NCBI GenBank assembly: GCA_017479705.1
Contig: JAFVCA010000050.1
Location: 3,385 to 67,384, forward strand
Origin: Bacteroidales bacterium
GTDB lineage: Bacteria > Bacteroidota > Bacteroidia > Bacteroidales > P3
Length of the DNA: 64,000 nucleotides
Direction of reading: 5' to 3'
The notes below the pieces were generated by a model. That model was not told the DNA's origin. It did not search any database and was given only the letters and a program-made list of their open reading frames with translations. How positions within the stretch are numbered: the first letter of the stretch is position 1; each line of letters opens with the position of its first letter. Of this stretch, positions 1 to 64,000 are shown one piece after another. Made by a program: the position numbers and the translations under genes.

Positions 1-222
1 TGCCCGCCGTCGACCGAAGCCATGGCATCTCTTTCAGCATAGTCATTGCTGTGCAGCAAACTAAGGTGGGGGGGTAACGTTGAGGAATAATAAATATTGT
101 TAAATTGCAACCGGCGTGTAGTTAATGTTTTTTTTTTTCGTTAATATTATAGACGGGTTCCCTTGCCCCGATGAAGTAACAACAAGAAGTAACAATATAA
201 CTAATTAAAAAAAAGTACAATT

Positions 223-1077
223 ATGTCAAAAACAATTAGAAATCTGATGATGGCTCTGATGACGGTGACGACGGTTGCCTTTGTGAGCTGCAAAAAGGAA
301 GAGGTGACACCCAGCAATCCCGACACGGGAGGTGACAACACCGAGTTGACCACATTGAAGGGGACTTCATGGGTGGGTATTTACGATGATTCGTATCAGG
401 GTTATCCCGCCGAGCTTACCTATAGTCTCGACTTCACCAGCGAAACGGAAGGTTCGCTGATGGTAGAGCTCAAGGTGAACGGAGTGGACCAGACTCCGCA
501 GACGGTCAACTTCACCTACACATTCTCCGACAATGTGGCCATGTGCACAATCCCCAATGTCGGTCCCTTCTCGGTCACCTACGACCCGCAGACCAACACG
601 ATGACAGCATCGATTGCCCTCAGCACCGAGGATGGCGGGGCCATTGGTGGAGCCACGACATTCTATCCTCGCGGTACCGACCCCATTCCGCATAGTGGCG
701 ACGGCGGCAGCGGCGATAATCCCGGACAGGGTGAGTATACGGAGGATTTCCCTGCGGGTTCCTCGTGGACGGCCACCGAGGCTGCCACCTATCAGGGAAC
801 CCCGATTGACATCTACTACACCCTGACCTACGACAACTACCATGCAGGTACCATAGTCATCGACGTGCGTATGCAGGGCCAGAGCATCGGCGGCCAGACC
901 CTCAACCACACTTGGACCTACAATGCCGAAACGGCTCAGGGTGCCTTCATGCTGCAAGGTAATGGCATCAACTTCTTCTACGACGCTGCCGGCGACCACA
1001 TCACCACGTCGCTCCCCTTGGGTTTCAGCGAATCGGAGACCTTTGGCAGCGACCTTGTGTTTTCACGCATTCAATAA
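223..1077 (+). CDS. Lipoprotein of unknown function with two tandem ~110-aa repeats
   Basis: 284-aa ORF. Signal peptide plus lipobox (TVAFVSC). The two halves are internally similar (GTSWVGIYDDSYQGYPAELTYSL.. vs GSSWTATEAATYQGTPIDIYYTL..). Stops 6 nt before the C10 peptidase gene. Confidence 0.65.
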   Translation: MSKTIRNLMMALMTVTTVAFVSCKKEEVTPSNPDTGGDNTELTTLKGTSWVGIYDDSYQGYPAELTYSLDFTSETEGSLMVELKVNGVDQTPQTVNFTYTFSDNVAMCTIPNVGPFSVTYDPQTNTMTASIALSTEDGGAIGGATTFYPRGTDPIPHSGDGGSGDNPGQGEYTEDFPAGSSWTATEAATYQGTPIDIYYTLTYDNYHAGTIVIDVRMQGQSIGGQTLNHTWTYNAETAQGAFMLQGNGINFFYDAAGDHITTSLPLGFSESETFGSDLVFSRIQ

Positions 1078-1083
1078 GTCATT

Positions 1084-3033
1084 ATGAAAAAAGTATTGCT
1101 TTCAATGGTCATGCTGGCGTTTGCCGGCATGACCGTTGCTTTGCCGGTTGACAGTCTCCGCACGGCGGCTGTGGCGCAACACTTTTGGCAGCGGATGGGA
1201 GGCAAAGCCGACGCAAAGTTGGTCGCGACGCCCCTGCCATGGAGCAACCTGCGGCTCTATGTGTGCGAGCGGGGTGGGTACGTCATTGTCCCGGCCGACG
1301 ATGTGGCGCGGCCTGTGTTGGGCTATTCGCTTTCGTCGCCATTCTCGGTTGAGGAGATGCCACCGCAGTTGGAGTCGTGGCTGGCAGGCTACGATCACGA
1401 GATAGCGCGCGCCATAGCCCTCGGCTATCCGTCGGACAAAGGCTGGCATGCCGAAGGGGGTGCCCAGAAACAGAAATCGGCGCCATACGGGGCCGTAGGG
1501 CCGTTGCTGACCACGCAGTGGGATCAGGGTGCGCCCTACAATGGCCAGTGCCCCGCAGGCACGCCGGTGGGCTGTGCCGCCACGATGCAGGCGCAGATTA
1601 TGAAGTACTGGAACCATCCCGCTTTCGGCGAGGGGCATCACGGTTACAACAGTTCCAGTTACGGCTACCTGAGTGCCGACTTTGGACATACCCTCTATGA
1701 GTGGGATTTGATGCCGACCATGGCCCGCACCACCGACCCCGCAGCCATGCGGAAAGCGGTTGCCACGCTGTTTTTCCACATCGGAGTGTCGGTCAACATG
1801 GACTACAACAGGTCTGGCAGCGGCGCACAGGGCTTTGCCGGTTTCGACGGTGCCATCAGCACTGACAACGCACTCTACCATTTTTTCCACTACAAGAATA
1901 CCCTCGAGGTGAAGTTCCGCAACCAGTATGCCGACAGCACCTACACTGCCATCATCCTTGAGGAGTTGAGCCACCGCCGCCCTGTTGCTTTCCAGGGGGT
2001 GGACATGGCAGTGGGCGGCCACGCCTTTGTGTGCGACGGTAACGACACGACGGGTCTTCTGCACTTCAACTTCGGTTGGAGCGGAACGGGCGACGGCTAC
2101 TACGCCATCGGGGCTATCAACCCGGGCATCGGGGCGCAGGGCCAGCTGGGCGACTACCGTTTCAACAACGATGTGGGCATCATCATCAAGATAGAACCCG
2201 ACTATGCCATGCGGGTAAGCGATACCGTGGTGTCCATGGACCGTGCCGCCGGTGCAGACTCGGTGATTTTCTGTATAGACGAGACGGTGGATGCCGGTTG
2301 GAGCGTTGTCAGCGACGCTGCGTGGCTCACCGTAGAGGAACACCCCTTTGACCGTGCCGGCTGGGTGCCTTTCCGTGTCAGCGAAAACACTACGGGGGCT
2401 GAGCGTATAGGCACCTTGCGTTTTGTGCAGGGCGACGCTGTGCTGGAGGTACGTGTGGTGCAGAGCTTCATCGATAGTGCGTCGATGTGTCCCGTCACCG
2501 TGGTGATGGAAAGCACGCGCGGCAGCGGTTGGCAGAATGGGGCTTACCTGTCGCTCGAATCGGCATCGGGCTACATCTACGGCACCGCCACCCTGGCCAG
2601 CGGACAGAGAGGCGAGGCGACTATCTTGGTGCCAGAAGGCGAACTGCGCTCGGTGTGGCACACCGGTGGCGGGACGGACCGCAACATCAACTACGCCCTT
2701 CGTAACCAGTATGGCGAGGAGATGCTCCGCGTAGACTATGCCTTTGCCAACGGCGGGACCCACGCGGTTCCCAACCCTTGCGGACATGTGGGGATAGATG
2801 AGGTGGGGGATGTGAGGTCGGAGGTCAGAGTGTATCCCAATCCGGTGTGTGACTATGTGGAGATAGAGTCTGCCGAGCCTGTGCGACGGGTGACGATGCG
2901 AGACGCTATGGGCCGTGTGGTCTACGACGGCTGTTCATGCCATATAGCCATCGGTTCATGGCCTGCAGGCATTTATCTGGTTCAAGTGGTTACCGACAGT
3001 GGCACTGCTGTAAGACGGTTAATTAAACATTAA
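1084..3033 (+). CDS. C10 family (streptopain-like) cysteine peptidase with T9SS C-terminal sorting domain
   Basis: GCAATMQAQIMKYWNHP matches the SpeB catalytic-Cys context. VGGHAFVCDG matches the catalytic-His context. N-terminal signal peptide. C-terminal VYPNP...IYLVQVVTDSGTAVRRLIKH is typical of a Por/T9SS CTD. Confidence 0.85.
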   Translation: MKKVLLSMVMLAFAGMTVALPVDSLRTAAVAQHFWQRMGGKADAKLVATPLPWSNLRLYVCERGGYVIVPADDVARPVLGYSLSSPFSVEEMPPQLESWLAGYDHEIARAIALGYPSDKGWHAEGGAQKQKSAPYGAVGPLLTTQWDQGAPYNGQCPAGTPVGCAATMQAQIMKYWNHPAFGEGHHGYNSSSYGYLSADFGHTLYEWDLMPTMARTTDPAAMRKAVATLFFHIGVSVNMDYNRSGSGAQGFAGFDGAISTDNALYHFFHYKNTLEVKFRNQYADSTYTAIILEELSHRRPVAFQGVDMAVGGHAFVCDGNDTTGLLHFNFGWSGTGDGYYAIGAINPGIGAQGQLGDYRFNNDVGIIIKIEPDYAMRVSDTVVSMDRAAGADSVIFCIDETVDAGWSVVSDAAWLTVEEHPFDRAGWVPFRVSENTTGAERIGTLRFVQGDAVLEVRVVQSFIDSASMCPVTVVMESTRGSGWQNGAYLSLESASGYIYGTATLASGQRGEATILVPEGELRSVWHTGGGTDRNINYALRNQYGEEMLRVDYAFANGGTHAVPNPCGHVGIDEVGDVRSEVRVYPNPVCDYVEIESAEPVRRVTMRDAMGRVVYDGCSCHIAIGSWPAGIYLVQVVTDSGTAVRRLIKH

Positions 3034-3049
3034 GAGTAACAATGAGATA

Positions 3050-3084
3050 AGCGAGTGCTACCGCTGTCGGCAGCACTCGCTTTC
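3050..3084 (+). terminator. Hairpin downstream of the C10 peptidase gene
   Basis: agcgagtgctacc / ggcagcactcgct stem (13 bp with one mismatch) followed by ttcg. There is no long U tract. Confidence 0.45.
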
Positions 3085-3166
3085 GTCTCCTGAGCAGGAA
3101 AAGAGAAGGACGGCATTTATACCCTTATGGTCACGGACGACTTTCTTTTTCGGGCTGAATGGAGAT

Positions 3167-3200
3167 AAAAAAGGGTCTTCACACATGTGGAGACCCTTTT
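3167..3200 (-). terminator. Rho-independent terminator of the tRNA cluster
   Basis: On the minus strand: aaaagggtctccacatgtgtgaagaccc followed by tttttt, directly after the tRNA-Arg 3' end. Confidence 0.7.
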
Positions 3201-3210
3201 GCCGCAACAG

Positions 3211-3284
3211 TGATTCCGCTGCGATTCGAACGCAGGACCTACTGCTTAGAAGGCAGTTGCTCTATCCAGCTGAGCTACGGAACC
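3211..3284 (-). tRNA. tRNA-Arg (anticodon TCT)
   Basis: Reverse complement is GGTTCCGTAGCTCAGCTGGATAGAGCAACTGCCTTCTAAGCAGTAGGTCCTGCGTTCGAATCGCAGCGGAATCA. It folds as a cloverleaf with anticodon loop CTTCTAA and T-arm CTGCG-TTCGAAT-CGCAG. Confidence 0.9.
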
Positions 3285-3299
3285 ATTGTGTTCCTTCCG

Positions 3300-3374
3300 T
3301 CGGGATAGCCTGATTCGAACAGGCGATCTCCTGCTCCCAAAGCAGGCGCGCTAACCGGACTACGCCATATCCCG
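3300..3374 (-). tRNA. tRNA-Pro (anticodon TGG)
   Basis: Reverse complement is CGGGATATGGCGTAGTCCGGTTAGCGCGCCTGCTTTGGGAGCAGGAGATCGCCTGTTCGAATCAGGCTATCCCGA. Anticodon loop TTTGGGA. Acceptor stem CGGGATA/TATCCCG. Confidence 0.9.
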
Positions 3375-3421
3375 TTGCCTTTAAGAAAAAAGACGCCTCG
3401 TGGACGTCTCTCTCTCTTTCT

Positions 3422-3512
3422 TGGCGGAGAAGGGGGGATTCGAACCCCCGGTACCCTAATCGAGTACGACAGTTTAGCAAACTGTTGGTTTCAGCCACTC
3501 ACCCACCTCTCC
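3422..3512 (-). tRNA. tRNA-Ser (anticodon GCT), class II with long variable arm, CCA encoded
   Basis: Reverse complement is GGAGAGGTGGGTGAGTGGCTGAAACCAACAGTTTGCTAAACTGT...GGGGGTTCGAATCCCCCCTTCTCCGCCA. Anticodon loop TTGCTAA. Confidence 0.9.
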
Positions 3513-3563
3513 GTAGCTGCCATTTCTATGAAAACCTTTGTTTCCTTTCAGCGAAATCGGGTG

Positions 3564-3571
3564 CAAAAGTA
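3564..3571 (-). promoter_or_regulatory. Bacteroidetes -7 box (TActTTTG) upstream of the tRNA cluster
   Basis: The minus strand reads TACTTTTG about 50 nt upstream of the tRNA-Ser 5' end. This matches the TAnnTTTG consensus. Confidence 0.45.
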
Positions 3572-3629
3572 CGAACTTTTTTTGAATTGGACAAAACTTT
3601 TTTCGCTTTTTGCTCTTTTCAGCTCCAAA

Positions 3630-4376
3630 TTATTTCTTTTTTGCTTGATTCTTAACGCCTTCTATTTTGCGCTGAATTTCTTCTTGGTTGCCTAAATAGA
3701 AGTCATTTTTTAGGTTCATCTGGTCGTCAAATTCAAAAATGTAGGGTACGGCGGTGGGAATATTGAAGCCAACGATGTCGGCGTCGCTTATCCCTTTGAG
3801 GGTCTTGACAATACCGCGAAGGCTGTTGCCGTGGGCAACCACCATGACTTCGTCGTGCTGCTGAAAGGCGGGGAGTATGGTGCCCTCGTAGTAGGGCATG
3901 AGACGTGCGATGGTGTCGCAGAGGGCCTCGGTGGCGGGCAGCTCAGCGTCGCTGACGGCGTTGTAGCGGGGGTCCTTGCGGGGATTGCGCTTGTCGTCGA
4001 TGTCCAATGCGGGGGGCTGCACGTCGAAACTGCGGCGCCATTGCATCAGTTTTTCTTCGCCGTACTTCTTCAGGGTCTCGGCTTTGTTGGCTCCTTGCAG
4101 GGCTCCGTAGCTCTTCTCGTTGAGGCGCCAGCTCTTTTCCACAGGCAGGTAGTCCATGTCCATGGCGTCGAGAATCTGGTTGAGGGTTTTGACGGCGCGT
4201 TTCAGGTAGGAGGTGTAGCACATGGTGGGGCGGTAGCCTTCATCCTTCAGCAGACGACCGGCCATATAGGCCTCGCACATGCCGTAGGGGGTAAGGTCAA
4301 CGTCGGTCCAACCGGTAAAAAGATTCATTTTATTCCACTCGCTTTCGCCGTGGCGTACCAAGATGAGTTTTTTCAT
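3630..4376 (-). CDS. gpmA: 2,3-bisphosphoglycerate-dependent phosphoglycerate mutase
   Basis: 248 aa. LVRHGESEWNKMNLFTGWTDVDLT carries the RHG catalytic motif. Full-length dPGM architecture. Confidence 0.95.
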   Translation of the reverse strand: MKKLILVRHGESEWNKMNLFTGWTDVDLTPYGMCEAYMAGRLLKDEGYRPTMCYTSYLKRAVKTLNQILDAMDMDYLPVEKSWRLNEKSYGALQGANKAETLKKYGEEKLMQWRRSFDVQPPALDIDDKRNPRKDPRYNAVSDAELPATEALCDTIARLMPYYEGTILPAFQQHDEVMVVAHGNSLRGIVKTLKGISDADIVGFNIPTAVPYIFEFDDQMNLKNDFYLGNQEEIQRKIEGVKNQAKKK

Positions 4377-4390
4377 TTGTATTGCGATTA

Positions 4391-5254
4391 TTATTTCTTG
4401 TTGGGTTTATAGTCTGTTGTGCGGATGCCTTCTTTCAGCATGCCTTTGTGTGACAGGATGACCATCGCCACACCGGCCAGGATCATGGGGATGCTGAGCC
4501 ACTGCCCCATGTCGAGGGTCATGCCTTTCTCGAAGTCCACTTGCTCTTCCTTCACAAACTCCACTAAGAAGCGCACGCCCCAAAGGGCTATCATCCACCA
4601 CCCGAAGAGGCGGCCATTGTGCAGTTTGCCCCCTTTGCGGAGATAGGTGATGTAGCATGCGGCAAAAATGATGAGGTAGGAGAGGGCCTCGTAGATTTGT
4701 GTGGGATGCTTGGGCACTGTCTCGCCATTGCGCTCATAGATGAAGCCCCAGGGCAGGGAGGTCTCAACGCCGTAGATTTCGCTGTTGAAGAGATTGCCCA
4801 AACGGATAAAGGCACCGCCAAGGGCCACCACTATCACAAGGCGGTCCAAGAGCCACCATGCGTTGAACTTGTTCTTGCGGCAGTAGAGCCAGATGGTGAG
4901 CAGAATGGCTATTGCGGCACCGTGGCTGGCAAGCCCTTCGTATCCCGTGAAACGGCCTGTCGACAGGTCGAAGGGGAGGAATATTTCGGGCCAGTGGGAG
5001 GCGGTGAGGAAATAGTCGGGTTGATAGAACAGGCAATGGCCCAGACGGGCTCCCACCAGCGTGGCCACGAACATCCACAGCAGCAGGTTTTCTAAGTATT
5101 TGGAGTCTACCTTTTCGCGTTTGAACATGTTGGCGAAAATCAGGTATCCCAGCACAAAGGCAAACAGGAATCCCAGCGAATAGTATCGCACCGCAAACGA
5201 GCCGATGTGAAACATCACGGGGTCGACATTCCAGTGGATGAAATTAAGTAGCAT
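4391..5254 (-). CDS. lgt: Prolipoprotein diacylglyceryl transferase
   Basis: 287 aa, multi-pass membrane protein. GARLGHCLFY and HPTQIYEAL motifs are typical of Lgt. Confidence 0.9.
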   Translation of the reverse strand: MLLNFIHWNVDPVMFHIGSFAVRYYSLGFLFAFVLGYLIFANMFKREKVDSKYLENLLLWMFVATLVGARLGHCLFYQPDYFLTASHWPEIFLPFDLSTGRFTGYEGLASHGAAIAILLTIWLYCRKNKFNAWWLLDRLVIVVALGGAFIRLGNLFNSEIYGVETSLPWGFIYERNGETVPKHPTQIYEALSYLIIFAACYITYLRKGGKLHNGRLFGWWMIALWGVRFLVEFVKEEQVDFEKGMTLDMGQWLSIPMILAGVAMVILSHKGMLKEGIRTTDYKPNKK

Positions 5255-5342
5255 CTTTCTGCAAATTATGGGTTGAATGCAAGAATGTGTTAATTAGTCA
5301 GTCATGAGTTACACATTAGCACATTCTCGCATTTCAATAATT

Positions 5343-6884
5343 TTATTTTGCGTAGTTGACGGCGCGGGTTTCGCGGATGACGGTCACCTTGATTTGTCCG
5401 GGATAGGTCATCTCGTTCTGGATTTGGCGCGAGAGGTCGAAACTCAGTTTTGTGGCCTCGGCATCGCTCACCTTCTCGGCTCCCACAATCACGCGCAGTT
5501 CGCGGCCGGCCTGAATGGCGTAGGTCTTCACAACTCCGGGGTAGGTCATGGCCATGTCCTCAAGTTTCTTCAGGCGGTTGATGTAGGCCTCCACCACCTC
5601 GCGGCGGGCGCCGGGACGTGCACCGCTGATGGCGTCGCACACCTGTATGATGGGCGAAATCAGGTTGGTCATCTCGGTCTCGTCATGGTGTGCTCCGATG
5701 GCGTTGCACACGTCGGGGTGCTCCTTGTACTTCTCGGCCAGTTTCATGCCAAAGATTGCATGCGGCAGTTCGGGGTCGGTCTCAGGCACCTTGCCAATGT
5801 CGTGCAGCAGTCCGGCACGCTTGGCCAGTTTGGGGTTCAGGCCCAGCTCCGAGGCCATCGTGGCGGCCAGGTTGGCCACCTCGCGGCTGTGCTGCAGCAG
5901 GTTCTGGCCGTAGGACGAACGGTATTTCATGCGGCCCACCATGCGCATCAGCTCGTGGTTCATGTTGTTGATGCCAAGGTCTATGCAGGTGCGCTTGCCC
6001 ACCTCGGCAATCTCCTGCTCAATCTGGCGGCGGGTCTTGGCTACCACCTCCTCAATGCGGGCGGGATGGATACGGCCGTCGGTCACCAGTTTGTGCAGTG
6101 ACAGGCGTGCAATCTCGCGGCGCACGGGGTCAAAGCCGCTTATGATGATGGCATCCGGCGAGTCGTCGATGATGATTTCCACGCCCGTCAGGCTTTCTAA
6201 GGCGCGGATATTGCGGCCTTCGCGGCCAATGATGCGGCCTTTCACCTCCTCGTTCTCCAGGTTGAACACGCTGACGGTGTTCTCGATGGCGTTCTCGGTG
6301 GCGGTGCGCTGGATGGACTGGATGACAATCTTCTTGGCCTGTTCGTTGGCAGTGATTTTGGCCTCCTCCACAATGTCCATGATGTTGCTGGCAGCTTCGG
6401 ACTTGGCCTCGTCCGTCATCATCTCGATGAGGTGCTGTTTGGCCTCGTCGGCGGTCATGCCGGCAATGTGCTCCAGCTTCTCGATGCTCTCGTTGTAGAC
6501 TTTCTCCACTTCGGCCTGCCGTTTGCGGAGCACCTCTATCTGGCCGTTCAGGTTCTCGCTCACCTGTTTCAGCTCGTTGCTCTTCTTTTGCAGGTCTTCC
6601 ACCTTCTGGCTCAACGACTGCTCGCGCTGCTTCAGTTTCTGTTCCTGTTCGCGGATGGCGCTGTTCTTCTCGTTCACCTGTTTGTCGTGCTCGCTTTTCA
6701 GTTGCAGGAACTTCTCCTTGGCTTGCAGGATTTTGTCCTTCTTAATCATCTCGCCTTTTTCCTCGGCGTCTTTCAGCACCTGCTGGCTTTTGGCCAACAA
6801 GCGGTTGCGCAGTGTGTTGGTGGCCAGCCATACTCCAATGCCGCCGCCAACAATGATTCCGATAACGATTCCTATTACAATCAT
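5343..6884 (-). CDS. rny: Ribonuclease Y
   Basis: 513 aa. N-terminal TM, long coiled coil, KH domain ([15 protein letters not shown]) and HD domain (LLHDIGK). Confidence 0.95.
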
Positions 6885-6959
6885 AGTTAGTTGTTAAGTT
6901 GTTTTTGTTCGGGGAACGGCTTCCCGCCTGTGGGTCTTTCAGTTCAATCTTAGTCTTTT

Positions 6960-7118
6960 AAAAAAACCTGCACCGAATCCTCCGGGAGTTATGGTAAACT
7001 CTGAAACGTTAGGATTTGAGTGCCGGGTGTCTCAGCTATACAACCTACCCACCCCTGAGCTTACTCGGTTTGTAAATGGTGTTGAGTTTACAAACTGTTT
7101 CGGATTCGATGCAGGATT
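6960..7118 (-). ncRNA. Candidate structured sRNA, possibly 6S RNA (ssrS)
   Basis: No ORF. A 14-bp closing stem pairs 7102-7115 with 6967-6980 (one G-U) and is followed by a U7 tract on the minus strand. Internal helices are GUUUGUAAA/UUUACAAAC and GUAAACUC/GAGUUUAC. Lies immediately downstream of zapA, the same synteny as E. coli zapA-ssrS. Confidence 0.4.
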
Positions 7119-7190
7119 CTTCTCTGAATAGTTCATGTCCGTGGCCCATTCCCCTTTGCGGGTGCGGGGTTGGTGGGCTGTGGGCATGGC

Positions 7191-7475
7191 TCAATCAACG
7201 CTGTCGAGCAGTCGGTTTATCTCGGTGAGCCTGTCCTCCAGCCCTGTGTCCTCAAACCGTTGTGTGGTCTGCATCTTCAGGAACTGGGTAATCTGCGTCA
7301 GTGCCACCATTGCCAACAAATCCTGACGGTCATTATAGGCATACATCTTTGCGTAACTGTTGGCCTGCGAGTCTATCAATGCCGCAGCCTGGCGCAGATA
7401 CTGCTCGTCCTCTGCGTTGATTCTCATCCGGTATGGCCTTTCCATAATCCTTATTGTGGCCGGTAGTTCGCTCAT
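7191..7475 (-). CDS. zapA: Cell division protein ZapA
   Basis: 94 aa. The pattern RPYRMRINAEDEQYLRQAAALIDSQ...DRQDLLAMVAL is typical of Bacteroidetes ZapA. Confidence 0.7.
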   Translation of the reverse strand: MSELPATIRIMERPYRMRINAEDEQYLRQAAALIDSQANSYAKMYAYNDRQDLLAMVALTQITQFLKMQTTQRFEDTGLEDRLTEINRLLDSVD

Positions 7476-7503
7476 TGTTGTGCCTGTCGTGTTGCTTTGT
7501 TGA

Positions 7504-7797
7504 CTATTCAGTTTTGTTGATTAATGCCAAACTTTTATCTATGCTTCGTATCAGTTGGTTGATCTTCAGTTTAATCTCTACAGAATCGCCCTTTTGAGTC
7601 AGCGTGTTCCCTAATTTTAAATTATTGTTTTCTTCCTTTAAATTATTAATTACTATATTTTGTTTGTCCACTTGCTCTTGCAGCTGCCGGCACTGCTCGT
7701 TTGCCTTCTCCGCCTCCACTCGCAGCCGTTGATTCTCTCCAATCAACTTCCGAACCTTACGTTCTATCTCCACTACAGCAGCTTCAAAATCAAACAT
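7504..7797 (-). CDS. Small coiled-coil protein (ZapB-like position, upstream of zapA)
   Basis: 97 aa with heptad-rich sequence (LRVEAEKANEQCRQLQEQVDKQNIVINNLKEENNNLK). A TAtcTTTG box lies upstream on the minus strand near 7827-7834. Confidence 0.55.
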   Translation of the reverse strand: MFDFEAAVVEIERKVRKLIGENQRLRVEAEKANEQCRQLQEQVDKQNIVINNLKEENNNLKLGNTLTQKGDSVEIKLKINQLIRSIDKSLALINKTE

Positions 7798-8042
7798 AAC
7801 TATGCCAGTTTATACTACAAAAAGCGGTGCAAAGATACACTTTTTTCCGCATTCCGACAAAAAAACTTTTTTCTTCCACCCTGCAATTTCAGGCTATATA
7901 CCAGTTGTGTTGATGCATAACGCGCACAAACACAGCGCACCGCATTCATGGTTTTCAACACGCTCCGTTTGATAGAAAACACTTAATCCAGCTCTTTCTC
8001 ATTGCTCACGACAAGCAAAAAACTGCCGCAGGAGAACCTTTT

Positions 8043-8948
8043 TCAATGGCTTGAGTGCACGAACTTCCTGCTTGCCAATGTGCCGTCTTTCATCTGCACC
8101 ACCACAATATATACTCCGGATGTGAGGCCGTGCACTGCCAGTTCGACAACGTTGGTGCCGTCACTTTCTGTTGAGGACACCACCTTCCCGGTCATATCCA
8201 CCACCGTTGCACACGCAATTTCTCCAGTCTTGGCACGCACCAGCAGTTTTCCCACTATACGTTCAATCTCCACATCCGGCATGCCACTGGCTTCATTGAC
8301 AGACAACACACAATCCTCTTCGTGCAGTATCATCCCTACGCGCAACGGTAGGTCTGCAATGGTGCTGAGTGCACTCTCCGCCACCGTGACGCGGACCATC
8401 TCGTTCTGTCGTTGGTCTACTCCCGCCTCCATCGTAAAACGCACCCAGCCGTAATAGTAGCCGCTATCACCCCGGGCTGGCATGCGGACGGCGGCATAGT
8501 ATGTGCCAGACATCGGCTGTTCCGTGCCAGGCATAATGCAATCTGTCTTCCAGCTCCATATGGTTTCGGGCAGCATTTCTATCATATCGCCGTATGACAC
8601 GGCTCTGAGCCCGTTTACTGCATTACGCAGTGGGGGGTTGTTCAGCGATTGGGGATAGAATTCTGTATACTGCAGGTCTTTTGCTTTCAGTATGAAATGC
8701 AGATGCTTCCCAAAATGGTCCCAAAACGCTCCAAGATAGTAGTCATCCGTGCCGTCATTGTCAATGTCTATGTTGATCTGCAACCGTCCGCTGATGCATT
8801 TCCACCCCGGATTCCAGTCGGTGTCCGGGTTCACGAAAGCCATCCAGCAGCTGTCGTCATATTCTTTCACTATTAGACTGTCAGTTTGTCCTTGGGCTAC
8901 GATGCACCCCAGCATCGCTGCCAGAATCGTTAAAGCTATTTTATTCAT
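8043..8948 (-). CDS. Secreted protein with T9SS C-terminal sorting domain
   Basis: 301 aa. Signal peptide (MNKIALTILAAMLGCIVAQG). The C-terminal end GVYIVVVQMKDGTLASRKFVHSSH resembles a Por CTD. Confidence 0.65.
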   Translation of the reverse strand: MNKIALTILAAMLGCIVAQGQTDSLIVKEYDDSCWMAFVNPDTDWNPGWKCISGRLQINIDIDNDGTDDYYLGAFWDHFGKHLHFILKAKDLQYTEFYPQSLNNPPLRNAVNGLRAVSYGDMIEMLPETIWSWKTDCIMPGTEQPMSGTYYAAVRMPARGDSGYYYGWVRFTMEAGVDQRQNEMVRVTVAESALSTIADLPLRVGMILHEEDCVLSVNEASGMPDVEIERIVGKLLVRAKTGEIACATVVDMTGKVVSSTESDGTNVVELAVHGLTSGVYIVVVQMKDGTLASRKFVHSSH

Positions 8949-9187
8949 AATTGTTGTGTTGTTTTTTTCAATTGCAAAGATAAGATTTTTTTTAATGAGT
9001 TTTTTTTGAAAAAAATGAGTAGTTGCTGATTTTTAAATATATACTGTTATTGATTCCAAGTATAAGGAGCCATCCTGAGTACTAATTATGTTATCTTGTA
9101 CATGAAATTGTAGACTCCGAAAGCATTTTTTTTTGTAGAAGATTTTTTTAATGCATGTCGCATTGCAATTACGATGGTCTAAGAAAG

Positions 9188-9240
9188 CCCGTTCAACGCT
9201 CCTTCTATATTCATTCAATATAGAAGGAGCGTTGAACGGG
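9188..9240. repeat. Perfect 23-bp inverted repeat (hairpin) in a divergent intergenic region
   Basis: cccgttcaacgctccttctatat - tcattca - atatagaaggagcgttgaacggg. Confidence 0.9.
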
Positions 9241-9819
9241 GGTTGATGGGTTGTTTTAATCTTTTGATAACATGGTTTTTGTATTTTTTTATCCCCTGTT
9301 TTTCCGGGGCTAAAGATACAACCGCTTTGGGTGTTGCATACGGTTTGCCGCCTCCAGCGTGGCAACCTGTCGCAACCCGGCTCCGTCGCTCCCCACTCTT
9401 CGCCAACGCGCTTGTTCAACCCATGTCGGTCAATAGAAAATCGAAAACCCCTACGGAGTAATGGGTGGGAGAGCGTGATGCCTGCATTGGGCATTGTCCC
9501 GCAGGGACTTCCACTTAATAGCATATCAAGTTGATAGATGGTAAATTTCTTCGTTGGAGATTGCTATTCGGTACAATCCAATGACCGATTTGGGATTAAC
9601 TATGGCTAACTATGGCGGGTTTTGGCGTGCATTGGACATTTCTCATTTGGCGGTTTTGCCTTTGCAGGGCGTGTCCCGTTTCTCACCCGTCCACATAGGG
9701 CGATGCCCTATGCTAATTTTGTTTTGGTCTTTCAGGCCGCATTCGGGGCACACAATTACTTGTCAAACTTTAGTTATTGTTTTTTTTGTTCAGGATTGTT
9801 TTTGAATGAAAAAAAATCA

Positions 9820-9827
9820 TATATTTG
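9820..9827 (+). promoter_or_regulatory. -7 box TAtaTTTG upstream of the 9860 ORF
   Basis: Sequence tatatttg lies 33 nt upstream of the ATG at 9860. Confidence 0.4.
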
Positions 9828-9859
9828 CAATGGTTTATTAACCTTAAAAAAAGTAAAAA

Positions 9860-10624
9860 ATGAAGATTAATTATTTAAACAACAAAATGTTAAAGAAGTA
9901 TGTATTGTGGATGATGTTGGCCAGTGTGTGGGTGACATTTGTGGCGTGTAGAAGTGCCGAGAAAACCACTGCGAAGGATGAAAAGATATTTTTTGAAACG
10001 GAACAATATATTGTCAGTATCTCACCTGTCTCCGGCGATGCTGAAGATGTAGTTATGAAGGCTCAGTCAGCCGCTGAGAGGCAGACTCTTGATACCCTTG
10101 AATTTTATGGCACTCTTCCACTAACGGCATACAATTTAGTGATAGCTCAGAGTAGTGTGGATTCTACATTTGATGCCTTTTGTGGGCCAACATTATATGT
10201 TTGGCCTTCGAATCAAGAAGTAAGTCAACATTATAGGATTGTTATTGTAAACAAGAAACCTGATGCTTCACCTGATTTTTTACAGGTAGTAAGGGGAATG
10301 GTGGACAACAGCCCTTTGACAAGTGACACCTCGTATGAAAACATGTATGTGTTGAGTGTGAAAGATGAAAGCCAGTTTGCAAGCATGTATAGCAACGACG
10401 ATCATGCAACGGATGTCAGGGGATTCGTCATGTCATTAAGGGGCAGATACTCTTTGCCTGTTGTAAATGACAATGCTGTGAACACTGACTTCCCATTGTT
10501 ATATAGAATGGAGGAGACTATAGATATGGATTTAGAAGAGTATTTGACGTTGCTGAGAGACAAGTATGGTATTGAGGTGAGAAAACAAAATCACGCAAGA
10601 ATGCAGGTGATAAAGTTCAATTGA
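9860..10624 (+). CDS. Hypothetical lipoprotein (AT-rich gene)
   Basis: 254-aa ORF. Signal peptide plus lipobox (WVTFVACRS). An alternative start is the ATG at 9887. Composition is clearly more AT-rich than its neighbours. Confidence 0.55.
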   Translation: MKINYLNNKMLKKYVLWMMLASVWVTFVACRSAEKTTAKDEKIFFETEQYIVSISPVSGDAEDVVMKAQSAAERQTLDTLEFYGTLPLTAYNLVIAQSSVDSTFDAFCGPTLYVWPSNQEVSQHYRIVIVNKKPDASPDFLQVVRGMVDNSPLTSDTSYENMYVLSVKDESQFASMYSNDDHATDVRGFVMSLRGRYSLPVVNDNAVNTDFPLLYRMEETIDMDLEEYLTLLRDKYGIEVRKQNHARMQVIKFN

Positions 10625-10765
10625 TTCCGACAAACGTGGCGTTCCCGCGTCCTGCAACACTTAGGACCGGGATCACTGCTTTCGGTTGTTGCAGCCGCTA
10701 CAGTGCTACAGGTCGGTTCTCGGCTATCCTAAGGTTGAGACCTATCAAAACTGCAACTTTTTTGC

Positions 10766-10807
10766 AAAAAAAAGAGGGTGCCCCAAAACTTATGGGACAC
10801 CCTCTCT
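10766..10807 (-). terminator. Rho-independent terminator of creD
   Basis: On the minus strand: gagggtgtcccataagttttggggcaccctc followed by tttttttt. Confidence 0.7.
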
Positions 10808-10859
10808 GCATTGCCACAACAGCAAGTGGAGCATCACGCAGACGGAGGGTCAAAAGGGG

Positions 10860-12155
10860 TTAGTTTTTCTGATACCAGTTGATTTTTTGCGAGGCGTACA
10901 TGGCTGTGGCTACGATGGCGAAGACGCCCAGGCTGCCGACGAGGAGGGCGTAGCTTTCCAGCTGCATGATGACGTAGATGAAGGTGTAGAGCACCGCAAG
11001 CAGCGAGCCAATGATGAGGGCGGCGCGTGTGTTGCGGAGCAGGGCACGCACAAAGAGGGTGATGAGGCTGATGGTCATGACGGAGGCAATGAGGTAGGAG
11101 AGGAGGAAGGTGAGGTGCTCGGAGAAGGAGAGCAGCAGGGTGTAGAAGAGCATGAGGGCTATGCCTACAAGGGCGTATTGGACAGGGTGGACGGGTGTTT
11201 GGCGGCGGATTTCGACAAAGAAGACCACGGCAAAGGTGAGCAGGATGATGAGGTAGGCATATTTGATGCTGCGGGTGGTCTGCTGGTACTGCATGACGGG
11301 CACTTTGAGGTCCACGCCGAAGGGCTGTGCATTCCTGAGTTCGGAGTGTGAGCCGAGCACTTGGGCAAAGTCGCGGTTCAGTGCCAGCACCTTCCAGTCG
11401 GCGGTGAAGCCTTGGTCCGTCACCTCGCGCTGGGCGGGGAGATAGCGGCCGGTGAAGCTGGGTGTGACGCAGTCGGAGGCTAAGTGGACCGAGGTGGTGC
11501 GCCCCACGGGGAGGAAGTAGAGGTGGTCGGAACCTTTGAGGGGTACGTGGAGCTGATAGTTGAGGGTGCCGCCATTGAGGAGCGGGCTGATGTCGACGCC
11601 GCACGACAGGGCATCGCTGTTGCCTAAATGCAGGGCTTCGGCGGCGAGGTCTGCCGATTTGCCGTCCAAGGTGAGGGAGGGATTGTCCGTGAACCCGCGG
11701 AAGTCGCTGATGGCAAAGAGCAGTTTGGCACGGCCGGTGCGGAGACGTTTGAGGCGGTCGGCACTGAGCTCTTTGGGCAGGACGAAGTGGCCGGCAAGGT
11801 CGATACCGGTTTCGTAGACCGTGAAATCATAGATGCCGCGCTTCAGGGTGCGGGAGTTGATGTCGCCCTTGAGGTTCAGCTCTTCGGGCAGGAGGTAGAC
11901 GTTGGCGGCAGCGCTGTCGCCGGGAATGAAAAGCACGGGGCCTGTGAGGGTCTGCCCGTTGCCCCACTTTTCGCACACTTCGATGTCGGCTGTTTGCTCG
12001 GTGTTGCTGCGCTCATTCACCATGTTCATGATGATGGCTTGCGGAATGAGCAGCAGCAGACTGATGACGACGATGAGGGAGAGCTTGATGCCTAAGCGGA
12101 GGTTGTGGCGGTTCCCCGTGTCGGGGAGGGCGTTGGGATGATTGTTGTTTTGCAT
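10860..12155 (-). CDS. creD: Cell envelope integrity protein CreD family
   Basis: 431 aa. N-terminal TM, large periplasmic segment and a C-terminal cluster of TM helices. The N-terminal LGIKLSLIVVISLLLLIPQAIIMNMVNER is typical of CreD. Confidence 0.75.
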   Translation of the reverse strand: MQNNNHPNALPDTGNRHNLRLGIKLSLIVVISLLLLIPQAIIMNMVNERSNTEQTADIEVCEKWGNGQTLTGPVLFIPGDSAAANVYLLPEELNLKGDINSRTLKRGIYDFTVYETGIDLAGHFVLPKELSADRLKRLRTGRAKLLFAISDFRGFTDNPSLTLDGKSADLAAEALHLGNSDALSCGVDISPLLNGGTLNYQLHVPLKGSDHLYFLPVGRTTSVHLASDCVTPSFTGRYLPAQREVTDQGFTADWKVLALNRDFAQVLGSHSELRNAQPFGVDLKVPVMQYQQTTRSIKYAYLIILLTFAVVFFVEIRRQTPVHPVQYALVGIALMLFYTLLLSFSEHLTFLLSYLIASVMTISLITLFVRALLRNTRAALIIGSLLAVLYTFIYVIMQLESYALLVGSLGVFAIVATAMYASQKINWYQKN

Positions 12156-12239
12156 GATTGTTGTTTTTTAATGGGTTATTATCTTATTTGTTGTTATTCA
12201 AAAGAACTTTGGATTGCAAAGTATGGCGGTCAAAAAAAA

Positions 12240-12563
12240 TTATGACGAGGCGTGAGCCACAAACTGTTCGAGGGCTTTGAGATGGGCTTTGAAGGCTTGG
12301 CTGCCGGCCTGTGTGACGGAGAAGGAGGTGTTGGGTTTGCGGCCGATGAAACGTTTCTCGCACTGGATGTAGCCCAACTCCTCCAAGGCCCGCGTGTGGC
12401 TGGCCAGGTTGCCGTCGGTGAGGGCGAGGAGCTGTTTGAGGGTGGCAAAATCGGCGCTCTCGTTGACCATGAGCACGGACATGATGCCAAGGCGAGCTTT
12501 GCTTTCGAAGGCCTTGTTGAGGCCGTCGAGCGAGGGGAGAGTGTGTGGGCTGTTGGAGGGCAT
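12240..12563 (-). CDS. Winged-helix (ArsR/MarR-like) transcriptional regulator
   Basis: 107 aa: ARLGIMSVLMVNESADFATLKQLLALTDGNLASHTRALEELGYIQCEK. It is a paralog of the ORF at 51024-51314. Confidence 0.7.
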   Translation of the reverse strand: MPSNSPHTLPSLDGLNKAFESKARLGIMSVLMVNESADFATLKQLLALTDGNLASHTRALEELGYIQCEKRFIGRKPNTSFSVTQAGSQAFKAHLKALEQFVAHASS

Positions 12564-12568
12564 GGCGG

Positions 12569-13210
12569 TTAGGATTGGCGGCGGTTGCTAAGGGTGAAGA
12601 AGATGCCGAAGATGATGTGCCACAGGCCGAACCCTAAGAACCAGAAGAGAAGGCCCTGATTGACCACAAAGCAGTCGACAATGCCGAGCAGCAACTCGAC
12701 GTAGCCGAGGAGGGCAAGGCGGGAGGTGGTGTGGTGGGCGGAGTTGATGAGGGCAAGGCCGTAGAAGACCAGCATGAAGGAGGAGGTGATGCCGTAATGG
12801 CCCTGTTGCAGCATGGCGAGGCAGAGCAGTCCGCCCGTGGCAGCGGGGACGAAAAAAGCCCACAGGGAGCGGCGCACCGTCTGGTCGAAGACAAAACGCT
12901 GGTTGACGCGCTTGGTCTTGAAGTAGGACATGAGGCAGACGGTGCCGAACGACAGGACCAGCAGCACGAGGGCGCAAAGGATGGCGGCCCATGTGCGGCC
13001 CGGAGTGTTGAGGGCAAAGTCCGTGGCCCACGAGGGCAGCCAGCTGTAAGGCTCGTGATTGCCCAGCAGCAGCCATGCCCCAAACGAGACAATGGAGGCG
13101 TAAATCCCGATGATGATGATGGAAATTCCGCTGATGGTTTGGAAGCGGGAGGACTTTTGCATGAGGTCCTTTATCTCTCTGAGTGTGTCGATTGCGTCGT
13201 TGTTGTTCAT
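12569..13210 (-). CDS. Multi-pass membrane protein, unknown function
   Basis: 213 aa with about 5 hydrophobic helices. Stops 5 nt before the wHTH gene. Same architecture as 50385-51020. Confidence 0.65.
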   Translation of the reverse strand: MNNNDAIDTLREIKDLMQKSSRFQTISGISIIIIGIYASIVSFGAWLLLGNHEPYSWLPSWATDFALNTPGRTWAAILCALVLLVLSFGTVCLMSYFKTKRVNQRFVFDQTVRRSLWAFFVPAATGGLLCLAMLQQGHYGITSSFMLVFYGLALINSAHHTTSRLALLGYVELLLGIVDCFVVNQGLLFWFLGFGLWHIIFGIFFTLSNRRQS

Positions 13211-13465
13211 CTTGTTCTAAGAGTACTTTGAGTTGCAAAGTTACAAAGAAAAATTGAATACACAAGTTTTTTGTGATTTTTTTTGCAAGAAAGGCGCGCT
13301 GAGAGGCACCGGGACAAGCCCAAAGGAAACGCAACAAAAGGCCTGAAGAGATACAATAAAAGGCCAGAAGGGACGTTATCGGGGGGTAGTAGGATGTGGG
13401 CTTGCCCATGCTCCCTACTTGAAAAAATTCCCACGGATGGTAAACCCTAAAACAGACTGTACACA

Positions 13466-13771
13466 ATGATGCGGATAAAAGAGATGGAACAGTGCCTTGA
13501 CCAGGCCACCGCGGCCCTCGCCCAGACCGAGGCCGCTCTCGACGCCTATCAGGCCGCCCAGCCCGCCATAGCCATGCTGGCTGCCTATCTGGGCAGCGAC
13601 GACTGGCGCAAAGACCTTGCCGCCGACGAGCGCGGCCTCCTGCCCCTGGACCTGAAGCGAGGTGTGCTGAGCGAGGACGGGATATGGAACCTGCTGGAAC
13701 GCAACCGCGAGCTGCTGCAACAGATGCGTGACCTTGCCGCCCAAGGGACAGAACCCCTCCAGCAGCCGTGA
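13466..13771 (+). CDS. Small helical protein (DUF4298-like)
   Basis: 101 aa. MEQCLDQATAALAQTEAALDAYQAAQPAIAMLAAYLGSDDWRKD resembles the DUF4298 family from memory. Confidence 0.5.
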   Translation: MMRIKEMEQCLDQATAALAQTEAALDAYQAAQPAIAMLAAYLGSDDWRKDLAADERGLLPLDLKRGVLSEDGIWNLLERNRELLQQMRDLAAQGTEPLQQP

Positions 13772-13817
13772 ATCGATACAGATTAACGTAATAATGTAAT
13801 AATCCCCTAATTCCACA

Positions 13818-14549
13818 ATGAAAAACAAGACCCTTTTGCTGCTCCTGCTGCCATTGCTGGCCCTCCCGACAGCCCGCGGGCAGGAACAACCCGCCGGGAG
13901 CAGCCCCCTCACCCTGACAGGCTACGGCCTCTACGATTTCCACTACGCCACGGGCGGTCTCGGCGGCGGCGCCCTCCTGCTGGACTGGCAGGCTGCCCCC
14001 GCGTTCACCCTCAGTGTCGGGGCCGAATACGGCAGCAGCAACCGCATATCGGCCAAGCTCCGCGGGCAGGCCACGCTCTTCACCTCGCACGGTGGTGGAC
14101 GGCTGGCGTTGGAAAACAGTTACCTCTTCCGCCATTTCCCCTCGCTCAACTTGCAGGAGTTCACCGGCGCGTTGCAGGTGGCTTGGTATGCCCGCCACGT
14201 AAATATCCATTTGGGGCTCTGCAACCGCTACACCGCCGAGCTCGTCCAACGCAGCAACGGCGGTATGGGCACCGTGTTCGAACCCATGAACGTCATGTTT
14301 GCCGCCGAGGGTTGGTGGAACAACCAGCTTGGGGCCTCGCCGTGGAACGTAGGGCTGCGGTGGAGCAACTACAATGACTTTATCATTGAGCGTGTGGCCA
14401 ACTGGTTCTTCAGTGCCAAGGCCTCCTACCGTCTGCCCAACCGGACCACCTTCGTTGCCGAAGCGGGCATCCACCCCGTGGGGTCGCTGAACCTCACCGC
14501 CTCCTACGACGGCTGGTTCCTCCACCTCGGCGCAACAAAACAACTATAG
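13818..14549 (+). CDS. Secreted/outer-membrane protein, unknown function
   Basis: 243 aa. Signal peptide (LLLLLPLLALPTARGQ). Alternating beta-strand-like pattern rich in aromatic residues and Gly. Confidence 0.55.
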   Translation: MKNKTLLLLLLPLLALPTARGQEQPAGSSPLTLTGYGLYDFHYATGGLGGGALLLDWQAAPAFTLSVGAEYGSSNRISAKLRGQATLFTSHGGGRLALENSYLFRHFPSLNLQEFTGALQVAWYARHVNIHLGLCNRYTAELVQRSNGGMGTVFEPMNVMFAAEGWWNNQLGASPWNVGLRWSNYNDFIIERVANWFFSAKASYRLPNRTTFVAEAGIHPVGSLNLTASYDGWFLHLGATKQL

Positions 14550-14578
14550 TCTACAACCTTGTTTAAAACAGTATCCCG

Positions 14579-15445
14579 ATGAAATATAGACATATACTCA
14601 TTGTCCTCTCCCTCGTGGCGTTCACATCGTGCAACCGCCTTGACGTGGCTGGCATGTTCTTCTCCAGCGGCACACACACCGAGGACCGCGTGGCCGAATG
14701 GCTGGACTGGAACGAGAGCCATCCCGCCGTCGTCATCACCAATGCCCCGGACGATTACACCGTCTACGTCTGTTCCGACATCCATCTGGAAGGCAACACT
14801 GACCGCGTTGAGCGTTTTCTCCGCGCCGAGGGTTCCGACCCGCAGGGCCTTTTCAGCATCGTCAATGGCGACATCGCCAACGAGAGCGGTCCCCGTCCCT
14901 TCCGTCAGTTAGACAGCCTTATCCATTCCTCTGCCGCCGCCGACACCTGCTTTGTCACCATCGGCAACCACGACATCTACTTCGACTGCCAACAGTATTT
15001 CCAGCAGTATTTCCACACCTCCACCTATGCCGTCACCGTGCAGACCGTCGGCGGAGTGCGAGACCTCTTCATCTTCCTCGACAGCGGCAACGCCACCCAT
15101 GGCCGCCGCCAGCTGAGGTGGCTCCGCGACCTCTTGCAGCAGCGTGACCAGTACCGCCATGTGGTGGTCAACACCCACACCTGCCTCTTCCGCACCAGCT
15201 ATAACTACAGCACCACCCCCGCTGCCAACCTGCCGGAGGAGGAATACTACGAGTTGGTAGACCTTATGAGCAGCCATAACGTCAGCCTCTTCCTCATGGG
15301 GCACTTCCACCACAAAGAAGAGCACGCCCTTGGCGGCGTCCCCTACGTCATGACCGACAACCTCAACGACACGCACGATGCACCCTCATACCTCGTGGTG
15401 CGCTGCGCCGACAAAATATCCTACCGCTACGAAGACCTTTACTAA
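14579..15445 (+). CDS. Metallophosphoesterase (calcineurin-like) lipoprotein
   Basis: 288 aa. Lipobox (AFTSC). Motifs: CSDIHLE, NGDIANE, GNHDIYF, MGHFHH. Confidence 0.8.
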   Translation: MKYRHILIVLSLVAFTSCNRLDVAGMFFSSGTHTEDRVAEWLDWNESHPAVVITNAPDDYTVYVCSDIHLEGNTDRVERFLRAEGSDPQGLFSIVNGDIANESGPRPFRQLDSLIHSSAAADTCFVTIGNHDIYFDCQQYFQQYFHTSTYAVTVQTVGGVRDLFIFLDSGNATHGRRQLRWLRDLLQQRDQYRHVVVNTHTCLFRTSYNYSTTPAANLPEEEYYELVDLMSSHNVSLFLMGHFHHKEEHALGGVPYVMTDNLNDTHDAPSYLVVRCADKISYRYEDLY

Positions 15446-15840
15446 TCGAGTGATTGGATGGCCTCATAGAGTTGCGGGAAGCGCTGCGCCAAGACCACCG
15501 GCTTTCCCCCTTCAAGGAAACAGTGGACGCTGCGCCCCGTGCACACCACCTTGCCCTTCACCCGCATAGTGTAGGCAAAAGTAATCTTCAGCGCACTCAT
15601 CTCCGCCACCTTTACCTCCACCTCCACCACATCCTTGAACGTGGTGGAATGGCGGTATACGCACTCCACGCTCACCACGGGCGACACCACCCCCTCGGCC
15701 TCCATCCGGTCGAAGCCGTAGCCCAGCTGGTCCATCCAGTCCACGCGCGCCTCCTCCATAAAACGGACATAATTCGAATGGTGAGTAATCCCCATCCGAT
15801 CGCACTCATAATACTTTACCTCATGCTGATAACATTTCAT
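15442..15840 (-). CDS. Acyl-CoA thioesterase (4HBT/YbgC-like hot-dog fold)
   Basis: The ORF track extends to 15888. MKCYQHEVKYYECDRMGITHHSNYVRFMEEAR aligns with the usual N-terminus, so the start is taken at 15840. Confidence 0.75.
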   Translation of the reverse strand: MKCYQHEVKYYECDRMGITHHSNYVRFMEEARVDWMDQLGYGFDRMEAEGVVSPVVSVECVYRHSTTFKDVVEVEVKVAEMSALKITFAYTMRVKGKVVCTGRSVHCFLEGGKPVVLAQRFPQLYEAIQSLD

Positions 15841-15958
15841 ATTGCTGATGCGTATTGCTTTAAAAAAGAGCCATAATCCACTCTCCAAAACGCAACAACA
15901 GCCCTTTTATTGTGTTCCGCTGCCCCGTGTCATTCGTTCTCACCAAGTGGAAATAGTC

Positions 15959-15989
15959 TTTTCAATTTTCACCTTTCAATTTTCAATTC
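15959..15989 (+). repeat. Heptamer array (TTTTCAA-type), left flank of the AT-rich island
   Basis: ttttcaattttcacctttcaattttcaattc. It shares tttcaattttcacctttcaattttcaatt with 26529-26565. Confidence 0.9.
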
Positions 15990-16081
15990 AAAAAAGCTAT
16001 GATTCGCCCCCGCAACCCTCAGTCAAATACATGATAATAAATCAATAATAAAAAACCTTTTTTGGATTGGAATATTTTTTG

Positions 16082-16089
16082 TATTTTTG
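16082..16089 (+). promoter_or_regulatory. -7 box TAttTTTG with an upstream TTTG (16061-16064); candidate island promoter
   Basis: tatttttg lies 53 nt upstream of the ATG at 16142. A TTTG element sits about 20 nt further upstream, the expected spacing for the -33 element. Confidence 0.5.
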
Positions 16090-16141
16090 CAATTGCTTAT
16101 TGTATACAATACAGCACCGTAAAAGTAGATAACACACAACG

Positions 16142-17221
16142 ATGATGGACGGATTCAAAAACATAGAGATAAAGAATTTCAGGGGCATCGACCACCTGAA
16201 AATAGAGGATTTTGGGCGTGTCAACATCTTCCTCGGACAGAACAGTTCGGGCAAAAGCTCCGTATTGGAGGCTGTCAACCTCTCCTTGAACATGTCGAAT
16301 CCCGACATGCCGCAGGTAATAAACAATATTCGTGCCCGCAAGTCGTTCAGCACATTCTTGGATGCAAAATACCTTTTCCACAATCTGGACATGTCCAACC
16401 CTCCAGACCTGACGTTGGAGCAAACCGATGGCACGGTGCGGCATCTGACCCTGGGGATGACTTATGTCTTTGATGAATTGGCAGAGCCCAAGAATGAACC
16501 CATCCAGCAAGCGGGAACAATAGTCTATGTAAACACGCTGGAGATAACCTTCAGCACAACTGCCCAGGGGGAAAAGCAAGACTACAAAAGCTGGCTGCGC
16601 ATCAACCCTGCCGGTATTGTAGTCAACCGGAAGATTGCGGACAACTACTTAGAGAGACTGAGAGGGAGGGTGATTTCTGCTGATCTGACCTCCGACAACA
16701 CCGTATGGGATTTGGCTGAACTCTTTAAACGGAACCAGAAGAACATCGTTTTGTCCACATTGAAGCTATTCGATGCCCGGATCAATAGCATCGAAATCCT
16801 TAACGATGATGTATACATCGGTTTTGACGGCATGGCAGAGATGCTCCCATCGCGCATGACAGGCGACGGTCTGAGGCGATATCTGAGTATTGCCGCAAGC
16901 GCAGCCAACCCTATGATGCACATTATCATGCTGGATGAGATAGACAACGGCTTGCACTATTCTGCATACAAAAAACTCTGGGAAGCCCTTTTCATTCTGG
17001 CTGTAGGAACCAACAAACAGCTGTTCGTCACCACCCACAGCAAAGAGACACTATACAGTTTGAGCGAGATGCTGGAAGAACACGCCGAATATAGAAACGA
17101 GCTAAGCTTGTACACGCTGGAGCAGACAAAACTCAAAGGGCACCAGGCCTACAAGTACACCTACGAAGGCCTGTCGGGTGCTTGCGAGAATGATGTGGAA
17201 ATTAGAAGCATGGTTAAATAA
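16142..17221 (+). CDS. ABC-type / AAA_21-like ATPase (SMC/RecF-like, no nuclease domain visible)
   Basis: 359 aa. Walker A GQNSSGKSS, signature-like MTGDGLRR, Walker B IIMLDEIDNGLH, H-loop FVTTHSKE. Confidence 0.85.
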   Translation: MMDGFKNIEIKNFRGIDHLKIEDFGRVNIFLGQNSSGKSSVLEAVNLSLNMSNPDMPQVINNIRARKSFSTFLDAKYLFHNLDMSNPPDLTLEQTDGTVRHLTLGMTYVFDELAEPKNEPIQQAGTIVYVNTLEITFSTTAQGEKQDYKSWLRINPAGIVVNRKIADNYLERLRGRVISADLTSDNTVWDLAELFKRNQKNIVLSTLKLFDARINSIEILNDDVYIGFDGMAEMLPSRMTGDGLRRYLSIAASAANPMMHIIMLDEIDNGLHYSAYKKLWEALFILAVGTNKQLFVTTHSKETLYSLSEMLEEHAEYRNELSLYTLEQTKLKGHQAYKYTYEGLSGACENDVEIRSMVK

Positions 17222-17229
17222 TAACATGA

Positions 17230-18177
17230 ATGAAAACACAATCCTATTTTAACTATATTGAAGAACGCCTCACTTGGCTTTCAACTAGAATTACTTCGAG
17301 AGGGGCGCTAAACATGTATGACATCAATATACATTGCGAAGACTTCTATATGCGTTTGCTGAATCTTCTTTACGGATGGGATTTAGTAAATGCCAACACC
17401 ATTCAGCGGAATAATCCAGCCGTTGACTTGATTTATACGTCGGAAAATATAATCGTTCAGGTTTCATCGACAAACACTACCACTAAAATCCAGTCTTCAC
17501 TGGATAAATTAGATGCCAAATATACTGGCTGTAATTATAAATTTGTCTCTATTGCAAAGTCCACTGACAAACTTAAAGAACACAAGTTCAACACACCTTC
17601 AAATCTCAACATACAATTTAATGCACCCTATGATATCTATGATATTAATACTCTGTTGAATAAAATCAAATCTCTATCCGCAGCGGAAATGGAAGAGGTT
17701 TATAAGTTTATTAAACAAGAACTACATTTTGAAACAGATGAATTGAAACTTGAAACCGGACTTGCTCACGTAATAAACGAACTTTCAGAGATTAAATTAG
17801 AGAATAATGAAGAGAAGTTCGATACTGTTTCTTTCGATATTGATAATAAAATTATAAAAAACAATCTTGCTGTTTTTAAGGACATTATCGAACAATATGA
17901 TGTATATTTCTATGTTGTGCAAAGAATCTATGATGAGTTTGACACGATGGGGAATAATAAAAGTTACGCTGTCCTTCAGACTATCAGAAAAGAGTATTTA
18001 GAATTAAAAACGAAATTCTCTGGCGATGAATTGTATAAAGCCATTGCACAAAATGTCAAAGAAAAATTATCTTTGAGTGCGAATCTGAAACAGTTTTATG
18101 ATGATGATTTAGAATTATATGTTGATATCATTTTAGTTGATGCATTCATTGAATGCAAGATTTTCGAAAAACCCTAA
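17230..18177 (+). CDS. ABC-3C effector component, SMEK-like N-terminal domain
   Basis: 315 aa. FNYIEERLTWLSTRITSRGALNMYDINIHCEDFYMRLLNLLYGWDLVNANTIQRNNPAVDLIYTSENIIVQVSST matches my recollection of SMEK-domain proteins. Gene order is effector, small ORF, then DUF2326 ATPase. Confidence 0.6.
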   Translation: MKTQSYFNYIEERLTWLSTRITSRGALNMYDINIHCEDFYMRLLNLLYGWDLVNANTIQRNNPAVDLIYTSENIIVQVSSTNTTTKIQSSLDKLDAKYTGCNYKFVSIAKSTDKLKEHKFNTPSNLNIQFNAPYDIYDINTLLNKIKSLSAAEMEEVYKFIKQELHFETDELKLETGLAHVINELSEIKLENNEEKFDTVSFDIDNKIIKNNLAVFKDIIEQYDVYFYVVQRIYDEFDTMGNNKSYAVLQTIRKEYLELKTKFSGDELYKAIAQNVKEKLSLSANLKQFYDDDLELYVDIILVDAFIECKIFEKP

Positions 18178-18183
18178 TTAATC

Positions 18184-18408
18184 ATGCTATTGCCAGACAA
18201 TATTCGACCAGAGAACAGTGTATACTACAATGGGGCCTTTGTATTACAAGTACTCCAAAAATCGGGTGATATGCACATGTTTGATTTATACTCAAAAGTT
18301 TCTGAGATTGTACAAATTAGTTTTTCCTTATATTTACTATGTCTTGATTGGCTGTACTTAATCAATGTGGCAAAAATAGAAGGAGAGGAGGTCATATTAT
18401 GTTTATAA
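18184..18408 (+). CDS. ABC-3C middle component (small helical protein)
   Basis: 74 aa. Starts 6 nt after the effector stop and overlaps the ATPase start by 10 nt (ATGTTTATAA). Size and position fit the middle-component family. Confidence 0.55.
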   Translation: MLLPDNIRPENSVYYNGAFVLQVLQKSGDMHMFDLYSKVSEIVQISFSLYLLCLDWLYLINVAKIEGEEVILCL

Positions 18409-20102
18409 AATCATTAACCATTTACAATGACAATGGTGTTATTCGAGAAATTCCTTTTCACCAAGGTCTCAACCTCATTGTTGATAATACACCCAACGCC
18501 ACAACCGAAACTGGAAACAATGTCGGAAAAACAACGGTGCTAAAGTTAGTGGATTTTTGTTTGGGCAAAGATGCCGGTATAATTTATTCAGACCCTGCAA
18601 ATCCCAAAGTGGAACATAAAAATGTCAAGGAATTTCTGATTAATACAAATGTTGTCATTGAACTAATTCTAACAACTGATTTTGAAAGAAGAGATGTCGT
18701 TATTAAACGGAATTTCAAAAATCGCTCGAATGCTATTCGAGAGATAAATGGCGTTAATATTACAAATGAAGAAGATTATCCACAAGTTTTAGAACAAGCC
18801 ATTTGGGGGATTGAAAGTGACAAGCCTACATTCCGTCAAATCATTTCTCATAACATTCGCTATTCTGACCAAAATGTTTCGAATGTTTTAAAAACCCTGA
18901 ATCCATACACCTCTGATACAGAGTACGAATCTTTGTATCTATTCATGTTCGGTTGTAATTTCGAACATGGGAGTATCCGTCATCAAACATTGGAAAAACT
19001 AAAGGCTGACAAAAATTTCAAGACACGTCTGGAAAAAAGCAATAGCAAAAGTACCTATCTTTCACTTTTAGGACTTGTTGATGCTCGAATCGATGAGTTG
19101 CAAAAAAAGAAAGCCAAATTGAACATCAATCCGAACTTTGCAGCCGATATGGATGCTTTGAATGCCATAAAATATCAAATCAACAATCTAAGTTCTGAAA
19201 TCAGCACAACTCAATTGCGCCATGATATGATTCTTGAGGCGCAACGGGAATCGGAATCTCAAAAAGCAAACATTGACACCGCCCAACTAGCATTGATTTA
19301 CAAGCAAGCCAAAGTACTAATTCCAGATTTACAGCGCACTTTTGAAGAATTGGTCGCATACCACAACCAAATGCTTGACAACAAGGTGGGATTCATTTTG
19401 AAATCTTTGCCACGTATTAAGGAAAAACTTGATTCATTACAAAAAGAATTACGAAACCTGCTCATAAAAGAAGATGCTTTGACACAAAAAGTGGTTAAAT
19501 CCAATACGTATGACGAATTAGAAAATCTCATCAACGAATTAAATCAAAAACACCAAGAAAAGGGTGAATATGAGAATATTATCGAGCAAATAAACACAGT
19601 GGAGAATGAGATATTACAATCAGAAAACGAACTGAGAACCATTGATGACGACTTGTTTTCTGATTCATTTAAGAATCATGTTCAAGAGCAAGTTAACAAA
19701 TTCAATATTTTGTTTTCCCAGATATCCCGCCAAATCTATGACGAAGAATATGTCATTAGATTTGATTCTGTACTAAACAAAAAAACCGGAACTAATATCT
19801 ATAAGTTTTCTTCTTTTAATGCCAATCTTAGTACAGGAAAAAAAATGGGCGAAATATCTTGTTTCGACATTGCTTATACCATGTTCGCACGTCAAGAAAA
19901 CATTCCCCATTTGGATTTTATTTTGAACGATAAGAAAGAATTAATGAGCGACAACCAACTTATCCGTATCTCGAAAATAGTTGAAGAACAAAACATACAA
20001 TTTGTTGCTTCCATATTAAAAGACAAACTTCCTTCTGAAATCAATCAACCTAGACTATTTGTGGTGGAATTATCTCAGGACGACAAACTATTTAGAATCT
20101 AA
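18399..20102 (+). CDS. ABC-3C ABC ATPase (DUF2326 / YydD-like, coiled-coil insert)
   Basis: Start moved to the ATG at 18399 (MFIKSLTIYN), which is preceded by aggagaggagg. Walker A TGNNVGKTT, long central coiled coil, signature-like LSTGKK, Walker B-like LDFILND. Confidence 0.7.
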   Translation: MFIKSLTIYNDNGVIREIPFHQGLNLIVDNTPNATTETGNNVGKTTVLKLVDFCLGKDAGIIYSDPANPKVEHKNVKEFLINTNVVIELILTTDFERRDVVIKRNFKNRSNAIREINGVNITNEEDYPQVLEQAIWGIESDKPTFRQIISHNIRYSDQNVSNVLKTLNPYTSDTEYESLYLFMFGCNFEHGSIRHQTLEKLKADKNFKTRLEKSNSKSTYLSLLGLVDARIDELQKKKAKLNINPNFAADMDALNAIKYQINNLSSEISTTQLRHDMILEAQRESESQKANIDTAQLALIYKQAKVLIPDLQRTFEELVAYHNQMLDNKVGFILKSLPRIKEKLDSLQKELRNLLIKEDALTQKVVKSNTYDELENLINELNQKHQEKGEYENIIEQINTVENEILQSENELRTIDDDLFSDSFKNHVQEQVNKFNILFSQISRQIYDEEYVIRFDSVLNKKTGTNIYKFSSFNANLSTGKKMGEISCFDIAYTMFARQENIPHLDFILNDKKELMSDNQLIRISKIVEEQNIQFVASILKDKLPSEINQPRLFVVELSQDDKLFRI

Positions 20103-20116
20103 ATGAAGAAGTATTT

Positions 20117-21154
20117 ATGGCAGAGGAATATAAATATAAGGGTATCGACCTATTCTGTGGGATTGGAGGATTCCGTTTAGCGATGGAGGATAATAATGTT
20201 GACTGTGTCTTTTCGTCCGATATTGACCAATTTGCACAGCAAACATATCAAGCTAATTTTGGAGAAATCCCCGCTGGAGATATCACAAAAATTAGGGCTG
20301 CGGATATTCCAAAGTTTGATATTCTGGCAGCAGGTTTTCCTTGCCAGCCATTCAGCTATGCAGGACTTGGAAAAGGTTTCGAAGACAAGACACGAGGCAC
20401 ACTTTTCTTTGAAATATGCCGGATTTTGTCTTATCATAAACCCAAAATGTTTTTTTTGGAAAATGTGAAAGGGCTTGTTTCTCATAGAAACGGGGAAACC
20501 CTTTCTACTATTCTCTCATCGTTACAAGAGTTAGGATATGATGTTCATTGGAAAGTATTAAGCTCTTTAGATTATGGACTTCCTCAAAAAAGAGAACGTT
20601 GGTACTGTGTCGGTTTTGACAAGAAAACGACATTCCAATGGCCTGATAAAGTAAAGGGCAATCCAACTTTAAGAGATATTATTGATTTATCAGATGATAA
20701 CAAATCACTCAAACTTAGCAAGTTTGAAATGGACCGCATTGAATACCACTTTGCACATTGCAAGCAACAAGAAAGAGTACAACATGATAATTCAAAATAC
20801 AAACCTAATACAAAAAAAGGAAAATATGGTATCTTTTCATTCCAAAAACCTGACGGCTCATTGAGATTTCATGTAGGAGATGTGGCAAAAACCCAAATAC
20901 AAGAAGCATTCTATGCATGTTTAGACACATATGCACCAACCATAATAGCCGGAAGAACTCCTAAACTCTGGGATATTGGCAGAAAGCTTTCTATTCTTGA
21001 AGCAAAACGCTTACAGGGCTTCCCCGATGACTTTGTTATGCCGGTTTCCGATGTACAGGCATATAAGCAACTGGGGAACTCCGTCAGCGTGCCTATCATC
21101 AAGAAAATTATGAAAAATATGATTAAGGCATACGAAAATACAAACGAGAAATGA
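20117..21154 (+). CDS. dcm: DNA (cytosine-5)-methyltransferase
   Basis: 345 aa. Motif I DLFCGIGGF, motif IV GFPCQPFS, motif VI ENVKGL, motif VIII QKRERWYCVG, motif X GNSVSVP. Confidence 0.95.
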   Translation: MAEEYKYKGIDLFCGIGGFRLAMEDNNVDCVFSSDIDQFAQQTYQANFGEIPAGDITKIRAADIPKFDILAAGFPCQPFSYAGLGKGFEDKTRGTLFFEICRILSYHKPKMFFLENVKGLVSHRNGETLSTILSSLQELGYDVHWKVLSSLDYGLPQKRERWYCVGFDKKTTFQWPDKVKGNPTLRDIIDLSDDNKSLKLSKFEMDRIEYHFAHCKQQERVQHDNSKYKPNTKKGKYGIFSFQKPDGSLRFHVGDVAKTQIQEAFYACLDTYAPTIIAGRTPKLWDIGRKLSILEAKRLQGFPDDFVMPVSDVQAYKQLGNSVSVPIIKKIMKNMIKAYENTNEK

Positions 21155-22941
21155 AGTATTTTGATGTTAAAACTGTAGTAAATGCATACAATGGCTTTCA
21201 AGATTGTATGACAAATAAATCTTGGGGTTATCTTGCTCTACTAAAAGGAAGTAAAAGTAGTGTCCACCCTTCAACCCCATACGAAGTTGACTTGAATATA
21301 GTTTCCAACTTCTTAGAAGATATATTCAATTTGTCCCAATCAAAAAAAGAATATGAAGGAGGACGATTTCTATACGTAGTCTTTTCAAACAAATGGGACA
21401 AATATTTTAATGACCAAGGTAAATATATTCCTAATATTTATGATATAATTGTTTGGGCTTATCGTAGAAGAAGTTTTCCTGATAGTATCACTGAAGACCA
21501 TCTCCTTAATTTATTTTCGAACGATTTTAATATACCAACCAATGTAATACAAAATAGTTTCAACACAAAAAAGAAGTTTCTGTCTTTTGCTGACTCATTA
21601 TATTCAGAGAATGATTTAAAATCAGAATTAGGGAGAATTGGGGTTGACGTTTCTAAGAATAATATTGATGCAAAAAAACAAGCCATTGTTGCTGCTCCCG
21701 GAGAAATAAGCAGAGGGCCTTTTATTCAAACATTGTATGCGGGATTGGATATAACAGATTATGTAATAATATTACAATCAAACTACTATTCCCTATATGG
21801 TGCTGAAGAGACAAAAAGTAGTGATAAGAAAAAATACTCGACAGACAATACTCTTACTAGTTTATTTCTGACAAATGAAGTCTTTTCTTCAATCAAGTCT
21901 ACCGGTCTCATATATTCTGATACTCTTATCAAGCGCCTTGCCTTTTCGCTGATGGCTAAGCCTTTTGTTATCCTGAGTGGTTTGGCTGGGTCCGGGAAGA
22001 CGCAGTTGGCGTTGGCTTTTGCCAAATGTATGAGCAAGAATATTGAGGAGCAGGTTTGCACGGTTTCCATCGGGGCGGATTGGACGAACCGCGAGCCATT
22101 GCTGGGTTATCCCAATGCATTGAGAAGCGGCGAGTATGTGATGCCGGAAAGTGGCGTACTGCAATTGCTGATGCGTGCTGAATACGATCCCGCCAAGCCC
22201 TATTTCCTGATTCTTGACGAGATGAACCTCAGCGTGGTGGAACGTTACTTTGCCGATTTCCTCAGCGCTATGGAGTCAGGGGAGAAAATCAAACTCTGGG
22301 ATGGTGGTGAGGAGGTCCCTTCAGAAATATCGCTCCCCAAGAATGTTTTTGTCATCGGCACTATCAATGTGGACGAAACCACTTATATGTTCAGCCCCAA
22401 GGTGCTCGACCGCGCCAATGTGATTGAGTTCAAGATTGCACCAGAGGAGATGGAGCATTATCTAAACGAGAAGAAAGACATCCACCTTGAAAAGGCCTAC
22501 TCGGCCTGCGCTGATATGGCTGTGGATTTTGTGGAGAAAGCAAAGACCCAGATTGAGATAAAGAATGAAGGGGAAAAAGAAATTCTGCTCTCGTTCTTCA
22601 AGGAATTGAAACAGGTCAATGCTGAGTTTGGCTACCGCACGGTGAATGAAATATGCCGTTACCTCCACTTTGCTGGTGAAGATAAGGACGGACTACAGAG
22701 TGACGAAGCCATTGACACCGCCATCTTGCAAAAACTACTCCCCAAGCTGCATGGTTCCCGGAAGAAACAGGTGCCCGTGCTAACTGCCATGTGGAAACTT
22801 TGCCTGAAAGACGGCGCTGCCAAAGAAATAGATGCTGAGTATGACGTGACCGATTTCAAATATCCTGAGTCGGCCGAGAAGATTCAACGAATGTACCACG
22901 CTGTGGTGGACAACGGATTTACCAGTTTTGCAGAAGCTTAA
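21151..22941 (+). CDS. McrB-like AAA+ (AAA_5) GTPase/ATPase restriction subunit with unassigned N-terminal domain
   Basis: 596 aa. ATGA overlap with the dcm stop. Walker A GLAGSGKT, Walker B YFLILDEMN, GTINVDETT...LDRANVIEF is typical of the McrB/LlaJI.R1 family. Residues 1 to ~270 are unrecognised. Confidence 0.8.
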   Translation: MKYFDVKTVVNAYNGFQDCMTNKSWGYLALLKGSKSSVHPSTPYEVDLNIVSNFLEDIFNLSQSKKEYEGGRFLYVVFSNKWDKYFNDQGKYIPNIYDIIVWAYRRRSFPDSITEDHLLNLFSNDFNIPTNVIQNSFNTKKKFLSFADSLYSENDLKSELGRIGVDVSKNNIDAKKQAIVAAPGEISRGPFIQTLYAGLDITDYVIILQSNYYSLYGAEETKSSDKKKYSTDNTLTSLFLTNEVFSSIKSTGLIYSDTLIKRLAFSLMAKPFVILSGLAGSGKTQLALAFAKCMSKNIEEQVCTVSIGADWTNREPLLGYPNALRSGEYVMPESGVLQLLMRAEYDPAKPYFLILDEMNLSVVERYFADFLSAMESGEKIKLWDGGEEVPSEISLPKNVFVIGTINVDETTYMFSPKVLDRANVIEFKIAPEEMEHYLNEKKDIHLEKAYSACADMAVDFVEKAKTQIEIKNEGEKEILLSFFKELKQVNAEFGYRTVNEICRYLHFAGEDKDGLQSDEAIDTAILQKLLPKLHGSRKKQVPVLTAMWKLCLKDGAAKEIDAEYDVTDFKYPESAEKIQRMYHAVVDNGFTSFAEA

Positions 22942-22955
22942 TAACCGATTGGAGT

Positions 22956-23324
22956 ATGGCAAATGAAATAGTGAAAAAAGAGGTTGCGTTGCCAGATTCG
23001 GAACTGCTGACTCTTGCCGATAGGATTGTACGAGTGATTGAAGAAAGCAGATTGGCCTTAGCCATCAGCATCAATGAGACCATGAAGACAACCTATTGGA
23101 GAATAGGGCAGCATATTGTGGAATTTGAGCAGCAAGGCAATGCCCGCGCCAAATATGGGACATCGCTATTGACTAATCTTGCCAGAATACTCAGGGCAGA
23201 AGTGGGACGCGGATACAGTCGACCCAATCTGAACAATATGCGTAAGTTTTACCTGATGTATCCAAATTTTCAGACATCTGACAAATCCGATTCAATATGT
23301 CAGATGTCTGACAAATTAACCTGA
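22956..23324 (+). CDS. DUF1016_N-only ORF (N-terminal fragment of a YhcG-like PDDEXK nuclease)
   Basis: 122 aa. TYWRIGQHIVEFEQQGNARAKYGTSLLTNLARIL...YSRPNLNNMRKFYLMYP is typical of the YhcG N-terminal domain. The C-terminal PD-(D/E)XK half is absent. Confidence 0.6.
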   Translation: MANEIVKKEVALPDSELLTLADRIVRVIEESRLALAISINETMKTTYWRIGQHIVEFEQQGNARAKYGTSLLTNLARILRAEVGRGYSRPNLNNMRKFYLMYPNFQTSDKSDSICQMSDKLT

Positions 23325-23358
23325 TTACGCAAAATGGTGAAGACGATACTGATGTAGT

Positions 23359-25695
23359 ATGGATAAACCTCTTGAAATACCCATCAACAAACCGGAAGGT
23401 GTAAAACTGATAATATACCCTCTGTCATCGAATGCGAAAGTGTTTGAGGAGGAGCAGGCTGATGATTTGGGTGAAGCGAGATGGCAGCTGGTTGAGGGGG
23501 AGGATTATGAGTATGAGTTTCAAGGTGAGCATGGGCCAGCAGTAGGGTACTACTTTAAAGAGCATGAACTTGTTCGCCCATCAAAAAGTACTCCTTCGCG
23601 AGGGTTGATTAAGACAGGCATCTATGTTGGCTGCCTGACTTTGCCTGTTGCCAATCAATCGGGCTTTGAAACGGAAGTGAGCTTTGAGGTGCGTTCCGTA
23701 AAAGTGGATTACAGGGAGGATTATCGAAGCATGCTTCACGACATCACCAGACACTTTACGGATTTGGTAATGATGCAAGGTGCACCTGTCACACAACGGT
23801 TTGAAGTGGATGTCAATGAAGACGGAAAGACGCTATACCAGCAATTTGCATTTATGAGGTCCTTGGTGGACAGCGAAGGGTTTGAAGAAGCCCTGAACAA
23901 GATATTCTACAATCCTATCCATAAGTGGACAGGGACGACCGTAGAGAAAGACATCTGTGCAGTAAAAAGGCTTGGCCGACACGAAATAAAACAGATTGCA
24001 TCCAGCAAGAACCGACTGCCATTAAGTGATGGCCAGGGTATTGAGAGTGTACCACGCAGACTGAATGTTTCCTATAAGAAAGACACTGTCGATGTAGCTG
24101 AAAACCGTTTCGTAAAATATGTATTGCAATCGTTTGTTTCGTTTTGCAGCACCATCCAGCAATGCGACAACGCCAGCCCGAGACTGAAAAACGAGGCTGA
24201 GCTAACAGCCAAGAAACTGACAGGATGGCTTAGCCGCAGTTTCTTCCTTGAGGTGGCTAACCTGCAGGTCATGACACTGAACAGTCCTGCATTGCAAAGG
24301 AAAGACGGCTACAGGGAAGTGTTACAAGCCTGGATGATGTCAAAACTGGCAGCACATATAACGTGGAAAGGCGGCGACAATGTTTATCGGGCTGGAATGC
24401 GTAATGTGGCTGCACTATACGAGTATTGGGTATTCTTCAAGTTGCTTGACATAGTCAAAGAGGCATTCCATCTGGAACTAACAGAAGCAGATGAGAAGAA
24501 GTTGGTAAAAACCGACAAGGACAACATCAATCTTGAACTCAGACAAGGCCGCATGACAATGGTAGGTGGGGAGTTCCATGAAGCCTCCCGCACATTGAAA
24601 GTCAAACTGTATTATAATAGAACTTTCAAGGGGTCAAGTCAGTTATATGGTAGCGGTTCATGGACGACCGACATGCGGCCAGACTACACTTTATCAATTT
24701 GGCCTGGAAATATCAAAGAGACCGAAGCAGAAGAACAAGACCTCATCGTTCATATACATTTTGACGCAAAGTACAAGTTGGACAGAATTCTGCTTAATGA
24801 CAAAGACATCGATGAAATTCATACTTTCAATGATAGTGACGATGAAGACCTGACCGAAGATGAGCTGATTATGAATCAAGAGAAACTTGAGGCGGAAAAA
24901 GGCATTTACAAACGGGTAGATCTGCTTAAGATGCATGCTTACAAAGATGCAATCCGTCGCACCAGCGGGGCATACATTCTTTATCCCGGCACAGAAAACA
25001 AAAGACTCAGAGGTTTTCATGAAGTGTTACCTGGATTGGGAGCGTTCTGTCTCAGTCCAGACAGATTTGAACAAGATTCAAAGGAGATAGAACACTTCTT
25101 GCATGACATATTAGAGCACATGCTCAACAGAGCATCACAGCGTGAGCGTATGGCATATCATACTTATGAAATCCTCAAAGATGAGCCTTTGATGGTTTGT
25201 GAATCCTTGCCAGAGCCATATGGTGATAATCGTAATTTAATTCCGGAGGAGACTTTTGTGTTAATGGGTTCATTTCGCGACGAGAATCATTTGAAGTGGA
25301 TACTCAAAAACAAGATCTATAATACCAGAACAGGGACAAAGAACGGCTCCTTGAGATTGAAACAAGAAATCACAACAGCGAAATATGTCTTACTTCATAG
25401 TGATAGTAAACAACTCATGCTGAGGTTGGGCAACAAAGGTCCTCGAGTGATGTCGAAAGCGGTCTTGGAAAAAATGCCTTATTCTAGTTTGTACTCTCCA
25501 AACTCGGACTATTATGTTGTTTTTGATATCGCTAACGCAGAACCTGAAAAAGAGTTTAAGAATGTCCAATGGAATATCTACAAAATGGGTCAGGACGGGA
25601 TAATAAAACAAGGCCCTTTGAGTGCCGAGCCAGTAGGAGTGTCCTTGGCAACTTTAATGAAATACGTAATAAAAGAATACCCAAACACAGAATAA
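23359..25695 (+). CDS. McrC-like / DUF2357 PD-(D/E)XK restriction nuclease subunit with C-terminal extension
   Basis: 778 aa. Nuclease core MRPDYTLSIW ... HIHFDAKYK ... MHAYKDAIRRTSGAYILYPG follows the McrC-type D..(D/E)xK pattern. The last ~190 aa are unassigned. Confidence 0.7.
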   Translation: MDKPLEIPINKPEGVKLIIYPLSSNAKVFEEEQADDLGEARWQLVEGEDYEYEFQGEHGPAVGYYFKEHELVRPSKSTPSRGLIKTGIYVGCLTLPVANQSGFETEVSFEVRSVKVDYREDYRSMLHDITRHFTDLVMMQGAPVTQRFEVDVNEDGKTLYQQFAFMRSLVDSEGFEEALNKIFYNPIHKWTGTTVEKDICAVKRLGRHEIKQIASSKNRLPLSDGQGIESVPRRLNVSYKKDTVDVAENRFVKYVLQSFVSFCSTIQQCDNASPRLKNEAELTAKKLTGWLSRSFFLEVANLQVMTLNSPALQRKDGYREVLQAWMMSKLAAHITWKGGDNVYRAGMRNVAALYEYWVFFKLLDIVKEAFHLELTEADEKKLVKTDKDNINLELRQGRMTMVGGEFHEASRTLKVKLYYNRTFKGSSQLYGSGSWTTDMRPDYTLSIWPGNIKETEAEEQDLIVHIHFDAKYKLDRILLNDKDIDEIHTFNDSDDEDLTEDELIMNQEKLEAEKGIYKRVDLLKMHAYKDAIRRTSGAYILYPGTENKRLRGFHEVLPGLGAFCLSPDRFEQDSKEIEHFLHDILEHMLNRASQRERMAYHTYEILKDEPLMVCESLPEPYGDNRNLIPEETFVLMGSFRDENHLKWILKNKIYNTRTGTKNGSLRLKQEITTAKYVLLHSDSKQLMLRLGNKGPRVMSKAVLEKMPYSSLYSPNSDYYVVFDIANAEPEKEFKNVQWNIYKMGQDGIIKQGPLSAEPVGVSLATLMKYVIKEYPNTE

Positions 25696-25774
25696 CTATC
25701 AATATGGAGGCTTTTCCCCTTAGACAATTATTATTAGAGGTGTTTGATGAAACAATTCATAAAGGAACAATCCC

Positions 25775-26392
25775 ATGACCGACACGATGACACCGGAGCA
25801 GCGGCATCGCTGCATGTCGCACATACGCAGCCGCGACACCAAGCCTGAGCTGCGGGTGCGGCGTTGGCTGTGGAGCCATGGCTACCGCTACCGGCTGAAT
25901 GTGAAGAGCGTGCCGGGCAAGCCGGACATCGTCATGCGGCCTTATCGCACGGCGATATTTGTCAACGGATGCTTTTGGCATGGGCACGGCGTGGAAATTG
26001 AAAATTCAAAATTGAAAAGTGAAAAGGTTGTGGACTCCAGTGCTGCACAGATTGAGAACTCCGCATGCTGCAAGATTCCACAGACCAACCGGGAGTTCTG
26101 GCTCTCGAAGATCAGACGCAACCAGCAGCGCGACCAGCGCAACTATCGCCTTTTGCAGGAGAACGGTTGGCAGGTCATCGTGGTGTGGGAGTGCCAGCTT
26201 ACGCCCTCTACGATAGAACATACCATGCGCGGCGTGGAGCTGTTGCTCAACGAGAATATGCTCGCCCTCTACAGGCACACTCCCGCCACCTACACCCTTG
26301 CTGACGAGCCTCTCCCCCTCGCCGCTGAAGAAATTGAGCGGAGAACCTCCGCGGGTATTAATCTTAATGACTATCCGCATCATTCCGAATAG
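25775..26392 (+). CDS. vsr: Very short patch repair endonuclease Vsr, carrying an in-frame repeat insertion
   Basis: SRDTKPELRVRRWL, FVNGCFWHGH, IPQTNREFWLSKIRRNQQRD, IVVWECQL. GC-rich like the backbone. Confidence 0.9.
   Translation: MTDTMTPEQRHRCMSHIRSRDTKPELRVRRWLWSHGYRYRLNVKSVPGKPDIVMRPYRTAIFVNGCFWHGHGVEIENSKLKSEKVVDSSAAQIENSACCKIPQTNREFWLSKIRRNQQRDQRNYRLLQENGWQVIVVWECQLTPSTIEHTMRGVELLLNENMLALYRHTPATYTLADEPLPLAAEEIERRTSAGINLNDYPHHSE
25994..26026 (+). repeat. Heptamer array (TTGAAAA orientation) inside vsr
   Basis: gaaattgaaaattcaaaattgaaaagtgaaaag, translated as EIENSKLKSEK. Confidence 0.85.
26338..26352 (+). repeat. 15-nt GC hairpin repeat GCGGAGAACCTCCGC (inside the vsr 3' end)
   Basis: Exact copy. 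Translated as ERRTSAG, the same peptide as at the PnuC C-terminus. Confidence 0.9.
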
Positions 26393-26418
26393 GCCTTGGA
26401 GAGGCTTAATCCTATTAA

Positions 26419-26457
26419 CCCCAGAGTGCGAAAATCTCCGATTTTCGCACTCTGGGG
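26419..26457 (+). terminator. 18-bp perfect hairpin downstream of vsr
   Basis: ccccagagtgcgaaaatc-tcc-gattttcgcactctgggg. Confidence 0.6.
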
Positions 26458-26528
26458 CTAAGACAGCTATACCATTCGGCGTCCCGGAGAGACGCGACTT
26501 TAACACTTCGGTTCCTTGCGGATAATCG

Positions 26529-26565
26529 TTTCAATTTTCAATTTTCACCTTTCAATTTTCAATTG
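26529..26565 (+). repeat. Heptamer array (TTTTCAA-type), right flank of island + vsr
   Basis: tttcaattttcaattttcacctttcaattttcaattg. Confidence 0.9.
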
Positions 26566-26743
26566 AACCGCCCTTCTTCTGTAGATGTTCTCTCTGTATA
26601 TTGCTGTTCAGAGACAATGCAGAGTCGAAGTGGAAAGTAAGCAGAAAAAAAGTAGAAAGAATGACGGGAGGCCGATACTGGTTTTCCGTAATTTGTGTAG
26701 TTTTTCCCGCAAAATGTACAAGCGTTGATTGCAGGGTTTTGTG

Positions 26744-26751
26744 TAATTTTG
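26744..26751 (+). promoter_or_regulatory. -7 box TAatTTTG upstream of the cupin/CMD gene
   Basis: taattttg lies 61 nt upstream of the ATG at 26812. Confidence 0.4.
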
Positions 26752-26811
26752 CAATTTGGAATAATGTTCCTTGCACCAATTGTAACGTATTGAAATTAAC
26801 GAAATAGACAG

Positions 26812-28050
26812 ATGAAAAAAAGTAGAATAACAATACTCGTAGCAGCTATGCTGATGGCTGTGGGAATGAATGTAAAAGCACAAGTTATGAACGTCGATTT
26901 CAATGTATGGCCCAAAGGGGTATCCAACACCAATTATGCCCAGTACTTTGTGGGCGAGAGTTTTGTGGCTGGTCTTGATGACCAGAATGGCGGTCCCGTC
27001 AATGTGACTTTCGAGCCGCGTTGCCGCAACAATTGGCACATCCACCACCGCTCAGTGCAGGTGCTTATCTGCGTGGCCGGTCACGGCTGGTATGTGGAGG
27101 AAGGCAAGAAGCCTGTGGAGATGCACCCTGGGACTGTCGTTGCCATCCCCGCCGAGGCGAAACACTGGCACGGGGCTGCACGCGACTCGTGGTTCCAGCA
27201 TCTCACTTACATGACGCGCGTGGAGGAGGGCTCTTCGACCGAGTGGTTGGAGCCCGTCACCGACGAGCTGTATGACCAGCTGCCAGGCCTGGCCACCCCG
27301 GCGGGGCAGGTCGGCGATTTGCAGAAGGACTACAAGCCGGACCTCAGAAGGACAGACCCCGAATATATGGAGCGTTTTGCTGCTTTCGCCTTTGGCGAGG
27401 TGACGGCGCAGACCAGCACCCGCTTGGACGACCGCACGCGCTATATCGGTTACTTGGCCACGCTGCTGGGTTGCCAGGGCATTGACGAGTACCGCTCTGT
27501 GTTGCCCATGGCCTTGAATGCTGGCGTGACGCCTGTCGAGGTGAAGGAAATAGTCTATCAGGCAACGGCCTATTTGGGTATGGGGCGCGTGGCACCTTTC
27601 CTGAAGGCTACCAACGAAATCTTCGAGGGACGTGGCATTGCACTGCCGATGGCCTCACAGGCGCAGACCACCATGGGAAGCCGCCGCGAGGCCGGCACAC
27701 AGGCTCAGGTGGACTGTTTCGGCGAGCAGATGCGGGACTTCTGGAAGTCGGGCCCGGAGGAGAGCCGCCATATCAACCTTTGGCTGGCCGACAATTGCTT
27801 TGGCGACTACTATACCCGCACGGGGCTGGATCTGCGGATGCGCGAGTTGATCACCTTCTGTTTCCTTGCCGCGCAGGGTGGCTGCGAGCCGCAACTGAAG
27901 GGCCACATTGCGGGCAACTATCATGTGGGCAACGACAGGGAGCTCCTCATCGCCGTCCTTTCCAGCAATCTCCCATTCATCGGCTACCCCCGCACACTGA
28001 ACGCCCTCAACTGCATCCGCGAAGTGGCGGAGCCTGGCAAGAAAAAATAG
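26812..28050 (+). CDS. Cupin domain + carboxymuconolactone decarboxylase (CMD/AhpD-like) fusion protein with signal peptide
   Basis: 412 aa. Signal MKKSRITILVAAMLMAVGMNVKAQ. Cupin core NNWHIHHRSVQVLICVAGHGWY...IPAEAKHWHGA. Two CMD-like halves in the C-terminal region (ELITFCFLAAQGGCEPQLKGHI). Confidence 0.7.
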   Translation: MKKSRITILVAAMLMAVGMNVKAQVMNVDFNVWPKGVSNTNYAQYFVGESFVAGLDDQNGGPVNVTFEPRCRNNWHIHHRSVQVLICVAGHGWYVEEGKKPVEMHPGTVVAIPAEAKHWHGAARDSWFQHLTYMTRVEEGSSTEWLEPVTDELYDQLPGLATPAGQVGDLQKDYKPDLRRTDPEYMERFAAFAFGEVTAQTSTRLDDRTRYIGYLATLLGCQGIDEYRSVLPMALNAGVTPVEVKEIVYQATAYLGMGRVAPFLKATNEIFEGRGIALPMASQAQTTMGSRREAGTQAQVDCFGEQMRDFWKSGPEESRHINLWLADNCFGDYYTRTGLDLRMRELITFCFLAAQGGCEPQLKGHIAGNYHVGNDRELLIAVLSSNLPFIGYPRTLNALNCIREVAEPGKKK

Positions 28051-28192
28051 ATCTCAAAAAGATTAAGAGGACTTCAACAAATCACCCGGCATGGGTGAGG
28101 AGGTCAGCCGTGCCATACAGGCACAGGCGCATCCGCAGTGAGTGTCAACAGCCCAAGCCGTTGCCTCCTGAAGAGTCGCGAGAATGAATAGA

Positions 28193-28564
28193 CTATCGGG
28201 GCAGCTCCACTGCGCTGAAAGCGTTCTCGATGTGCACTATTTTGTGGCCAGTAGGGGAGAGGGTGACGGAAATGATGTCGAACCGTACCTCCTCCTCGCG
28301 CTGGTGCTTGATGACGTAGGCGTCGGCCATGCGGATGTAGGCCCGCTGCTTGTCGCGGTTCACAAACTCTTCGGGGTTGCCGTGTTCGGTCTCGCTGCGT
28401 GTCTTCACCTCGGCAAACACTATCAGCCCCTCGCGGTAGGCAATGATGTCCACCTCGTGTTTCCCCCTGCGCCAGTTGGTCTCCACGATGGCGAAGCCTT
28501 GCTCCTCCAAGTGTCGGCGTGCCAACAGCTCGCCCTCTTTCCCAGTGTTGTTGTGTTCAGCCAT
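28193..28564 (-). CDS. YraN family (UPF0102) endonuclease-like protein
   Basis: GKEGELLARRHLEEQGFAIVETNWRRGKHEVDIIA...VFAEVKTR. Start taken at MAEHNN. A TAccTTTG box lies just upstream. Confidence 0.8.
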   Translation of the reverse strand: MAEHNNTGKEGELLARRHLEEQGFAIVETNWRRGKHEVDIIAYREGLIVFAEVKTRSETEHGNPEEFVNRDKQRAYIRMADAYVIKHQREEEVRFDIISVTLSPTGHKIVHIENAFSAVELPR

Positions 28565-28631
28565 AACGGCTGCAAAGGTACATATTTTCTCCGACATGGC
28601 ACACAAAAATTTGTAGTTTCAAAAAAAGTTG

Positions 28632-28639
28632 TATCTTTG
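28632..28639 (+). promoter_or_regulatory. -7 box TAtcTTTG upstream of the TPP riboswitch
   Basis: tatctttg lies about 25 nt before the riboswitch. Confidence 0.5.
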
Positions 28640-28661
28640 CACCATCGTTCCGAGCGGAGGA

Positions 28662-28738
28662 ACTCGTTTAGGGGTGCTGCAACTTGTTGTGGCTGAGATT
28701 ACACCCTCGAACCTGATCCGGATAATGCCGGCGGAGGA
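28662..28738 (+). promoter_or_regulatory. TPP (THI-box) riboswitch
   Basis: AGGGGTGC...GGCTGAGATTACACCCTCGAACCTGATCCGGATAATGCCGGCGGAGGAA matches the TPP aptamer consensus (CUGAGA, ACCUGAUCyGGAUAAUGCCrGCG). Confidence 0.9.
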
Positions 28739-28745
28739 AAAGACT

Positions 28746-31001
28746 ATGAGAACAAACAAATACCTTTGTGGCCGCTATCAATACCGGGCCACCCGTCCCA
28801 ATGCCAAGCAGATGATAGCCTGCTGTGCATTGTCAGCAACCCTATTGTGTGGCATCAGTGCCAATGCTCAGTCGCGTGACACCACGCGCACCCTTGATGA
28901 GGTGATTGTGCAGGATGTGCGCGTCAGCAACAAAGCGCCCCTCACCACCACCACCGTCACTGCCGACCAGCTGCAAGATGCCCGTGGCAGCGTGAGTATC
29001 CCCTACATCCTCGAGACCCAGCCCTCAGTGGTGGCTTCGGGCGAGAACGGCACCGTGGGAGCTACCTCGTTGCGCATCCGTGGTGTGGATGCCAGCCGTA
29101 TTAACGTCAACATCAACGGCATCACACTCAACGACCCTGAAAGCCAGGAGGTCTTCTGGTACAATATCCCCAACCTTGGCGGCATGGCTCACAGCTTCCA
29201 GATTCAGCGCGGTGTGGGTTCGTCCACAGGCGGCAGCCCTGCTTTCGGTGCCGCCATCAACATGCAGACGCTCAACGCCAAGGGCAAACCCTACGGCAGT
29301 GCCGACTTGGGTTTTGGCAGCTGGAACACCCGCCAGTATAGCATCAGCGGCGGGACGGGCATCATGAAGAGTGGCCTCAGTTTCGACTTTGCCTACAGCG
29401 GCTTGAACAGCGACGGCTATGTGCGCGGCGGCGGTGCCGACCAGCAGAGTCTCTTCGGCAGCCTGTCGTGGTATGGCGAAAGAACCCTCATCAAACTCCT
29501 TGCCATCGTCGGCAGTCAGACCACAGGTATCACCTGGGACGGTGCCGACAGCGCACAGCTCAATGCCGACCCCACCTACAACCCCTCCGGCGAGTACTAC
29601 ATGGACGGCAACGTGATGTACTACCCCAAAGAGACCGACAACTACTGGCAGCAGCACTACCAGCTCTACCTCTCCCACCTGCTCACCGACCGCTGGAGCA
29701 TCAAGGGCATTGTCAACTTCACCCACGGCGACGGCTACTATGAGCAGTACAAAGCCGAAAAGAAATACTCCAAGTATGGCATTGAGCAAAGCGGCAAGAC
29801 CGACTTCGTCACCCGTAAGTTGATGGACAACAACAGCATCACCGCCAATCTGGCCGCCAACTACAATGGCGAGAAACTCACCCTCTCGTTCGGCGACAAT
29901 ATGCTTTACTTCAACGGCTACCACTTTGGCAACGTCATCTGGGTGCGCGACACTGCTTGCCACCTCCCCAAGACCTTTGAGTGGTACCGCTACCAAGGCA
30001 CCAAGACGGACAACAGTGTTTACGCCAAGGCCACGTATGACTTCAACCCCAGCCTCAACGCCTATGCCGACCTCCAGCTGCGCACCGTAAACTACAAACT
30101 GCGCGGCATTACGGACGACCTCGACAACCTCGACTTCAACGAGAACTACCTCTTCTTCAACCCCAAGGCCGGTATCAACTACCGCATTGACGACCACCAG
30201 CGCACCTACTTTGTGGCCGGCATCAGCAACCGCGAACCCACCCGCAGCGACATCAAGGATGCCCTTGCCCACGGCGACACCGTCAAGGCCGAGACCATGC
30301 TCGACTTAGAGCTGGGCTACCAGATTGCCCGCAACCGCTGGAGTTTCTCCGCCAACCTCTATGCCATGCTCTACAAAGACCAGCTCACCCCCAACGGCCG
30401 CATCAGCTCCAGTGGCTACTCCCTTATGGAGAACGTGGACCGCAGCTACCGTCTCGGCATCGAGCTGCAAGGCGGCTACCAGATCGCCCGCTGGTTCCGC
30501 ATGGATGCCAACCTCACCCTCAGCACCAACAAGGTGCTCAATTACACCTACAGCCTCTTCAACGACGGCGACAGCGTCGTCCTCAACCCCGACGGCACCT
30601 GGAGCACCCTCGATGTCACCGCCAACACACCGTTAGCCTTCTCGCCCTCCGTCATTGGAGCTGCCATCGCCACCTTCACCCCCTTCAGCGGGGCCAAGTT
30701 GCAGCTCATCGGCAAATATGTAGGCAAGCAGTATGCCGACAACACCGGCCGCGAGTGCTACGCCCTCAACCCCTACTTCCTCCTCAACCTGCGCGCCTCC
30801 TACACCTGGAACCTCCGCAGCGGCAACCAAATCGAGGCCCAGCTCACCGTCAACAACCTGTTAGACCACCGCTACCGCCTCAGCGCCTGGGTGGGCGACT
30901 GGTATGACGAAACCGAAACAGCCCAATACTACTACCACAGCAGAGGCTGGCTCCAGCAGCCCGGCCGCAACTTCATGGCCCGGCTGATCTACAGCTTCTA
31001 A
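28746..31001 (+). CDS. TonB-dependent outer-membrane receptor (thiamine-regulated)
   Basis: The ORF track start at 28629 would read through the riboswitch, so the ATG at 28746 (MRTNKYL) is used. Plug region DEVIVQD...TADQL. Terminal ...ARLIYSF. Confidence 0.85.
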   Translation: MRTNKYLCGRYQYRATRPNAKQMIACCALSATLLCGISANAQSRDTTRTLDEVIVQDVRVSNKAPLTTTTVTADQLQDARGSVSIPYILETQPSVVASGENGTVGATSLRIRGVDASRINVNINGITLNDPESQEVFWYNIPNLGGMAHSFQIQRGVGSSTGGSPAFGAAINMQTLNAKGKPYGSADLGFGSWNTRQYSISGGTGIMKSGLSFDFAYSGLNSDGYVRGGGADQQSLFGSLSWYGERTLIKLLAIVGSQTTGITWDGADSAQLNADPTYNPSGEYYMDGNVMYYPKETDNYWQQHYQLYLSHLLTDRWSIKGIVNFTHGDGYYEQYKAEKKYSKYGIEQSGKTDFVTRKLMDNNSITANLAANYNGEKLTLSFGDNMLYFNGYHFGNVIWVRDTACHLPKTFEWYRYQGTKTDNSVYAKATYDFNPSLNAYADLQLRTVNYKLRGITDDLDNLDFNENYLFFNPKAGINYRIDDHQRTYFVAGISNREPTRSDIKDALAHGDTVKAETMLDLELGYQIARNRWSFSANLYAMLYKDQLTPNGRISSSGYSLMENVDRSYRLGIELQGGYQIARWFRMDANLTLSTNKVLNYTYSLFNDGDSVVLNPDGTWSTLDVTANTPLAFSPSVIGAAIATFTPFSGAKLQLIGKYVGKQYADNTGRECYALNPYFLLNLRASYTWNLRSGNQIEAQLTVNNLLDHRYRLSAWVGDWYDETETAQYYYHSRGWLQQPGRNFMARLIYSF

Positions 31002-31008
31002 TCAAACT

Positions 31009-31073
31009 GAAAGGTGAAAATTGGAATCAGGTTTGCACACGCATTCCAATTTTCACCTTTCACCTTTCACTTT
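31009..31073. repeat. Inverted pair of heptamer-type repeats (hairpin)
   Basis: gaaaggtgaaaattggaat (31009-31027) and attccaattttcacctttc (31043-31061) are exact reverse complements. They are followed by acctttcacttt. Confidence 0.9.
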
Positions 31074-31088
31074 GCGGAGAACCTCCGC
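31074..31088 (+). repeat. GC hairpin repeat GCGGAGAACCTCCGC
   Basis: Exact copy. Confidence 0.9.
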
Positions 31089-31090
31089 GG

Positions 31091-31141
31091 ATGTTATTCG
31101 TGAATATGTTAATGTGTAAATTCGCTAATATGTTAATGTGT
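31091..31141 (-). repeat. Octamer array (TAACACAT/TCACGAAT family, reverse orientation)
   Basis: atgttattcgtgaatatgttaatgtgtaaattcgctaatatgttaatgtgt. Confidence 0.85.
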
Positions 31142-31780
31142 GCGCCCTTAATTACCTGCGGCGGTGCGCCGTTTTCAATTTTCAATTTTCAATTCTCAGT
31201 TTTCAATATTCTTGAAATCATTGGGGCCGTCATAGGTCTTGCCTACATCATCAGCGAATACCGTGCCGACCGTTTCTTCTGGCCGCTCAGCATCCTCATG
31301 TCGCTCTTCTACATCGTCATCGACTTCACCTCCGGCATCTATGCCAACGGGGCCATCTGCTGCTACAACCTGCTCATGTCCATCTATGGGCTATTAGTGT
31401 GGCGCGGGATTGTGCAGAGCAAAGAGCGCGCCGAGCGTCCCGTGGGCTCCTGCCCCCGGCACTATTGGCCCTTCATCGGGGCCGCTGTGGCTGTGCTCTC
31501 CGTGGTGCTGTGGTGGCTGCTCGGCACCCTTGGCGAGAGCCAGTTCCCCTGGTTAGACGGCATCTCCTCAGCCCTCTCCATCGTGGCCATGTGGATGCTC
31601 TCGCAGAAGTATTGGCAGCAATGGATACTCTGGCTCGTGGTCGAACCCCTCATGATACTCCTGTTCTACATCACCGGCAACTACGCCTCGGCGCTCCTCT
31701 ACGTCGTCTTCGAAGTCTTCTGTGTGCTCGGCATCATCCGCTGGCGTCGCCTCGAGCGGAGAACCTCCGCAGGTGTTTAA
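31091..31780 (+). CDS. PnuC/PnuT family vitamin transporter (likely thiamine, given the riboswitch operon)
   Basis: LEIIGAVIGLAYIISEYRADRFFWPLSILMSLFYIVIDFTSGIYANG is typical of PnuC. All candidate ATGs (31091-31136) lie inside repeats, so the start is uncertain. The C-terminal ERRTSAGV comes from the GC hairpin repeat at 31756-31770. Confidence 0.75.
   Translation: MLFVNMLMCKFANMLMCAPLITCGGAPFSIFNFQFSVFNILEIIGAVIGLAYIISEYRADRFFWPLSILMSLFYIVIDFTSGIYANGAICCYNLLMSIYGLLVWRGIVQSKERAERPVGSCPRHYWPFIGAAVAVLSVVLWWLLGTLGESQFPWLDGISSALSIVAMWMLSQKYWQQWILWLVVEPLMILLFYITGNYASALLYVVFEVFCVLGIIRWRRLERRTSAGV
31142..31208 (+). repeat. GC box (gcgcccttaattacctgcggcggtgcgcc) + heptamer array
   Basis: The same GC box + array combination recurs at 45197-45251 and, reversed, at 39893-39940. 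Confidence 0.85.
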
Positions 31781-31798
31781 TTCTTAATCTTTAATTTC

Positions 31799-33109
31799 TC
31801 AGACCAGCATCTTCAGCAAGTCCTGCCCTATGTCGTGGCGGTAGTAGCAGCCCTCCCACTTCACATTCTCCAGCTCCTGATAGGCCGCCAGCATAGCCGT
31901 GGGCATCGAGTCCGCCATCGCCGTCACGCACAGCACGCGGCCTCCAGCCGTCAGCAGCGTCCCGTCGGCACTCAAAGCCGTGCCCGCGTGGAACACCTTG
32001 CACCCCTTCACATCCTCCACACCCACAATCGGCTTGCCCTTCTCGTAATGCTCCGGGTATCCGCCCGAAACCATCATCACGCACGCTGCAGCCCGCGGGT
32101 CCACATCTAACGGCACCTGCTGCAACGTCCCCTGCCACGTGTGCTGGAACAGCTCCACCACATCGCTCTTTATGCGGGGGAAGACGCACTCCGTCTCCGG
32201 GTCGCCCATGCGAGCGTTATATTCAATCACATACGGGTTCATCACTCCGTTCTCGTCCGGCACAGCCATCAGCCCCACAAAGATGAAACCCTTGTATCGG
32301 ATGCCCTCAGCATGCAGCCCCTTCACCGTTGGCACCACAATGCGCTCCTCCACCTTCTGCATGAAAGCCTTGTCGGCAAAATGCACCGGGCTCACCGAGC
32401 CCATGCCGCCCGTGTTCAGGCCCGTGTCGCCCTCGCCAATGCGCTTGTAATCCTTCGCTGTGGGCAATATCTTATAGTGCTTGCCGTCCGTCAGCACAAA
32501 CACGCTCAACTCCACGCCGCTCAGAAACTCCTCCACCACAACCCGAGCCGACGCTGCGCCAAACTTTCCGTCCACCAGCATCTCCCTCAGCTCGTGCTCC
32601 GCCTCCTCCAGCTTGTCCACAATCAGCACCCCCTTGCCGGCAGCCAGGCCGTCCGCCTTCAGCACGTAGGGGGCTTTCAGCGTGCGCAGGAACGCCACGC
32701 CCTCCTCCACCTCGTCGGCCGCAAACGTGCGGTACGCCGCCGTAGGCACACCGTGCCGACCCATAAACTGTTTGGCAAAATCCTTGCTCCCCTCCAGCTG
32801 GGCGCCCTCGCGGCCCGGCCCTATCACCATCACATGCCGCAAATCACTCTCCGTGGCGAAAAAGTCCGCCACCCCGCCCACAAGCGGAGCTTCCGGCCCC
32901 ACAACCACCATCCGCACATCGTGCTCCTTCACCAACCGGCGCAACGCCTCAAAATCCATAGGGTTCACATCCACATTGCGACACTTCCGTTCGCGTGCCG
33001 TACCCGCGTTGCCGGGTGCAACAAAAAGAGTGGTACACTGCTCGCTTTCGGCTATTTTACAGGCAATAGCATGCTCGCGACCACCCGATCCAAGAAGAAG
33101 AATATTCAT
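31799..33109 (-). CDS. purD: Phosphoribosylamine--glycine ligase
   Basis: 436 aa. MNILLLGSGGREHAIACK. ATP-grasp architecture. Confidence 0.95.
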   Translation of the reverse strand: MNILLLGSGGREHAIACKIAESEQCTTLFVAPGNAGTARERKCRNVDVNPMDFEALRRLVKEHDVRMVVVGPEAPLVGGVADFFATESDLRHVMVIGPGREGAQLEGSKDFAKQFMGRHGVPTAAYRTFAADEVEEGVAFLRTLKAPYVLKADGLAAGKGVLIVDKLEEAEHELREMLVDGKFGAASARVVVEEFLSGVELSVFVLTDGKHYKILPTAKDYKRIGEGDTGLNTGGMGSVSPVHFADKAFMQKVEERIVVPTVKGLHAEGIRYKGFIFVGLMAVPDENGVMNPYVIEYNARMGDPETECVFPRIKSDVVELFQHTWQGTLQQVPLDVDPRAAACVMMVSGGYPEHYEKGKPIVGVEDVKGCKVFHAGTALSADGTLLTAGGRVLCVTAMADSMPTAMLAAYQELENVKWEGCYYRHDIGQDLLKMLV

Positions 33110-33135
33110 ATATCACTTAGTTTAGAATTAAAATG

Positions 33136-33143
33136 CAAAGATA
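33136..33143 (-). promoter_or_regulatory. -7 box TAtcTTTG upstream of purD
   Basis: The minus strand reads TATCTTTG 27 nt upstream of the ATG at 33109. Confidence 0.45.
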
Positions 33144-33151
33144 CGACTTTA

Positions 33152-33222
33152 TTTTTGAATTAAAAATTAAAAATTAAAAATTAACACCAGCGGGGGTTCT
33201 CCGCCCTGCGGAGGTTCTCCGC
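33152..33222. repeat. (AAAAATT)n array + two reverse-orientation GC hairpin repeats
   Basis: tttttgaattaaaaattaaaaattaaaaatt, then gcgggggttctccgc (33190-33204) and gcggaggttctccgc (33208-33222). Confidence 0.85.
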
Positions 33223-33498
33223 CTGCCCGTGCCGCCCCTTGCTGCGAACGCATTTTGCACACCATATACTTTCTATTTTGATTCCATTTTCCTTCTTGAT
33301 TATTTCTCCGCAAGAAAGTAAATACCGTGGAAAAAGGGAGAAAGCGCCGGGGAATGTGCAAAGCGCCCATTGTGCTGTGCCGAGGCTCCCGCGGAGCAGT
33401 TCATTCCATCCCCTATAACTATATTTATATGTTGCCCTGCAACCAAAAACCCCGTAATTCAAAAAAAGTTTGTAACTTTGCAGACTGGACAAAAATAT

Positions 33499-34119
33499 AT
33501 GGGAATTATAAAAAAACTGTTTTCGCGCTGTAAATCAGCCGACGACATTGATTATAGCATGAAATATCTAATCGCGGGATTGGGCAATGTGGGTGCTGAA
33601 TACGAAGGCACCCGCCACAACGTTGGCTTTATGGTGGTCGACGAGATGGCTCGTAAAGCCGAAGCCCGCTGGAGCCTCGAACGCCGTGCCTACCGCGCCG
33701 AACTCAAAATCAAAGGGCGCACCCTCATACTCATCAAACCCACCACCTACATGAACCTCAGCGGCGAAGCCGTGCGCTACTGGCTGCAGACCGAGAAAGT
33801 GCCGTTGGAGAACCTCCTCGTGGTGGTGGACGACATCGCCCTCCCCCTCGGCACCCTCCGCATGCGCAAACAAGGCAGCGGCGGCGGCCACAACGGCCTC
33901 CGCAACATCGAAGCCCTGCTGGGCCGCAATGACTACTGCCGCCTGCGCATAGGGGTTGGCAACAACTTTGGCCGCGGCGGGCAGATTGACTACGTCCTCG
34001 GCCCCTTCAGCAGCGAAGAGCAAGCCGACCTCGCCCCCACACTCGAGAAAGCCTGTCAGGCCGTCGGCTGCTTCGCCACACAAGGACCCGACCGGGCCAT
34101 GAACCTCTACAACAAATGA
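33499..34119 (+). CDS. pth: Peptidyl-tRNA hydrolase
   Basis: GLGNVGAEYEGTRHNVGF. A TAacTTTG box at 33473-33480 favours the ATG at 33499 (MGIIKKLFS...). The alternative ATG at 33559 (MKYLIAGLGN) is also possible. Confidence 0.85.
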   Translation: MGIIKKLFSRCKSADDIDYSMKYLIAGLGNVGAEYEGTRHNVGFMVVDEMARKAEARWSLERRAYRAELKIKGRTLILIKPTTYMNLSGEAVRYWLQTEKVPLENLLVVVDDIALPLGTLRMRKQGSGGGHNGLRNIEALLGRNDYCRLRIGVGNNFGRGGQIDYVLGPFSSEEQADLAPTLEKACQAVGCFATQGPDRAMNLYNK

Positions 34120-34841
34120 ATCTGACACTCGACATAGGCAACACACGCATCAAGTGGGCACTCTTCGACGGGCCTCGGCTCGCCGACAGCGGAGTCACCG
34201 ACGCCCCCTCCCTTGCAGCCCTTGCCCGTCGCCTGTCTTGGAGCCGAGCCGCCGTCTGTGCCTCCGGCCACGCCGACCTCAGCCCCCTCCTCGCCACCGG
34301 GCGCCCCGTCCACCGCCTCACCGCTGCCTCACCGCTCCCCATCGCCCTCGACTACGCCACCCCCCAAACCCTCGGCCCCGACCGCATTGCCGCAGCCTGT
34401 GGGGCTTGGGCACTCTTCCCCGGCACCGACTGCATCATCATCGACGCCGGCACCTGCATCACAATTGACCACCTCGACGCCACAGGCACCTACCGCGGCG
34501 GGGCAATCCTCCCCGGCATCGAAATGAAATTCCATGCCCTGCATACTTTTACAGCCCGTTTGCCGTTATTGGAACAGATTGACGGCGCTGCCTCCCCCGT
34601 CACGGGCCGCACCACCTCCGAGAGCATCGTTGCCGGTGTCCTCACCGCCACGCGCTTTGCTGTCGAAGGTTTTGTGCAACACTACCGCTCGCGCTGTGCC
34701 ACAGCCCGGGTGCTCCTCACAGGCGGCGATGCCGCGCGCCTCACCGCCGCAGGAGTCTCCGCACTGCAACACGCCGAACGGCTGCCCCACCTCGTCATGA
34801 CAGGGTTGAACAACATACTGACAGAATTAAATATACAATAA
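34116..34841 (+). CDS. coaX: Type III pantothenate kinase
   Basis: 241 aa. MNLTLDIGNTRIKWALF. ATGA overlap with the pth stop. Confidence 0.9.
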   Translation: MNLTLDIGNTRIKWALFDGPRLADSGVTDAPSLAALARRLSWSRAAVCASGHADLSPLLATGRPVHRLTAASPLPIALDYATPQTLGPDRIAAACGAWALFPGTDCIIIDAGTCITIDHLDATGTYRGGAILPGIEMKFHALHTFTARLPLLEQIDGAASPVTGRTTSESIVAGVLTATRFAVEGFVQHYRSRCATARVLLTGGDAARLTAAGVSALQHAERLPHLVMTGLNNILTELNIQ

Positions 34842-34859
34842 AACAGCATATTGAACTAA

Positions 34860-36197
34860 ATGAAAAATAGACACACACTCATCCTCGCCTTGGCCCTCAT
34901 AGCCGCGGCAAGCCCTGTGAGCCTCCGGGCACAGAACGGGTTCAACATCCCCTTCTCCCAATACGGCATCGGCCTCACCGACCAGCCCTACAACATGCCC
35001 ACAGCCTTCGGCATGGGAGGCGCCGTCTACAGCCGCTCCGCGCGCAACACCATCAACCCCTTCAACCCCGCCTCCTACGCCGCCATCGAACCCGAAAGCT
35101 TCGTCTTCGACATCGGCATCAACATCCAGAGCTGCGTGCTCCGCAACGACGTCAACCACCTTACCGACGCCGACGGCAACCTGGCCTACCTTGCCATCGC
35201 CTTCCCCATCACTCGCTGGTGGAAAACATCGGCCGGACTGCTCCCCTACAGCAGCGTCAACTACGAGTCCGTCCAGACCCGCCTTGGCACCTCGTTGGGC
35301 GACGTCCAGACCATCTATGCCGGCAATGGCGGTGTGTCGCAAATCTACTGGGGCAACGGCTTCAACATAGGCTCACGCCTCTCCTTAGGTTTCAATGTCA
35401 ACTTCCTCTACGGCAACATCACACGTGCCATCACATACAAATTCCTTGGCAACGACACCACCTACGCTGTCAACTCCCGCCGCCAGAAGAACACCCTTGT
35501 CCGCAACCTCCTCTTCGACCTTGGCATCCAGTACCGCCAGCCTCTTGGCAGCCGCTACACCCTCCGCCTCGGAGCCACCCTCCGTCTGCCCCGCACCATG
35601 AACGTCAGCGACCAGGCCCTCTCCTACACCCTGTATGGCAGCACCACCAGCGAGTATCTCCTCGACACCATCTTCCCCGCCCGCGGACAGAGCGACACCT
35701 ACACCTCCACCCTCCGCCAGCCCATAGCCGTAGGCCTCGGCCTCGCATTGGAACGCAACGAGCGGTGGGAAATAGACCTTGACGGCTACTACTCGCCCCT
35801 CAGCGGACTGGAATATAGTGAAGACCCCCAATACAACCTCTTTGGCGTCTCAGCTTTGCAAAACGCCCCCAACTACCGTATCGCCCTCGGCGGCGAATGG
35901 AAAGGCAACCCCTCCTCCACCTCCTACTGGGGCCGCATAGGCATCACAGCAGGACTCTATCACAACCGCTCCAAGCTCAACCTCCAGATTAATGGCACCG
36001 CTGATGCCACAGCCATCAACGAGACCGGCTGCGGTCTGGCCTTCAAGCTGCCCATGCGCAAAGGACGCTCGCTCCTCACCCTTGGCATCGGCTACTCCTC
36101 CATCGGCACTGCCGACCTCCTGCGCCGCGATGTCCTCACCTTTGGCATCTCCATCGGCTCCTGCGAGCGCTGGTTCGTCAAGCGCAAATACGATTAA
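34860..36197 (+). CDS. Outer-membrane beta-barrel protein, unknown function
   Basis: 445 aa. Signal peptide (LALALIAAASPVSLRAQ). Alternating beta-strand pattern rich in Gly/Tyr/Asn. Confidence 0.55.
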   Translation: MKNRHTLILALALIAAASPVSLRAQNGFNIPFSQYGIGLTDQPYNMPTAFGMGGAVYSRSARNTINPFNPASYAAIEPESFVFDIGINIQSCVLRNDVNHLTDADGNLAYLAIAFPITRWWKTSAGLLPYSSVNYESVQTRLGTSLGDVQTIYAGNGGVSQIYWGNGFNIGSRLSLGFNVNFLYGNITRAITYKFLGNDTTYAVNSRRQKNTLVRNLLFDLGIQYRQPLGSRYTLRLGATLRLPRTMNVSDQALSYTLYGSTTSEYLLDTIFPARGQSDTYTSTLRQPIAVGLGLALERNERWEIDLDGYYSPLSGLEYSEDPQYNLFGVSALQNAPNYRIALGGEWKGNPSSTSYWGRIGITAGLYHNRSKLNLQINGTADATAINETGCGLAFKLPMRKGRSLLTLGIGYSSIGTADLLRRDVLTFGISIGSCERWFVKRKYD

Positions 36198-36246
36198 GTC
36201 TGCAATAAAACAAGAAAAAACAATACTAATTCACAAAACACCGATT

Positions 36247-36329
36247 AAATTGAAACACGACTCACACATTAACACAATCAAGCATTAACACATTCAAACA
36301 TTCACGAATTAACACATTCAAATAACATT
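36247..36329 (+). repeat. Heptamer remnant + octamer array (intercistronic cassette)
   Basis: aaattgaaacacgactcacacattaacacaatcaagcattaacacattcaaacattcacgaattaacacattcaaataacatt. Confidence 0.85.
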
Positions 36330-36337
36330 TATAAGAG

Positions 36338-37669
36338 ATGAAAACACTGAAAAATGTCCTTATCGTGGCAGCAGCCCTCAGCATCAGCCTGGCCGCTGGC
36401 GCACAGAGCAAATGGGGCGAAACGCCCGAAGACAGCGTTGCCTGCATCAGCAATGTATCCCTCTATCAGGAATTCTACAAGCAGAAAAGCTACACGGACT
36501 GCTACGAGCCGTGGCGCCAAATCCTTCTCCACTGCCCCCGTTTCAGCAAAACCGTCTACCAGCGCGGCTCCACCATCATCAAATCCATGATCAATGTTGC
36601 ACAGACCGCCGCAGAGCGTGATGCCTACATCGACGAACTCATGAAGATGTATGACCAGCGCATCCAGTACTTCGGCGAAGAGGCCAAAGTCAAAGCCATG
36701 AAGGCACAGGACCTCAGTTCGCTCCGCCCCAAGGATGTCAAAGCCATCTATGAGAACTATGCCGACGCCATCCGTGTGGGAGCCCACGAGCTTGACGAGA
36801 ACTACGTCACCCTCTTCTTCAAAGCCACTGTGGACTACGTCCAGGCGGGCCTTGCCGACCCCACGCTCGTTGTCGACAACTACGACATCGCTTCCGACCT
36901 CCTCGACTCGCTCCTCACCCTCAATGTTGAGGCCGACGACAGCGTCAACGCTGCCAAAATCCGCACCTACATCGCCAGCGTCGAGTCCGTCTTCTCGCCA
37001 TACGCCTCCTGCGAGCAGCTGAACGAGATCTATCAGAAGAAATTCGAGGCTGACCCCAACAATATCGCCCTCCTCAAAAAAATCACAGGCATCATGATCA
37101 AGAAGGGCTGCACCGAGGACAACAAACTCTTCTTCGACGCCACCGAGAAGCTCTACGAGCTTGAACCCTCGCCCAGCACCGCCATGCGCATGGGCCAGAT
37201 GTGCTGGAGCAAAAAGCAGTACGGCAAAGCTGTCGAGTATGTGCAGGATGCCCTCAAGAGCCTTACTGACAAGAAAGACCGCTACCGCGCCTACATCATC
37301 CTCGGCCTCTCCTACTCCGGCCAAGGCAGCTACGGCGCAGCCCGCACCGCCTTCCTCAACGCCGCCGAGACCGACCGCACCAAGGGCGAGCCCTACCTGC
37401 AGCTCTCACAGGCCTACGCCAAGAGCAGCCGCACCATCGACGACGGCATGGGTGGACGCTCCGCCTACTGGGTGGCTGTTGACGAGGCTCGTCACGCCAA
37501 GCAAGTTGAACCCACCGAGGAAATCATCAATTTCGCCGACAAACTCATAGGCACCTACTCCGCCTACTTCCCCAAGAAGAACGACGCCTTTATGCTTGAC
37601 CTTATCGACGGCCACAGCTACACCGTCCCCGGATGGATTGGACGCTCCACCATTGTGAGAACCCGCTAA
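36338..37669 (+). CDS. Tetratricopeptide-repeat protein (secreted)
   Basis: 443 aa. Signal peptide, then helical repeat composition (YRAYIILGLSYSGQGSYGAARTAFLNA). Confidence 0.65.
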   Translation: MKTLKNVLIVAAALSISLAAGAQSKWGETPEDSVACISNVSLYQEFYKQKSYTDCYEPWRQILLHCPRFSKTVYQRGSTIIKSMINVAQTAAERDAYIDELMKMYDQRIQYFGEEAKVKAMKAQDLSSLRPKDVKAIYENYADAIRVGAHELDENYVTLFFKATVDYVQAGLADPTLVVDNYDIASDLLDSLLTLNVEADDSVNAAKIRTYIASVESVFSPYASCEQLNEIYQKKFEADPNNIALLKKITGIMIKKGCTEDNKLFFDATEKLYELEPSPSTAMRMGQMCWSKKQYGKAVEYVQDALKSLTDKKDRYRAYIILGLSYSGQGSYGAARTAFLNAAETDRTKGEPYLQLSQAYAKSSRTIDDGMGGRSAYWVAVDEARHAKQVEPTEEIINFADKLIGTYSAYFPKKNDAFMLDLIDGHSYTVPGWIGRSTIVRTR

Positions 37670-37681
37670 CCCCCCTCCGGG

Positions 37682-38254
37682 ATGTATAGAGCAAAACCTT
37701 CTCAGATCATCCTCAAGGCAAGAAGCAGGGCAGCAACCCTGCTTCTTGCCTGTCTCCTGTTGTCCTGTGGAAATGATATTGAGAAGACCCGTATCTTTGA
37801 ACCCCACAACCTGCCCGCCAGCACCATCGTCAACGCCCACATACGCCGCAGCGAGAACGGCAGTCTGCAACTGCTCATGGAAGCCCCCATCGTGCGCCAA
37901 TATGGCGACCCTGAATCCAAGACCGTCTATCCCAAAGGGGTGCGGATGCGCTTCTACGATGGCGAAGACCGCCCTACGGGCATCCTCACCGCCAACTATG
38001 CTGTGCAGTATGACAAACGCCAGATTGTCATGGTACGCGACAGCGTGGTCATCATCGACCTCCAAAACGGCGATACCGTCTATCTCAAAGACCTCATTTG
38101 GCGACAGGCGGAGCACCGCATCTTTAGCAATAATCCGTTGCGGTCCAAGAATGGACCCCGCATCACCCTTGGCGACCGCTTTGAGAGCGACGACGCTTTT
38201 AAGCAGCCCCACATCATTCACCAAAGAGGCACACTGGAATGGAAGGAGGAATGA
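37682..38254 (+). CDS. lptC: LPS export periplasmic protein LptC-like
   Basis: 190 aa. N-terminal anchor/lipobox (LLSCGND). The beta-jellyroll-like repeat pattern and the gene size fit Bacteroidetes LptC. Confidence 0.55.
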   Translation: MYRAKPSQIILKARSRAATLLLACLLLSCGNDIEKTRIFEPHNLPASTIVNAHIRRSENGSLQLLMEAPIVRQYGDPESKTVYPKGVRMRFYDGEDRPTGILTANYAVQYDKRQIVMVRDSVVIIDLQNGDTVYLKDLIWRQAEHRIFSNNPLRSKNGPRITLGDRFESDDAFKQPHIIHQRGTLEWKEE

Positions 38255-38922
38255 CGCGCCGACGCGGCTACCTATGGCTGAGCATAGTGCTGCTGGCCGC
38301 CACGGCAGGGCTTTTAGCCCTGCAGCCCGGAGAGCGGGAAATACCCGCCGACAATAAAGCCGTCAGCCAGTCACGCCAACAAGCGAGCATTCCACCTCCT
38401 TCAGATGCTTTGACAGGCATCCAGTACTCGTCATCACAATCACATTTCGCACGGCACAGTGGTTATGCCAACGCTTCGGGCCAGTATCCCATCAGGAAGA
38501 AAAGTCCGCTTGTGTTCGAGCTGAATGAGGCCGACAGCATGGACCTTGTCCAGCTCTACAACATCGGGCCAACGATGGCTCGTCGCATACTGCGCTACCG
38601 TGCCATGCTGGGAGGCTATTGCAGGTTGGAACAGCTCAAAGAGGTGTACGGGATGGACTCGGCTCGTTATGCCGACATCACACCCCACCTTACCGTCAAT
38701 CCCTCCCTTGTGGTCCAGTTGGACATCAACACTGCAAGCGTTGACCAGCTGAAGCGCCACCCCTATCTTGATTATTACCAGGCTAAGGCCATAGTCCGTC
38801 AGCGCGACGTGTCCGGGTTCTACACCGGGGTGGCCGACCTGTTGAATATACCCATCATTGATAACGAAACCTATAATCTCATAGAACCTTACTTGATATG
38901 CAATTTACAGCCAAACAAATAG
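38239..38922 (+). CDS. ComEA-like helix-hairpin-helix DNA-binding protein
   Basis: 227 aa. N-terminal TM. Two HhH units ([27 protein letters not shown] and [27 protein letters not shown]). Confidence 0.75.
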
Positions 38923-39914
38923 CCCAGAAACTGAAGGGCACGGTGGAGGGCGACGAGAATGCCCTGATATGGAAGCCTTGCCGTATTGAGGAGGTGGACG
39001 AGGGCGGCATCACCTTCCTTGCCAACCCCAAGTATACACACTTTATCTATGAACGCAAGGCCGCAGCAATCCTCATCAGCCGCGACTTTGTGCTGGAGCA
39101 TCCGGTGGACGCCACTTTGATTCGTGTGGATAACCCTTACCTCTGTGTGGCCAAGGTGCTGCACATGTTCAATTCTGCCGACCGTCCCAAGCGTGGCCGC
39201 AGCATGCGCAGCAGCATCGACCGCACGGCACGGCTGGGCAAGGGCTGCTATGTGGGGGCCTTCGCAGTGATAGGCCGCAATGTACGCATTGGCAACAATG
39301 TGCAGATTTATCCGCAGGTGTATATCGGCGACCATTGCCAGATTGGCGACAACACTATCCTGTATCCGGGTGTGAAGATTTACCGCGAGTGCCAGGTGGG
39401 GCAGAACTGCATCCTGCACGCGGGTGTGGTGGTGGGAGCCGACGGCTTCGGTTTCGCCCCCAAGGGGGACGGCTCGTACAGCAAGATTGACCAGATAGGC
39501 AATGTGGTGATTGAGGACGATGTGGAGATTGGGGCCAACACGTGTGTGGACCGCGCGACGATGGGTTCCACCATCATCCACCGCGGAGCCAAGATTGACA
39601 ATCTCTGCCAGATAGCCCACAATGTCTCCTTTGGCAGCAACACGGTGATGGCCTCGCAGTCCGGCTGCGCGGGCAGCGGCAAGGTGGGCAACAACTGCGT
39701 CATTGCCGGCCAGGTGGGCATTGTGGGACATATCAAGGTGGGCGACCGGGTGACGATTGCCGCGCAGTCCGGCGTGACGCGCAATGTGGGCGACGACTCC
39801 ACGGTGCTCGGCTCCCCCGCTATGCCAGCCGACAGGCAGAAGAAAATCTTTGTGCTGCAACGCAAGCTGGAGGAGATGTATAATGACATTCAGAAATTGA
39901 AAAGTGAAAAGTGA
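38898..39914 (+). CDS. lpxD: UDP-3-O-acylglucosamine N-acyltransferase
   Basis: 338 aa. Hexapeptide left-handed beta-helix repeats. N-terminal LpxD domain ([12 protein letters not shown]). The last codons KLKSEK and the stop lie in a heptamer array. Confidence 0.9.
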
Positions 39915-39989
39915 AAGCGGCGCACCGCCGCTGGTAATAAAACTCACACATTAACACATTCAAACATTCCCACATTCACAAACACATTC
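39893..39989 (+). repeat. Composite cassette: heptamer array + reversed GC box + octamer array
   Basis: gaaattgaaaagtgaaaagtgaaa / gcggcgcaccgccgctggtaataa / ctcacacattaacacattcaaacattcccacattcacaaacacattc. It ends at the ATG at 39990. Confidence 0.9.
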
Positions 39990-41420
39990 ATGAAGTCTTG
40001 GAAGGTCTTATTGTTTATGGCTGCTGTGATAGCGTTGCTTGCGGGAGTGTGCTATGTATTCCCGCAGGGGCGTGCCAACATCGGCTCCTTGAATCTCAGG
40101 TTTCCCACACTTGCCAAGGTGCTTAATCCACAGCATGAGTTGGATGTGGAGGCGTATCTGAGGGAGCAGGATTCGTTGGCTTCGTTGCTCGATTCGTTGC
40201 AGGATTCGATGGATTGCTATCAACGGCAGTTGGACAGTAGCGATATTCGTTTCTGGTTCCCGAATGATGATGATTCTTTCTTCGACTCTCTTTTTGCCCA
40301 GTTGGAGCGGACGGCCGCAACGGGTCGCACGATACGCATTGTCCACTATGGCGACTCGCAGATTGAGATGGACCGCATGTCCGATCGGCTGCGGTCGCGC
40401 ATGCAGGAGCGTTTCGGCGGCGGGGGTCCGGGGCTGGTGCCGTTCGCCACGCTTATTGCCTCCTATTCGGTCAGCACCCACGGTGTGGGGGCTTTGGTGC
40501 GGCAGTCGCCGTTCGGTGACAGCTTGGTGGTGCGTGCGGAGGGCAATTACGGCCCCATGGTGCAGGATTTCCATGTGTCAGGGGCGGCGACAAGCACTAT
40601 CAGGGCCACGGCACACAGGAACCGCGACGGCCGTCTGCGGCAGTTGCGGCGGGTGAGGCTGCTGTTCTGCAACCGTCCGGGCCCGTTGGAGGCCACGCTG
40701 ACGGCGGGCTCCTACGCGCAGCAGCAGCGGGAGGAGGCGGAGGGGGTGCACCTGTTCGACTGGCGGTTAGACTCGGCGGCTGCGGAGGTGCGCATTGCCG
40801 TGCAGGGGGCGGCGGACCTCTACGGCGTGATGGTGGACGGCGGTCCCGGCGTGGCGGTGGACAATGTCCCTATGCGGGGCTGTTCGGGTCACCAGTTCAC
40901 CCAAATCAACCGCGACCAGTTGGCCAAGGCTTACAGCCTGATGGATGTGGGGCTGATTATCATGCAGTTTGGCGGCAATTCGGTGCCGTACCTGTCCGGC
41001 GACCGCGCTATTGATGGTTATTGCCGGAGCATGGGGGCGCAGATTGACCGTCTGCACCAGTGCTGCCCCAATGCCCGGATTCTCTTTATCGGCCCGTCGG
41101 ACATGAGCAAGCGCACGGAGGAGGGGGACTTGCGTTCCTACCCCTGGATTCCGAAGGTGGTGGAGGGGCTGCGCAGGGAGGTGTGTGCCCACGGGGCTGC
41201 CTACTGGAGCATCTACCACGCTATGGGGGGTGCCAACGCTATGTCCGCCTGGGTGGAGCAGGGTTTGGGCAGCGGCGATTACGTTCATTTTTCACAGCGG
41301 GGCGCCGACGTGATGGGCGACCGCTTAGCTAATGCTTTCGACAATATGTACAGACTTTACAGGATGCGGCAGCAGACGGCCGCCAAGACAACGGGATTGG
41401 AGGTGGCGGATGCGGAATAG
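39990..41420 (+). CDS. SGNH/GDSL-like hydrolase or acyltransferase (AlgX/PatB-like role possible)
   Basis: 476 aa. N-terminal TM. Block I VHYGDSQIE, block III QFGGNS, block V GDYVHFS. Confidence 0.6.
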   Translation: MKSWKVLLFMAAVIALLAGVCYVFPQGRANIGSLNLRFPTLAKVLNPQHELDVEAYLREQDSLASLLDSLQDSMDCYQRQLDSSDIRFWFPNDDDSFFDSLFAQLERTAATGRTIRIVHYGDSQIEMDRMSDRLRSRMQERFGGGGPGLVPFATLIASYSVSTHGVGALVRQSPFGDSLVVRAEGNYGPMVQDFHVSGAATSTIRATAHRNRDGRLRQLRRVRLLFCNRPGPLEATLTAGSYAQQQREEAEGVHLFDWRLDSAAAEVRIAVQGAADLYGVMVDGGPGVAVDNVPMRGCSGHQFTQINRDQLAKAYSLMDVGLIIMQFGGNSVPYLSGDRAIDGYCRSMGAQIDRLHQCCPNARILFIGPSDMSKRTEEGDLRSYPWIPKVVEGLRREVCAHGAAYWSIYHAMGGANAMSAWVEQGLGSGDYVHFSQRGADVMGDRLANAFDNMYRLYRMRQQTAAKTTGLEVADAE

Positions 41421-42654
41421 GATAATGGCCTTTTTGCTGCTGTCGGCAGCCGTGGGGACAGTCAGCTGCCACGGCCAGAACATTAATTCGCCCGACACGA
41501 AGGGGTACCCTTTTGTGCGCTACGAGAGCAACGAGCTGCGCTACGACAGCACGTCCGCTGCCATGCGCTACCTGCTGAACAAGATGCGGCGGGTGGCCAC
41601 GACGGGGCAGGGGACGGTGAACATTGTGCACATAGGGGGCTCGCATGTGCAGGCCGGCGTGTTCCCCAACCAGGTGCGCGTCCGCATGATGCAGCGGTGG
41701 CCTCAGGCCGTGGGTGGCCGCGGGATGGTTTTCCCCTATTCGGCGGCGGCTAAGTGCAACAATCCCGACGACTACAGGGTGCACTGCAAGGAGAAGGTCG
41801 TCCTGACGCGCAATGTGTACAAGGAGCCCGAATATCCATTGGGACTCTGCGGCATCTCCGTCACGGCCAAGGATGTCCCCACCCGCATACAGATGCTCCT
41901 TACCGACAAGAGCGTCGACTACCGCGTGCAGCACATCGTGGTGCTGGGCTATTCGCCCCAAGGGGTGCTGCCCACACTGGGTTTTGACGGGAACGAGATG
42001 GAGCCCTCATACGTCGACACGGCTACCCACCGCTATGTGTTCAACCTGCTGCAGCCCGTCGACTCTTTCGACATTGTGCTGCCCTGTTCCGAGGGGCAGA
42101 CTTTCACCCTGACGGGTGTCTGTTTAGGCAACCGCCGACCGGGGTTCTCGTATCATTCCATCGGTGTGAACGGTGCTGCGGTGCCGGACTACCTGAAGTG
42201 CAACCTCACCTCCGACCTCCGGCTGCTGCGGCCCGACCTGGTCATCTTCGGCATAGGCATTAACGATGCCCACGAGAAGACTTTCGACACCGTGGTCTTC
42301 AAGAATAATTACCTTGCCCTCTGCGACTCTATCCGCAAGGTCAACCCCAAGTGCGCCTTCATCTTTGTCACCAACAACGACAGCTATCGCAAGACGGGTC
42401 GCCGCCGCTATGCCGTCAACACCAACGGCCCGTTGGCCCGCGATGTGTTCTATCGTCTGGCGGAGCTGACGGGTGGAGCCGTCTGGGACCAGTTTGAGAT
42501 TATGGGTGGTCTCAAATCCATGGAGAAGTGGCAGAAGGCGGGGCTTGCCCAGAAGGACAAAGTCCACTTTACCCGCGCGGGCTACCGCCTAATGGGCGAC
42601 CTCTTCTTCAATGCACTCTACAAGGAACTTTATAAATTGAAAATCGAAAATTGA
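41410..42654 (+). CDS. SGNH-like protein, second copy with degenerate block I
   Basis: Start taken at MRNRIMAFLLL, overlapping the upstream stop. VHIGGSHVQ, FGIGINDAH, DKVHFTRAGY. The C-terminal KLKIEN and the stop lie in a heptamer array. Confidence 0.55.
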   Translation: MRNRIMAFLLLSAAVGTVSCHGQNINSPDTKGYPFVRYESNELRYDSTSAAMRYLLNKMRRVATTGQGTVNIVHIGGSHVQAGVFPNQVRVRMMQRWPQAVGGRGMVFPYSAAAKCNNPDDYRVHCKEKVVLTRNVYKEPEYPLGLCGISVTAKDVPTRIQMLLTDKSVDYRVQHIVVLGYSPQGVLPTLGFDGNEMEPSYVDTATHRYVFNLLQPVDSFDIVLPCSEGQTFTLTGVCLGNRRPGFSYHSIGVNGAAVPDYLKCNLTSDLRLLRPDLVIFGIGINDAHEKTFDTVVFKNNYLALCDSIRKVNPKCAFIFVTNNDSYRKTGRRRYAVNTNGPLARDVFYRLAELTGGAVWDQFEIMGGLKSMEKWQKAGLAQKDKVHFTRAGYRLMGDLFFNALYKELYKLKIEN

Positions 42655-42697
42655 AACACGACTAACACATTCACACATTCACGAATTAACACATTCA
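42634..42697 (+). repeat. Composite cassette: heptamer array + octamer array
   Basis: aaattgaaaatcgaaaattgaaacacgactaacacattcacacattcacgaattaacacattca. Confidence 0.9.
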
Positions 42698-42712
42698 AAA
42701 TAGACTCCCACA

Positions 42713-44584
42713 GTGTCTGACCTCCTCACATACCTCTCCCGACTCTTTGCCTTCGACATGGAACATCCGCTGCTCTTCACTCAGTTCCATTTCTGGGCTT
42801 TCTTCTTCATTGTCTACACTCTCTTTTGCCTCATCGTGTCGGTGGGGCGTCGGGGCAGGGGCATGAGCCGTGGGCGTCGCTTGTGGCGCAACGGCTATCT
42901 TTTTTTGGTGAGCCTCTTTTTCTATTACAAGACCTCCGGGCGGTTCGTGGTGCTGCTGCTTTTTGCCACTGTGGTGGGCTATTTCCTTGGCCTTAGTTTC
43001 GACCGGTTAGCGCGGCGCGAGGAGCAAACGGGCGGCACTAAGCGTCGGCGCCATGCCTTGATGGTGGCGGGCGTGGTGGTGAACCTCGGCGTGCTCTGCT
43101 ACTTCAAGTATGCCTATTTCTTCACGGACATCTTCAACACCATTGCGTCCACCCATTTCTCCATTGCCAATGCCATCGTCCTGCCCGTGGGCATCAGCTT
43201 TTTCACGTTCCAGAACATCAGCTATATCGTCGATGTCTACAAGGGGAGGGTGCGCCATGCGGACAATATTTTAGATTTCGGCTTCTACACCACCTTTTTC
43301 CCGCAGTTGGTGGCGGGTCCCATTGTGCGGGCGGACCAGTTCATTCCGCAGCTCTACAGGCCTTTCTTTCTCTCCCGCCGCCAGTTTGGAATCGCCGTGT
43401 TTTGGATTCTCAACGGCCTGTGCAAAAAACTTATCCTCAGCGACTGGTTGGCCGTCTCCTTTGTGGACCGAGTCTTCGAGAATCCGTTGCTTTACACCTC
43501 GTTCGAGAATTTTGCTGCCCTGTTGCTCTATTCCCTGCAAGTCTATGCCGACTTCTCCGGCTATACGGACATTGCCATCGGTGTGGCCATGCTGATGGGC
43601 TTCTACCTGCCGCTGAACTTCAACTCGCCCTACAAGGCCACCAACGCCGCGGGCTTCTGGAAGCGGTGGCACATCTCCCTCAGCAACTGGCTGAAGGACT
43701 ATCTCTACATCCCCCTTGGCGGCAACCGCAATGCGACGGCGGCCACATGGGTCATCCCCGCCGTGATGCTGACGGTGGTGCTGCTTATGGCCAAGAGCCT
43801 GTGGCTCACCTTGGCGGCGGCCTTTGTGGTGAGCCTGCTGGTGCTCATCTATGCAGCCTTCCCCGAGGGGCGGCGCGATTTCGCCACCAACATGAACAAC
43901 TTCGACACCATGCTGTTGGGCGGCATGTGGCACGGAGCCTCCTTCAACTTCATCACCTGGGGTGCGCTGAACGGCTTGGGCATACTGGTGTACAAGTGGT
44001 GGAAGAAGCGCAGCCCTGTAGGGCGTATTGTGGCGGCGGCGATGGTCTACTTGGCCGTCAAGTGCGCCTACCACCTCTTCCCCGTGCCGGTGCTGAGCAT
44101 GTTCCATTTCGCCTTCCTTGTGGTGGCGGTGGCCATCGTGCTGCTCAACGTTGTTCCGGCCCTGTGGGGCAGCCGCTACCGCCAGTCTGCTTTCAAGGGT
44201 GGTCTGCTGACGGTGTGGAACACTCTGCTCACCTTTGTCTTCATCAGCTTCACCCGCCTGTTCTTCCGTTCGGGCTCCAACCTGGATCCTGCCGAAGCCA
44301 ACGAGACCGCCTGGCGCACCGCCACGCAGATGGTGGAGCGCATCGGAGGGCAGTGGAACTGGGAACAGGTGCCCGCCATAGTAGAGGCCTATGCACCCGT
44401 GTTTATCGTCTTCCTGTTGGGCATGATAATCCACTGGCTGCCCGACCGCCTCAAACGGCGCTACCGCCTGTGGTTTGCAGCCATGCCGCTGTGGCTGATG
44501 GCCCTTGTGGTGGTGGCCACCGTCTTTGTGGTCTACCAGTTCATCACCGCCGACCTCCAGCCCTTCATATACTTTCAGTTCTGA
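42713..44584 (+). CDS. MBOAT family O-acyltransferase (AlgI/DltB/PatA-like)
   Basis: 623 aa (GTG start in the track; the ATG at 42758 is an alternative). FFTFQNISYIVDVYKG, WKRWHISLSNWLKDYLYIPLGGNR, MWHGASFNF. Confidence 0.9.
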   Translation: MSDLLTYLSRLFAFDMEHPLLFTQFHFWAFFFIVYTLFCLIVSVGRRGRGMSRGRRLWRNGYLFLVSLFFYYKTSGRFVVLLLFATVVGYFLGLSFDRLARREEQTGGTKRRRHALMVAGVVVNLGVLCYFKYAYFFTDIFNTIASTHFSIANAIVLPVGISFFTFQNISYIVDVYKGRVRHADNILDFGFYTTFFPQLVAGPIVRADQFIPQLYRPFFLSRRQFGIAVFWILNGLCKKLILSDWLAVSFVDRVFENPLLYTSFENFAALLLYSLQVYADFSGYTDIAIGVAMLMGFYLPLNFNSPYKATNAAGFWKRWHISLSNWLKDYLYIPLGGNRNATAATWVIPAVMLTVVLLMAKSLWLTLAAAFVVSLLVLIYAAFPEGRRDFATNMNNFDTMLLGGMWHGASFNFITWGALNGLGILVYKWWKKRSPVGRIVAAAMVYLAVKCAYHLFPVPVLSMFHFAFLVVAVAIVLLNVVPALWGSRYRQSAFKGGLLTVWNTLLTFVFISFTRLFFRSGSNLDPAEANETAWRTATQMVERIGGQWNWEQVPAIVEAYAPVFIVFLLGMIIHWLPDRLKRRYRLWFAAMPLWLMALVVVATVFVVYQFITADLQPFIYFQF

Positions 44585-44687
44585 GAAAATTAAAAATAAA
44601 AACTGACTAACACATTAACACATTCACGAATTAACACATTCACGAATTGACTAACACATTAACACATTCACGAATTAACACATTCAC
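44585..44687 (+). repeat. Longest octamer array in the window, preceded by an A-rich heptamer-like stretch
   Basis: gaaaattaaaaataaaaactgactaacacattaacacattcacgaattaacacattcacgaattgactaacacattaacacattcacgaattaacacattcac. Confidence 0.9.
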
Positions 44688-45196
44688 CCTCCTCCTCTCC
44701 CTTCTTTGGAATGTGTTGCTGGTCTATCTGCTCTACATGCTGTGCCGGGTGGTATACGTGTGGGAGTTTTGGGACCTCTATGCCGACGGGTGGAGCAACC
44801 TCTCCCTCGGCAACCTCATTGCGGGCGGGCTGCGCTTCGACACCTCCGCCATCCTCTACACCAACACCCTCTACATCCTGCTTGTGCTGCTTCCCCTTCC
44901 GCGCCGTCTCACCGCCTCGCGCCCCTGGCGCATGGCTCTGAAGACACTCTTTGTGGTGGTCAATGCTCTGATGCTCATCCTCAACCTGGTGGACACCGTC
45001 TACTCCCGCTACACCGGGCGGCGCACCACCTGGACCTTCTTCTCCGAGTTCAGCAATGAGGGCAACCTCGGTGACATTGTGGGTGTGGAGCTGCTGAACC
45101 ACTGGTACCTCGTCCTCATCGGGCTTGCCTTCATCGCAGCCCTCATCCTCCTCTACCGCCACCCCCTCACCCCAAGACCGGAATCGGAATCACGCT

Positions 45197-45251
45197 GCGC
45201 CCGTAATCACTACCGGCGGTGCACCCTATTTCAATTTTCAATTTTCAATTT
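45197..45251 (+). repeat. GC box + heptamer array at the LTA-synthase frame break
   Basis: gcgcccgtaatcactaccggcggtgcaccctatttcaattttcaattttcaattt. Compare 31142-31208. Confidence 0.85.
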
Positions 45252-45498
45252 AATAAGTTCCTCGCCCTGCTCGTCTACATCCCCTTAGCCGTTATCGGCA
45301 TGCGCGGGGGAGCCTCCACCGCCATCCGACCCATCACCATCAGCAACGCCAACCAGTACGTCAACCAGCCCTCCGAGGCCGCCATCGTGCTCAACACCCC
45401 CTTCAGCCTGCTGCGCACCATGGGGAAGACCACCTTCGCCGACCCCTGCTACATGCCGGATGCCGAGATGGAAGCCCTCTTCACCCCCCTCCACACCG

Positions 45499-45560
45499 GC
45501 GGAGAACCCCACCAGACAACGACTAACACAATCAAACAATCAAACAATCAAACATTAAAC
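45499..45560 (+). repeat. GC-hairpin-like + octamer-like array, in-frame inside the LTA-synthase linker
   Basis: gcggagaaccccaccagacaacgactaacacaatcaaacaatcaaacaatcaaacattaaac encodes GGEPHQTTTNTIKQSNNQTLN. Confidence 0.75.
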
Positions 45561-46838
45561 ATAGTAGTCCTCATCCTCGAAAGCTTCGGGCAGGAATATA
45601 TCGGAGCCTACAATGACTACCCCGGCTACACCCCCTTCCTCGACTCCCTCATCGCCCACAGCCTCACCTTCCGCCACTCCTACGCCAACGGGCGCAAAAG
45701 CATCGACGGCATGCCCTCCATCCTCTCCGGCATACCCATGTTCGTCGAACCCTTCTTCGTCACCTCCTACTCCCTCAACAACGTCAGCGGCATAGCCGGG
45801 CAGCTGGGCAGCGAAGGCTACACCACCGCCTTCTTCCACGGCGCGGAAAACGGCTCCATGGGCTTCCAAGCCTTTGCCCGCACCACCGGCTTCTCCCACT
45901 ACTACGGCCGCACCGAGTACGAAGCCGACAGCCGCTTTGGCGGCAGTGCCGACTTCGACGGCACATGGGCCATCTGGGACGAAGAGTTCCTCCAATTCTT
46001 CGCTGCCACCATGGAGCAGATGCCCCAACCCTTCATGACTGCCCTCTTCACCGCCACCTCCCACCACCCCTTCGTCGTGCCGGAGCGCTACCGCGACAGC
46101 CTCCACGCCGACGGCCACCCCCTGCACACCTGCATCCGCTACACCGACCACGCCCTGCGCCGCTTCTTTGCCGCCGCACGGCGCATGCCGTGGTATCAGA
46201 ACACCCTCTTCGTCATCACCGCGGACCACACCAACATCAACTCGCAGCCCGCCTACAACACTCCCCTCGGCACCTTCAGCGTCCCCATCATCTTCTACTC
46301 CCCTGCGGGACTGCTGCCCGTCGGCATCTCCGACGCCGTGGCCCAGCAGACCGACATCATGCCCACCCTCCTCGCCCTCACCGGCAGCCGCCGCCCCTAC
46401 ATAGCCTACGGCTGCGACCTCCTCCACACCCCCGACAGCCTCACCTGGGCCATACACTACAACAGCGGCGTATACCAATACGTGCAGAACGGCCGCCTCC
46501 TCCTCTTTGACGGGGAGCAGGCCACCGGCTGGTACGACATCGAGGCCGACCCCGCGCTCCGCAACAACCTCATCGACAGCCACAGCGTGGGCCCCGCCGC
46601 CGCCGACCCCGCCTTCACCCACCACCTTGCGCGCACTAAAGCTATCATCCAGTCCTACATGCAGCGCATGGTAGGCAACCACCTGGTCCCTTAATGCCCC
46701 GCTCCTTACGCCATCCCTCGGTCTCCCTTCGAGGCTCCCTCCCCAACCACCCATTGGAGAACGAAAAGAGAACAGACCTTGAAGGAGCCCCCGTCGGGCG
46801 AAGCAACACCGCATTTGGCACGGAAGTTGAACGCAGCC

Positions 46839-47408
46839 ATGGAAGAAACAACAACGAAACCCCAACACATGGACAAACAACGAATGACATTCGCGGCAGA
46901 CCGCCGCACCGTGACCGAAGGCGACGTAGTGGAACTGACGTGGGACTGCACAGGCAGCGAGCGGACGGAGCTGACCATCGACAATGGCTTCCGCGCCACA
47001 CAGATACCCTTGGAAGCTGTGGGCACGAAACGTTTCCGCCTCAACCGCTCAAAGGGGCGCACACACCTCACCATCGCCGCCACGGTGGAAGGGAAGACCT
47101 ACCGCAAAAAAATAGATGTGCGGGTAAAGAAGATGCCCACCGTCCGCGCCGAGACCATTGACCACCGGGGCCGCAAGGTGGGTGCCGTGGGGCAGTGGTG
47201 GCAGGGCGTGGTGACAAAATGGCATGACCTGCGCACCAAACTCCGCATGGCCATGCAGGCATTGCCGGAACGGAAGCAGATGGCCGTCAAACTGCTGGCC
47301 ATCATCGGGGTGGCAATGATGGTGAGTGCTTTCTGGCCCAAGGCAATGGGCATCGGGCTGATGCTCGTCATGGTCTATTTAGTCGTTGTGCTGATGCGCC
47401 GCAATTGA
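46839..47408 (+). CDS. Hypothetical protein with C-terminal TM anchor
   Basis: ORF 46779-47408. Start uncertain (MEETTT at 46839 or MDKQ at 46869). Beta-rich domain (VVELTWDCTGSERTELTIDNG) and a C-terminal hydrophobic segment. Confidence 0.45.
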   Translation: MEETTTKPQHMDKQRMTFAADRRTVTEGDVVELTWDCTGSERTELTIDNGFRATQIPLEAVGTKRFRLNRSKGRTHLTIAATVEGKTYRKKIDVRVKKMPTVRAETIDHRGRKVGAVGQWWQGVVTKWHDLRTKLRMAMQALPERKQMAVKLLAIIGVAMMVSAFWPKAMGIGLMLVMVYLVVVLMRRN

Positions 47409-47502
47409 AAGGCGATAATCATTGAAAGGTGAAAATTGAAAATTGAAATGTGGCTACCATACTGGCGACCCGTTTCAATTTTCAATTTTCACTTTTCAAT
47501 TT
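47405..47502. repeat. Inverted pair of heptamer arrays between convergent genes
   Basis: attgaaaggtgaaaattgaaaattgaaa (47421-47448) pairs with tttcaattttcaattttcacttttcaattt (47473-47502) across a 24-nt spacer. Both flanking stop codons lie in the arrays. Confidence 0.9.
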
Positions 47503-49425
47503 GACGGTGTCCTCCCCGAAACGGAGCACTCCGCCGCAGAGCGAGCAGCGGCCATCGCTGTAGGTGGTGTCCGCGGGGAGCAGGGTGGTGCTGAGCGTGC
47601 GGTGGTACAGCACTGCCCCTTCGCGGAAGAATTTTATGAGGTCGGGGTTGCGGGCTGTGGCCGTGTCGCAGACCAAGTAGCTGTGCCGCCCGTCGAAACA
47701 TTCAATCGCCATCCGCTTGTCGGCATCGTATACCACAATCTCATGTTGCTTTGTGGCCCGCAGGTTGACGGCCGTGAGGTAGACCACGGCTGCCAGCAAG
47801 GCACCCGAAGCCGCGGGCAGCGCCCACTGCAAGCGGCTGTGCAGAAAGAGGGTGAGGAGCAGCAGGGCGGCATAGAGCAACAGCAGCATAGGGGGGTCGC
47901 AATAGAGGTTGCCGAATACGGCGCAGGGGAGAGTTCCCACCCACGCCGTGAGGCCTTCGGCAAAGCCCAGTTCCGTCTGCAAAAGCCACACCGCTGCGTT
48001 GCCTAACACGGGGGCGGCGGTTAGCAACAGTACCGCCACGGCTGTGCCAAGCAACAACCCGGCAAAGGGCACTACAAGCAGATTGGCAATGAGGAACCAG
48101 GTGTAGACTTGGTGGAAATAGAAGATTTGTAGCGGGAGGATAAAGGCTTGGGCAGAGAGCGAGAGGCGTATCAGTTTCCATACATAGTGAGTAAGACCTG
48201 TCCACCATCGTTCAGGAGGATTACTATCGGGATGTCTGAGAGGCTCTCGCCATGCCAGAATGCCCGCTACGGCAGTGTATGAGAATTGGAATCCCACATC
48301 GAAGAGGAGGTTGGGATTGATGATCAGTAGCAGCAGGGCAGAGGTGCATAGGTTGTTGAACGGTAGGGGTTGCTCTTGCAGCATGTTGCCAATAATCAAT
48401 AGGGAGAACATCACGGCGGCACGGAGGGTGGAGGGTGCCAAGCCGGTGATGAAAGCAAAGACCCAGACGGCCAACAGCTGGACGGAGCCTTTCACCACCC
48501 GTTGCCACCGCAGTCGACCCATAAAGAGGAAGAGCAGCCCCGCCATCCAGGCAATGATACCCACATGCAAGCCGGAGACGCAGAGCAGATGGGCAATGCC
48601 GGCTTGCCGGAAGTGGAGGAGGGTAAGGTCGTCGAGGGCGTCGCGCCAACCCAGCAGCAGGGCTGCTGCGATGCCTTTGTGGCGCGGCGAGAGGGTGGTG
48701 GCCTGCAGTCGGTCCACCAGCTCCCGTTGCACGCGCTTGGACCATGCTTTCAGCCCCGAATGACGGGCAAGGCTGTCGGGAAGGAGCTGCCATGCGTCGG
48801 CGGGCACGTAGCCCTGCCACGCGATGCCTTTGCGCAGCAGGTGGCGGCGATAGTCGAACTGGTGGGGGTTGCGGCTGCTGTCCGGCAGTTGGGGTTGGGT
48901 GCGGATGGTGAGGCGGTCGCCATAGCGCAGGGCGGCAGCGGAGCTGTCCTTGTGGAAGTAGAGGAGGATGGGACAGGAGGCCGGGAGCCACTCGTCGCCC
49001 CGCCAGATGCCCTCGACGTGGGCCGTAACCTTGTAGGAGCGTCGGGACTGGTGTGGCGAGTCGTCGAGGCGGATCTGAAGGATGGTCGCGGCACGACCTT
49101 GTGTTCCCCAGCCCCCGGACGGGAGCCCGTCGGCGGGAGTGGTGCGGTGGAGGTTGGCCAACAGGATGCCAAACACGATGAAGAATGCCCAAAGGGAGGC
49201 GAGGAAGGGGAGCGAGGACCAGCGGACACGGGTAAAAGCGGCAAGAGCCATCGGCACCACGGCAACGGCCATGAGCAGCAGCAGGGGTGTGGCACCCACA
49301 GTGGGCAGGAGGTCGGCACAGGCTATGCCCAAGGCAAAGGGCGTCACCACCCACAGCATGGGTGCCCGAACCATAAGCCGGGACAGGGTATGGGAGAGTG
49401 ACAGGGGCTGTTTGTTGCGGTGCAT
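47482..49425 (-). CDS. comEC: ComEC/Rec2 family competence (DNA internalisation) protein
   Basis: 647 aa, polytopic. FRQAGIAHLLCVSGLHVGIIA is the competence-domain motif. Ends in KLKSEN within the heptamer array. Confidence 0.85.
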   Translation of the reverse strand: MHRNKQPLSLSHTLSRLMVRAPMLWVVTPFALGIACADLLPTVGATPLLLLMAVAVVPMALAAFTRVRWSSLPFLASLWAFFIVFGILLANLHRTTPADGLPSGGWGTQGRAATILQIRLDDSPHQSRRSYKVTAHVEGIWRGDEWLPASCPILLYFHKDSSAAALRYGDRLTIRTQPQLPDSSRNPHQFDYRRHLLRKGIAWQGYVPADAWQLLPDSLARHSGLKAWSKRVQRELVDRLQATTLSPRHKGIAAALLLGWRDALDDLTLLHFRQAGIAHLLCVSGLHVGIIAWMAGLLFLFMGRLRWQRVVKGSVQLLAVWVFAFITGLAPSTLRAAVMFSLLIIGNMLQEQPLPFNNLCTSALLLLIINPNLLFDVGFQFSYTAVAGILAWREPLRHPDSNPPERWWTGLTHYVWKLIRLSLSAQAFILPLQIFYFHQVYTWFLIANLLVVPFAGLLLGTAVAVLLLTAAPVLGNAAVWLLQTELGFAEGLTAWVGTLPCAVFGNLYCDPPMLLLLYAALLLLTLFLHSRLQWALPAASGALLAAVVYLTAVNLRATKQHEIVVYDADKRMAIECFDGRHSYLVCDTATARNPDLIKFFREGAVLYHRTLSTTLLPADTTYSDGRCSLCGGVLRFGEDTVKLKSEN

Positions 49426-49535
49426 GGATGGATTTTACCTACTGAATAAGAGTGCGTTGCTGAGGGTTTGTACGGCGTGCATGAATCCGTTTCAGGATGC
49501 AAATGTACAGAAAAAAATTTGTTTAGCGAACTTCT

Positions 49536-49654
49536 ATAAATCACTTCGGGGAGGTGAGCCTACTCATAACACTTTACAGGCCGAAGGCGCAGAGTGTTGA
49601 CATTCAGAAAAGAGCAAGCGCGTCCCGAAGGGACGCAACAATGAAAACAAATAG
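49536..49654 (+). repeat. ~120-bp leader-like element, copy A (orphan, mini-ORF MKTNS)
   Basis: About three quarters of positions are identical by eye to 59665-59785, including ggggaggtgag, the hairpin gcgtcccgaagggacgc and acaatgaaaacaaatag. Confidence 0.8.
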
Positions 49655-49808
49655 TTAGAAACAGTTTTTGGGGTATGCTGAAAGTGGTGTGCGGGCAGAG
49701 GTTGTACAATAGGAATTCTCTTTCAGCAGGTTATTGAGAGTCAGAATCTATTGCGACGATTGTTTCCTGAGGGGGATATCTGGTTGTTTATGTGTTGAGA
49801 AAAAGTTG

Positions 49809-49816
49809 TATTTTTG
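49809..49816 (+). promoter_or_regulatory. -7 box TAttTTTG upstream of the DUF1294 gene
   Basis: tatttttg lies 27 nt upstream of the ATG at 49843. Confidence 0.45.
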
Positions 49817-49842
49817 CATATTGAAACAATGATTTTGACTAT

Positions 49843-50127
49843 ATGAAGAGCGGTGTGCTGCATGCAATTGTGCTGTATATTGTGGTAGTGAATGTGGTGA
49901 CATTCATCGTCTATGGCGTTGACAAATGGAGGGCGCGGCACGGGAAATGGCGTGTGCCGGAGCATACCCTGTTGGGATTGGCGGCCGTGGGTGGCAGCAT
50001 CGGTGCCTGGGCGGCGATGCGCTGTTTCCGCCACAAGACACTCCATAACAAGTTCCGTATCGGGGTTCCCGTTATCCTGTTGGTGCAGCTGGTCATCGCT
50101 GTATTTATAGCAGCTAAGAGGGGTTAA
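49843..50127 (+). CDS. DUF1294 family membrane protein
   Basis: 94 aa. YGVDKWRARHGKWRVPEHTLLGLAAVGGSIGAWAAMRCFRHKT is typical of DUF1294. Confidence 0.8.
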   Translation: MKSGVLHAIVLYIVVVNVVTFIVYGVDKWRARHGKWRVPEHTLLGLAAVGGSIGAWAAMRCFRHKTLHNKFRIGVPVILLVQLVIAVFIAAKRG

Positions 50128-50312
50128 AAAATGCTTTCATAACCAGTTTTTCTGCAAAAAAACGGAGGTTGATAGCATCTGTGTGTAAAATTATAGTGCT
50201 GATATATAGTGTAGTGTAAAATATTTTTCTTCGAAATCTTGTTTGTATTATAAAGTTGTTTATCTTTGCAGCGTGATTCTGAAATGCTGCGCAGCTTTGG
50301 AGGATATCACGA

Positions 50313-50345
50313 GCGGAGAACCTTCGCTGGGCGGAGAACCTCCGC
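50313..50345 (+). repeat. Two tandem GC hairpin repeats in the 5' leader of the 50385 gene
   Basis: gcggagaaccttcgc (50313-50327) and gcggagaacctccgc (50331-50345), downstream of a TAtcTTTG box at 50261-50268. Confidence 0.85.
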
Positions 50346-50384
50346 TGGTATTAAAGTTGTTGAACATATTAAATTTTTAAAGAA

Positions 50385-51020
50385 ATGGAACAGAACAAGG
50401 AAATGACGGCTCAGGAGAGCCTGTCGCTCATCACGGAGACGCTGAACAGCAGCCGCAAAGAGATTACGCGCCGCAGTGCAAAATACTACATCCTGTGGGG
50501 TACGTTGCTTACGGTCTTCTCGTTGATAATCTACTTCCTATGGAAATCTACGGACAAGGCGGCTTGGAACTGCCTGTGGTTTGCCATGCCCGTGATAGGA
50601 TACTTAGTGGCTTGGGTAGGGCTGGGCAAAAAGCAGGAGGAAAGGGTGAGCAACGATGTGAGCCGCATCACAAGCGGCATTTGGTCGACCTTCGGCATCT
50701 TCGCTTGCGCCGTGGCGGCCTTCACAATTATCTTTTCCCATGTGCATGTGGGTACAGACAATATTGGCGGGGCCGTCCGCGCCTTGATAGCACTTGGAAG
50801 TCTCACGGGGGAGATTGTGCTGATATTTGGATTGGCCGAAAGTGCCTGTGGCGTGGCCCTGAAGAACTGGGTCATGAAGATTGCCGGATTTGTGACGGGC
50901 ATCGGCGGCCTGTGCAGCTACTACATCACCGGAGCCAGCCACGATCAGATGCTCATCTTCACTTTTGCTGGATTGGTATTGGTAGCCACGGGCCTGATTG
51001 TCAAACATCAATACAAGTAA
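50385..51020 (+). CDS. Multi-pass membrane protein, paralogous architecture to 12569-13210
   Basis: 211 aa with about 5 TM helices. Followed 3 nt later by a wHTH gene. Confidence 0.65.
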   Translation: MEQNKEMTAQESLSLITETLNSSRKEITRRSAKYYILWGTLLTVFSLIIYFLWKSTDKAAWNCLWFAMPVIGYLVAWVGLGKKQEERVSNDVSRITSGIWSTFGIFACAVAAFTIIFSHVHVGTDNIGGAVRALIALGSLTGEIVLIFGLAESACGVALKNWVMKIAGFVTGIGGLCSYYITGASHDQMLIFTFAGLVLVATGLIVKHQYK

Positions 51021-51023
51021 GCC

Positions 51024-51314
51024 ATGCTGCCCAAATTAGATCCGCTTTTGCACTCGGAGCTGCGGTTAGCCATCATGTCGATACTGGCCGGCGTGGAGGA
51101 GGCCGACTTCAACTACCTGAAGGAGCAGACTGGTGCCACGTCGGGCAACCTGAGCGTGCAGATAGACAAACTGGCTGAGGCTGGATATATAGCCGTGGAG
51201 AAAGGCTTCAAAGGGAAAAAGCCGTGCACCACCTGCCGCATAACGCCCACTGGGACAGAAGCCTTCCGCAACTACGTCAAAGCGTTGAAGAGGTATATCT
51301 CCGCTGGGAAATGA
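51024..51314 (+). CDS. Winged-helix transcriptional regulator (paralog of 12240-12563)
   Basis: 96 aa. LRLAIMSILAGVEEADFNYLKEQTGATSGNLSVQIDKLAEAGYIAVEK parallels ARLGIMSVLMVNESADFATLKQLLALTDGNLASHTRALEELGYIQCEK. Confidence 0.7.
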   Translation: MLPKLDPLLHSELRLAIMSILAGVEEADFNYLKEQTGATSGNLSVQIDKLAEAGYIAVEKGFKGKKPCTTCRITPTGTEAFRNYVKALKRYISAGK

Positions 51315-51530
51315 CGGCAGGAGCTTTGTTGAATGTTTGGTTGTGAGAATCAAACAATCTCACAATCAAAGGTCACTTCTAAAAATTATTGTTGAACACG
51401 AATTACACTAATCTAACGAATTATTATTCGGGCTATTTGTGTTATTCGTGTTTGTCAGAATGAATAATTAGTGGTTGTCCAAACGTTCTTTTTCTGGTAT
51501 GTCGGAGTTTTTTTGTATTTTTGCAAACGC

Positions 51531-51602
51531 AAATTGAATGTGTTAATTCGTGAATGTGTTAATGTGTTAGTCGATTTGAATGTGTTAATTCGTGAATGTG
51601 TT
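51531..51602 (-). repeat. Octamer array (reverse orientation) in the leader of the HAD gene
   Basis: aaattgaatgtgttaattcgtgaatgtgttaatgtgttagtcgatttgaatgtgttaattcgtgaatgtgtt. Lies downstream of a TAttTTTG box at 51516-51523. Confidence 0.85.
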
Positions 51603-51702
51603 CTGAGGGCAAGCCGAATGGGGGCGAGTAGGCCCGTAGTGGTGAGACGAGGAAATGGCTGTTGGAATTTGACAAACTTTTTTATTAACTAAAAACAGTA
51701 TT

Positions 51703-52767
51703 ATGATGAAACAACGTTTATTGATTGTCGCGTTTGCCGTGATGGCGGTCTTTGCGGGCTGCGGCAAGGAGGACACGACTGTAATCCAGCAGAAGAATTA
51801 CTTCCCTTCGTGGAACAACTGCGAGGCGCTGCAGGCACTGCAGGAGTATGTCACTGACGTGACGGACCCCAAGTCGCCCAACTACATCCGCAAGGAGGAC
51901 CGTATTGCCACCTTCGACATGGACGGAACGTTTGTGGGTGAGCTGTATCCTACCTATTTCGAGTATAATCTGTTGGAGTATCGTGCATTGGACGATGCTT
52001 CGTACAGTGCCCCGGAGTCGGTACGCGAGACGGCTCAGGAGATTCGTGACTTTGTGCGCAACGGTGCTCCGCTGCCGGACCATTTCGACATGAAGCATGC
52101 ACAGGCGGCAGCCACGGCCTACGCGGGCATGACGCTTGCGGAGTTCCGCAACTATGTGCTGACGTATGCTGCCAAGCCCGCCAACGGTTTCATTGGCATG
52201 ACTTATGCGCAGAGTTTCTACAAGCCGATTTTGGAGGTGTTCGACTATTTGGAGGACAACGGATTCACCTATTATGTGGTTTCGGGTTCCGACCGCTTTA
52301 TCTGCCGCGCTTTGGTGGAGTCGCTGGGCATTGAGCCCAACCGCGTGATTGGCATGGATGTGAAGTTGAAGACCACCGGCCAAGGCGAGGAGGCAGGTGT
52401 GAACTACACGATGGGAAGGGAGGAGAACATTGTGCGTACGGATGAGTTGATTATTAAGAACTTGAAGACTAACAAGGTGCTCCAGATTTCGCAGGAGATT
52501 GGCAAGGTGCCGGTGCTGTCATTCGGCAACAGCGGCGGCGACTGCGCGATGCACAATTACTGTCTGAGCAGCACGCACCGCAGTGCAGCATTCATGCTCA
52601 TTGCCGACGACGAGGCCCGTGACCATGCCAACCGCGAGAAGGCTCTGCGGCTGGGCGAGCAGTGGCGCGAGGCGGGATACCACGTCATCTCGATGCGCGA
52701 CGATTTCAAGACTATCTACGGCGAAGGGGTGCTGAAGACGGCGTTCACCTTCCCTGCCAGCAAGTAG
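51703..52767 (+). CDS. HAD superfamily hydrolase lipoprotein
   Basis: 354 aa. Lipobox (VFAGCG). Motif I FDMDGTF. VVSGSDRF. FGNSGGD. Confidence 0.7.
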   Translation: MMKQRLLIVAFAVMAVFAGCGKEDTTVIQQKNYFPSWNNCEALQALQEYVTDVTDPKSPNYIRKEDRIATFDMDGTFVGELYPTYFEYNLLEYRALDDASYSAPESVRETAQEIRDFVRNGAPLPDHFDMKHAQAAATAYAGMTLAEFRNYVLTYAAKPANGFIGMTYAQSFYKPILEVFDYLEDNGFTYYVVSGSDRFICRALVESLGIEPNRVIGMDVKLKTTGQGEEAGVNYTMGREENIVRTDELIIKNLKTNKVLQISQEIGKVPVLSFGNSGGDCAMHNYCLSSTHRSAAFMLIADDEARDHANREKALRLGEQWREAGYHVISMRDDFKTIYGEGVLKTAFTFPASK

Positions 52768-52853
52768 CAGCTTTGTAATTTACGAAAAAAGGAAGAGAGG
52801 GTACCCACTTGGGATACCCTCTCTTATTATATTATACAGCGGGCAGACGTTGT

Positions 52854-53903
52854 TTAGTCGACGTCGGCGCGGGCCATGGAGTCTTTGTAGTACTTCTGGT
52901 TGATGAAGACGTCCTCTTTGTAGGGGTTAATGTGGCGCTTCTTGGAGACGGCGATGATGTAGCAGATGGCAATGATGTTGGTGATGAGTGCCAAGGCACT
53001 GATGACGGTCATGGCGGTGGGGTTGGCGTTGGCAGTGCCGCCCTCGACGATGCCGTTCAGTGTGCCGTCGGCGTAGGTGGTGGGCAGGGCCACCCAGTTG
53101 AATTTGTGGAAACCGTCATGGAAGGTCTCTTGGAACAGGGGGAACACTTGTGCAAACATGCACCAGATGGCCAGGGTGTTGGCGCGGTTCTGAATCCAGC
53201 CGCCGCGGTTCCAGAGCAGGGCAGCCACGGTGGGGGCCAGCAGCAGGGCGATGCCGCAGAACCAGCTGTGGGTGGGCAGGCAGTTGTAGGTGTAGGCAAA
53301 GTTCCAGATGTCGTAGATGACGATGTAGACCCAGGTCATGTCGGCCCAAATCATGTCTTTCTTGTCCTTGGAGGAGTAGACGTTCCACCAGGCGGTCATG
53401 CAGAAGATGTTGATGATGCCGGCAATGCCGTTCATGACGTTGTGCCAGCCACCATACAGCCACACGCCTTCGCTGCTGAGCCACCAGCAGTTCCAGCCTT
53501 TGATGGCACTCTCGAAGTCGGAGGCCACGGCGATGAGGATATTGATGGCAACGATGACGAAGGGGAAGGGTTTGAACCAATGCTTGGCACCGATGCCCCA
53601 TTTGTATTTGATCATCATGAAGCCGATGCAGCCGGTGAGGGCGGCATAGAGCTTGGCGTAGTGGAACCAGCCGTTCATGTAGAGGTGGGTCTGGTTGTTG
53701 AGAGCCCATTCGGCCCCGGTGCGGGCACCGATGGCGATGGCCACGAAGTAGGCTGTCAGAGCCAACGGGATGGCAAGGAAGGTGATGAGACCGCCCGTCT
53801 TGGTGCGACGGGCAAATTCGTTCCAGAGGATGAGGCCAGCCAGTACTACCAGCATCATTCCCCATTGCAGGAGGGCGTGTTCGCCGTAAACATGGAAAAA
53901 CAT
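52854..53903 (-). CDS. Polytopic membrane protein, unknown function
   Basis: 349 aa, about 9-10 TM helices, Trp-rich. A TAtaTTTG box lies upstream on the minus strand near 53975-53990. Confidence 0.65.
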   Translation of the reverse strand: MFFHVYGEHALLQWGMMLVVLAGLILWNEFARRTKTGGLITFLAIPLALTAYFVAIAIGARTGAEWALNNQTHLYMNGWFHYAKLYAALTGCIGFMMIKYKWGIGAKHWFKPFPFVIVAINILIAVASDFESAIKGWNCWWLSSEGVWLYGGWHNVMNGIAGIINIFCMTAWWNVYSSKDKKDMIWADMTWVYIVIYDIWNFAYTYNCLPTHSWFCGIALLLAPTVAALLWNRGGWIQNRANTLAIWCMFAQVFPLFQETFHDGFHKFNWVALPTTYADGTLNGIVEGGTANANPTAMTVISALALITNIIAICYIIAVSKKRHINPYKEDVFINQKYYKDSMARADVD

Positions 53904-54038
53904 AATCTTTGAGTATTTGTTAATATGATATTATTGCCTTGATTGCCTTTAATGTATAATGTTTGCATAGGTGTCTTTCACCTATGCAAATATACATAAA
54001 TTTCTTAAACCAGCAAGTGTTTTAATGGTTTCCCGCAT

Positions 54039-55160
54039 TCAGAAAGCGAAGATGACACCTATTTGGTGGATGCCTTCCAAGGGTCCGCGAAGATAGGAGG
54101 GCAGGAGGTCGGCGGTGAAGCTGATGCTGTTGAGTGCCCCTTTGGGGAGGGTGAGGCCGAGCCCGGCGGTGAATTTCCAGGGGTTGAGGCCGTGGAGGGT
54201 GGCGGTGCCACGGTGGGTGGTGACGGGTGTAAGGGTGTGGCCGGGTGTGAGGGTGAGCTGCATGCCTGTTTTGTCGCGCCCGCGGGGGTAGAGGTCGAAG
54301 GTGAGGGGGAGGGTGACGTACAGACCAAGGGTAGGATAGTACCATCCGAAGGTCTCGAGAAGCTCTTGGTCCGACTGATACGACCCTTGGCCGTGGAAAT
54401 TCTCGGTTCCATCGATGGAATTGAAGTGGGTGTTGTCGCTGCTTTTCGATTGTGGCAGGGGAACATTGATGTAGCCGTCGACCCCTACGCCGATGTTTAC
54501 CTCATAGTTTGAGGAGGAGGCAAGGGCTACGTTCAGTCCCACGCTGGCTGTGAGCAGGGGTGCGGCATCGCCATGGGTGCTGAACGGGGCTATGGCTCCT
54601 ATGGTGGCGACGAGTGTGTGCCGTTTGGAGGTGTTGGTGTGTGGGTTGTTGAGCGGCCTGTCTGCCAGTGCTGCGGTTATGCCTTCAGGCATCTTGGGGT
54701 TCATAATCTGTGTCTCGCGCAGGTTGCCGGTGTTGTCCATGTAGCTTGGGGTGCCGGTGTGTAGGGGCGGCAGTTGGTCAGCAGTGATTGCCGAGGCAAT
54801 TCCTGCCGTAGGTTTTTCTGCTTGCTTGGGTGTGCTCTTTTGCCGATGGGATGGGTTGATTTGTGGTGGTGTTGTTTGGTCAGGGGTTGGGGCGTGGGCG
54901 ATAGGGGCGTAGTCCTGTTCGCATATCGCTACATTCCCACGGGTGTTGGCGGGTGATGTCGGCAGGGTGAGGGGCTTTAGCAGCAGGGGTACTGCTCCGC
55001 CGGTGAGCAGGAGCAGCAATGCTGCAACTACGGCTCTGCGGGTGTGCCGTTGGTGCCGTTCCATGGCGCGCAGCTTGTCGGCGGTGGCCTGTTGGGCGCG
55101 GCGGTCGTCGGCGTATTGTTGCAGCAGGTGCTCTATGTCTTGGTTGGGGTTGGGGGTCAT
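54039..55160 (-). CDS. Membrane-anchored protein in anti-sigma position
   Basis: 373 aa. Overlaps the sigma gene stop by 4 nt. Short cytoplasmic N-terminus, one TM (AVVAALLLLLTGGAVPLLL), Pro/Thr-rich linker and a beta-rich C-terminal domain. Confidence 0.5.
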   Translation of the reverse strand: MTPNPNQDIEHLLQQYADDRRAQQATADKLRAMERHQRHTRRAVVAALLLLLTGGAVPLLLKPLTLPTSPANTRGNVAICEQDYAPIAHAPTPDQTTPPQINPSHRQKSTPKQAEKPTAGIASAITADQLPPLHTGTPSYMDNTGNLRETQIMNPKMPEGITAALADRPLNNPHTNTSKRHTLVATIGAIAPFSTHGDAAPLLTASVGLNVALASSSNYEVNIGVGVDGYINVPLPQSKSSDNTHFNSIDGTENFHGQGSYQSDQELLETFGWYYPTLGLYVTLPLTFDLYPRGRDKTGMQLTLTPGHTLTPVTTHRGTATLHGLNPWKFTAGLGLTLPKGALNSISFTADLLPSYLRGPLEGIHQIGVIFAF

Positions 55161-55633
55161 TGCATTTTTTGTTTAAGGAGGGCGTAGGTGCGGCTCATGA
55201 TGGTGTCGATGTTGGAGGGTGTGAGGCCGGTGAGGGCGGCAATCTCGCGTGTGGAGTGTCCTTCCATGTATTTGAGGTTGATGAGTTGTTGCTGTAGGGG
55301 CGTGAGGGTGGCTATGGCCTGTTCGAGCCGCTGGTAGCGGCTCTCGGCTTCTTCGGCTTCGGTGTTGTCGGCAAGGCTGTCGGCCAGTGTGTCGGGGTCC
55401 ACTGTGGGGCGTTGCTTGCGGAGAAGGTCTATGCAGTGGTTGCGCAGGGCGCGGAGGCTGTAGCCCTGCGGGTCGTCGGTTTTACCGAGTTTGCGCCGTT
55501 TGGACCAAAGGCGTGTGAGGGTCTCCTGCACGGCGTCGTCGGCAAGGGCTTTGTCGTGCAGCAGCTGCTGGGCCATGCGCCGCATGGCGGGTTGCAGAGG
55601 TATGATGTCGCGTATGAACTCCTCTGTGGTCAA
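55157..55633 (-). CDS. RNA polymerase ECF-type sigma-70 factor
   Basis: 158 aa. Region 2 (ADDAVQETLTRLW) and region 4 HTH (YMEGHSTREIAALTGLTPSNIDTIMSR). Confidence 0.9.
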   Translation of the reverse strand: MTTEEFIRDIIPLQPAMRRMAQQLLHDKALADDAVQETLTRLWSKRRKLGKTDDPQGYSLRALRNHCIDLLRKQRPTVDPDTLADSLADNTEAEEAESRYQRLEQAIATLTPLQQQLINLKYMEGHSTREIAALTGLTPSNIDTIMSRTYALLKQKMQ

Positions 55634-55638
55634 ACAGA

Positions 55639-56397
55639 TTAGAAGTTGTAGGTGAGGCCTAAGCGTATGGAGGGAGTCATCATTCCTGAGGTTGGACTAT
55701 CCTCGAAGAAATACATTCCGTATAAGGGCTGCTGGCCGAAGATGAGGGAGTTGAGCGTCTGGACGGTGGAGCGACTTGCCTTGTTCCAGTTTTGCATATA
55801 GGCTATCTTCAGGATGTCGAGCCATAGCTCTGCGGTCCAGTGGCTGTCGAAACGGTATGCCACGCCGGGTGTGATGTCGGCGTTGAAACCCAGTACTTGG
55901 TGGGAGGCATTGCCGTACTGTGTGGTTTCTCTATGGCGGGTCTCCATCTGTTGGGTTTGTGAGTTGTAGAATGATTCGTCGACCACTCTGCGCTGGTGGT
56001 CGCTTCCGCCGGCAAGGTTGAGGTGGGCAAAGAGCAGCAGGTGTTCGGTCAGCGGCAGGTCGTACCGCAGCCAAATCCCTGCCCGCCAGCTGAGGTACTG
56101 CATGGCATCCTTTTCAGTCTCTTTGTACTGGTCGTACAAAGCGGGCACGGCGTTCGAAATCCGGTACTTTGTAGTTGAGGTAGCATAATTCACGCTGGCA
56201 GACACACCTGTCGAGAGGTGCGCCCCGATGCGGTACCCCACGTCCAATGTAGGTGTGAGGGTGTAAAAGTAGTTAATGCTGTTGCGCTGATTGCGCTCGT
56301 TGCCAAAGCGATTGAAGGAGGCGTTGGCACCGACAAGCCACTGCCCTTGCGCTGCAAAGCTGGCAGTGGTGAGGAGGAGAATAAGAATCTTTTTCAT
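55639..56397 (-). CDS. Outer-membrane beta-barrel (porin family) protein
   Basis: 252 aa. Signal peptide (MKKILILLLTTASFAAQGQ). Terminal ...LGLTYNF. Confidence 0.65.
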   Translation of the reverse strand: MKKILILLLTTASFAAQGQWLVGANASFNRFGNERNQRNSINYFYTLTPTLDVGYRIGAHLSTGVSASVNYATSTTKYRISNAVPALYDQYKETEKDAMQYLSWRAGIWLRYDLPLTEHLLLFAHLNLAGGSDHQRRVVDESFYNSQTQQMETRHRETTQYGNASHQVLGFNADITPGVAYRFDSHWTAELWLDILKIAYMQNWNKASRSTVQTLNSLIFGQQPLYGMYFFEDSPTSGMMTPSIRLGLTYNF

Positions 56398-56697
56398 GAT
56401 ATTTGTGTTGTTTGTTTTGAAATAATGACGTGCAAGGTGCGGAAATCTTACAGCTTTCTTTGTTAAAAATACTAAACAGGGGTCCCTGCTTCTGGCTAAT
56501 AATTGAATGTTAATCCGTTGCCAGCCCCATCAGCAGTCCCGAAGTTGTTTCGACAATGCAAAGGTACGCATTTTTTTCAATCTAACCGCACTAACCCCCT
56601 ATCCAATCTATAATCTCTATAAAATCTATAAATCCCCCCCAAGGCAATAAAAGCGGCAACCAGCCGTTATGGAATGAAACATTAATCCCCACGTAAG

Positions 56698-58260
56698 ATG
56701 AAAAGGATAGCCCTCGTAATATTGTTTGTGCTGGCCGCCGCCGCGGCCACGGCGCAGTACACCGTCGACAACCGCAAGGCGGTGGCCGAGTTCGAGAAGG
56801 GGCAGTCGCTGCTGTCCGCCAACCCCGCCAAGGCCTTTGAGCATTTCGAGAAAGCCCTGAAGGCGGAGCCCTCTTTTGCCGAAGTACATCTGACCATGGC
56901 CGCCTGGCTGCTGGACCACGACAGCCTGGACCGCGCCGAGGAGCACCTCCGCACTTTCCTCCGCACCGACAAGGGCAAGCACAAACGCTGGGGTGCCGGT
57001 GCCGAGCACGACCTGGAGTGCATCGCCTTCCGCCGTGAAGCTATGGCCAACCCCGTGCCCTTCACCCCGGTGAACCTGGGACCTGCCGTCAACAGCACCG
57101 ACGACGAATACCTGCCCACCCTCACCGCCGACGGCCGCACGCTCCTCTTCACCCGCTACAACCGCGAATACATGGAGGAGGATTTCTACTACTGCCGTTG
57201 GGTGGATGGCAAATGGAGCCGTGCCGTGCGCATGGCGGAACCCCTGAACAGTGGCGACAACGAGGGTGCCGGCTGCATATCGCAGGATGGACGCATACTC
57301 TACTTTACCGCCTGTGGCCGTCCCGACGGTGCCGGACGGTGCGACCTCTACATCTCCTACCGCAAGGCGGGCGGGTGGAGCCAGCCGCAGAACCTCGGAC
57401 CCGCCATCAACACCGGCGGCTGGGAGTCGCAGCCCTGCCTCTCCATCGACGGCCGGACCCTCTATTTTGTGAGCGACCGCAAGGACGGCTACGGCGGCAT
57501 GGACATCTGGCGCAGCACCTTGGTGGAAGGCCGTTGGAGCAAACCCGTCAATATGGGTCCCACCATCAATACCAAGGGCGACGAGAAAAGCCCCTTCATC
57601 TCGTTCGACAACCAGACGCTCTACTTCTCCAGCAATGGCCATGTGGGCATGGGCGGCATGGATCTCTTCGTCTGCCGTCGCACGGGCGACACCACCTGGA
57701 GCACCCCGCAAAACCTCGGCTACCCCATCAATACCCGCAGCGACGAGAGCTCGCTCATTGTCAGCCCCGACGGGCGCACGGCCTTCTTCTCCTCCGACAA
57801 GTTCGGCGGCGAGGGGAAGCTCGACCTCTACACCTTCGACCTGCCCGAAACCGTCCGCCCCGAACCAGTGGTCTATAAGGAGGAAATCACCGAGGTGGCC
57901 CCGGAACTCAAAGTCGGCGAAAGCATCACGCTGAAGAACGTCTTCTTCCAGACCGGCAAATACACGCTCCTCGACATCTCCATCGTCGAGCTGGACAAGG
58001 TGGTGGAAATGATGCAGCAGCATCCCACCCTGCGCATCGAACTGGGCGGCCACACCGACAACGTGGGCAGCGAAGCCTCCAACCAGAAACTTTCCGAGCA
58101 GCGCGCCAAGGCAGTGTACGACTATCTGGTGCAGCACGGCGTGCCCTCCGACCGCCTCGCCTACAAGGGCTACGGCCAGAGCCAGCCCGTGGCCGACAAC
58201 AGCACCCCCGAAGGCCGCAGTCTGAACCGGCGCACGGTGTTCACCATCATAGCGAAATAA
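56698..58260 (+). CDS. OmpA family protein with TPR and TolB-like (PD40) repeats
   Basis: 520 aa. Repeated DE..P..S.DG..LYF units. C-terminal OmpA-like domain (IELGGHTDNVGSEASNQKLSEQRAKAVYDYL...NRRTVF). Confidence 0.85.
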   Translation: MKRIALVILFVLAAAAATAQYTVDNRKAVAEFEKGQSLLSANPAKAFEHFEKALKAEPSFAEVHLTMAAWLLDHDSLDRAEEHLRTFLRTDKGKHKRWGAGAEHDLECIAFRREAMANPVPFTPVNLGPAVNSTDDEYLPTLTADGRTLLFTRYNREYMEEDFYYCRWVDGKWSRAVRMAEPLNSGDNEGAGCISQDGRILYFTACGRPDGAGRCDLYISYRKAGGWSQPQNLGPAINTGGWESQPCLSIDGRTLYFVSDRKDGYGGMDIWRSTLVEGRWSKPVNMGPTINTKGDEKSPFISFDNQTLYFSSNGHVGMGGMDLFVCRRTGDTTWSTPQNLGYPINTRSDESSLIVSPDGRTAFFSSDKFGGEGKLDLYTFDLPETVRPEPVVYKEEITEVAPELKVGESITLKNVFFQTGKYTLLDISIVELDKVVEMMQQHPTLRIELGGHTDNVGSEASNQKLSEQRAKAVYDYLVQHGVPSDRLAYKGYGQSQPVADNSTPEGRSLNRRTVFTIIAK

Positions 58261-58708
58261 CCTGCGCTGCGCCCCCTCCCCTCCGCCTCCGGCCCCCTTC
58301 CGGCAGGGAGTATCTCCGCCCGTCCCTGTTCGGCAGTCGCTCATTTAGGGGCGCATTTGTCCCTTGCCGTCGGGCAAAATAAACGGGAAGGAATGAGGAG
58401 ACGGTCCGCAAAGAGCGGACAGACAGCGGACCGCCGACCACGACGCGACGAGCAAAGGCAGAAGGACCATAGACATCATGCCGGTAAGACGTGGTTGATT
58501 GGTTGCTTCGAAGCCACGCTGAGGGGATTGGCGGCATTGGGCGGCAGCACGGATGCACGGCTGGCAAAGCGACGCCTCTGCCACAGGACACAGAGGAAGC
58601 GGTCCCGCTATGGCGCGCCGACATTGTTTGTGCCACAGGGGGTGGCGATAGTACCCTTTTTTGAATAGAGCCATACGTCATTAGTCTTGTCAAGTCGTCG
58701 AAGTTTTG

Positions 58709-58716
58709 TATCTTTG
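58709..58716 (+). promoter_or_regulatory. -7 box TAtcTTTG upstream of the BRO-N gene
   Basis: tatctttg lies 77 nt upstream of the ATG at 58793. Confidence 0.45.
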
Positions 58717-58792
58717 TAGAGCCGTACGATTGGTAAAACATAGTGCAGTATAGTGATTTTTAAAGTGGTAGTAGTTAAACAGACTTATTCAG

Positions 58793-59668
58793 ATGGAAAA
58801 AGTTCAGATATTTCAAGGCAAGAAGGTGCGCACCCATTGGGACGCGGAAAAGGAGGAATGGTACTTTTCGGTAGTGGACGTCGTCGGGGTGTTGACGGAT
58901 TCGATAAATCCGACGGATTATCTTAAGAAGATGCGCAAGCGTGATTCTGAGCTCGCTGCGTTCATGGGGACAAATTGTCCCCAGGTAGAAATGCTGACAG
59001 AAACAGGCAAACGACGAAAGACACTTGCAGCTGACAGCAAGGCGGTCTTCCGTATCATTCAGTCTATCCCGTCGCCGAAGGCTGAGCCGTTCAAGCAATG
59101 GTTGGCGCAGGTGGGAGCCGAGCGTCTGGACGAGATTGCCGACCCGGAGAAAGCCATTGTTCGTGGAGCTGATTTCTATCGTGCAAAGGGCTACAGCGAG
59201 GGATGGATTAATCAACGATTGCAATCAATAGAGATGCGCAAGGAGCTGACTGATGAGTGGAAAGCCCGTGGTATAGAGCAAGAGAGGGACTATGCAATAT
59301 TGACAAATGAGATGACTCGTGCGTGGAGCGGTCTCACGGTGCGAGACTACAAAGAGGTGAAGGGACTGAAGAAAGAGAATCTGAGAGATAACATGACCAA
59401 TCTTGAGTTGGTGCTCAATATGTTGGCTGAAGTTACTACCACTGCCATATCCCGCAGCCGCCAACCAGAGTCGTTTGCGGAGAGTAGGAGTATAGCCATT
59501 GAGGGTGGCAATGTGGCAGGCTCTGCCCGTCGCGAGATAGAGCAGCGTACAGGCCAACCCGTTGTCAGCCCCCTCAACGCAACTGACAAACTCGCCCTCG
59601 ACACAACCATAGAAGATGTGAAACAGATAGAACCGAATGAGAGCACGGATAAAAGGGAACTTCCATAA
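58793..59668 (+). CDS. BRO-N domain protein with DinD-like C-terminal region
   Basis: 291 aa. N-terminal IFQGKKVRTHWDAEKEEWYFSVVDVVGVL is BRO-N-like. KGLKKENLRDNMTNLELVLNMLAEVTT parallels E. coli DinD KGLKKNQKILDHMGSTELAANLF. Confidence 0.7.
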   Translation: MEKVQIFQGKKVRTHWDAEKEEWYFSVVDVVGVLTDSINPTDYLKKMRKRDSELAAFMGTNCPQVEMLTETGKRRKTLAADSKAVFRIIQSIPSPKAEPFKQWLAQVGAERLDEIADPEKAIVRGADFYRAKGYSEGWINQRLQSIEMRKELTDEWKARGIEQERDYAILTNEMTRAWSGLTVRDYKEVKGLKKENLRDNMTNLELVLNMLAEVTTTAISRSRQPESFAESRSIAIEGGNVAGSARREIEQRTGQPVVSPLNATDKLALDTTIEDVKQIEPNESTDKRELP

Positions 59669-59785
59669 AACACCTTGGGGGAGGTGAGACGACTTATAAC
59701 ACCGTACAAACCGGAGACGCAGTGCGTCGGTATTTAGAAAAAACTAAATGCGTCCCGAAGGAACGCGACAATGAAAACAAATAGA
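59665..59785 (+). repeat. ~120-bp leader-like element, copy B (contains the start codon of the 792-aa ORF)
   Basis: See copy A at 49536-49654. Here the element's acaatgaaaacaaatag continues as the ORF MKTNRRKP... Confidence 0.8.
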
Positions 59786-62149
59786 AGAAAACCGCTTATA
59801 ATGACAAATAAACCCCATAAAACGCTACTCTGTCTGATTGCCATCCTGGCAATCGGGGCTGCGGGGGTGTTGCTTTTGTGGCGGACGGGGGTGGAGGAGA
59901 GCGTGAAGCGGGAGAGTGCGCGGTTGTTTGATTATGAGTACATCCCCAACCAGAACGTGGACATGGATCGGTGCGAGGCGGCGAGGATGTCGGACTCCAT
60001 TTACAAGGACTTTCGGAAGAAATACCGTTTCCACTACCAAACGGTCGGGATGGCCTCGTTCTCAGACAGCAGCCGCATGATTCTGCTGAGCGATATACCG
60101 CCGCATTTCGAGACGGATTCCATCGCACCCATCTTTGCCGAGTTCACGCACAGGACAGAGCTGCGCAAGCATCCAATAGGCTATGACGGCTACACTACCG
60201 ATATGCTCATCTTGCTCGGCAATGCCACACAGGAGAATTGCGACAGGTTGTTACGGCGACTGAATAGGGAGCTCTTTTTCAGTGAATACAAGCCTACGGT
60301 GATGACATTGCCCGCGGAAGAGAAGCGACGCTATTTCGCCCAAGAGAATATCGACTACCAGATAACGCTGAACGAGTTCAACACCTGGTTTATGGAAGAG
60401 GGCGAGGGGTTTATCCATCTCGACGACACTAACAAGGTTATGACCGTCAGTGACCTTTTCGAGGCTCAGGCACGGGGCGTCTATTTCAGCCAGCAGCCGG
60501 GCTTTGTGGCTTGGGCGGTGGCTAAGAATACGGACATCGCCGCACAGGTGGGCGACATAAGGCAGTTCACCTTGGACGCCGACCTGATACTGGGAGCTTT
60601 GGCCGACAGCAGCACGCTGGTAATTATTGGTCGAGAACGGCAGTCGCCGCTGAATGAACTACCTCCGCTGCAGATAGAAAGCATCTTGTTGTTGGCCTCA
60701 ACTACCGAGAAGGAGCTGTCGCAAAGCTTGGACATCAACGACCTGATGGCCGGCAAGATGAACAACGGGCGCGACTGGTGCCCCACGTACCTGAGCAAGG
60801 AACTGGAGAACACCGAGTTTGGCGACCTGATGACTATCACCGACGTGCTGCTGAAGGACTGGTCGGAACGCGGCACCATACAGGAGGGCTACTACCGCTA
60901 CCCCGAGCCGGGCTACTATCCCTTCGACAAGCCGTTATTCAAGAAGTTAGGGCTGAACGAGCTGGTCTATAATTGGAACACCGCTGGTGCCATGTACGCG
61001 ATTGATTGCAAGAAAAACGATGTCTCCAACACTCAAACATTAACACATTCAAGCAATAACACATTCACCATCTACACCTTAGGCCGCACGGGGTCGCTGC
61101 CGGTGAGCTACTTCAACTCGCAGGAGCGCAGCCAGTCGATAGGCTACCGCTACGAGAGCCAGGCGTATCACTATTTCGCCACCCTCGGCAACACGGACCT
61201 GGCGCGTGTGGTGCAGTACACGGCGCTGTACCAGCTATTTATCGACAACAACATCAGCTATTCGGGCAACACCTATCCTTCCTTCCCGAAAAACAAGCCG
61301 TTCTTACTGTATAAGCCTACCGTTGAATTGCTTGACAAAATTCGTCAGCTGAACGGGGAGGAGATTGACCGATTGGCAGACAGCCTTTCCCGGCGCAGCT
61401 TCATAAACTATCAGAAAGAGAATATCGACAAGCAACTGCGAGAGAATGAGCAGCGGCACAACATCTCTTACACAGAGGAGAATATCGATGCTATCTATCG
61501 CAATGTGTGCCGCGACACCAAGGCAGGTATCGGCAGGAGCATACAAGAGGTCAAGGATATGTTGGGTGGACTCAACGAAGAACAATTCAAGCAGTTGGCA
61601 CGGTATCTTTCTTATCCTCGCGGGGTGAAAATACATGATCGTGAGAGTTACAACACCATGCTTCGCGGACGAAAGGTGAACCAGCTGATGCGCGGGGTGG
61701 GCAAGAATAATCTGGACTTGTTGGGAATGGATTTGAAGGATGTGAAAAACTGGTTTGCCGCCAACCTGAAAGGCAATGCAGGACGATACTTGAAGACCTC
61801 GTCGCTCATCATCACTTACGCAGACCTGTTGACAACTGGCGGGCACAACCTTTCGTCCCGCATCAGTCGCGTGAACTCGATGACTAACTACAAGCGCAGT
61901 CGGGGCAACTATACTCCTACCGACTACGATAGCCCCGCCCAACCGGTTCCGACAGAGGCAAAACCCGTACCGACGACACCTGAAACCACGGGGAAGCCCT
62001 TGGGGAAGAGGACGAGCAAACCAGCTGTGAAACCGACAGGAAAGAGAAAGCCGGCAAGCTCCGCCTCGTCGGGTAAGCCAGCAAGCAACAGTATCCGCCC
62101 CCGAGGCTCAGTCATTTCTTCCGCTCCCCGCAGGACAAGAGGGCTATGA
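59771..62149 (+). CDS. Large membrane-anchored protein of unknown function with basic Pro/Lys-rich tail
   Basis: 792 aa. One N-terminal TM (LLCLIAILAIGAAGVLLLW). No recognisable catalytic motif. C-terminal low-complexity PVPTEAKPVPTTPETTGKPLGKRTSKP. Contains an in-frame octamer repeat. Confidence 0.55.
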   Translation: MKTNRRKPLIMTNKPHKTLLCLIAILAIGAAGVLLLWRTGVEESVKRESARLFDYEYIPNQNVDMDRCEAARMSDSIYKDFRKKYRFHYQTVGMASFSDSSRMILLSDIPPHFETDSIAPIFAEFTHRTELRKHPIGYDGYTTDMLILLGNATQENCDRLLRRLNRELFFSEYKPTVMTLPAEEKRRYFAQENIDYQITLNEFNTWFMEEGEGFIHLDDTNKVMTVSDLFEAQARGVYFSQQPGFVAWAVAKNTDIAAQVGDIRQFTLDADLILGALADSSTLVIIGRERQSPLNELPPLQIESILLLASTTEKELSQSLDINDLMAGKMNNGRDWCPTYLSKELENTEFGDLMTITDVLLKDWSERGTIQEGYYRYPEPGYYPFDKPLFKKLGLNELVYNWNTAGAMYAIDCKKNDVSNTQTLTHSSNNTFTIYTLGRTGSLPVSYFNSQERSQSIGYRYESQAYHYFATLGNTDLARVVQYTALYQLFIDNNISYSGNTYPSFPKNKPFLLYKPTVELLDKIRQLNGEEIDRLADSLSRRSFINYQKENIDKQLRENEQRHNISYTEENIDAIYRNVCRDTKAGIGRSIQEVKDMLGGLNEEQFKQLARYLSYPRGVKIHDRESYNTMLRGRKVNQLMRGVGKNNLDLLGMDLKDVKNWFAANLKGNAGRYLKTSSLIITYADLLTTGGHNLSSRISRVNSMTNYKRSRGNYTPTDYDSPAQPVPTEAKPVPTTPETTGKPLGKRTSKPAVKPTGKRKPASSASSGKPASNSIRPRGSVISSAPRRTRGL
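61028..61068 (+). repeat. Octamer array in-frame inside the 792-aa ORF
   Basis: aacactcaaacattaacacattcaagcaataacacattcac encodes NTQTLTHSSNNTFT. Confidence 0.8.
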
Positions 62150-62179
62150 GATGGTAACATTTTTGCAAAATAGCGCATT

Positions 62180-62857
62180 ATGAAAAAAGCAACATTTATC
62201 ATTATCTTTCTCATCATGACATTCTCTGGTTTTTCACAAGACGATTGGTTTGGCTTTAACCGTTACAAGTCCGACAATGAGCGTATTATCGTGAGTATGG
62301 ATTTCCCCGAGGTGGTGTTTATGGGGAACTCCATCACCGATAATTGGGCCTACTACCATCCCGATTTCTTCAGCAGTCACAACTATTGCGGCAGGGGCAT
62401 CGGCGGACAGACCTCGGCACAGATGTTGATGCGTTTTACGTCGGATGTTATCGACCTGCACCCCAAGGCAGTGGTCATCATGGCGGGCACTAACGATGTG
62501 GCACACAACACTTATTGGGTGGAGCCCGACAGGGTGGTCGACAACATTGTGGCGATGTGCCATCTGGCTCGTGCCAACGGCATTGTGCCTATCATCAGTT
62601 CTATTCCTCCGTGTGCTGCCTTTCGATGGCATCCTGAGATTAAGAACGCTGCCCAGACCATCGTCGATATCAACAAGCGCCTAAGGGCATACGCCGAAGC
62701 CAACAACATCGTATATGTGGACTACCACGCAGCCCTCGCCGACAAGCAGAACGGCTTTTTGAAGCAGCTGAGCGACGACGGCTGTCACCCCAACCCCGAT
62801 ACCTACTACATCATGGAGGAGCTGGTGCTGAAAGCGATAAGCGAGGCGGTGAAGTAA
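62180..62857 (+). CDS. SGNH/GDSL hydrolase family protein
   Basis: 225 aa. Signal peptide. Block I VVFMGNSITDNW, block II GRGIGGQTS, block III MAGTND, block V DDGCHP. Confidence 0.8.
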   Translation: MKKATFIIIFLIMTFSGFSQDDWFGFNRYKSDNERIIVSMDFPEVVFMGNSITDNWAYYHPDFFSSHNYCGRGIGGQTSAQMLMRFTSDVIDLHPKAVVIMAGTNDVAHNTYWVEPDRVVDNIVAMCHLARANGIVPIISSIPPCAAFRWHPEIKNAAQTIVDINKRLRAYAEANNIVYVDYHAALADKQNGFLKQLSDDGCHPNPDTYYIMEELVLKAISEAVK

Positions 62858-62905
62858 AGTCAGCACTAATTTTGCTGTTTTTTTCTCCACTCCAAATTAT
62901 TTTCG

Positions 62906-62913
62906 TATTTTTG
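62906..62913 (+). promoter_or_regulatory. -7 box TAttTTTG upstream of the ORF6N gene
   Basis: tatttttg lies 67 nt upstream of the ATG at 62980. Confidence 0.4.
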
Positions 62914-62979
62914 TAACTTCACGTGTGGTGTTCCATGTGATGTATTGTTGTCGTTATTAGAAGATTACAAGTCCTGCCA

Positions 62980-63516
62980 ATGAGTAGCAAGAATGAAATA
63001 ACAACTACTGAGACTTCCGAGGTGGAGGTTGTTAAGCACCGCATATATGAGGTGCGTAGCTTGCGTGAGATACATGACCGCGACTTGGCAGAGCTGTATG
63101 GCGTGGAGACCCGCCGAGTGAATGAAGCTGTCAGAAATAATCCCGACAAGTTTCCTCTCGACTATATGTTTGAACTGACAACAAATGAATTACGCACTTT
63201 GCGGTCGAAAATTTCGACCACAAAAGTGTCAGTCAAAAGCCGCTCTGCAACCAAAGTCTTCACCAAAAAGGTTTATATGCTGGCTACTATTCTGAAAAGT
63301 GAGAGGGCTACTACTGCGACATTTGCCATCATCGAGACCTTTGCTAAAGTGCGAGGATTGAAGCGCGAACTGGTCGAACTGCACAAAGAGACCGACAAGG
63401 GTGTCCAAGAGAAGAAGATGCACTACTTCGGCGAAGTGCTGACCGACATAGTGATGCCCGACCTCAAAACCTCCGAAACGGAATCATCATTGGAGATAAA
63501 CTTTAATAATAGGTAA
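62980..63516 (+). CDS. ORF6N (KilA-N-like) domain protein
   Basis: 178 aa. IYEVRSLREIHDRDLAELYGVETRRVNEAVRNNPDKFPLDYMFELT is typical of ORF6N. Confidence 0.8.
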   Translation: MSSKNEITTTETSEVEVVKHRIYEVRSLREIHDRDLAELYGVETRRVNEAVRNNPDKFPLDYMFELTTNELRTLRSKISTTKVSVKSRSATKVFTKKVYMLATILKSERATTATFAIIETFAKVRGLKRELVELHKETDKGVQEKKMHYFGEVLTDIVMPDLKTSETESSLEINFNNR

Positions 63517-63620
63517 AATTAAACATACAGTAAAACGGGTAAGAAAAGGCGACGGCCAATGACCGCGCTGAAAGAAGTGGGAAATAGGAAACTGCTGAAA
63601 TAAATCAAACACACAAAAAC

Positions 63621-64000
63621 ATGAATACGATAATCATCTTCTCTATATGTGCTGCACTACTTGGTGCGTTAATAACTTTTCTGCTGATGAGAATAAAGAC
63701 ATCTTCAATCATAGAAGGAGGGAAGCACCATTCAGCAGAAATAGAGAACCTTTCCAAACAGTTGAATGAAAAGAATGAAGAATTGACATCATTATCTGAG
63801 AATTTGCAGAAAGCGACTATCGAAAAAAATACAATCCAAAGAGAGTTGGAACTCAAGGAGGACTCTTTGAAAGAGAAAGAGCATGACTTATCAGTTCTTC
63901 AAAACAAGTTAGAGCAGCGGATACACGAAACAGGAAGTGTAAAGGCTGATTATGAAAGCTTAAAGAAGGAAATAGAGCTCACTAAAGAGTACAACACAAA
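63621..64000 (+). CDS. Partial ORF running off the window: N-terminal TM + coiled coil, RmuC-like
   Basis: Not in the ORF track because it has no stop in the window. The ATG at 63621 gives MNTIIIFSICAALLGALITFLLM followed by a long heptad region (EIENLSKQLNEKNEELTSLSENLQKA...). ORF6N-rmuC adjacency is common in Bacteroidales, from memory. Confidence 0.4.
   Translation, partial: MNTIIIFSICAALLGALITFLLMRIKTSSIIEGGKHHSAEIENLSKQLNEKNEELTSLSENLQKATIEKNTIQRELELKEDSLKEKEHDLSVLQNKLEQRIHETGSVKADYESLKKEIELTKEYNT

Follow-up and report, generated by a model that had tools for sequence, protein, structure and literature searches.

Within a stretch of 64,000 nucleotides from a Bacteroidales bacterium (hereafter the window), some 200 nt between a TonB-dependent receptor gene and pnuC are filled with short repeats, which raises the question of what these repeats are, how they came to lie at this junction and what they do to the adjoining genes. 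A sequence-only reading had proposed a composite system of four repeat families recurring across the window. The composite and recurrent nature of the system was borne out by an ordered cassette and by shuffle controls. The comparisons presented below suggest that 31003-31210 is probably a recent lineage-specific insertion at a thiamine-uptake operon junction, derived from three members of a modular mini-repeat family. The family is placed in a narrow clade of uncultured rumen Bacteroidales and, judged from the approximately 100 kb of clade DNA examined, appears to be genome-wide.

Layout of the receptor-pnuC spacer

The spacer is flanked by genes that Pfam assigned to a TonB-dependent receptor (28725..31001, plus strand; Plug and TonB_dep_Rec_b-barrel domains; stop codon TAA at 30999-31001) and a PnuC-family transporter (31091..31780, plus strand; NMN_transporter domain), with a TPP riboswitch upstream at the operon head (28660..28757, plus strand; Rfam RF00059, 60.5 bits versus a gathering score of 54.3). 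In the window, 209 nt separate the receptor stop from the first in-frame pnuC start. All four building blocks described earlier were found in this interval. The first is a heptamer inverted pair, or hairpin element (31008..31062), with arms at 31008-31027 (TGAAAGG TGAAAAT TGGAAT) and 31043-31062 and a 15-nt loop at 31028-31042; the pair is perfect, as had been claimed (100% complementary), but its arms are 20 nt and not 19 nt long. The RNA fold of 31002-31075 reached −28.7 kcal/mol (z = −6.9), and the whole spacer gave z = −4.9. A reverse heptamer array (31051..31073, minus strand; TTTCACC x2.9 on the plus strand, detected by TRF) lengthens the 3′ arm of the hairpin. It is followed by the palindrome GCGGAGAACCTCCGC, a P module with a 6-bp stem and a 3-nt loop (31074..31088, plus strand), and by a reversed O module with an octamer-periodic core (31095..31141, minus strand; TRF period 24 nt, 1.9 copies, AATGTGTT-type units), which matched the octamer pattern and aligned with the O cores of other cassettes. 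A GC box then spans 31142-31170, with the hairpin GCGGCGgtgCGCCG inside it at 31158-31172; the G module GGCGCACCGCCGCAGGTAAT (31151..31170, minus strand) combines a GC hairpin with a GGTAAT tail. The last block is a reverse heptamer array (31172..31211, minus strand; TRF), read as (TTTTCAA) x5.7 on the plus strand. The focal site consists of the heptamer hairpin, one P module and one reversed cassette.

An intrinsic-terminator consensus scan of the plus strand flagged 31071-31091, which includes the terminator-like P module, and 31158-31172, where the hairpin is followed by TTTCAATTTT; the hairpins are followed by interrupted U-tracts (UUUUCAAUUUUCAA), and the latter of the two sites falls within the predicted pnuC reading frame. 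A function of P as a general terminator was ruled out, as P often lies within ORFs.

The pnuC frame is open from 31004, and five out of five spacer ATGs belong to it; four of them (31106, 31112, 31130 and 31136) lie within the reversed O module and the fifth, 31091, just upstream. Database gene calls gave proteins of 229 and 214 aa, with 31091 and 31136 chosen as the respective start codons, the longer ORF including a repeat-derived N-terminal extension. The conserved core of pnuC begins near 31199-31211, and the last units of the 31172-31211 heptamer array encode the conserved PnuC N-terminus (NFQFSVFNILEIIG, compared with MNFQLSFIDIIG in the relative L007 and MEFSILNTQFSIIEIVG in L006). The ancestral ATG is gone in the window, and in-frame ATGs are present only in or just upstream of the reversed octamer array. 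Translation probably extends over the 3′ part of the spacer, which is hence not purely intergenic, contrary to its earlier description. The heptamer tract sits between the ATGs and the pnuC core, and its 7-nt unit is not a multiple of three. At the opposite end of the gene, another P module (31756..31770, plus strand) supplies the last pnuC codons, with the stop codon in its GGTGTTTAA tail; the protein tail ERRTSAGV* comes from this module, and the pnuC ends of relatives differ.

The suggestion that the repeats match no described family was upheld by every search performed. At the gathering threshold, Rfam detected only tRNAs and the TPP riboswitch in the whole window and matched no repeat, while an E-value scan of the spacer returned sub-threshold hairpin noise (at most 25 bits versus cut-offs of 48-119). 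An exact-sequence literature search with the repeat strings retrieved one irrelevant C. elegans paper, and no description of these modules was found in the literature on Bacteroidales or Prevotella repeats. An assembly artefact is not the explanation either: the focal spacer was identical in all 12 contigs that carry it, which came from several samples.

A modular repeat family across the window

The blocks of the four proposed families are real, but they represent three module types in an ordered cassette, namely heptamer arrays (H), an octamer-periodic core of ~40 nt (O) and, as P and G, small GC hairpins that carry a GGTAWT tail. The repeat units are TTGAAAA/GTGAAAG and ACACATTN, and the window holds the ordered cassette H-(G)-O in five copies. 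The P module is a perfect palindrome of 15 nt, flanked by GAG, TTG or GGG on one side and NGGTRTT on the other, with no GTAG head; there were five exact copies and two with one mismatch, and copies within genes keep a constant codon phase (ERRTSAG or NTxGGSP). In comparison to dinucleotide-preserving shuffles, the modules were strongly over-represented: the heptamer triplet (21 matches versus 0.00 expected), the octamer pattern (19 versus 0.00), the P 15-mer with at most two mismatches (8 versus 0.10) and the GC box or G module (3 versus 0.05). TRF detected 12 heptamer and 9 octamer arrays in the window, and period-7/8 arrays reached 2.5 per 10 kb, versus 0.30 per 10 kb in outgroup loci. A total of 29 modules were counted in the 64 kb. 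They lay mainly at gene boundaries within the window, and 19 were non-coding, against a non-coding background of 11% (binomial P = 7e-12). Their orientation relative to transcription (approximately nine forward to four reverse) was not significantly biased. Element length ranged from ~20 to 125 nt, and module combinations varied.

Each of the 16 further sites named in the sequence-only reading (15.96-61.05 kb) carries one or more of the blocks, with 0-0.1 matches expected by chance, and a site at 5.28-5.34 kb can be added to them. At the additional site, O-type arrays form an inverted pair in the gap between two genes of the minus strand (5277..5338; −22.8 kcal/mol, z = −5.6). Convergent genes are separated at 47421..47502 by an inverted pair of heptamer arrays whose right arm includes the stop codon of comEC (−41.1 kcal/mol, z = −9.8). 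The inverted pairs folded with z values of −5.6 to −9.8, whereas forward cassettes were unstructured. The forward H(1 unit)-ACACGAC-O cassette at 36250..36322 (plus strand; −1.0 kcal/mol) ends 15 nt before the ATG of a TPR gene. In the forward H-G-O cassette at 39894..39989 (plus strand), the lpxD stop falls in the heptamer array and O abuts the next ATG. The forward H-ACACGAC-O cassette at 42630..42697 (plus strand) holds the stop of the second GDSL gene (42652-42654) in its heptamer array; its RNA fold was −0.6 kcal/mol, and 196 of 200 shuffles folded at least as well. At 44588..44687 (plus strand), between MBOAT and LtaS-like genes, a degenerate H array precedes a 44-nt tandem duplication of the O core (TRF period 44, 100% identity). 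Forward O cores end 0-30 nt before start codons at four sites (36322, 39989, 42697 and 44687), and they are G-poor and essentially unstructured as RNA, like native Bacteroidota leaders.

Other gene-boundary sites include a heptamer array in a divergent intergenic region (15959..15988, minus strand; TRF), a heptamer array in the gap between vsr and a cupin/CMD gene, where two same-strain contigs end (26528..26564, minus strand; TRF), and, immediately before the purD promoter-like TATCTTTG, an (AATTAAA) x3.9 array with two P modules after it (33158..33222). The gene that starts at 50385 has two tandem P modules in its putative 5′ leader (50313..50345, plus strand), and reverse O arrays lie just downstream of a Bacteroidota-type promoter motif (51535..51602, minus strand). 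The two O arrays at 44617-44686 and 51535-51602 point in opposite directions and share 96% identity across 70 nt.

Modules are also tolerated in frame within vsr, rlmN and the LtaS-like gene, as inserts of 20-115 nt. The array in vsr (25991..26026, plus strand; TRF) splits the alignment to PDB 1cw0, with 26 aa replacing 3; the unit whose TGA would be in frame reads TTCAAAA and lacks the TGA. A P module in the C-terminal tail of the same gene (26338..26352, plus strand) is translated as ERRTSAG. The LtaS/sulfatase-family gene carries a G module with a reverse heptamer array (45206..45255, minus strand), which has one unit fewer than in seven other contigs, and the octamer array ACAATCAA x3.4 in frame in its linker (45522..45560, plus strand; TRF). 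An O-type array is in frame at 61029..61067 (plus strand) within ORF 59771-62149 (NTQTLTHSSNNTFT). Programmed frameshifting or ribosomal bypass at the intragenic copies was unnecessary, as all of them are open in frame. It follows from the sequence itself that forward heptamer arrays of at least three units contain TGA in all three frames and that the forward O core contains TAA in two of the three frames. In reverse orientation, heptamer arrays leave every frame open, and the O array gives in-phase ATGs.

The modules are not restricted to the window, since P, heptamer and octamer modules were also found on non-overlapping metagenome contigs from other studies. Short same-strain contigs break within arrays. 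In the relative L107, a 400-nt interval holds two closely similar elements, each with a GC-rich core flanked by inverted heptamer arrays; one copy is intergenic and the other lies within rlmN. Viral contigs gave no match to the O core or to P with its tail, and hence there was no sign of phage origin.

Turnover, length changes and the origin of the spacer

TonB-dependent receptor orthologues were present in L005-L010 and L109-L111, and the distance from the receptor stop to the pnuC start was 0-75 nt in ten related genomes; in L008-L010 the two codons abut as TAAATG. Because orthologous spacers measure 0-75 nt versus 209 nt in the window, the spacer can be taken to be a lineage-specific insertion of ~170-200 nt. 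The site at 36250-36322 provided the one clean filled/empty pair, in comparison to L110 and L111, with at most an ambiguous 1-3 nt (T)AA as a target-site duplication. At 33158-33222, the 92% relative L108 has inverted octamer arrays instead, and L109-L111 have no element at all. Different elements at the same site were seen between the window and L108 and also in L085, L095 and L107. Relatives at 76-83% PurD identity lacked the repeat elements at the orthologous positions, and relatives bear other 7-11-nt arrays instead of H, O and P. The H, O and P sequences were absent from 80 PurD-anchored reference-genome loci, save for isolated TTGAAAA-type arrays (L011, L064 and L075), and they are therefore clade-specific at this level of comparison. 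The modules are multi-copy, lie mainly at gene boundaries, turn over quickly between close relatives and are tolerated in frame.

Whole units were also gained or lost between otherwise identical genomes, as replication slippage would give. Over ~22 kb, the sole difference of L113 and L115 from the window was +7 nt at 45228, and L114 differed by +7 nt, −16 nt at 45528 and one SNP. Both tracts concerned (7-nt units, 45228-45255; 8-nt units, 45522-45560) lie inside the LtaS-like gene, and neither unit is a multiple of three. The one heptamer fewer in the window frameshifts this gene, as do the two missing octamer units (16 nt) in sample L114. When one heptamer was added in silico, the two window ORFs were joined, and the product was the database protein P0121 (six contigs); P0121 and P0241 represent intact LtaS-like proteins, versus the split P0242 and P0243. 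An exact-sequence look-up of the two split LtaS ORFs of the window found neither on record, so the broken allele of the window stands without independent confirmation. The 7-nt and 16-nt differences are between assemblies rather than reads, but at an array length of 20-40 nt they are unlikely to come from the assembler. The frame-switching whole-unit polymorphism of the LtaS-like gene was not seen at the focal pnuC tract, for which the 12 contigs showed no length variation and only two start-codon calls on a single sequence.

From these data a course of events at the focal junction can be proposed. The insertion would have parted an ancestral junction in which the receptor stop and the pnuC start abutted or lay at most 75 nt apart, as in relatives. 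Translation of the receptor would end at its own TAA, followed by the hairpin of −29 kcal/mol. With the ancestral ATG lost, translation of PnuC would start at the ATGs of the reversed octamer array and run on across the GC box and the TTTTCAA tract, adding an N-terminal extension of 25-40 aa. Gain or loss of one heptamer is predicted to switch pnuC off, although the focal tract was invariant in 12 contigs. PnuC output would be decoupled from that of the receptor and probably lowered relative to it, with a net effect that is likely neutral to mildly regulatory. As to dispersal, we favour, speculatively, microhomology-seeded recombination or template switching, with fold-back copying for the inverted pairs.

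Several other explanations were weighed against this one. The modules could be non-autonomous, MITE- or REP-like transposable elements moved by a transposase encoded elsewhere, with slippage only altering inserted copies; we consider this unlikely. The transposase would recognise the heptamer-array inverted ends or the P and G hairpins. The L107 pair with its inverted ends, the 96% identity of the two O arrays, which goes beyond slippage alone, the clean insertion at 36250-36322 and the stop-codon-proximal hotspots that hold different elements would all fit such mobility. However, the sole clean filled/empty pair offers no clear target-site duplication, element length and module combinations are highly variable, and the GTAG-type head typical of REP elements is absent from P. 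Among the ~58 ORFs of the 64-kb window, none encodes a transposase, RAYT, integrase or reverse transcriptase, which is weak evidence, as the gene could be elsewhere in the genome. The chance that the arrays are instead selected cis-regulatory sites, tandemly binding a single-strand-binding or nucleoid protein (S1, Csp or Csr type) on mRNA or DNA as a post-transcriptional regulon, appears slight. Such sites would agree with the G-poor, unstructured O cores in front of start codons, with the same units at many loci and with a heptamer period that fits the one-protein-per-heptamer binding reported for CspB (PMC4679880). Yet relatives at 76-83% PurD identity have no such element at the orthologous positions and the 92% relative has different ones in their place, and conserved regulation of these genes is therefore unlikely; moreover, the elements occur in both orientations, some copies are in coding regions, and the flanking genes have no common function.

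A role of P, with or without heptamers, as a DNA uptake sequence for transformation, resembling the gene-end hairpins of Neisseria, seems very improbable. The window does encode a ComEC homologue (47482-49425), and P is over-represented with a constant codon phase within genes, but this would leave the heptamer and octamer arrays and their whole-unit length changes unexplained. Known DNA uptake sequences are asymmetric 9-12-mers that are taken up by preference, occur approximately once per kb and are found within coding regions; P, in contrast, is palindromic and occurs approximately once per 9 kb. Chance low-complexity sequence or misassembly, which the AT-rich, short arrays and their metagenomic source might have invited, has already been refuted and can be given practically no weight: 3-21 matches were observed where shuffles expect 0-0.1, 12 independently assembled contigs agree, and the modules recur in the metagenomes of other studies. 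Insertion of members of a slippage-prone repeat family is thus the account that we retain for the spacer.

Wider meaning and comparison with known systems

A broader reading is advanced only tentatively, and we would not expect it to hold in full: Bacteroidales, and among them the Segatella copri complex, may carry a class of self-renewing 7-8 nt arrays that has gone unrecognised; the arrays, often inverted, would repeatedly colonise the flanks of stop and start codons, carry punctuation and switch surface and transport genes by slippage. On that reading, unit sequences would vary by species or locus, with the rumen clade representing a high-copy modular family. Copies inside genes would be translated, and the punctuation would comprise forward stops, reverse ATGs or open frames. 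If this were true, a dense repeat system in common rumen and gut bacteria would be remodelling gene junctions, as in the replaced gene start of the vitamin B1 transporter, and putting extra peptide segments into the conserved enzymes Vsr and RlmN. Through slippage-prone tracts, genomes that are otherwise identical would differ in whether a cell-envelope modification gene is intact or broken, and simple-sequence-repeat phase variation would join a Bacteroidales repertoire in which phase variation is known mainly as invertase-driven. The arrays would also account for assemblies fragmenting at gene boundaries. For bacteria without Shine-Dalgarno-dependent initiation, they would provide compact natural cassettes for translation initiation studies, each combining stops in all three frames, in some cases a hairpin, and a leader that is G-poor and unstructured. 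An excess of heptamer tandem repeats has been reported in prokaryotes, with the heptamer in three copies being the most over-represented tandem-repeat class by habitat group (PMC4060949). The present case would offer a tractable example of it, in which close relatives show sites filled, empty or replaced. To our knowledge, this excess is still without an explanation.

Among known systems, cyanobacterial STRR are genome-wide heptamer arrays. The units described here are indeed short (7-8 nt), as had been emphasised, but there is precedent in the TAACTGA repeats, genome-wide heptamer arrays of Beggiatoaceae for which a post-transcriptional regulon was proposed (PMC4679880). With this heptamer direct-repeat class the modules share tandem 7-nt units, repeated two to six times or more at numerous loci that are mostly intergenic, forward stop codons with a translatable reverse strand, a frequent position near start codons and a sporadic, lineage-specific distribution; units of 5-11 nt in at least three tandem copies were found here at many loci and beyond chance. 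They differ in their units (TTGAAAA/GTGAAAG rather than TAACTGA, CCCCAGT, TTGGTCA or CAACAGT), in the fixed order of the arrays with a 40-nt octamer core and GC hairpins, in the frequent inverted pairs, in the documented frame-switching unit-length polymorphism and in the rumen Bacteroidales host.

REP/BIME elements of enterobacteria and pseudomonads are small palindromes in composite mosaics between co-transcribed or convergent genes, and their hairpins, where they follow stop codons, could make the upstream mRNA more stable or reduce read-through. The modules resemble them as small palindromic units in composite mosaics. The earlier statement that the present repeats are denser holds as far as the module count goes, but REP/BIME is a poor comparison, as the modules are not strictly extragenic and have copies in vsr, pnuC, rlmN and the LtaS-like gene. 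Furthermore, P, a perfect palindrome of 15 nt, is shorter than the imperfectly palindromic REP unit of 20-40 nt and lacks the conserved GT(A/G)G head, most of the sequence is tandem array rather than palindrome, and no RAYT (IS200/IS605-like Y1 transposase) is encoded among the ~58 window ORFs. Inverted array ends at 31008-31062, 47421-47502, 5277-5338 and in L107 recall MITEs, whereas single-orientation cassettes lack them, the copies (~20 to 125 nt) are not homogeneous, and the window holds no autonomous partner.

Rickettsia palindromic elements (RPE) are 100-150 nt long, fixed in sequence and in frame in conserved protein genes. The in-frame inserts tolerated as extra peptide in vsr, rlmN and the LtaS-like gene are similar, unlike RPE in being 20-115 nt long, built of 7/8-nt units and variable in length. 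The simple-sequence-repeat contingency loci of Haemophilus, Neisseria and Campylobacter (for example PMC11868660, a review) are phase-variable and likewise involve non-triplet tracts in an ORF, whole-unit change of which shifts the frame of a cell-surface modification gene; the tracts here have 3-6 units of 7-8 nt instead of 1-5 nt, and they belong to a dispersed family. The pneumococcal BOX elements, boxA-(boxB)n-boxC (Croucher 2011, PMC3049150), are modular interspersed repeats with a variable number of internal units, intergenic and non-coding, that form stable structures, and they are comparable in this modularity. BOX is unrelated in sequence, and the present units are 7-8 nt, with some copies translated in frame. 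BOX modules are 45-59 nt long. The elements are best read as a new family of interspersed repeats that is prone to slippage and akin to cyanobacterial STRR, the TAACTGA repeats, BOX and RPE.

The receptor-pnuC spacer

All four elements that a sequence-only reading had placed at 31003-31210, between the TonB-dependent receptor gene (28725-31001) and pnuC, were recovered by sequence reading and repeat mapping. The inverted pair of heptamer-type repeats was perfect, as claimed, and measured 20 nt instead of 19 (31008-27 and 31043-62, 15-nt loop), with the right arm continuing as (TTTCACC) x2.9. The remaining elements were a 15-nt palindrome, GCGGAGAACCTCCGC (module P; 31074-88), an octamer-based array in reverse orientation with a 24-nt period (31095-141) and a GC box with a hairpin, GCGGCGgtgCGCCG (31158-72), directly followed by (TTTTCAA) x5.7 up to 31211. 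The entire spacer, folded as plus-strand RNA, reached -68.7 kcal/mol (z = -4.9). Because an ordered cassette emerges from the alignment of copies, the focal region resolves into a heptamer hairpin element, a single P and a cassette in reversed orientation.

The receptor gene follows a TPP riboswitch (Rfam) and precedes a PnuC-family transporter gene (Pfam), which together form a predicted thiamine-uptake operon, and the spacer is an insertion into it. The distance from the receptor stop to the first in-frame pnuC start was 0-75 nt in ten related loci (L005-L010, L109-L111) versus 209 nt in the window, and the two codons adjoin as TAAATG in L008-L010. The window sequence NFQFSVFNILEIIG aligned with the conserved PnuC N-terminus (MNFQLSFIDIIG in L007; MNTFEIIG in L109), and the last heptamer units of the spacer are therefore coding; the spacer thus lies between the two genes, as described, but is not intergenic to its end. 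The ancestral pnuC ATG has been lost in the window, and the pnuC frame is the single open frame from 31004 onward. All five spacer ATGs (31091, 31106, 31112, 31130 and 31136) are in this frame, four inside the reversed octamer array and one immediately upstream of it, and gene callers chose 31091 or 31136 as the pnuC start. At this locus, the mini-repeats would have uncoupled the receptor gene from pnuC, put a strong hairpin downstream of the former and forced PnuC to initiate at repeat-borne ATGs. In L108, a 92% relative (1-560, reverse-complement orientation), pnuC lacks its N-terminal half and adjoins a different upstream gene, and its 3' end leads directly into an octamer array in reverse orientation; repeat elements adjoin this rearrangement.

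Module anatomy and translational signals

The same building blocks were present at all 16 further sites listed in the sequence-only reading and at one additional site (5.28-5.34 kb). When dinucleotide-preserving shuffles were used as the chance expectation, observed versus expected matches were 21 versus 0.00 for the heptamer triplet, 19 versus 0.00 for the octamer pattern, 8 versus 0.10 for the 15-mer palindrome and 3 versus 0.05 for the GC box. The 29 modules of the window comprise 1,060 bp (1.7%), and 75% of their sequence falls in the non-coding 11% of the window (binomial P = 7e-12). Aligning copies revealed a cassette that opens with a heptamer array (AAATTGAAAA)n and closes with an O core of approximately 40 nt (GACTAACACATTAACACATTCACGAATTAACACATTCA) with 8-nt periodicity; between the two stands either module G (a 23-nt GC hairpin carrying a GGTAAT tail) or ACACGAC, a short linker. 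The heptamer array preceded the O core in all five cassettes of the window (31211-31095 on the minus strand, 36250-36322, 39894-39989, 42630-42697 and 44588-44687). G is built like P (consensus GAGCGGAGAACCTCCGCNGGTRTTAAT): each has a 6-bp stem, a 3-nt loop and a GGTAWT tail. The O core at 44604-44687 is a perfect 44-nt tandem duplication (100% identity, 1.9 copies), therefore indicating a very recent duplication event. Two structural classes were distinguished on folding. Inverted array pairs formed long hairpins (47415-47505, -41 kcal/mol, z = -9.8; 31002-31075, -28.7 kcal/mol, z = -6.9; 5268-5342, -22.8 kcal/mol, z = -5.6), and forward cassettes ahead of start codons were nearly unstructured (-1.0 and -0.6 kcal/mol over 86-96 nt) and low in G, as are the native leaders of relatives.

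Read directly from the sequence, the modules carry translational punctuation. With three or more TTGAAAA units, each of the three frames contains a TGA, and two frames of the forward O core contain a TAA. Every frame of (TTTTCAA)n is open, and the reversed O array is a source of ATGs, all kept in one phase because their spacings are 6 nt and 24 nt. The upstream-gene stop codon lay within or adjoining a forward heptamer array at six genes, namely lpxD (39912-14), the second GDSL gene (42652-54), the MBOAT gene (44582-84), a 174-aa gene (47406-08), comEC (47482-84) and the receptor gene (30999-31001), and the next start codon followed the end of the forward O core by 0-30 nt.

Copies inside genes and unit-length polymorphism

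Precisely at its heptamer array, Vsr has 26 residues versus 3 in E. coli Vsr. In rlmN of three related metagenome species (L085 2544-2690; L107 4597-4770 and L095 232-400, both minus strand), an in-frame heptamer inverted element forms an insert of 29-38 aa, whose internal sequence is unlike in each species; a P module (LNT[SG]GGSP) is also in frame, directly upstream of the radical-SAM cysteine motif. Intragenic heptamers with a would-be in-frame TGA are changed, to TTCAAAA in vsr and to TTCAGAA in L085 rlmN. P reads as ERRTSAG in the pnuC and vsr tails and, on the other strand, as NTxGGSP in rlmN. Within ORFs, P kept one codon phase (sense ERRTSAG[IV], antisense NTxGGSP) at 26338 and 31756 in the window and in the compared loci L098 (816), L092/L093 and L103 (5863), although a second frame lacks stop codons as well. 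The vsr gene, with two mini-repeats, adjoins a low-GC island (34-45% GC; 16142-25695) from which mini-repeats are absent. With genes for an AAA_15/AbiEii-like ATPase, an SMEK/ABC-3C protein, a DUF2326 protein, a Dcm methylase, a DUF1016 protein and a DUF2357/PD-(D/E)XK nuclease, this stretch resembles a defence island. Elsewhere in the window, 368 nt outside the ATG-started ORF map (14211-14578; 59% GC, coding-like) may extend the Metallophos gene (14579-15445) upstream or represent a pseudogene, and three consecutive tRNA genes lie on the minus strand at 3211-3512.

An LtaS/sulfatase-family gene (44716-46694), clustered with lpxD, two GDSL genes and the MBOAT gene, contains a heptamer tract (45228-45255) and an octamer tract (45522-45560). 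In the window it is frameshifted and split within the reverse heptamer array by the lack of one heptamer. Adding one TTTTCAA in silico fused the two parts into a protein that matches P0121, a database protein present on six contigs, at 100% identity, and the gene is intact in seven contigs. Compared assembly with assembly rather than by reads, the near-identical L113 and L115 differed from the window over ~22 kb solely by one 7-nt unit. L114, from another study (sample ERZ27256837), contains the extra heptamer and one SNP. At 45528 it is two octamers (16 nt) short, and the gene is split there, at the second tract. Two whole-unit indels versus one SNP were therefore counted over the compared region, both frameshifting this one surface-modification gene, which reads as a signature of slippage-prone contingency tracts and makes the gene a candidate for phase variation. 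No length variation was found across the available samples in any other array, including the focal one.

Distribution, origin and comparison with known systems

The window DNA was also found in 12 ruminant-metagenome contigs and one NCBI MAG labelled Bacteroidales; T9SS sorting domains and TAnnTTTG promoter motifs identified by reading the sequence place it in the Bacteroidota, and the closest species-representative genome is RUG348 (uncultured rumen Bacteroidales, PurD identity 76%). The repeats are not restricted to the window, as a metagenome scan detected P with its tail on 23 contigs, none overlapping it, of which approximately eight also carried TTGAAAA/TTGAGAA arrays and ACACATT octamers (1.5-12 arrays per 10 kb). 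Contigs of the same strain and of the strain's closest relatives terminate within arrays (L003 and L004, with short same-strain contigs ending at 26531, 26559, 36276 and 39922 of the window; P0001-P0003 contigs of 2-5 kb), and short-read assemblies of these organisms are therefore broken up by the repeats.

Elements were absent from orthologous sites in relatives at 76-83% PurD identity. The purD-pth spacer holds inverted octamer arrays in L108 versus (AATTAAA)n and two P in the window, and the interval from the PBP1A stop to the rlmN start contains a distinct inverted-array element in each of L085, L095 and L107. Two other relatives, L006 and L010, have their own 7- and 11-nt arrays. In L006 (red-deer rumen MAG), the 1-kb divergent purD-pth spacer (reverse complement ~11800-12150) includes inverted 11-nt-unit arrays of the TTCTCCAACAG and TTCTCCGACAN types and several differing heptamer arrays. 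In members of the Segatella copri complex, heptamer arrays lie immediately 3' of the purD stop, several as inverted pairs, with species-specific units (AGTTAAT, AATGTTG, TAGTGAT, AGTGAAG, ATTTAAC). They occur at ~11267-11400 of L041, L048, L061, L062, L065 and L042 (folding of the L048 element gave -44 kcal/mol, z = -9.1), and the site is empty, with a 7-28 nt spacer, in the sister species L045, L047 and L063.

The evidence best supports a new family of modular interspersed mini-repeats that is specific to this clade. Its modules would lengthen and shorten through slippage, and the stop and start signals that come with them would explain why they are tolerated. The main rival, MITE-like dispersal of copies by a transposase, draws on distant O copies that are 96% identical over 70 nt and on the duplicated core-bearing element in L107, but no transposase gene is encoded within the window. 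A binding-site regulon, a DNA uptake sequence or an artefact would each be a less likely explanation than the mini-repeat family.

In line with the initial impression that the repeats belong to no described family, Rfam and the searched literature contained no match to the system. Judged by defining features, the system qualifies neither as REP/BIME nor as a standard MITE. It is valuable chiefly because it combines, in a Bacteroidales, a cassette of fixed order, modules with translational punctuation, in-frame colonisation of housekeeping genes and a documented polymorphism that switches the reading frame. The described heptamer families have no unit sequence in common with it. In behaviour, the modules resemble heptamer repeats of the STRR (cyanobacterial) and TAACTGA kinds (PMC4679880), REP/BIME mosaics, classical SSR contingency loci and BOX modular elements (PMC3049150), and their in-frame insertions resemble the Rickettsia RPEs.

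Follow-up and report, generated by a model that had tools for sequence, protein, structure and literature searches.

Ordered heptamer-octamer repeat cassettes between genes of an uncultured ruminant-gut Bacteroidales bacterium, probably spreading elements rather than required control signals

The window (the whole 64,000-nt stretch of a Bacteroidales contig analysed here) carries a family of repeat modules consisting of TTGAAAA-type heptamers, two GC hairpin boxes (G1 and G2) and TAACACAT/TCACGAAT octamers, and at four junctions of the lpxD cluster these modules form sense-oriented cassettes (Table 1). Probably, the cassettes are spreading repeat elements, not required control signals. The explanation that we place first, with about as much confidence as doubt, is that they are invasive, lineage-restricted, non-autonomous modular repeats filtered by translation constraints.

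A preliminary description of this DNA had placed junctions of this kind at 36.25, 39.9, 42.65 and 44.6 kb. Indeed, all four are present there, on the plus strand and with one shared polarity (TRF among the methods), and the observation is real and far above chance: the octamer-pair pattern gives 10 matches versus 0.00 expected, and the double heptamer 31 versus 0.6. Its fine detail is right in part only. The upstream stop codon, said to lie in the heptamer array, does so at 39.9 and 42.65 kb but not at the other two junctions: at 36.25 kb this fails because the stop (36195-36197) is ~50 nt ahead of the heptamers, and at 44.6 kb the MBOAT stop TGA (44582-44584) is directly 5′ of a degenerate A-rich heptamer run (GAAAATTAAAAATAAAAAC). 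The genome had been called high-GC, but at 53% GC it is not really high. Furthermore, the four junctions had been caught, but many more module copies in other contexts and orientations had been missed. The position of the cassettes within an operon is upheld, as the cluster looks like a single operon, with the only good Bacteroidetes -7 box at 33473.

Cassette 1 reads AATTGAAAC, CACGAC and eight octamer units, the last part being ACATTCAAA. Its heptamer part is only ~1.5 units long (AAATTGAAAC), TA stands on either side, and 15 nt separate the block end from the ATG (36338) of a TPR protein. In cassette 2, the heptamers (39894-39916) include the LpxD stop TGA (39912-39914) and are followed by the GC box G1 (GCGGCGCACCGCCGC, 39917-39931), the flank TGGTAATAAAAC and octamers (39944-39989) abutting the ATG (39990) of a GDSL protein; the LpxD C-terminus is rewritten here relative to homologues. 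Cassette 3 has heptamers (42634-42657) including the GDSL-2 stop TGA (42652-42654), the linker CACGAC and octamers (42663-42700) ending with ACATTCAAAA, and the MBOAT start, GTG 42713, lies downstream. The octamer array of cassette 4 (44604-44687) consists of 44 nt duplicated perfectly (2 x 44 nt), and the start of the LtaS-like gene is probably TTG 44647, inside this array (MTNTLTHSRINTFT...). GACTMAC is the constant head of the octamer arrays and ACATTCAAA their constant tail; heads, tails and GC-box flanks are common to different copies. Where the two repeat types adjoin (4 cases, one of which runs opposite to the genes and one of which comes from a different species), the heptamer is always 5′ of the octamer on the same strand.

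Table 1. Repeat modules in the window, by position
Feature	Position	Strand	Context and remarks
Inverted octamer pair	5277..5332	-	rny stop (5343) to lgt start (5254), both minus-strand genes; hairpin -24 kcal/mol, z -5.5; antisense copy first, sense copy 22 nt ahead of start
Heptamer array	15959..15988	-	divergent intergenic region, ~70 nt 5′ of minus-strand thioesterase gene
Heptamer array in vsr	25991..26026	+	part of 26-aa in-frame insert (residues 73-98) vs E. coli Vsr
Heptamer array	26528..26564	-	antisense orientation, 137 nt 3′ of vsr
Reversed mosaic	31008..31211	-	between TonB receptor and pnuC
Cassette 1	36246..36322	+	77-nt block; clean insertion vs L013 and L027 (alignment A2)
Cassette 2	39894..39989	+	heptamers, GC box G1, octamers
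Cassette 3	about 42635..42700	+	heptamers, linker, octamers; TA flanks both sides
Cassette 4	44585..44687	+	A-rich run and octamer array (alignment A1)
Degenerate GC box and antisense heptamer array	45213..45251	-	within LtaS-like coding sequence
Octamer variant (ACAATCAA)n, GACTAAC head	45520..45557	+	in frame in LtaS-like coding sequence (TTTNTIKQSNNQTLN)
Inverted heptamer-array pair	47421..47502	.	convergent gene ends; hairpin -43 kcal/mol, z -7.1; both stops (47406-47408 on +, 47482-47484 on -) in TTGAAA units
Two tandem G2 boxes (GCGGAGAACCTCCGC then NGGTATTAA)	50313..50345	+	5′ UTR of gene at 50385
Octamer array	51537..51603	-	antisense to downstream + gene (51703)
Octamer array	61029..61067	+	in frame within 792-aa ORF (NTQTLTHSSNNTFT)

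Reversed modules are also found (31.1 kb and 51.5 kb), others form inverted pairs that fold into hairpins, and some lie in frame within four coding sequences; in-frame inserts are seen in Vsr, the LtaS-like gene and the 792-aa ORF. Read on the plus strand, the mosaic at 31.1 kb consists of a heptamer inverted-pair hairpin (31008-31062), a G2 box (31074-31088), antisense octamers (31096-31143), a G1 box (31158-31172) and antisense heptamers (31172-31211), and the native ATG of pnuC is lost there. The array at 51.5 kb is assigned to a 5′ UTR because it lies just past a Bacteroidetes-type -7 box (51516). More copies of the G2 box are located at 26338, 31074, 31756, 33190 and 33208.

The cassettes had been called portable, and the comparison with relatives bears this out: against two related lineages, cassette 1 stands out as a cleanly inserted block of 77 nt, and four related lineages, syntenic and sharing this operon, have no octamer cassette at any of the junctions compared. 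As the nearest cassette-free relatives have ~82% nucleotide identity in lpxD, gain here is favoured by parsimony, if unproven. LpxD, GDSL-2, PnuC and the LtaS-like gene all have rewritten ends; cassette 3 truncates GDSL-2 and uncouples the GDSL-2/MBOAT pair, whose genes natively overlap in L027. The family extends to other genomes: one 23-mer is shared across 8 MAG species ranging from 39 to 58% GC, and another rumen species (L012) has the same ordered cassette at 4 consecutive dcw operon junctions. A transposase, clear terminal inverted repeats and a robust target-site duplication were looked for and none was found; the signs of insertion ends are limited to flanking TA at 2 sites and a match of 5 bp between the ends (TTGAA/TTCAA).

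Orientation is strongly biased. Enrichment of octamer arrays upstream of start codons had been expected, and within 40 nt upstream of a start 17 sense arrays are counted versus 1 antisense among 43 arrays, a census of 15 loci with ad hoc gene calls in which arrays of the same operon are non-independent. Nine antisense octamer arrays adjoin stop codons. A counter-case is L025 (equivalent to L021 and L023), with only antisense arrays between co-directional genes. The four sense spacers are almost devoid of G, as had been described (5-11% G), and contain 0 ATG/GTG, against 3-6 ATG on the antisense strands. Sense repeat units carry stops for all frames; in each spacer two or more reading frames are closed by stops, and all three are at 36.25 and 44.6 kb. 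The predicted lack of structure is likewise found: where a cassette has neither a GC box nor a complementary segment downstream of it, its folding is not better than that of shuffled sequences (z +0.75 and +1.06). Hairpin z scores across the structured copies range from -5.5 to -8.2. AUG-free, unstructured sense arrays agree with the published rules of initiation in Bacteroidetes (PMC6847099, PMC3155529), which avoid AUG near starts (PMC6847099).

In the explanation by invasive repeats, elements ordered as heptamer array, optional GC hairpin box, GACTMAC head, octamer array and ACATTCAAA tail would have spread, in some Bacteroidales of the ruminant gut, into intergenic spacers, the ends of genes and protein loops that tolerate them, and we infer that they may be mobilized in trans. 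After insertion, the arrays would lengthen or shorten via slippage or duplication, and selection on translation would set the sites where they persist. A sense intercistronic cassette may thus be a self-contained stop-spacer-start junction: incoming reading frames would be halted by the heptamers (TGA) and octamers (TAA), and the octamer run, G-poor, AUG/GUG-free and unstructured, would be an acceptable leader for Shine-Dalgarno-independent initiation. Antisense octamers would expose AUG-UGU-UAA decoys and therefore be mostly excluded just before starts, with surviving copies beside stop codons or in strong-hairpin inverted pairs. These inverted-pair hairpins are probable transcript-end or stabilizer structures, and any effect of the modules on translation, termination or RNA stability is likewise inferred.

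A rather unlikely alternative is a dedicated cis-element, in which a trans-acting RNA-binding factor (S1, a cold-shock or KH protein, or a helical-repeat protein) reads the octamer array, perhaps together with its GACTMAC head, processes the polycistronic mRNA and/or loads ribosomes on the next cistron, so that the cassette is a selected enhancer of translation or processing. A trans-acting reader could be reflected in a 16-mer identical across genomes of 39-58% GC; the fixed head and tail, array ends 0-36 nt before starts, the fact that essential operons tolerate cassettes (the lpxD cluster here, dcw in L012) and the like role put forward for TAACTGA repeats (PMC4679880) point the same way. 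However, that distance to the start is variable, the cassettes provide no A at position -3, and antisense, intra-CDS and start-distant copies exist. Furthermore, predicted start accessibility shows no gain relative to cassette-free orthologous junctions, and array-preceded starts are not less structured than those of other window genes (p=0.42). No candidate factor has been identified. The earlier proposal of a translation-initiation leader is supported insofar as the junction is compatible with initiation, but not as far as a needed leader; the operon of the relatives runs without cassettes.

Local slippage, by which microsatellite-like arrays are seeded separately at A-rich gene boundaries (for example, at native ELKK codons of the lpxD end) with no mobility or function, is improbable. 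The native LpxD C-terminus (...ELKK...) does resemble TTGAAAA, slippage does happen, as seen in the 44-nt duplication and a 7-nt indel, and the same junctions have other 7-8-mers in other lineages: GTCGGACN (L016), TTGAGAA (L018) and TTGAAAG (L026). Slippage leaves unexplained, however, the 16-mer, head, tail, CACGAC linker and GC-box flanks shared between many loci and between several species, and the block at 36246 came as a composite unit.

Apart from that 7-nt indel, the window and strain contigs are identical over ~55 kb: the array at 45213..45251 has 3 units in the window and 4 in metagenome scaffolds. The 3-unit allele frameshifts the LtaS-like gene, the alternatives being one 661-aa ORF and two fragments. 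A lone TTTCAAT unit would thereby switch a sulfatase-family envelope gene, as expected if changes in unit number toggle frame or spacer length and turn cell-envelope genes on or off. Phase variation of this kind is nevertheless hardly likely for the cassettes: the variable array holds only 3-4 units, among recorded contigs, none encodes the products expected from the 3-unit allele, and the length polymorphism suggested for the intercistronic arrays did not appear, as all four are the same in the strain-level contigs examined, which come from independent samples.

It is similarly doubtful that the modules act on DNA or transcription as promoters, operator arrays or terminators: the G1 box and TTTTCAA run of the 31.1-kb mosaic look like a plus-strand terminator (31158-31182), a GC box with TTTTCAA fits the intrinsic-terminator pattern also at 39932-39916 on the minus strand, very stable inverted-pair hairpins stand at convergent gene ends, and BrickBuilt repeats of P. 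gingivalis show promoter activity (PMC4596501), but the TAnnTTTG -7 box is absent from every cassette, the terminator-like polarity opposes the operon in the four sense cassettes, and octamer arrays by themselves are without structure.

The nearest known analogues of the cassettes are the TAACTGA/STRR, BOX and BrickBuilt repeats. The cassettes resemble cyanobacterial STRR and Nostoc heptamer repeats in unit sequence and in the placing of heptamer arrays close to promoters or start codons of many genes; those repeats belong to another phylum, however, lack an octamer partner and an ordered cassette, and have reporter data only in the case of Nostoc. One Nostoc array is (TTCAAAA)3 5′ of recF (bioRxiv 10.1101/2022.06.06.494920). 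TAACTGA direct repeats, also heptamers, occur in Beggiatoaceae, cyanobacteria and five Bacteroidetes (MacGregor 2015, PMC4679880). Like the cassettes, they are short, tandem, for the most part intergenic and forward-oriented, end a few nt before start codons, have a patchy phylogenetic distribution with shorter, repeat-free spacers in relatives, and have a proposed role in translation; both have stops in all forward frames and therefore overlap only briefly with upstream ORF ends, and some copies are in frame inside ORFs, for TAACTGA only when reversed (PMC4679880). The present family differs in its TTGAAAA and TAACACAT/TCACGAAT units, in its set order of two repeat types and GC hairpin boxes, with both head and tail defined, in its common hairpin-forming inverted pairs and in its ruminant-gut Bacteroidales hosts.

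Pneumococcal BOX elements, judged parasitic with expression side effects, likewise have fixed end modules around variable tandem inner units (boxA-(boxB)n-boxC), are interspersed in intergenic DNA, co-transcribed with genes and sometimes alter gene ends, but their units are 45-59 nt and strongly structured, whereas octamer arrays are unstructured and oriented relative to start codons (PMC3049150). The BrickBuilt minisatellite-MITE of Porphyromonas gingivalis shares a Bacteroidales host, multiple copies, species restriction and an organization of leader, spacer-free tandem units and tail; its units are 23 nt long, its ends are small inverted repeats, it shows promoter activity and it occurs only in intergenic DNA (PMC4596501). 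The units here are 7-8 nt, with no clear terminal inverted repeats or promoter motif and with intra-CDS copies. Enterobacterial BIMEs combine GC-rich palindromic boxes and other motifs into mosaics at gene ends, and Rickettsia palindromic elements are inserted in frame in protein-coding genes. The GC boxes in gene-end mosaics resemble the former and the in-frame CDS insertions the latter, but unlike REP/BIME and Rickettsia elements the main parts here are tandem 7-8-mers, not palindromes.

All four cassettes of the + strand gene cluster, at 36.25, 39.9, 42.65 and 44.6 kb (cassettes 1–4), were recovered by sequence inspection and TRF with one common polarity, as the preliminary description of ordered intercistronic cassettes had claimed. 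Its statement that the upstream stop codon lies inside the heptamer array holds at 39.9 and 42.65 kb and fails at 44.6 and 36.25 kb, and the "high-GC genome" invoked there has only 53% GC in the window. At 44.6 kb, the octamers form an exact 2 × 44 nt duplication, and the next gene after the stop probably starts inside this array (TTG 44647). Both repeats are far above chance frequency: in the window, the octamer-pair pattern is matched 10 times against 0.00 expected, and the double heptamer 31 times against 0.6. Bacteroidetes-type TAnnTTTG promoter boxes occur in the window, and the single good box of the 33499–47408 cluster is found at 33473; therefore, the cassettes are probably intercistronic segments of a single mRNA. 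A promoter-box scan gave no TAnnTTTG −7 box inside any cassette. Matches to sigma-70 style promoters were discarded as not meaningful for the phylum Bacteroidetes.

Repeat modules and associated features (window positions unless a contig is named)
Feature	Position	Strand
36.25 kb junction: about 1.5 heptamer units left, upstream stop ~50 nt ahead of them		+
39.9 kb junction: heptamers (3.3 units) containing the LpxD stop TGA	39912–39914	+
39.9 kb junction: GC box GCGGCGCACCGCCGC after the heptamers	39917–39931	+
39.9 kb junction: six octamers directly abutting the ATG	ATG 39990	+
42.65 kb junction: GDSL-2 stop within the heptamers	42652–42654	+
42.65 kb junction: linker CACGAC, then octamers, 12-nt gap to the MBOAT start	GTG 42713	+
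44.6 kb junction: stop before a degenerate A-rich run		+
Gene cluster: Pth, pantothenate kinase, unknown protein, TPR protein, LptC, ComEA-like protein, LpxD, two GDSL, MBOAT, LtaS-like	33499–47408	
G2 copies	26338, 31074, 31756, 33190, 33208, 50313, 50331	
Reversed mosaic between TonB receptor and pnuC	31008–31211	
Octamer array antisense to the downstream gene, in its 5′ UTR	gene at 51703	
Inverted heptamer pairs at convergent gene ends	47421–47502	
Inverted octamer pair between rny and lgt	5277–5332	
AAA_15/AAA_21 ATPase, SMEK+CTD10 protein (ABC-3C type), DUF2326 protein, Dcm methylase, DUF2357 + PD-(D/E)XK protein, Vsr	16142–26392	
Three consecutive tRNA genes	3211–3512	−
Other 7–8-mer arrays at similar junctions	L016 7307–7360; L018 15700–15830; L026 1207–1268; L009 6020–6100	

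The junction cassettes are part of a larger system with four module types: TTGAAAA-type heptamers (H), TAACACAT/TCACGAAT-type octamers (O) with a recurrent head, GACTMAC, and a tail, ACATTCAAA, and two GC hairpin boxes, G1 (CGGCGCACCGCCG, two copies) and G2 (GCGGAGAACCTCCGC, seven copies), whose stems fold in structure prediction and which share NGGTRTTWAA as a conserved 3′ flank. The head, the ACATTCAAA tail and the CACGAC linker are common to different copies and different species. In all four cases of adjoining H and O, H comes first on the same strand, and therefore the order belongs to the element and not to the neighboring genes. The cassettes were without match in Rfam (gathering scan of the window and E-value scan of 30.9–47.6 kb), and so were four related loci. 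An assembly artefact is rejected because independent assemblies from several samples carry identical cassettes.

The position of the octamers was surveyed by a census of 43 independent arrays at 13 loci, with duplicate contigs merged. Genes were called with a codon model, for which Pfam-supported genes served as the training set, and spot-checked with Pfam (ad hoc outside the window). Seventeen of the 43 are in sense and end ≤40 nt upstream of a start, against a single antisense array at such a place, the pnuC case. Nine others are antisense and ~15 nt or less from the stop of the neighboring gene, three are in sense within coding sequence, and 13 are found elsewhere, including those of one organism (L025), where all arrays are antisense and located between Fic and Schlafen-type genes. 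The 17:1 split gives p ~1e-4 in a two-sided binomial test, in which arrays within one operon are not independent. The inverted pairs in the four co-directional spacers that contain one always have the antisense copy first and the sense copy adjoining the start (4/4).

The evidence best supports a reading of the cassettes as invasive, modular repeats, with translation acting as the filter on which copies persist. In the forward direction, three units of either type suffice to block all three frames, and stops are located in arrays at 39912, 42652, 47406 and 47482. On the opposite strand, heptamers leave all frames open, and octamers present an ATG or GTG in each unit and then a stop; in the four junction spacers, 0 ATG or GTG in sense are opposed to 3–6 ATG in antisense. 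Bacteroidetes are known to avoid extra AUGs near starts and to rely on weak structure (PMC6847099, PMC3155529). Thus a sense cassette would be a harmless, possibly useful, stop-spacer-start junction, antisense octamers beside a start would be selected against because they would present decoy AUGs, and paired copies would form hairpins at transcript ends. For the inverted pairs, predicted hairpin energies range from −24 to −43 kcal/mol, with z between −5.5 and −8.2. A G1 box with a TTTTCAA run fits the terminator pattern on the + strand at 31158–31182; at 39.9 kb, such a pattern is confined to the strand opposite to the operon, and cassettes 1, 3 and 4 have no hairpin.

A stronger role, as portable translation-initiation leaders or insulators, had been suggested as possible on the ground that the G-poor octamer arrays should lack structure. 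Indeed, sense octamer leaders are predicted to be so (z +0.75 and +1.06), and MFE over −40 to +20 of array-preceded starts is −1.8 to −4.4 kcal/mol. Yet structure around array-preceded starts is not weaker than around those of the remaining 41 genes (p=0.42, with start 15888, whose array is ~70 nt upstream, wrongly grouped as array-adjacent), and the array-preceded starts are predicted to be no more accessible than cassette-free orthologous junctions. Both results cut against a strong leader role. As for the A at position −3 (PMC6847099), it is found at 42713, with T at 39990 and G at 36338.

The operon is syntenic in four related lineages (L013, L027, L016 and L018), which are not conspecific with the window, their lpxD genes having 78–83% nucleotide identity to it; the octamer cassette is absent from every junction compared in these lineages, and their spacers are shorter than those of the window. 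Ahead of the TPR gene, the cassette (cassette 1) is a clean 77-nt insertion with the native A-rich leader conserved on either side; the empty site in L013/L027 has a single TA. TA flanks cassettes 1 and 3 at both ends, which is weak as a sign of target-site duplication (n=2, in AT-rich DNA), and as possible terminal inverted repeats the ends of these two cassettes show only a 5-bp match, TTGAA...TTCAA. GDSL-2 and MBOAT genes overlap natively in L027, and the window cassette truncates GDSL-2 and brings a new stop. Different 7–8-mer arrays are found at equivalent places: GTCGGACN in L016, TTGAGAA in L018 and TTGAAAG in another lineage, L026; therefore, a tendency to build repeat arrays at gene boundaries may be general in the group. 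The array units seen across these three and the octamer-bearing L009 are GTCGGACN, TTGAGAA, AAAACTA, TTGAAAG and GCGGAAA/ACTGAGA.

Modules also occur within coding sequences, where reading frames are kept open. In the LtaS-like protein, the N-terminus MTNTLTHSRINTFT is encoded by octamers, a loop holds a G1-like box and antisense heptamers, through which the gene reads, and a linker holds a ACAATCAA array; none of the three is present in orthologues. Compared with E. coli Vsr (1cw0), the window Vsr (gene 25775–26392) has a 26-residue in-frame insert (residues 73–98) at a heptamer array, located between the CFWHGH motif and the next Cys of the zinc site. NTQTLTHSSNNTFT is present in a 792-aa ORF. 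G2 in the 3′ ends of vsr and pnuC encodes an identical C-terminal ...ERRTSAG. The stretch 16142–26392, containing vsr, is defence-island-like, and codon scores there are weaker than in the adjoining DNA. A TPP riboswitch (28660–28757) precedes the genes for the TonB-dependent receptor and the PnuC-family transporter (28725–31780), which are now separated by the reversed mosaic with a terminator-like hairpin. The native ATG of pnuC is lost, and the only available start is an ATG from antisense octamers. With this loss and the intervening mosaic, pnuC expression may be impaired, or the PnuC N-terminus may be extended.

The window comes from an uncultured ruminant-gut Bacteroidales, as indicated by its promoter boxes, by LpxD homologues labelled 'Bacteroidales bacterium', and by identical contigs recovered from ruminant metagenome projects. 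Strain-level contigs from several samples agree with it over ~55 kb except for one TTTCAAT unit at 45228. The window array at 45228–45251 counts 3 units, against 4 in the metagenome scaffolds (L001 16330–16366). The 4-unit allele encodes a single 661-aa LtaS-like sulfatase-family ORF, while the 3-unit allele is frameshifted into two ORFs, and there is no record of contigs carrying either of the two products predicted from it. A change in unit number thus switches the frame in otherwise identical strains, as in phase variation, and this cell-envelope gene may hold a contingency locus. A search among strains for such length polymorphism in the four junction arrays themselves gave none: they are identical in strain-level contigs L001, L002 and L003, and also, where covered, in L004, L029 and L030, each spanning some of the four junctions. 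Logan short-read contigs break off precisely within the GC box or an octamer array (the end of L004; the starts of L031 and L032, at window 39922 and 51544), and therefore the repeats fragment assemblies of this organism.

The cassettes are not confined to one species. Collection scans found the exact 23-mer ACACATTCACGAATTAACACATT in eight rumen Bacteroidales MAG species of 39–58% GC and in six metagenome contigs (8 genome and 6 metagenome loci in total). Viral contigs gave 0 matches for two octamer patterns, and nothing therefore points to a phage vehicle. In the dcw cluster of the rumen MAG RUG360 (L012, 58% GC), the octamer cassette is present at four consecutive junctions (1460–4880, minus strand) involving ftsI, murE and mraY (Pfam-checked) and the next two genes. 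Each cassette runs from a GACTCA head through an octamer array to the ATG, and the stop is within a heptamer-like run at 3/4 junctions. Since the same module order is found in L011 and L009, two other octamer-bearing loci, the pattern first noticed in the window is reproducible across genomes.

As the main rival explanation, the cassette would be a dedicated element that an RNA-binding factor reads; this is kept in play by the strict conservation of the 16-mer, the head and the tail across genomes of very different GC content and by the presence of cassettes in essential operons. In the most far-reaching reading, the heptamer-head-octamer cassette would spread horizontally and yet be functional between cistrons: read by an RNA-binding factor dedicated to it, it would end the upstream cistron in any frame, mark a processing/protection site at the GACTMAC head, and deliver ribosomes to the next start without Shine-Dalgarno; we regard this as improbable. 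If true, the cassette would correspond, in bacteria, to the intercistronic sites that proteins define in chloroplast operons, and Bacteroidales would have a portable junction of natural origin. For the invasive repeats filtered by translation, movement in trans is inferred, as are all effects on expression. No candidate for a cognate transposase was found among the scanned window ORFs (~70 kb of genome covered).

Among known systems, closely similar behavior is seen for the TAACTGA heptamer repeats (PMC4679880). Like them and the STRR type, the present repeats form many tandem direct-repeat sites per genome, with forward arrays ending a few to tens of nt from a start; the forward strand blocks every frame, there are copies inside ORFs that are read through, and syntenic spacers of relatives (here L013, L027, L016 and L018) are shorter and repeat-free. 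The units differ: TAACTGA or STRR1–3 there, TTGAAAA and TAACACAT/TCACGAAT here. Cyanobacterial heptamers also resemble these repeats. The head-units-tail build recalls pneumococcal BOX elements and P. gingivalis BrickBuilt, and, like MITEs including the BrickBuilt type, the cassettes are short, non-coding and multi-copy with a leader and tail around tandem units. G1 and G2 are GC-rich imperfect palindromes in mosaics in either orientation, as are REP/BIME; however, REP/BIME are strictly extragenic, whereas the 3′ ends of vsr and pnuC contain G2 and the LtaS-like gene contains a G1-like box. In the literature searched, no earlier description seems to exist of these unit sequences, of a composite in which heptamers are followed in order by octamers, or of this host group.

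Bacteroidota do not use Shine-Dalgarno pairing. If the orientation rule reflects translation constraints, the cassettes would be natural experiments on start choice in polycistronic mRNAs of this phylum, offering comparisons of sense with antisense copies and of cassette junctions with cassette-free ones in related lineages. They could also supply insulating junctions for the engineering of gut Bacteroidales. Independently of any function, they rewrite N- and C-termini of proteins, add peptides to enzymes, mislead gene callers (pnuC start lost, LtaS-like gene split), break short-read assemblies, and make frameshifting indel hotspots in cell-envelope genes.

Further repeats accompany these modules. 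An intergenic, structured-looking repeat of ~110 nt without Rfam match, CCCACACTGCG...GTGTGGGGTTATTRAGATTCA, is common to two species (L005 1730–1850; L018 15850–16010). Another hairpin repeat, GCGTCCCGAAGGGACGC, has two window copies, at 49619–49637 and 59749–59766. Since CAATGAAAACAAATAG follows both of them, the repeat takes in a start codon and the first codons of an ORF. A similar hairpin is found in another species (L005, ~1725–1745).
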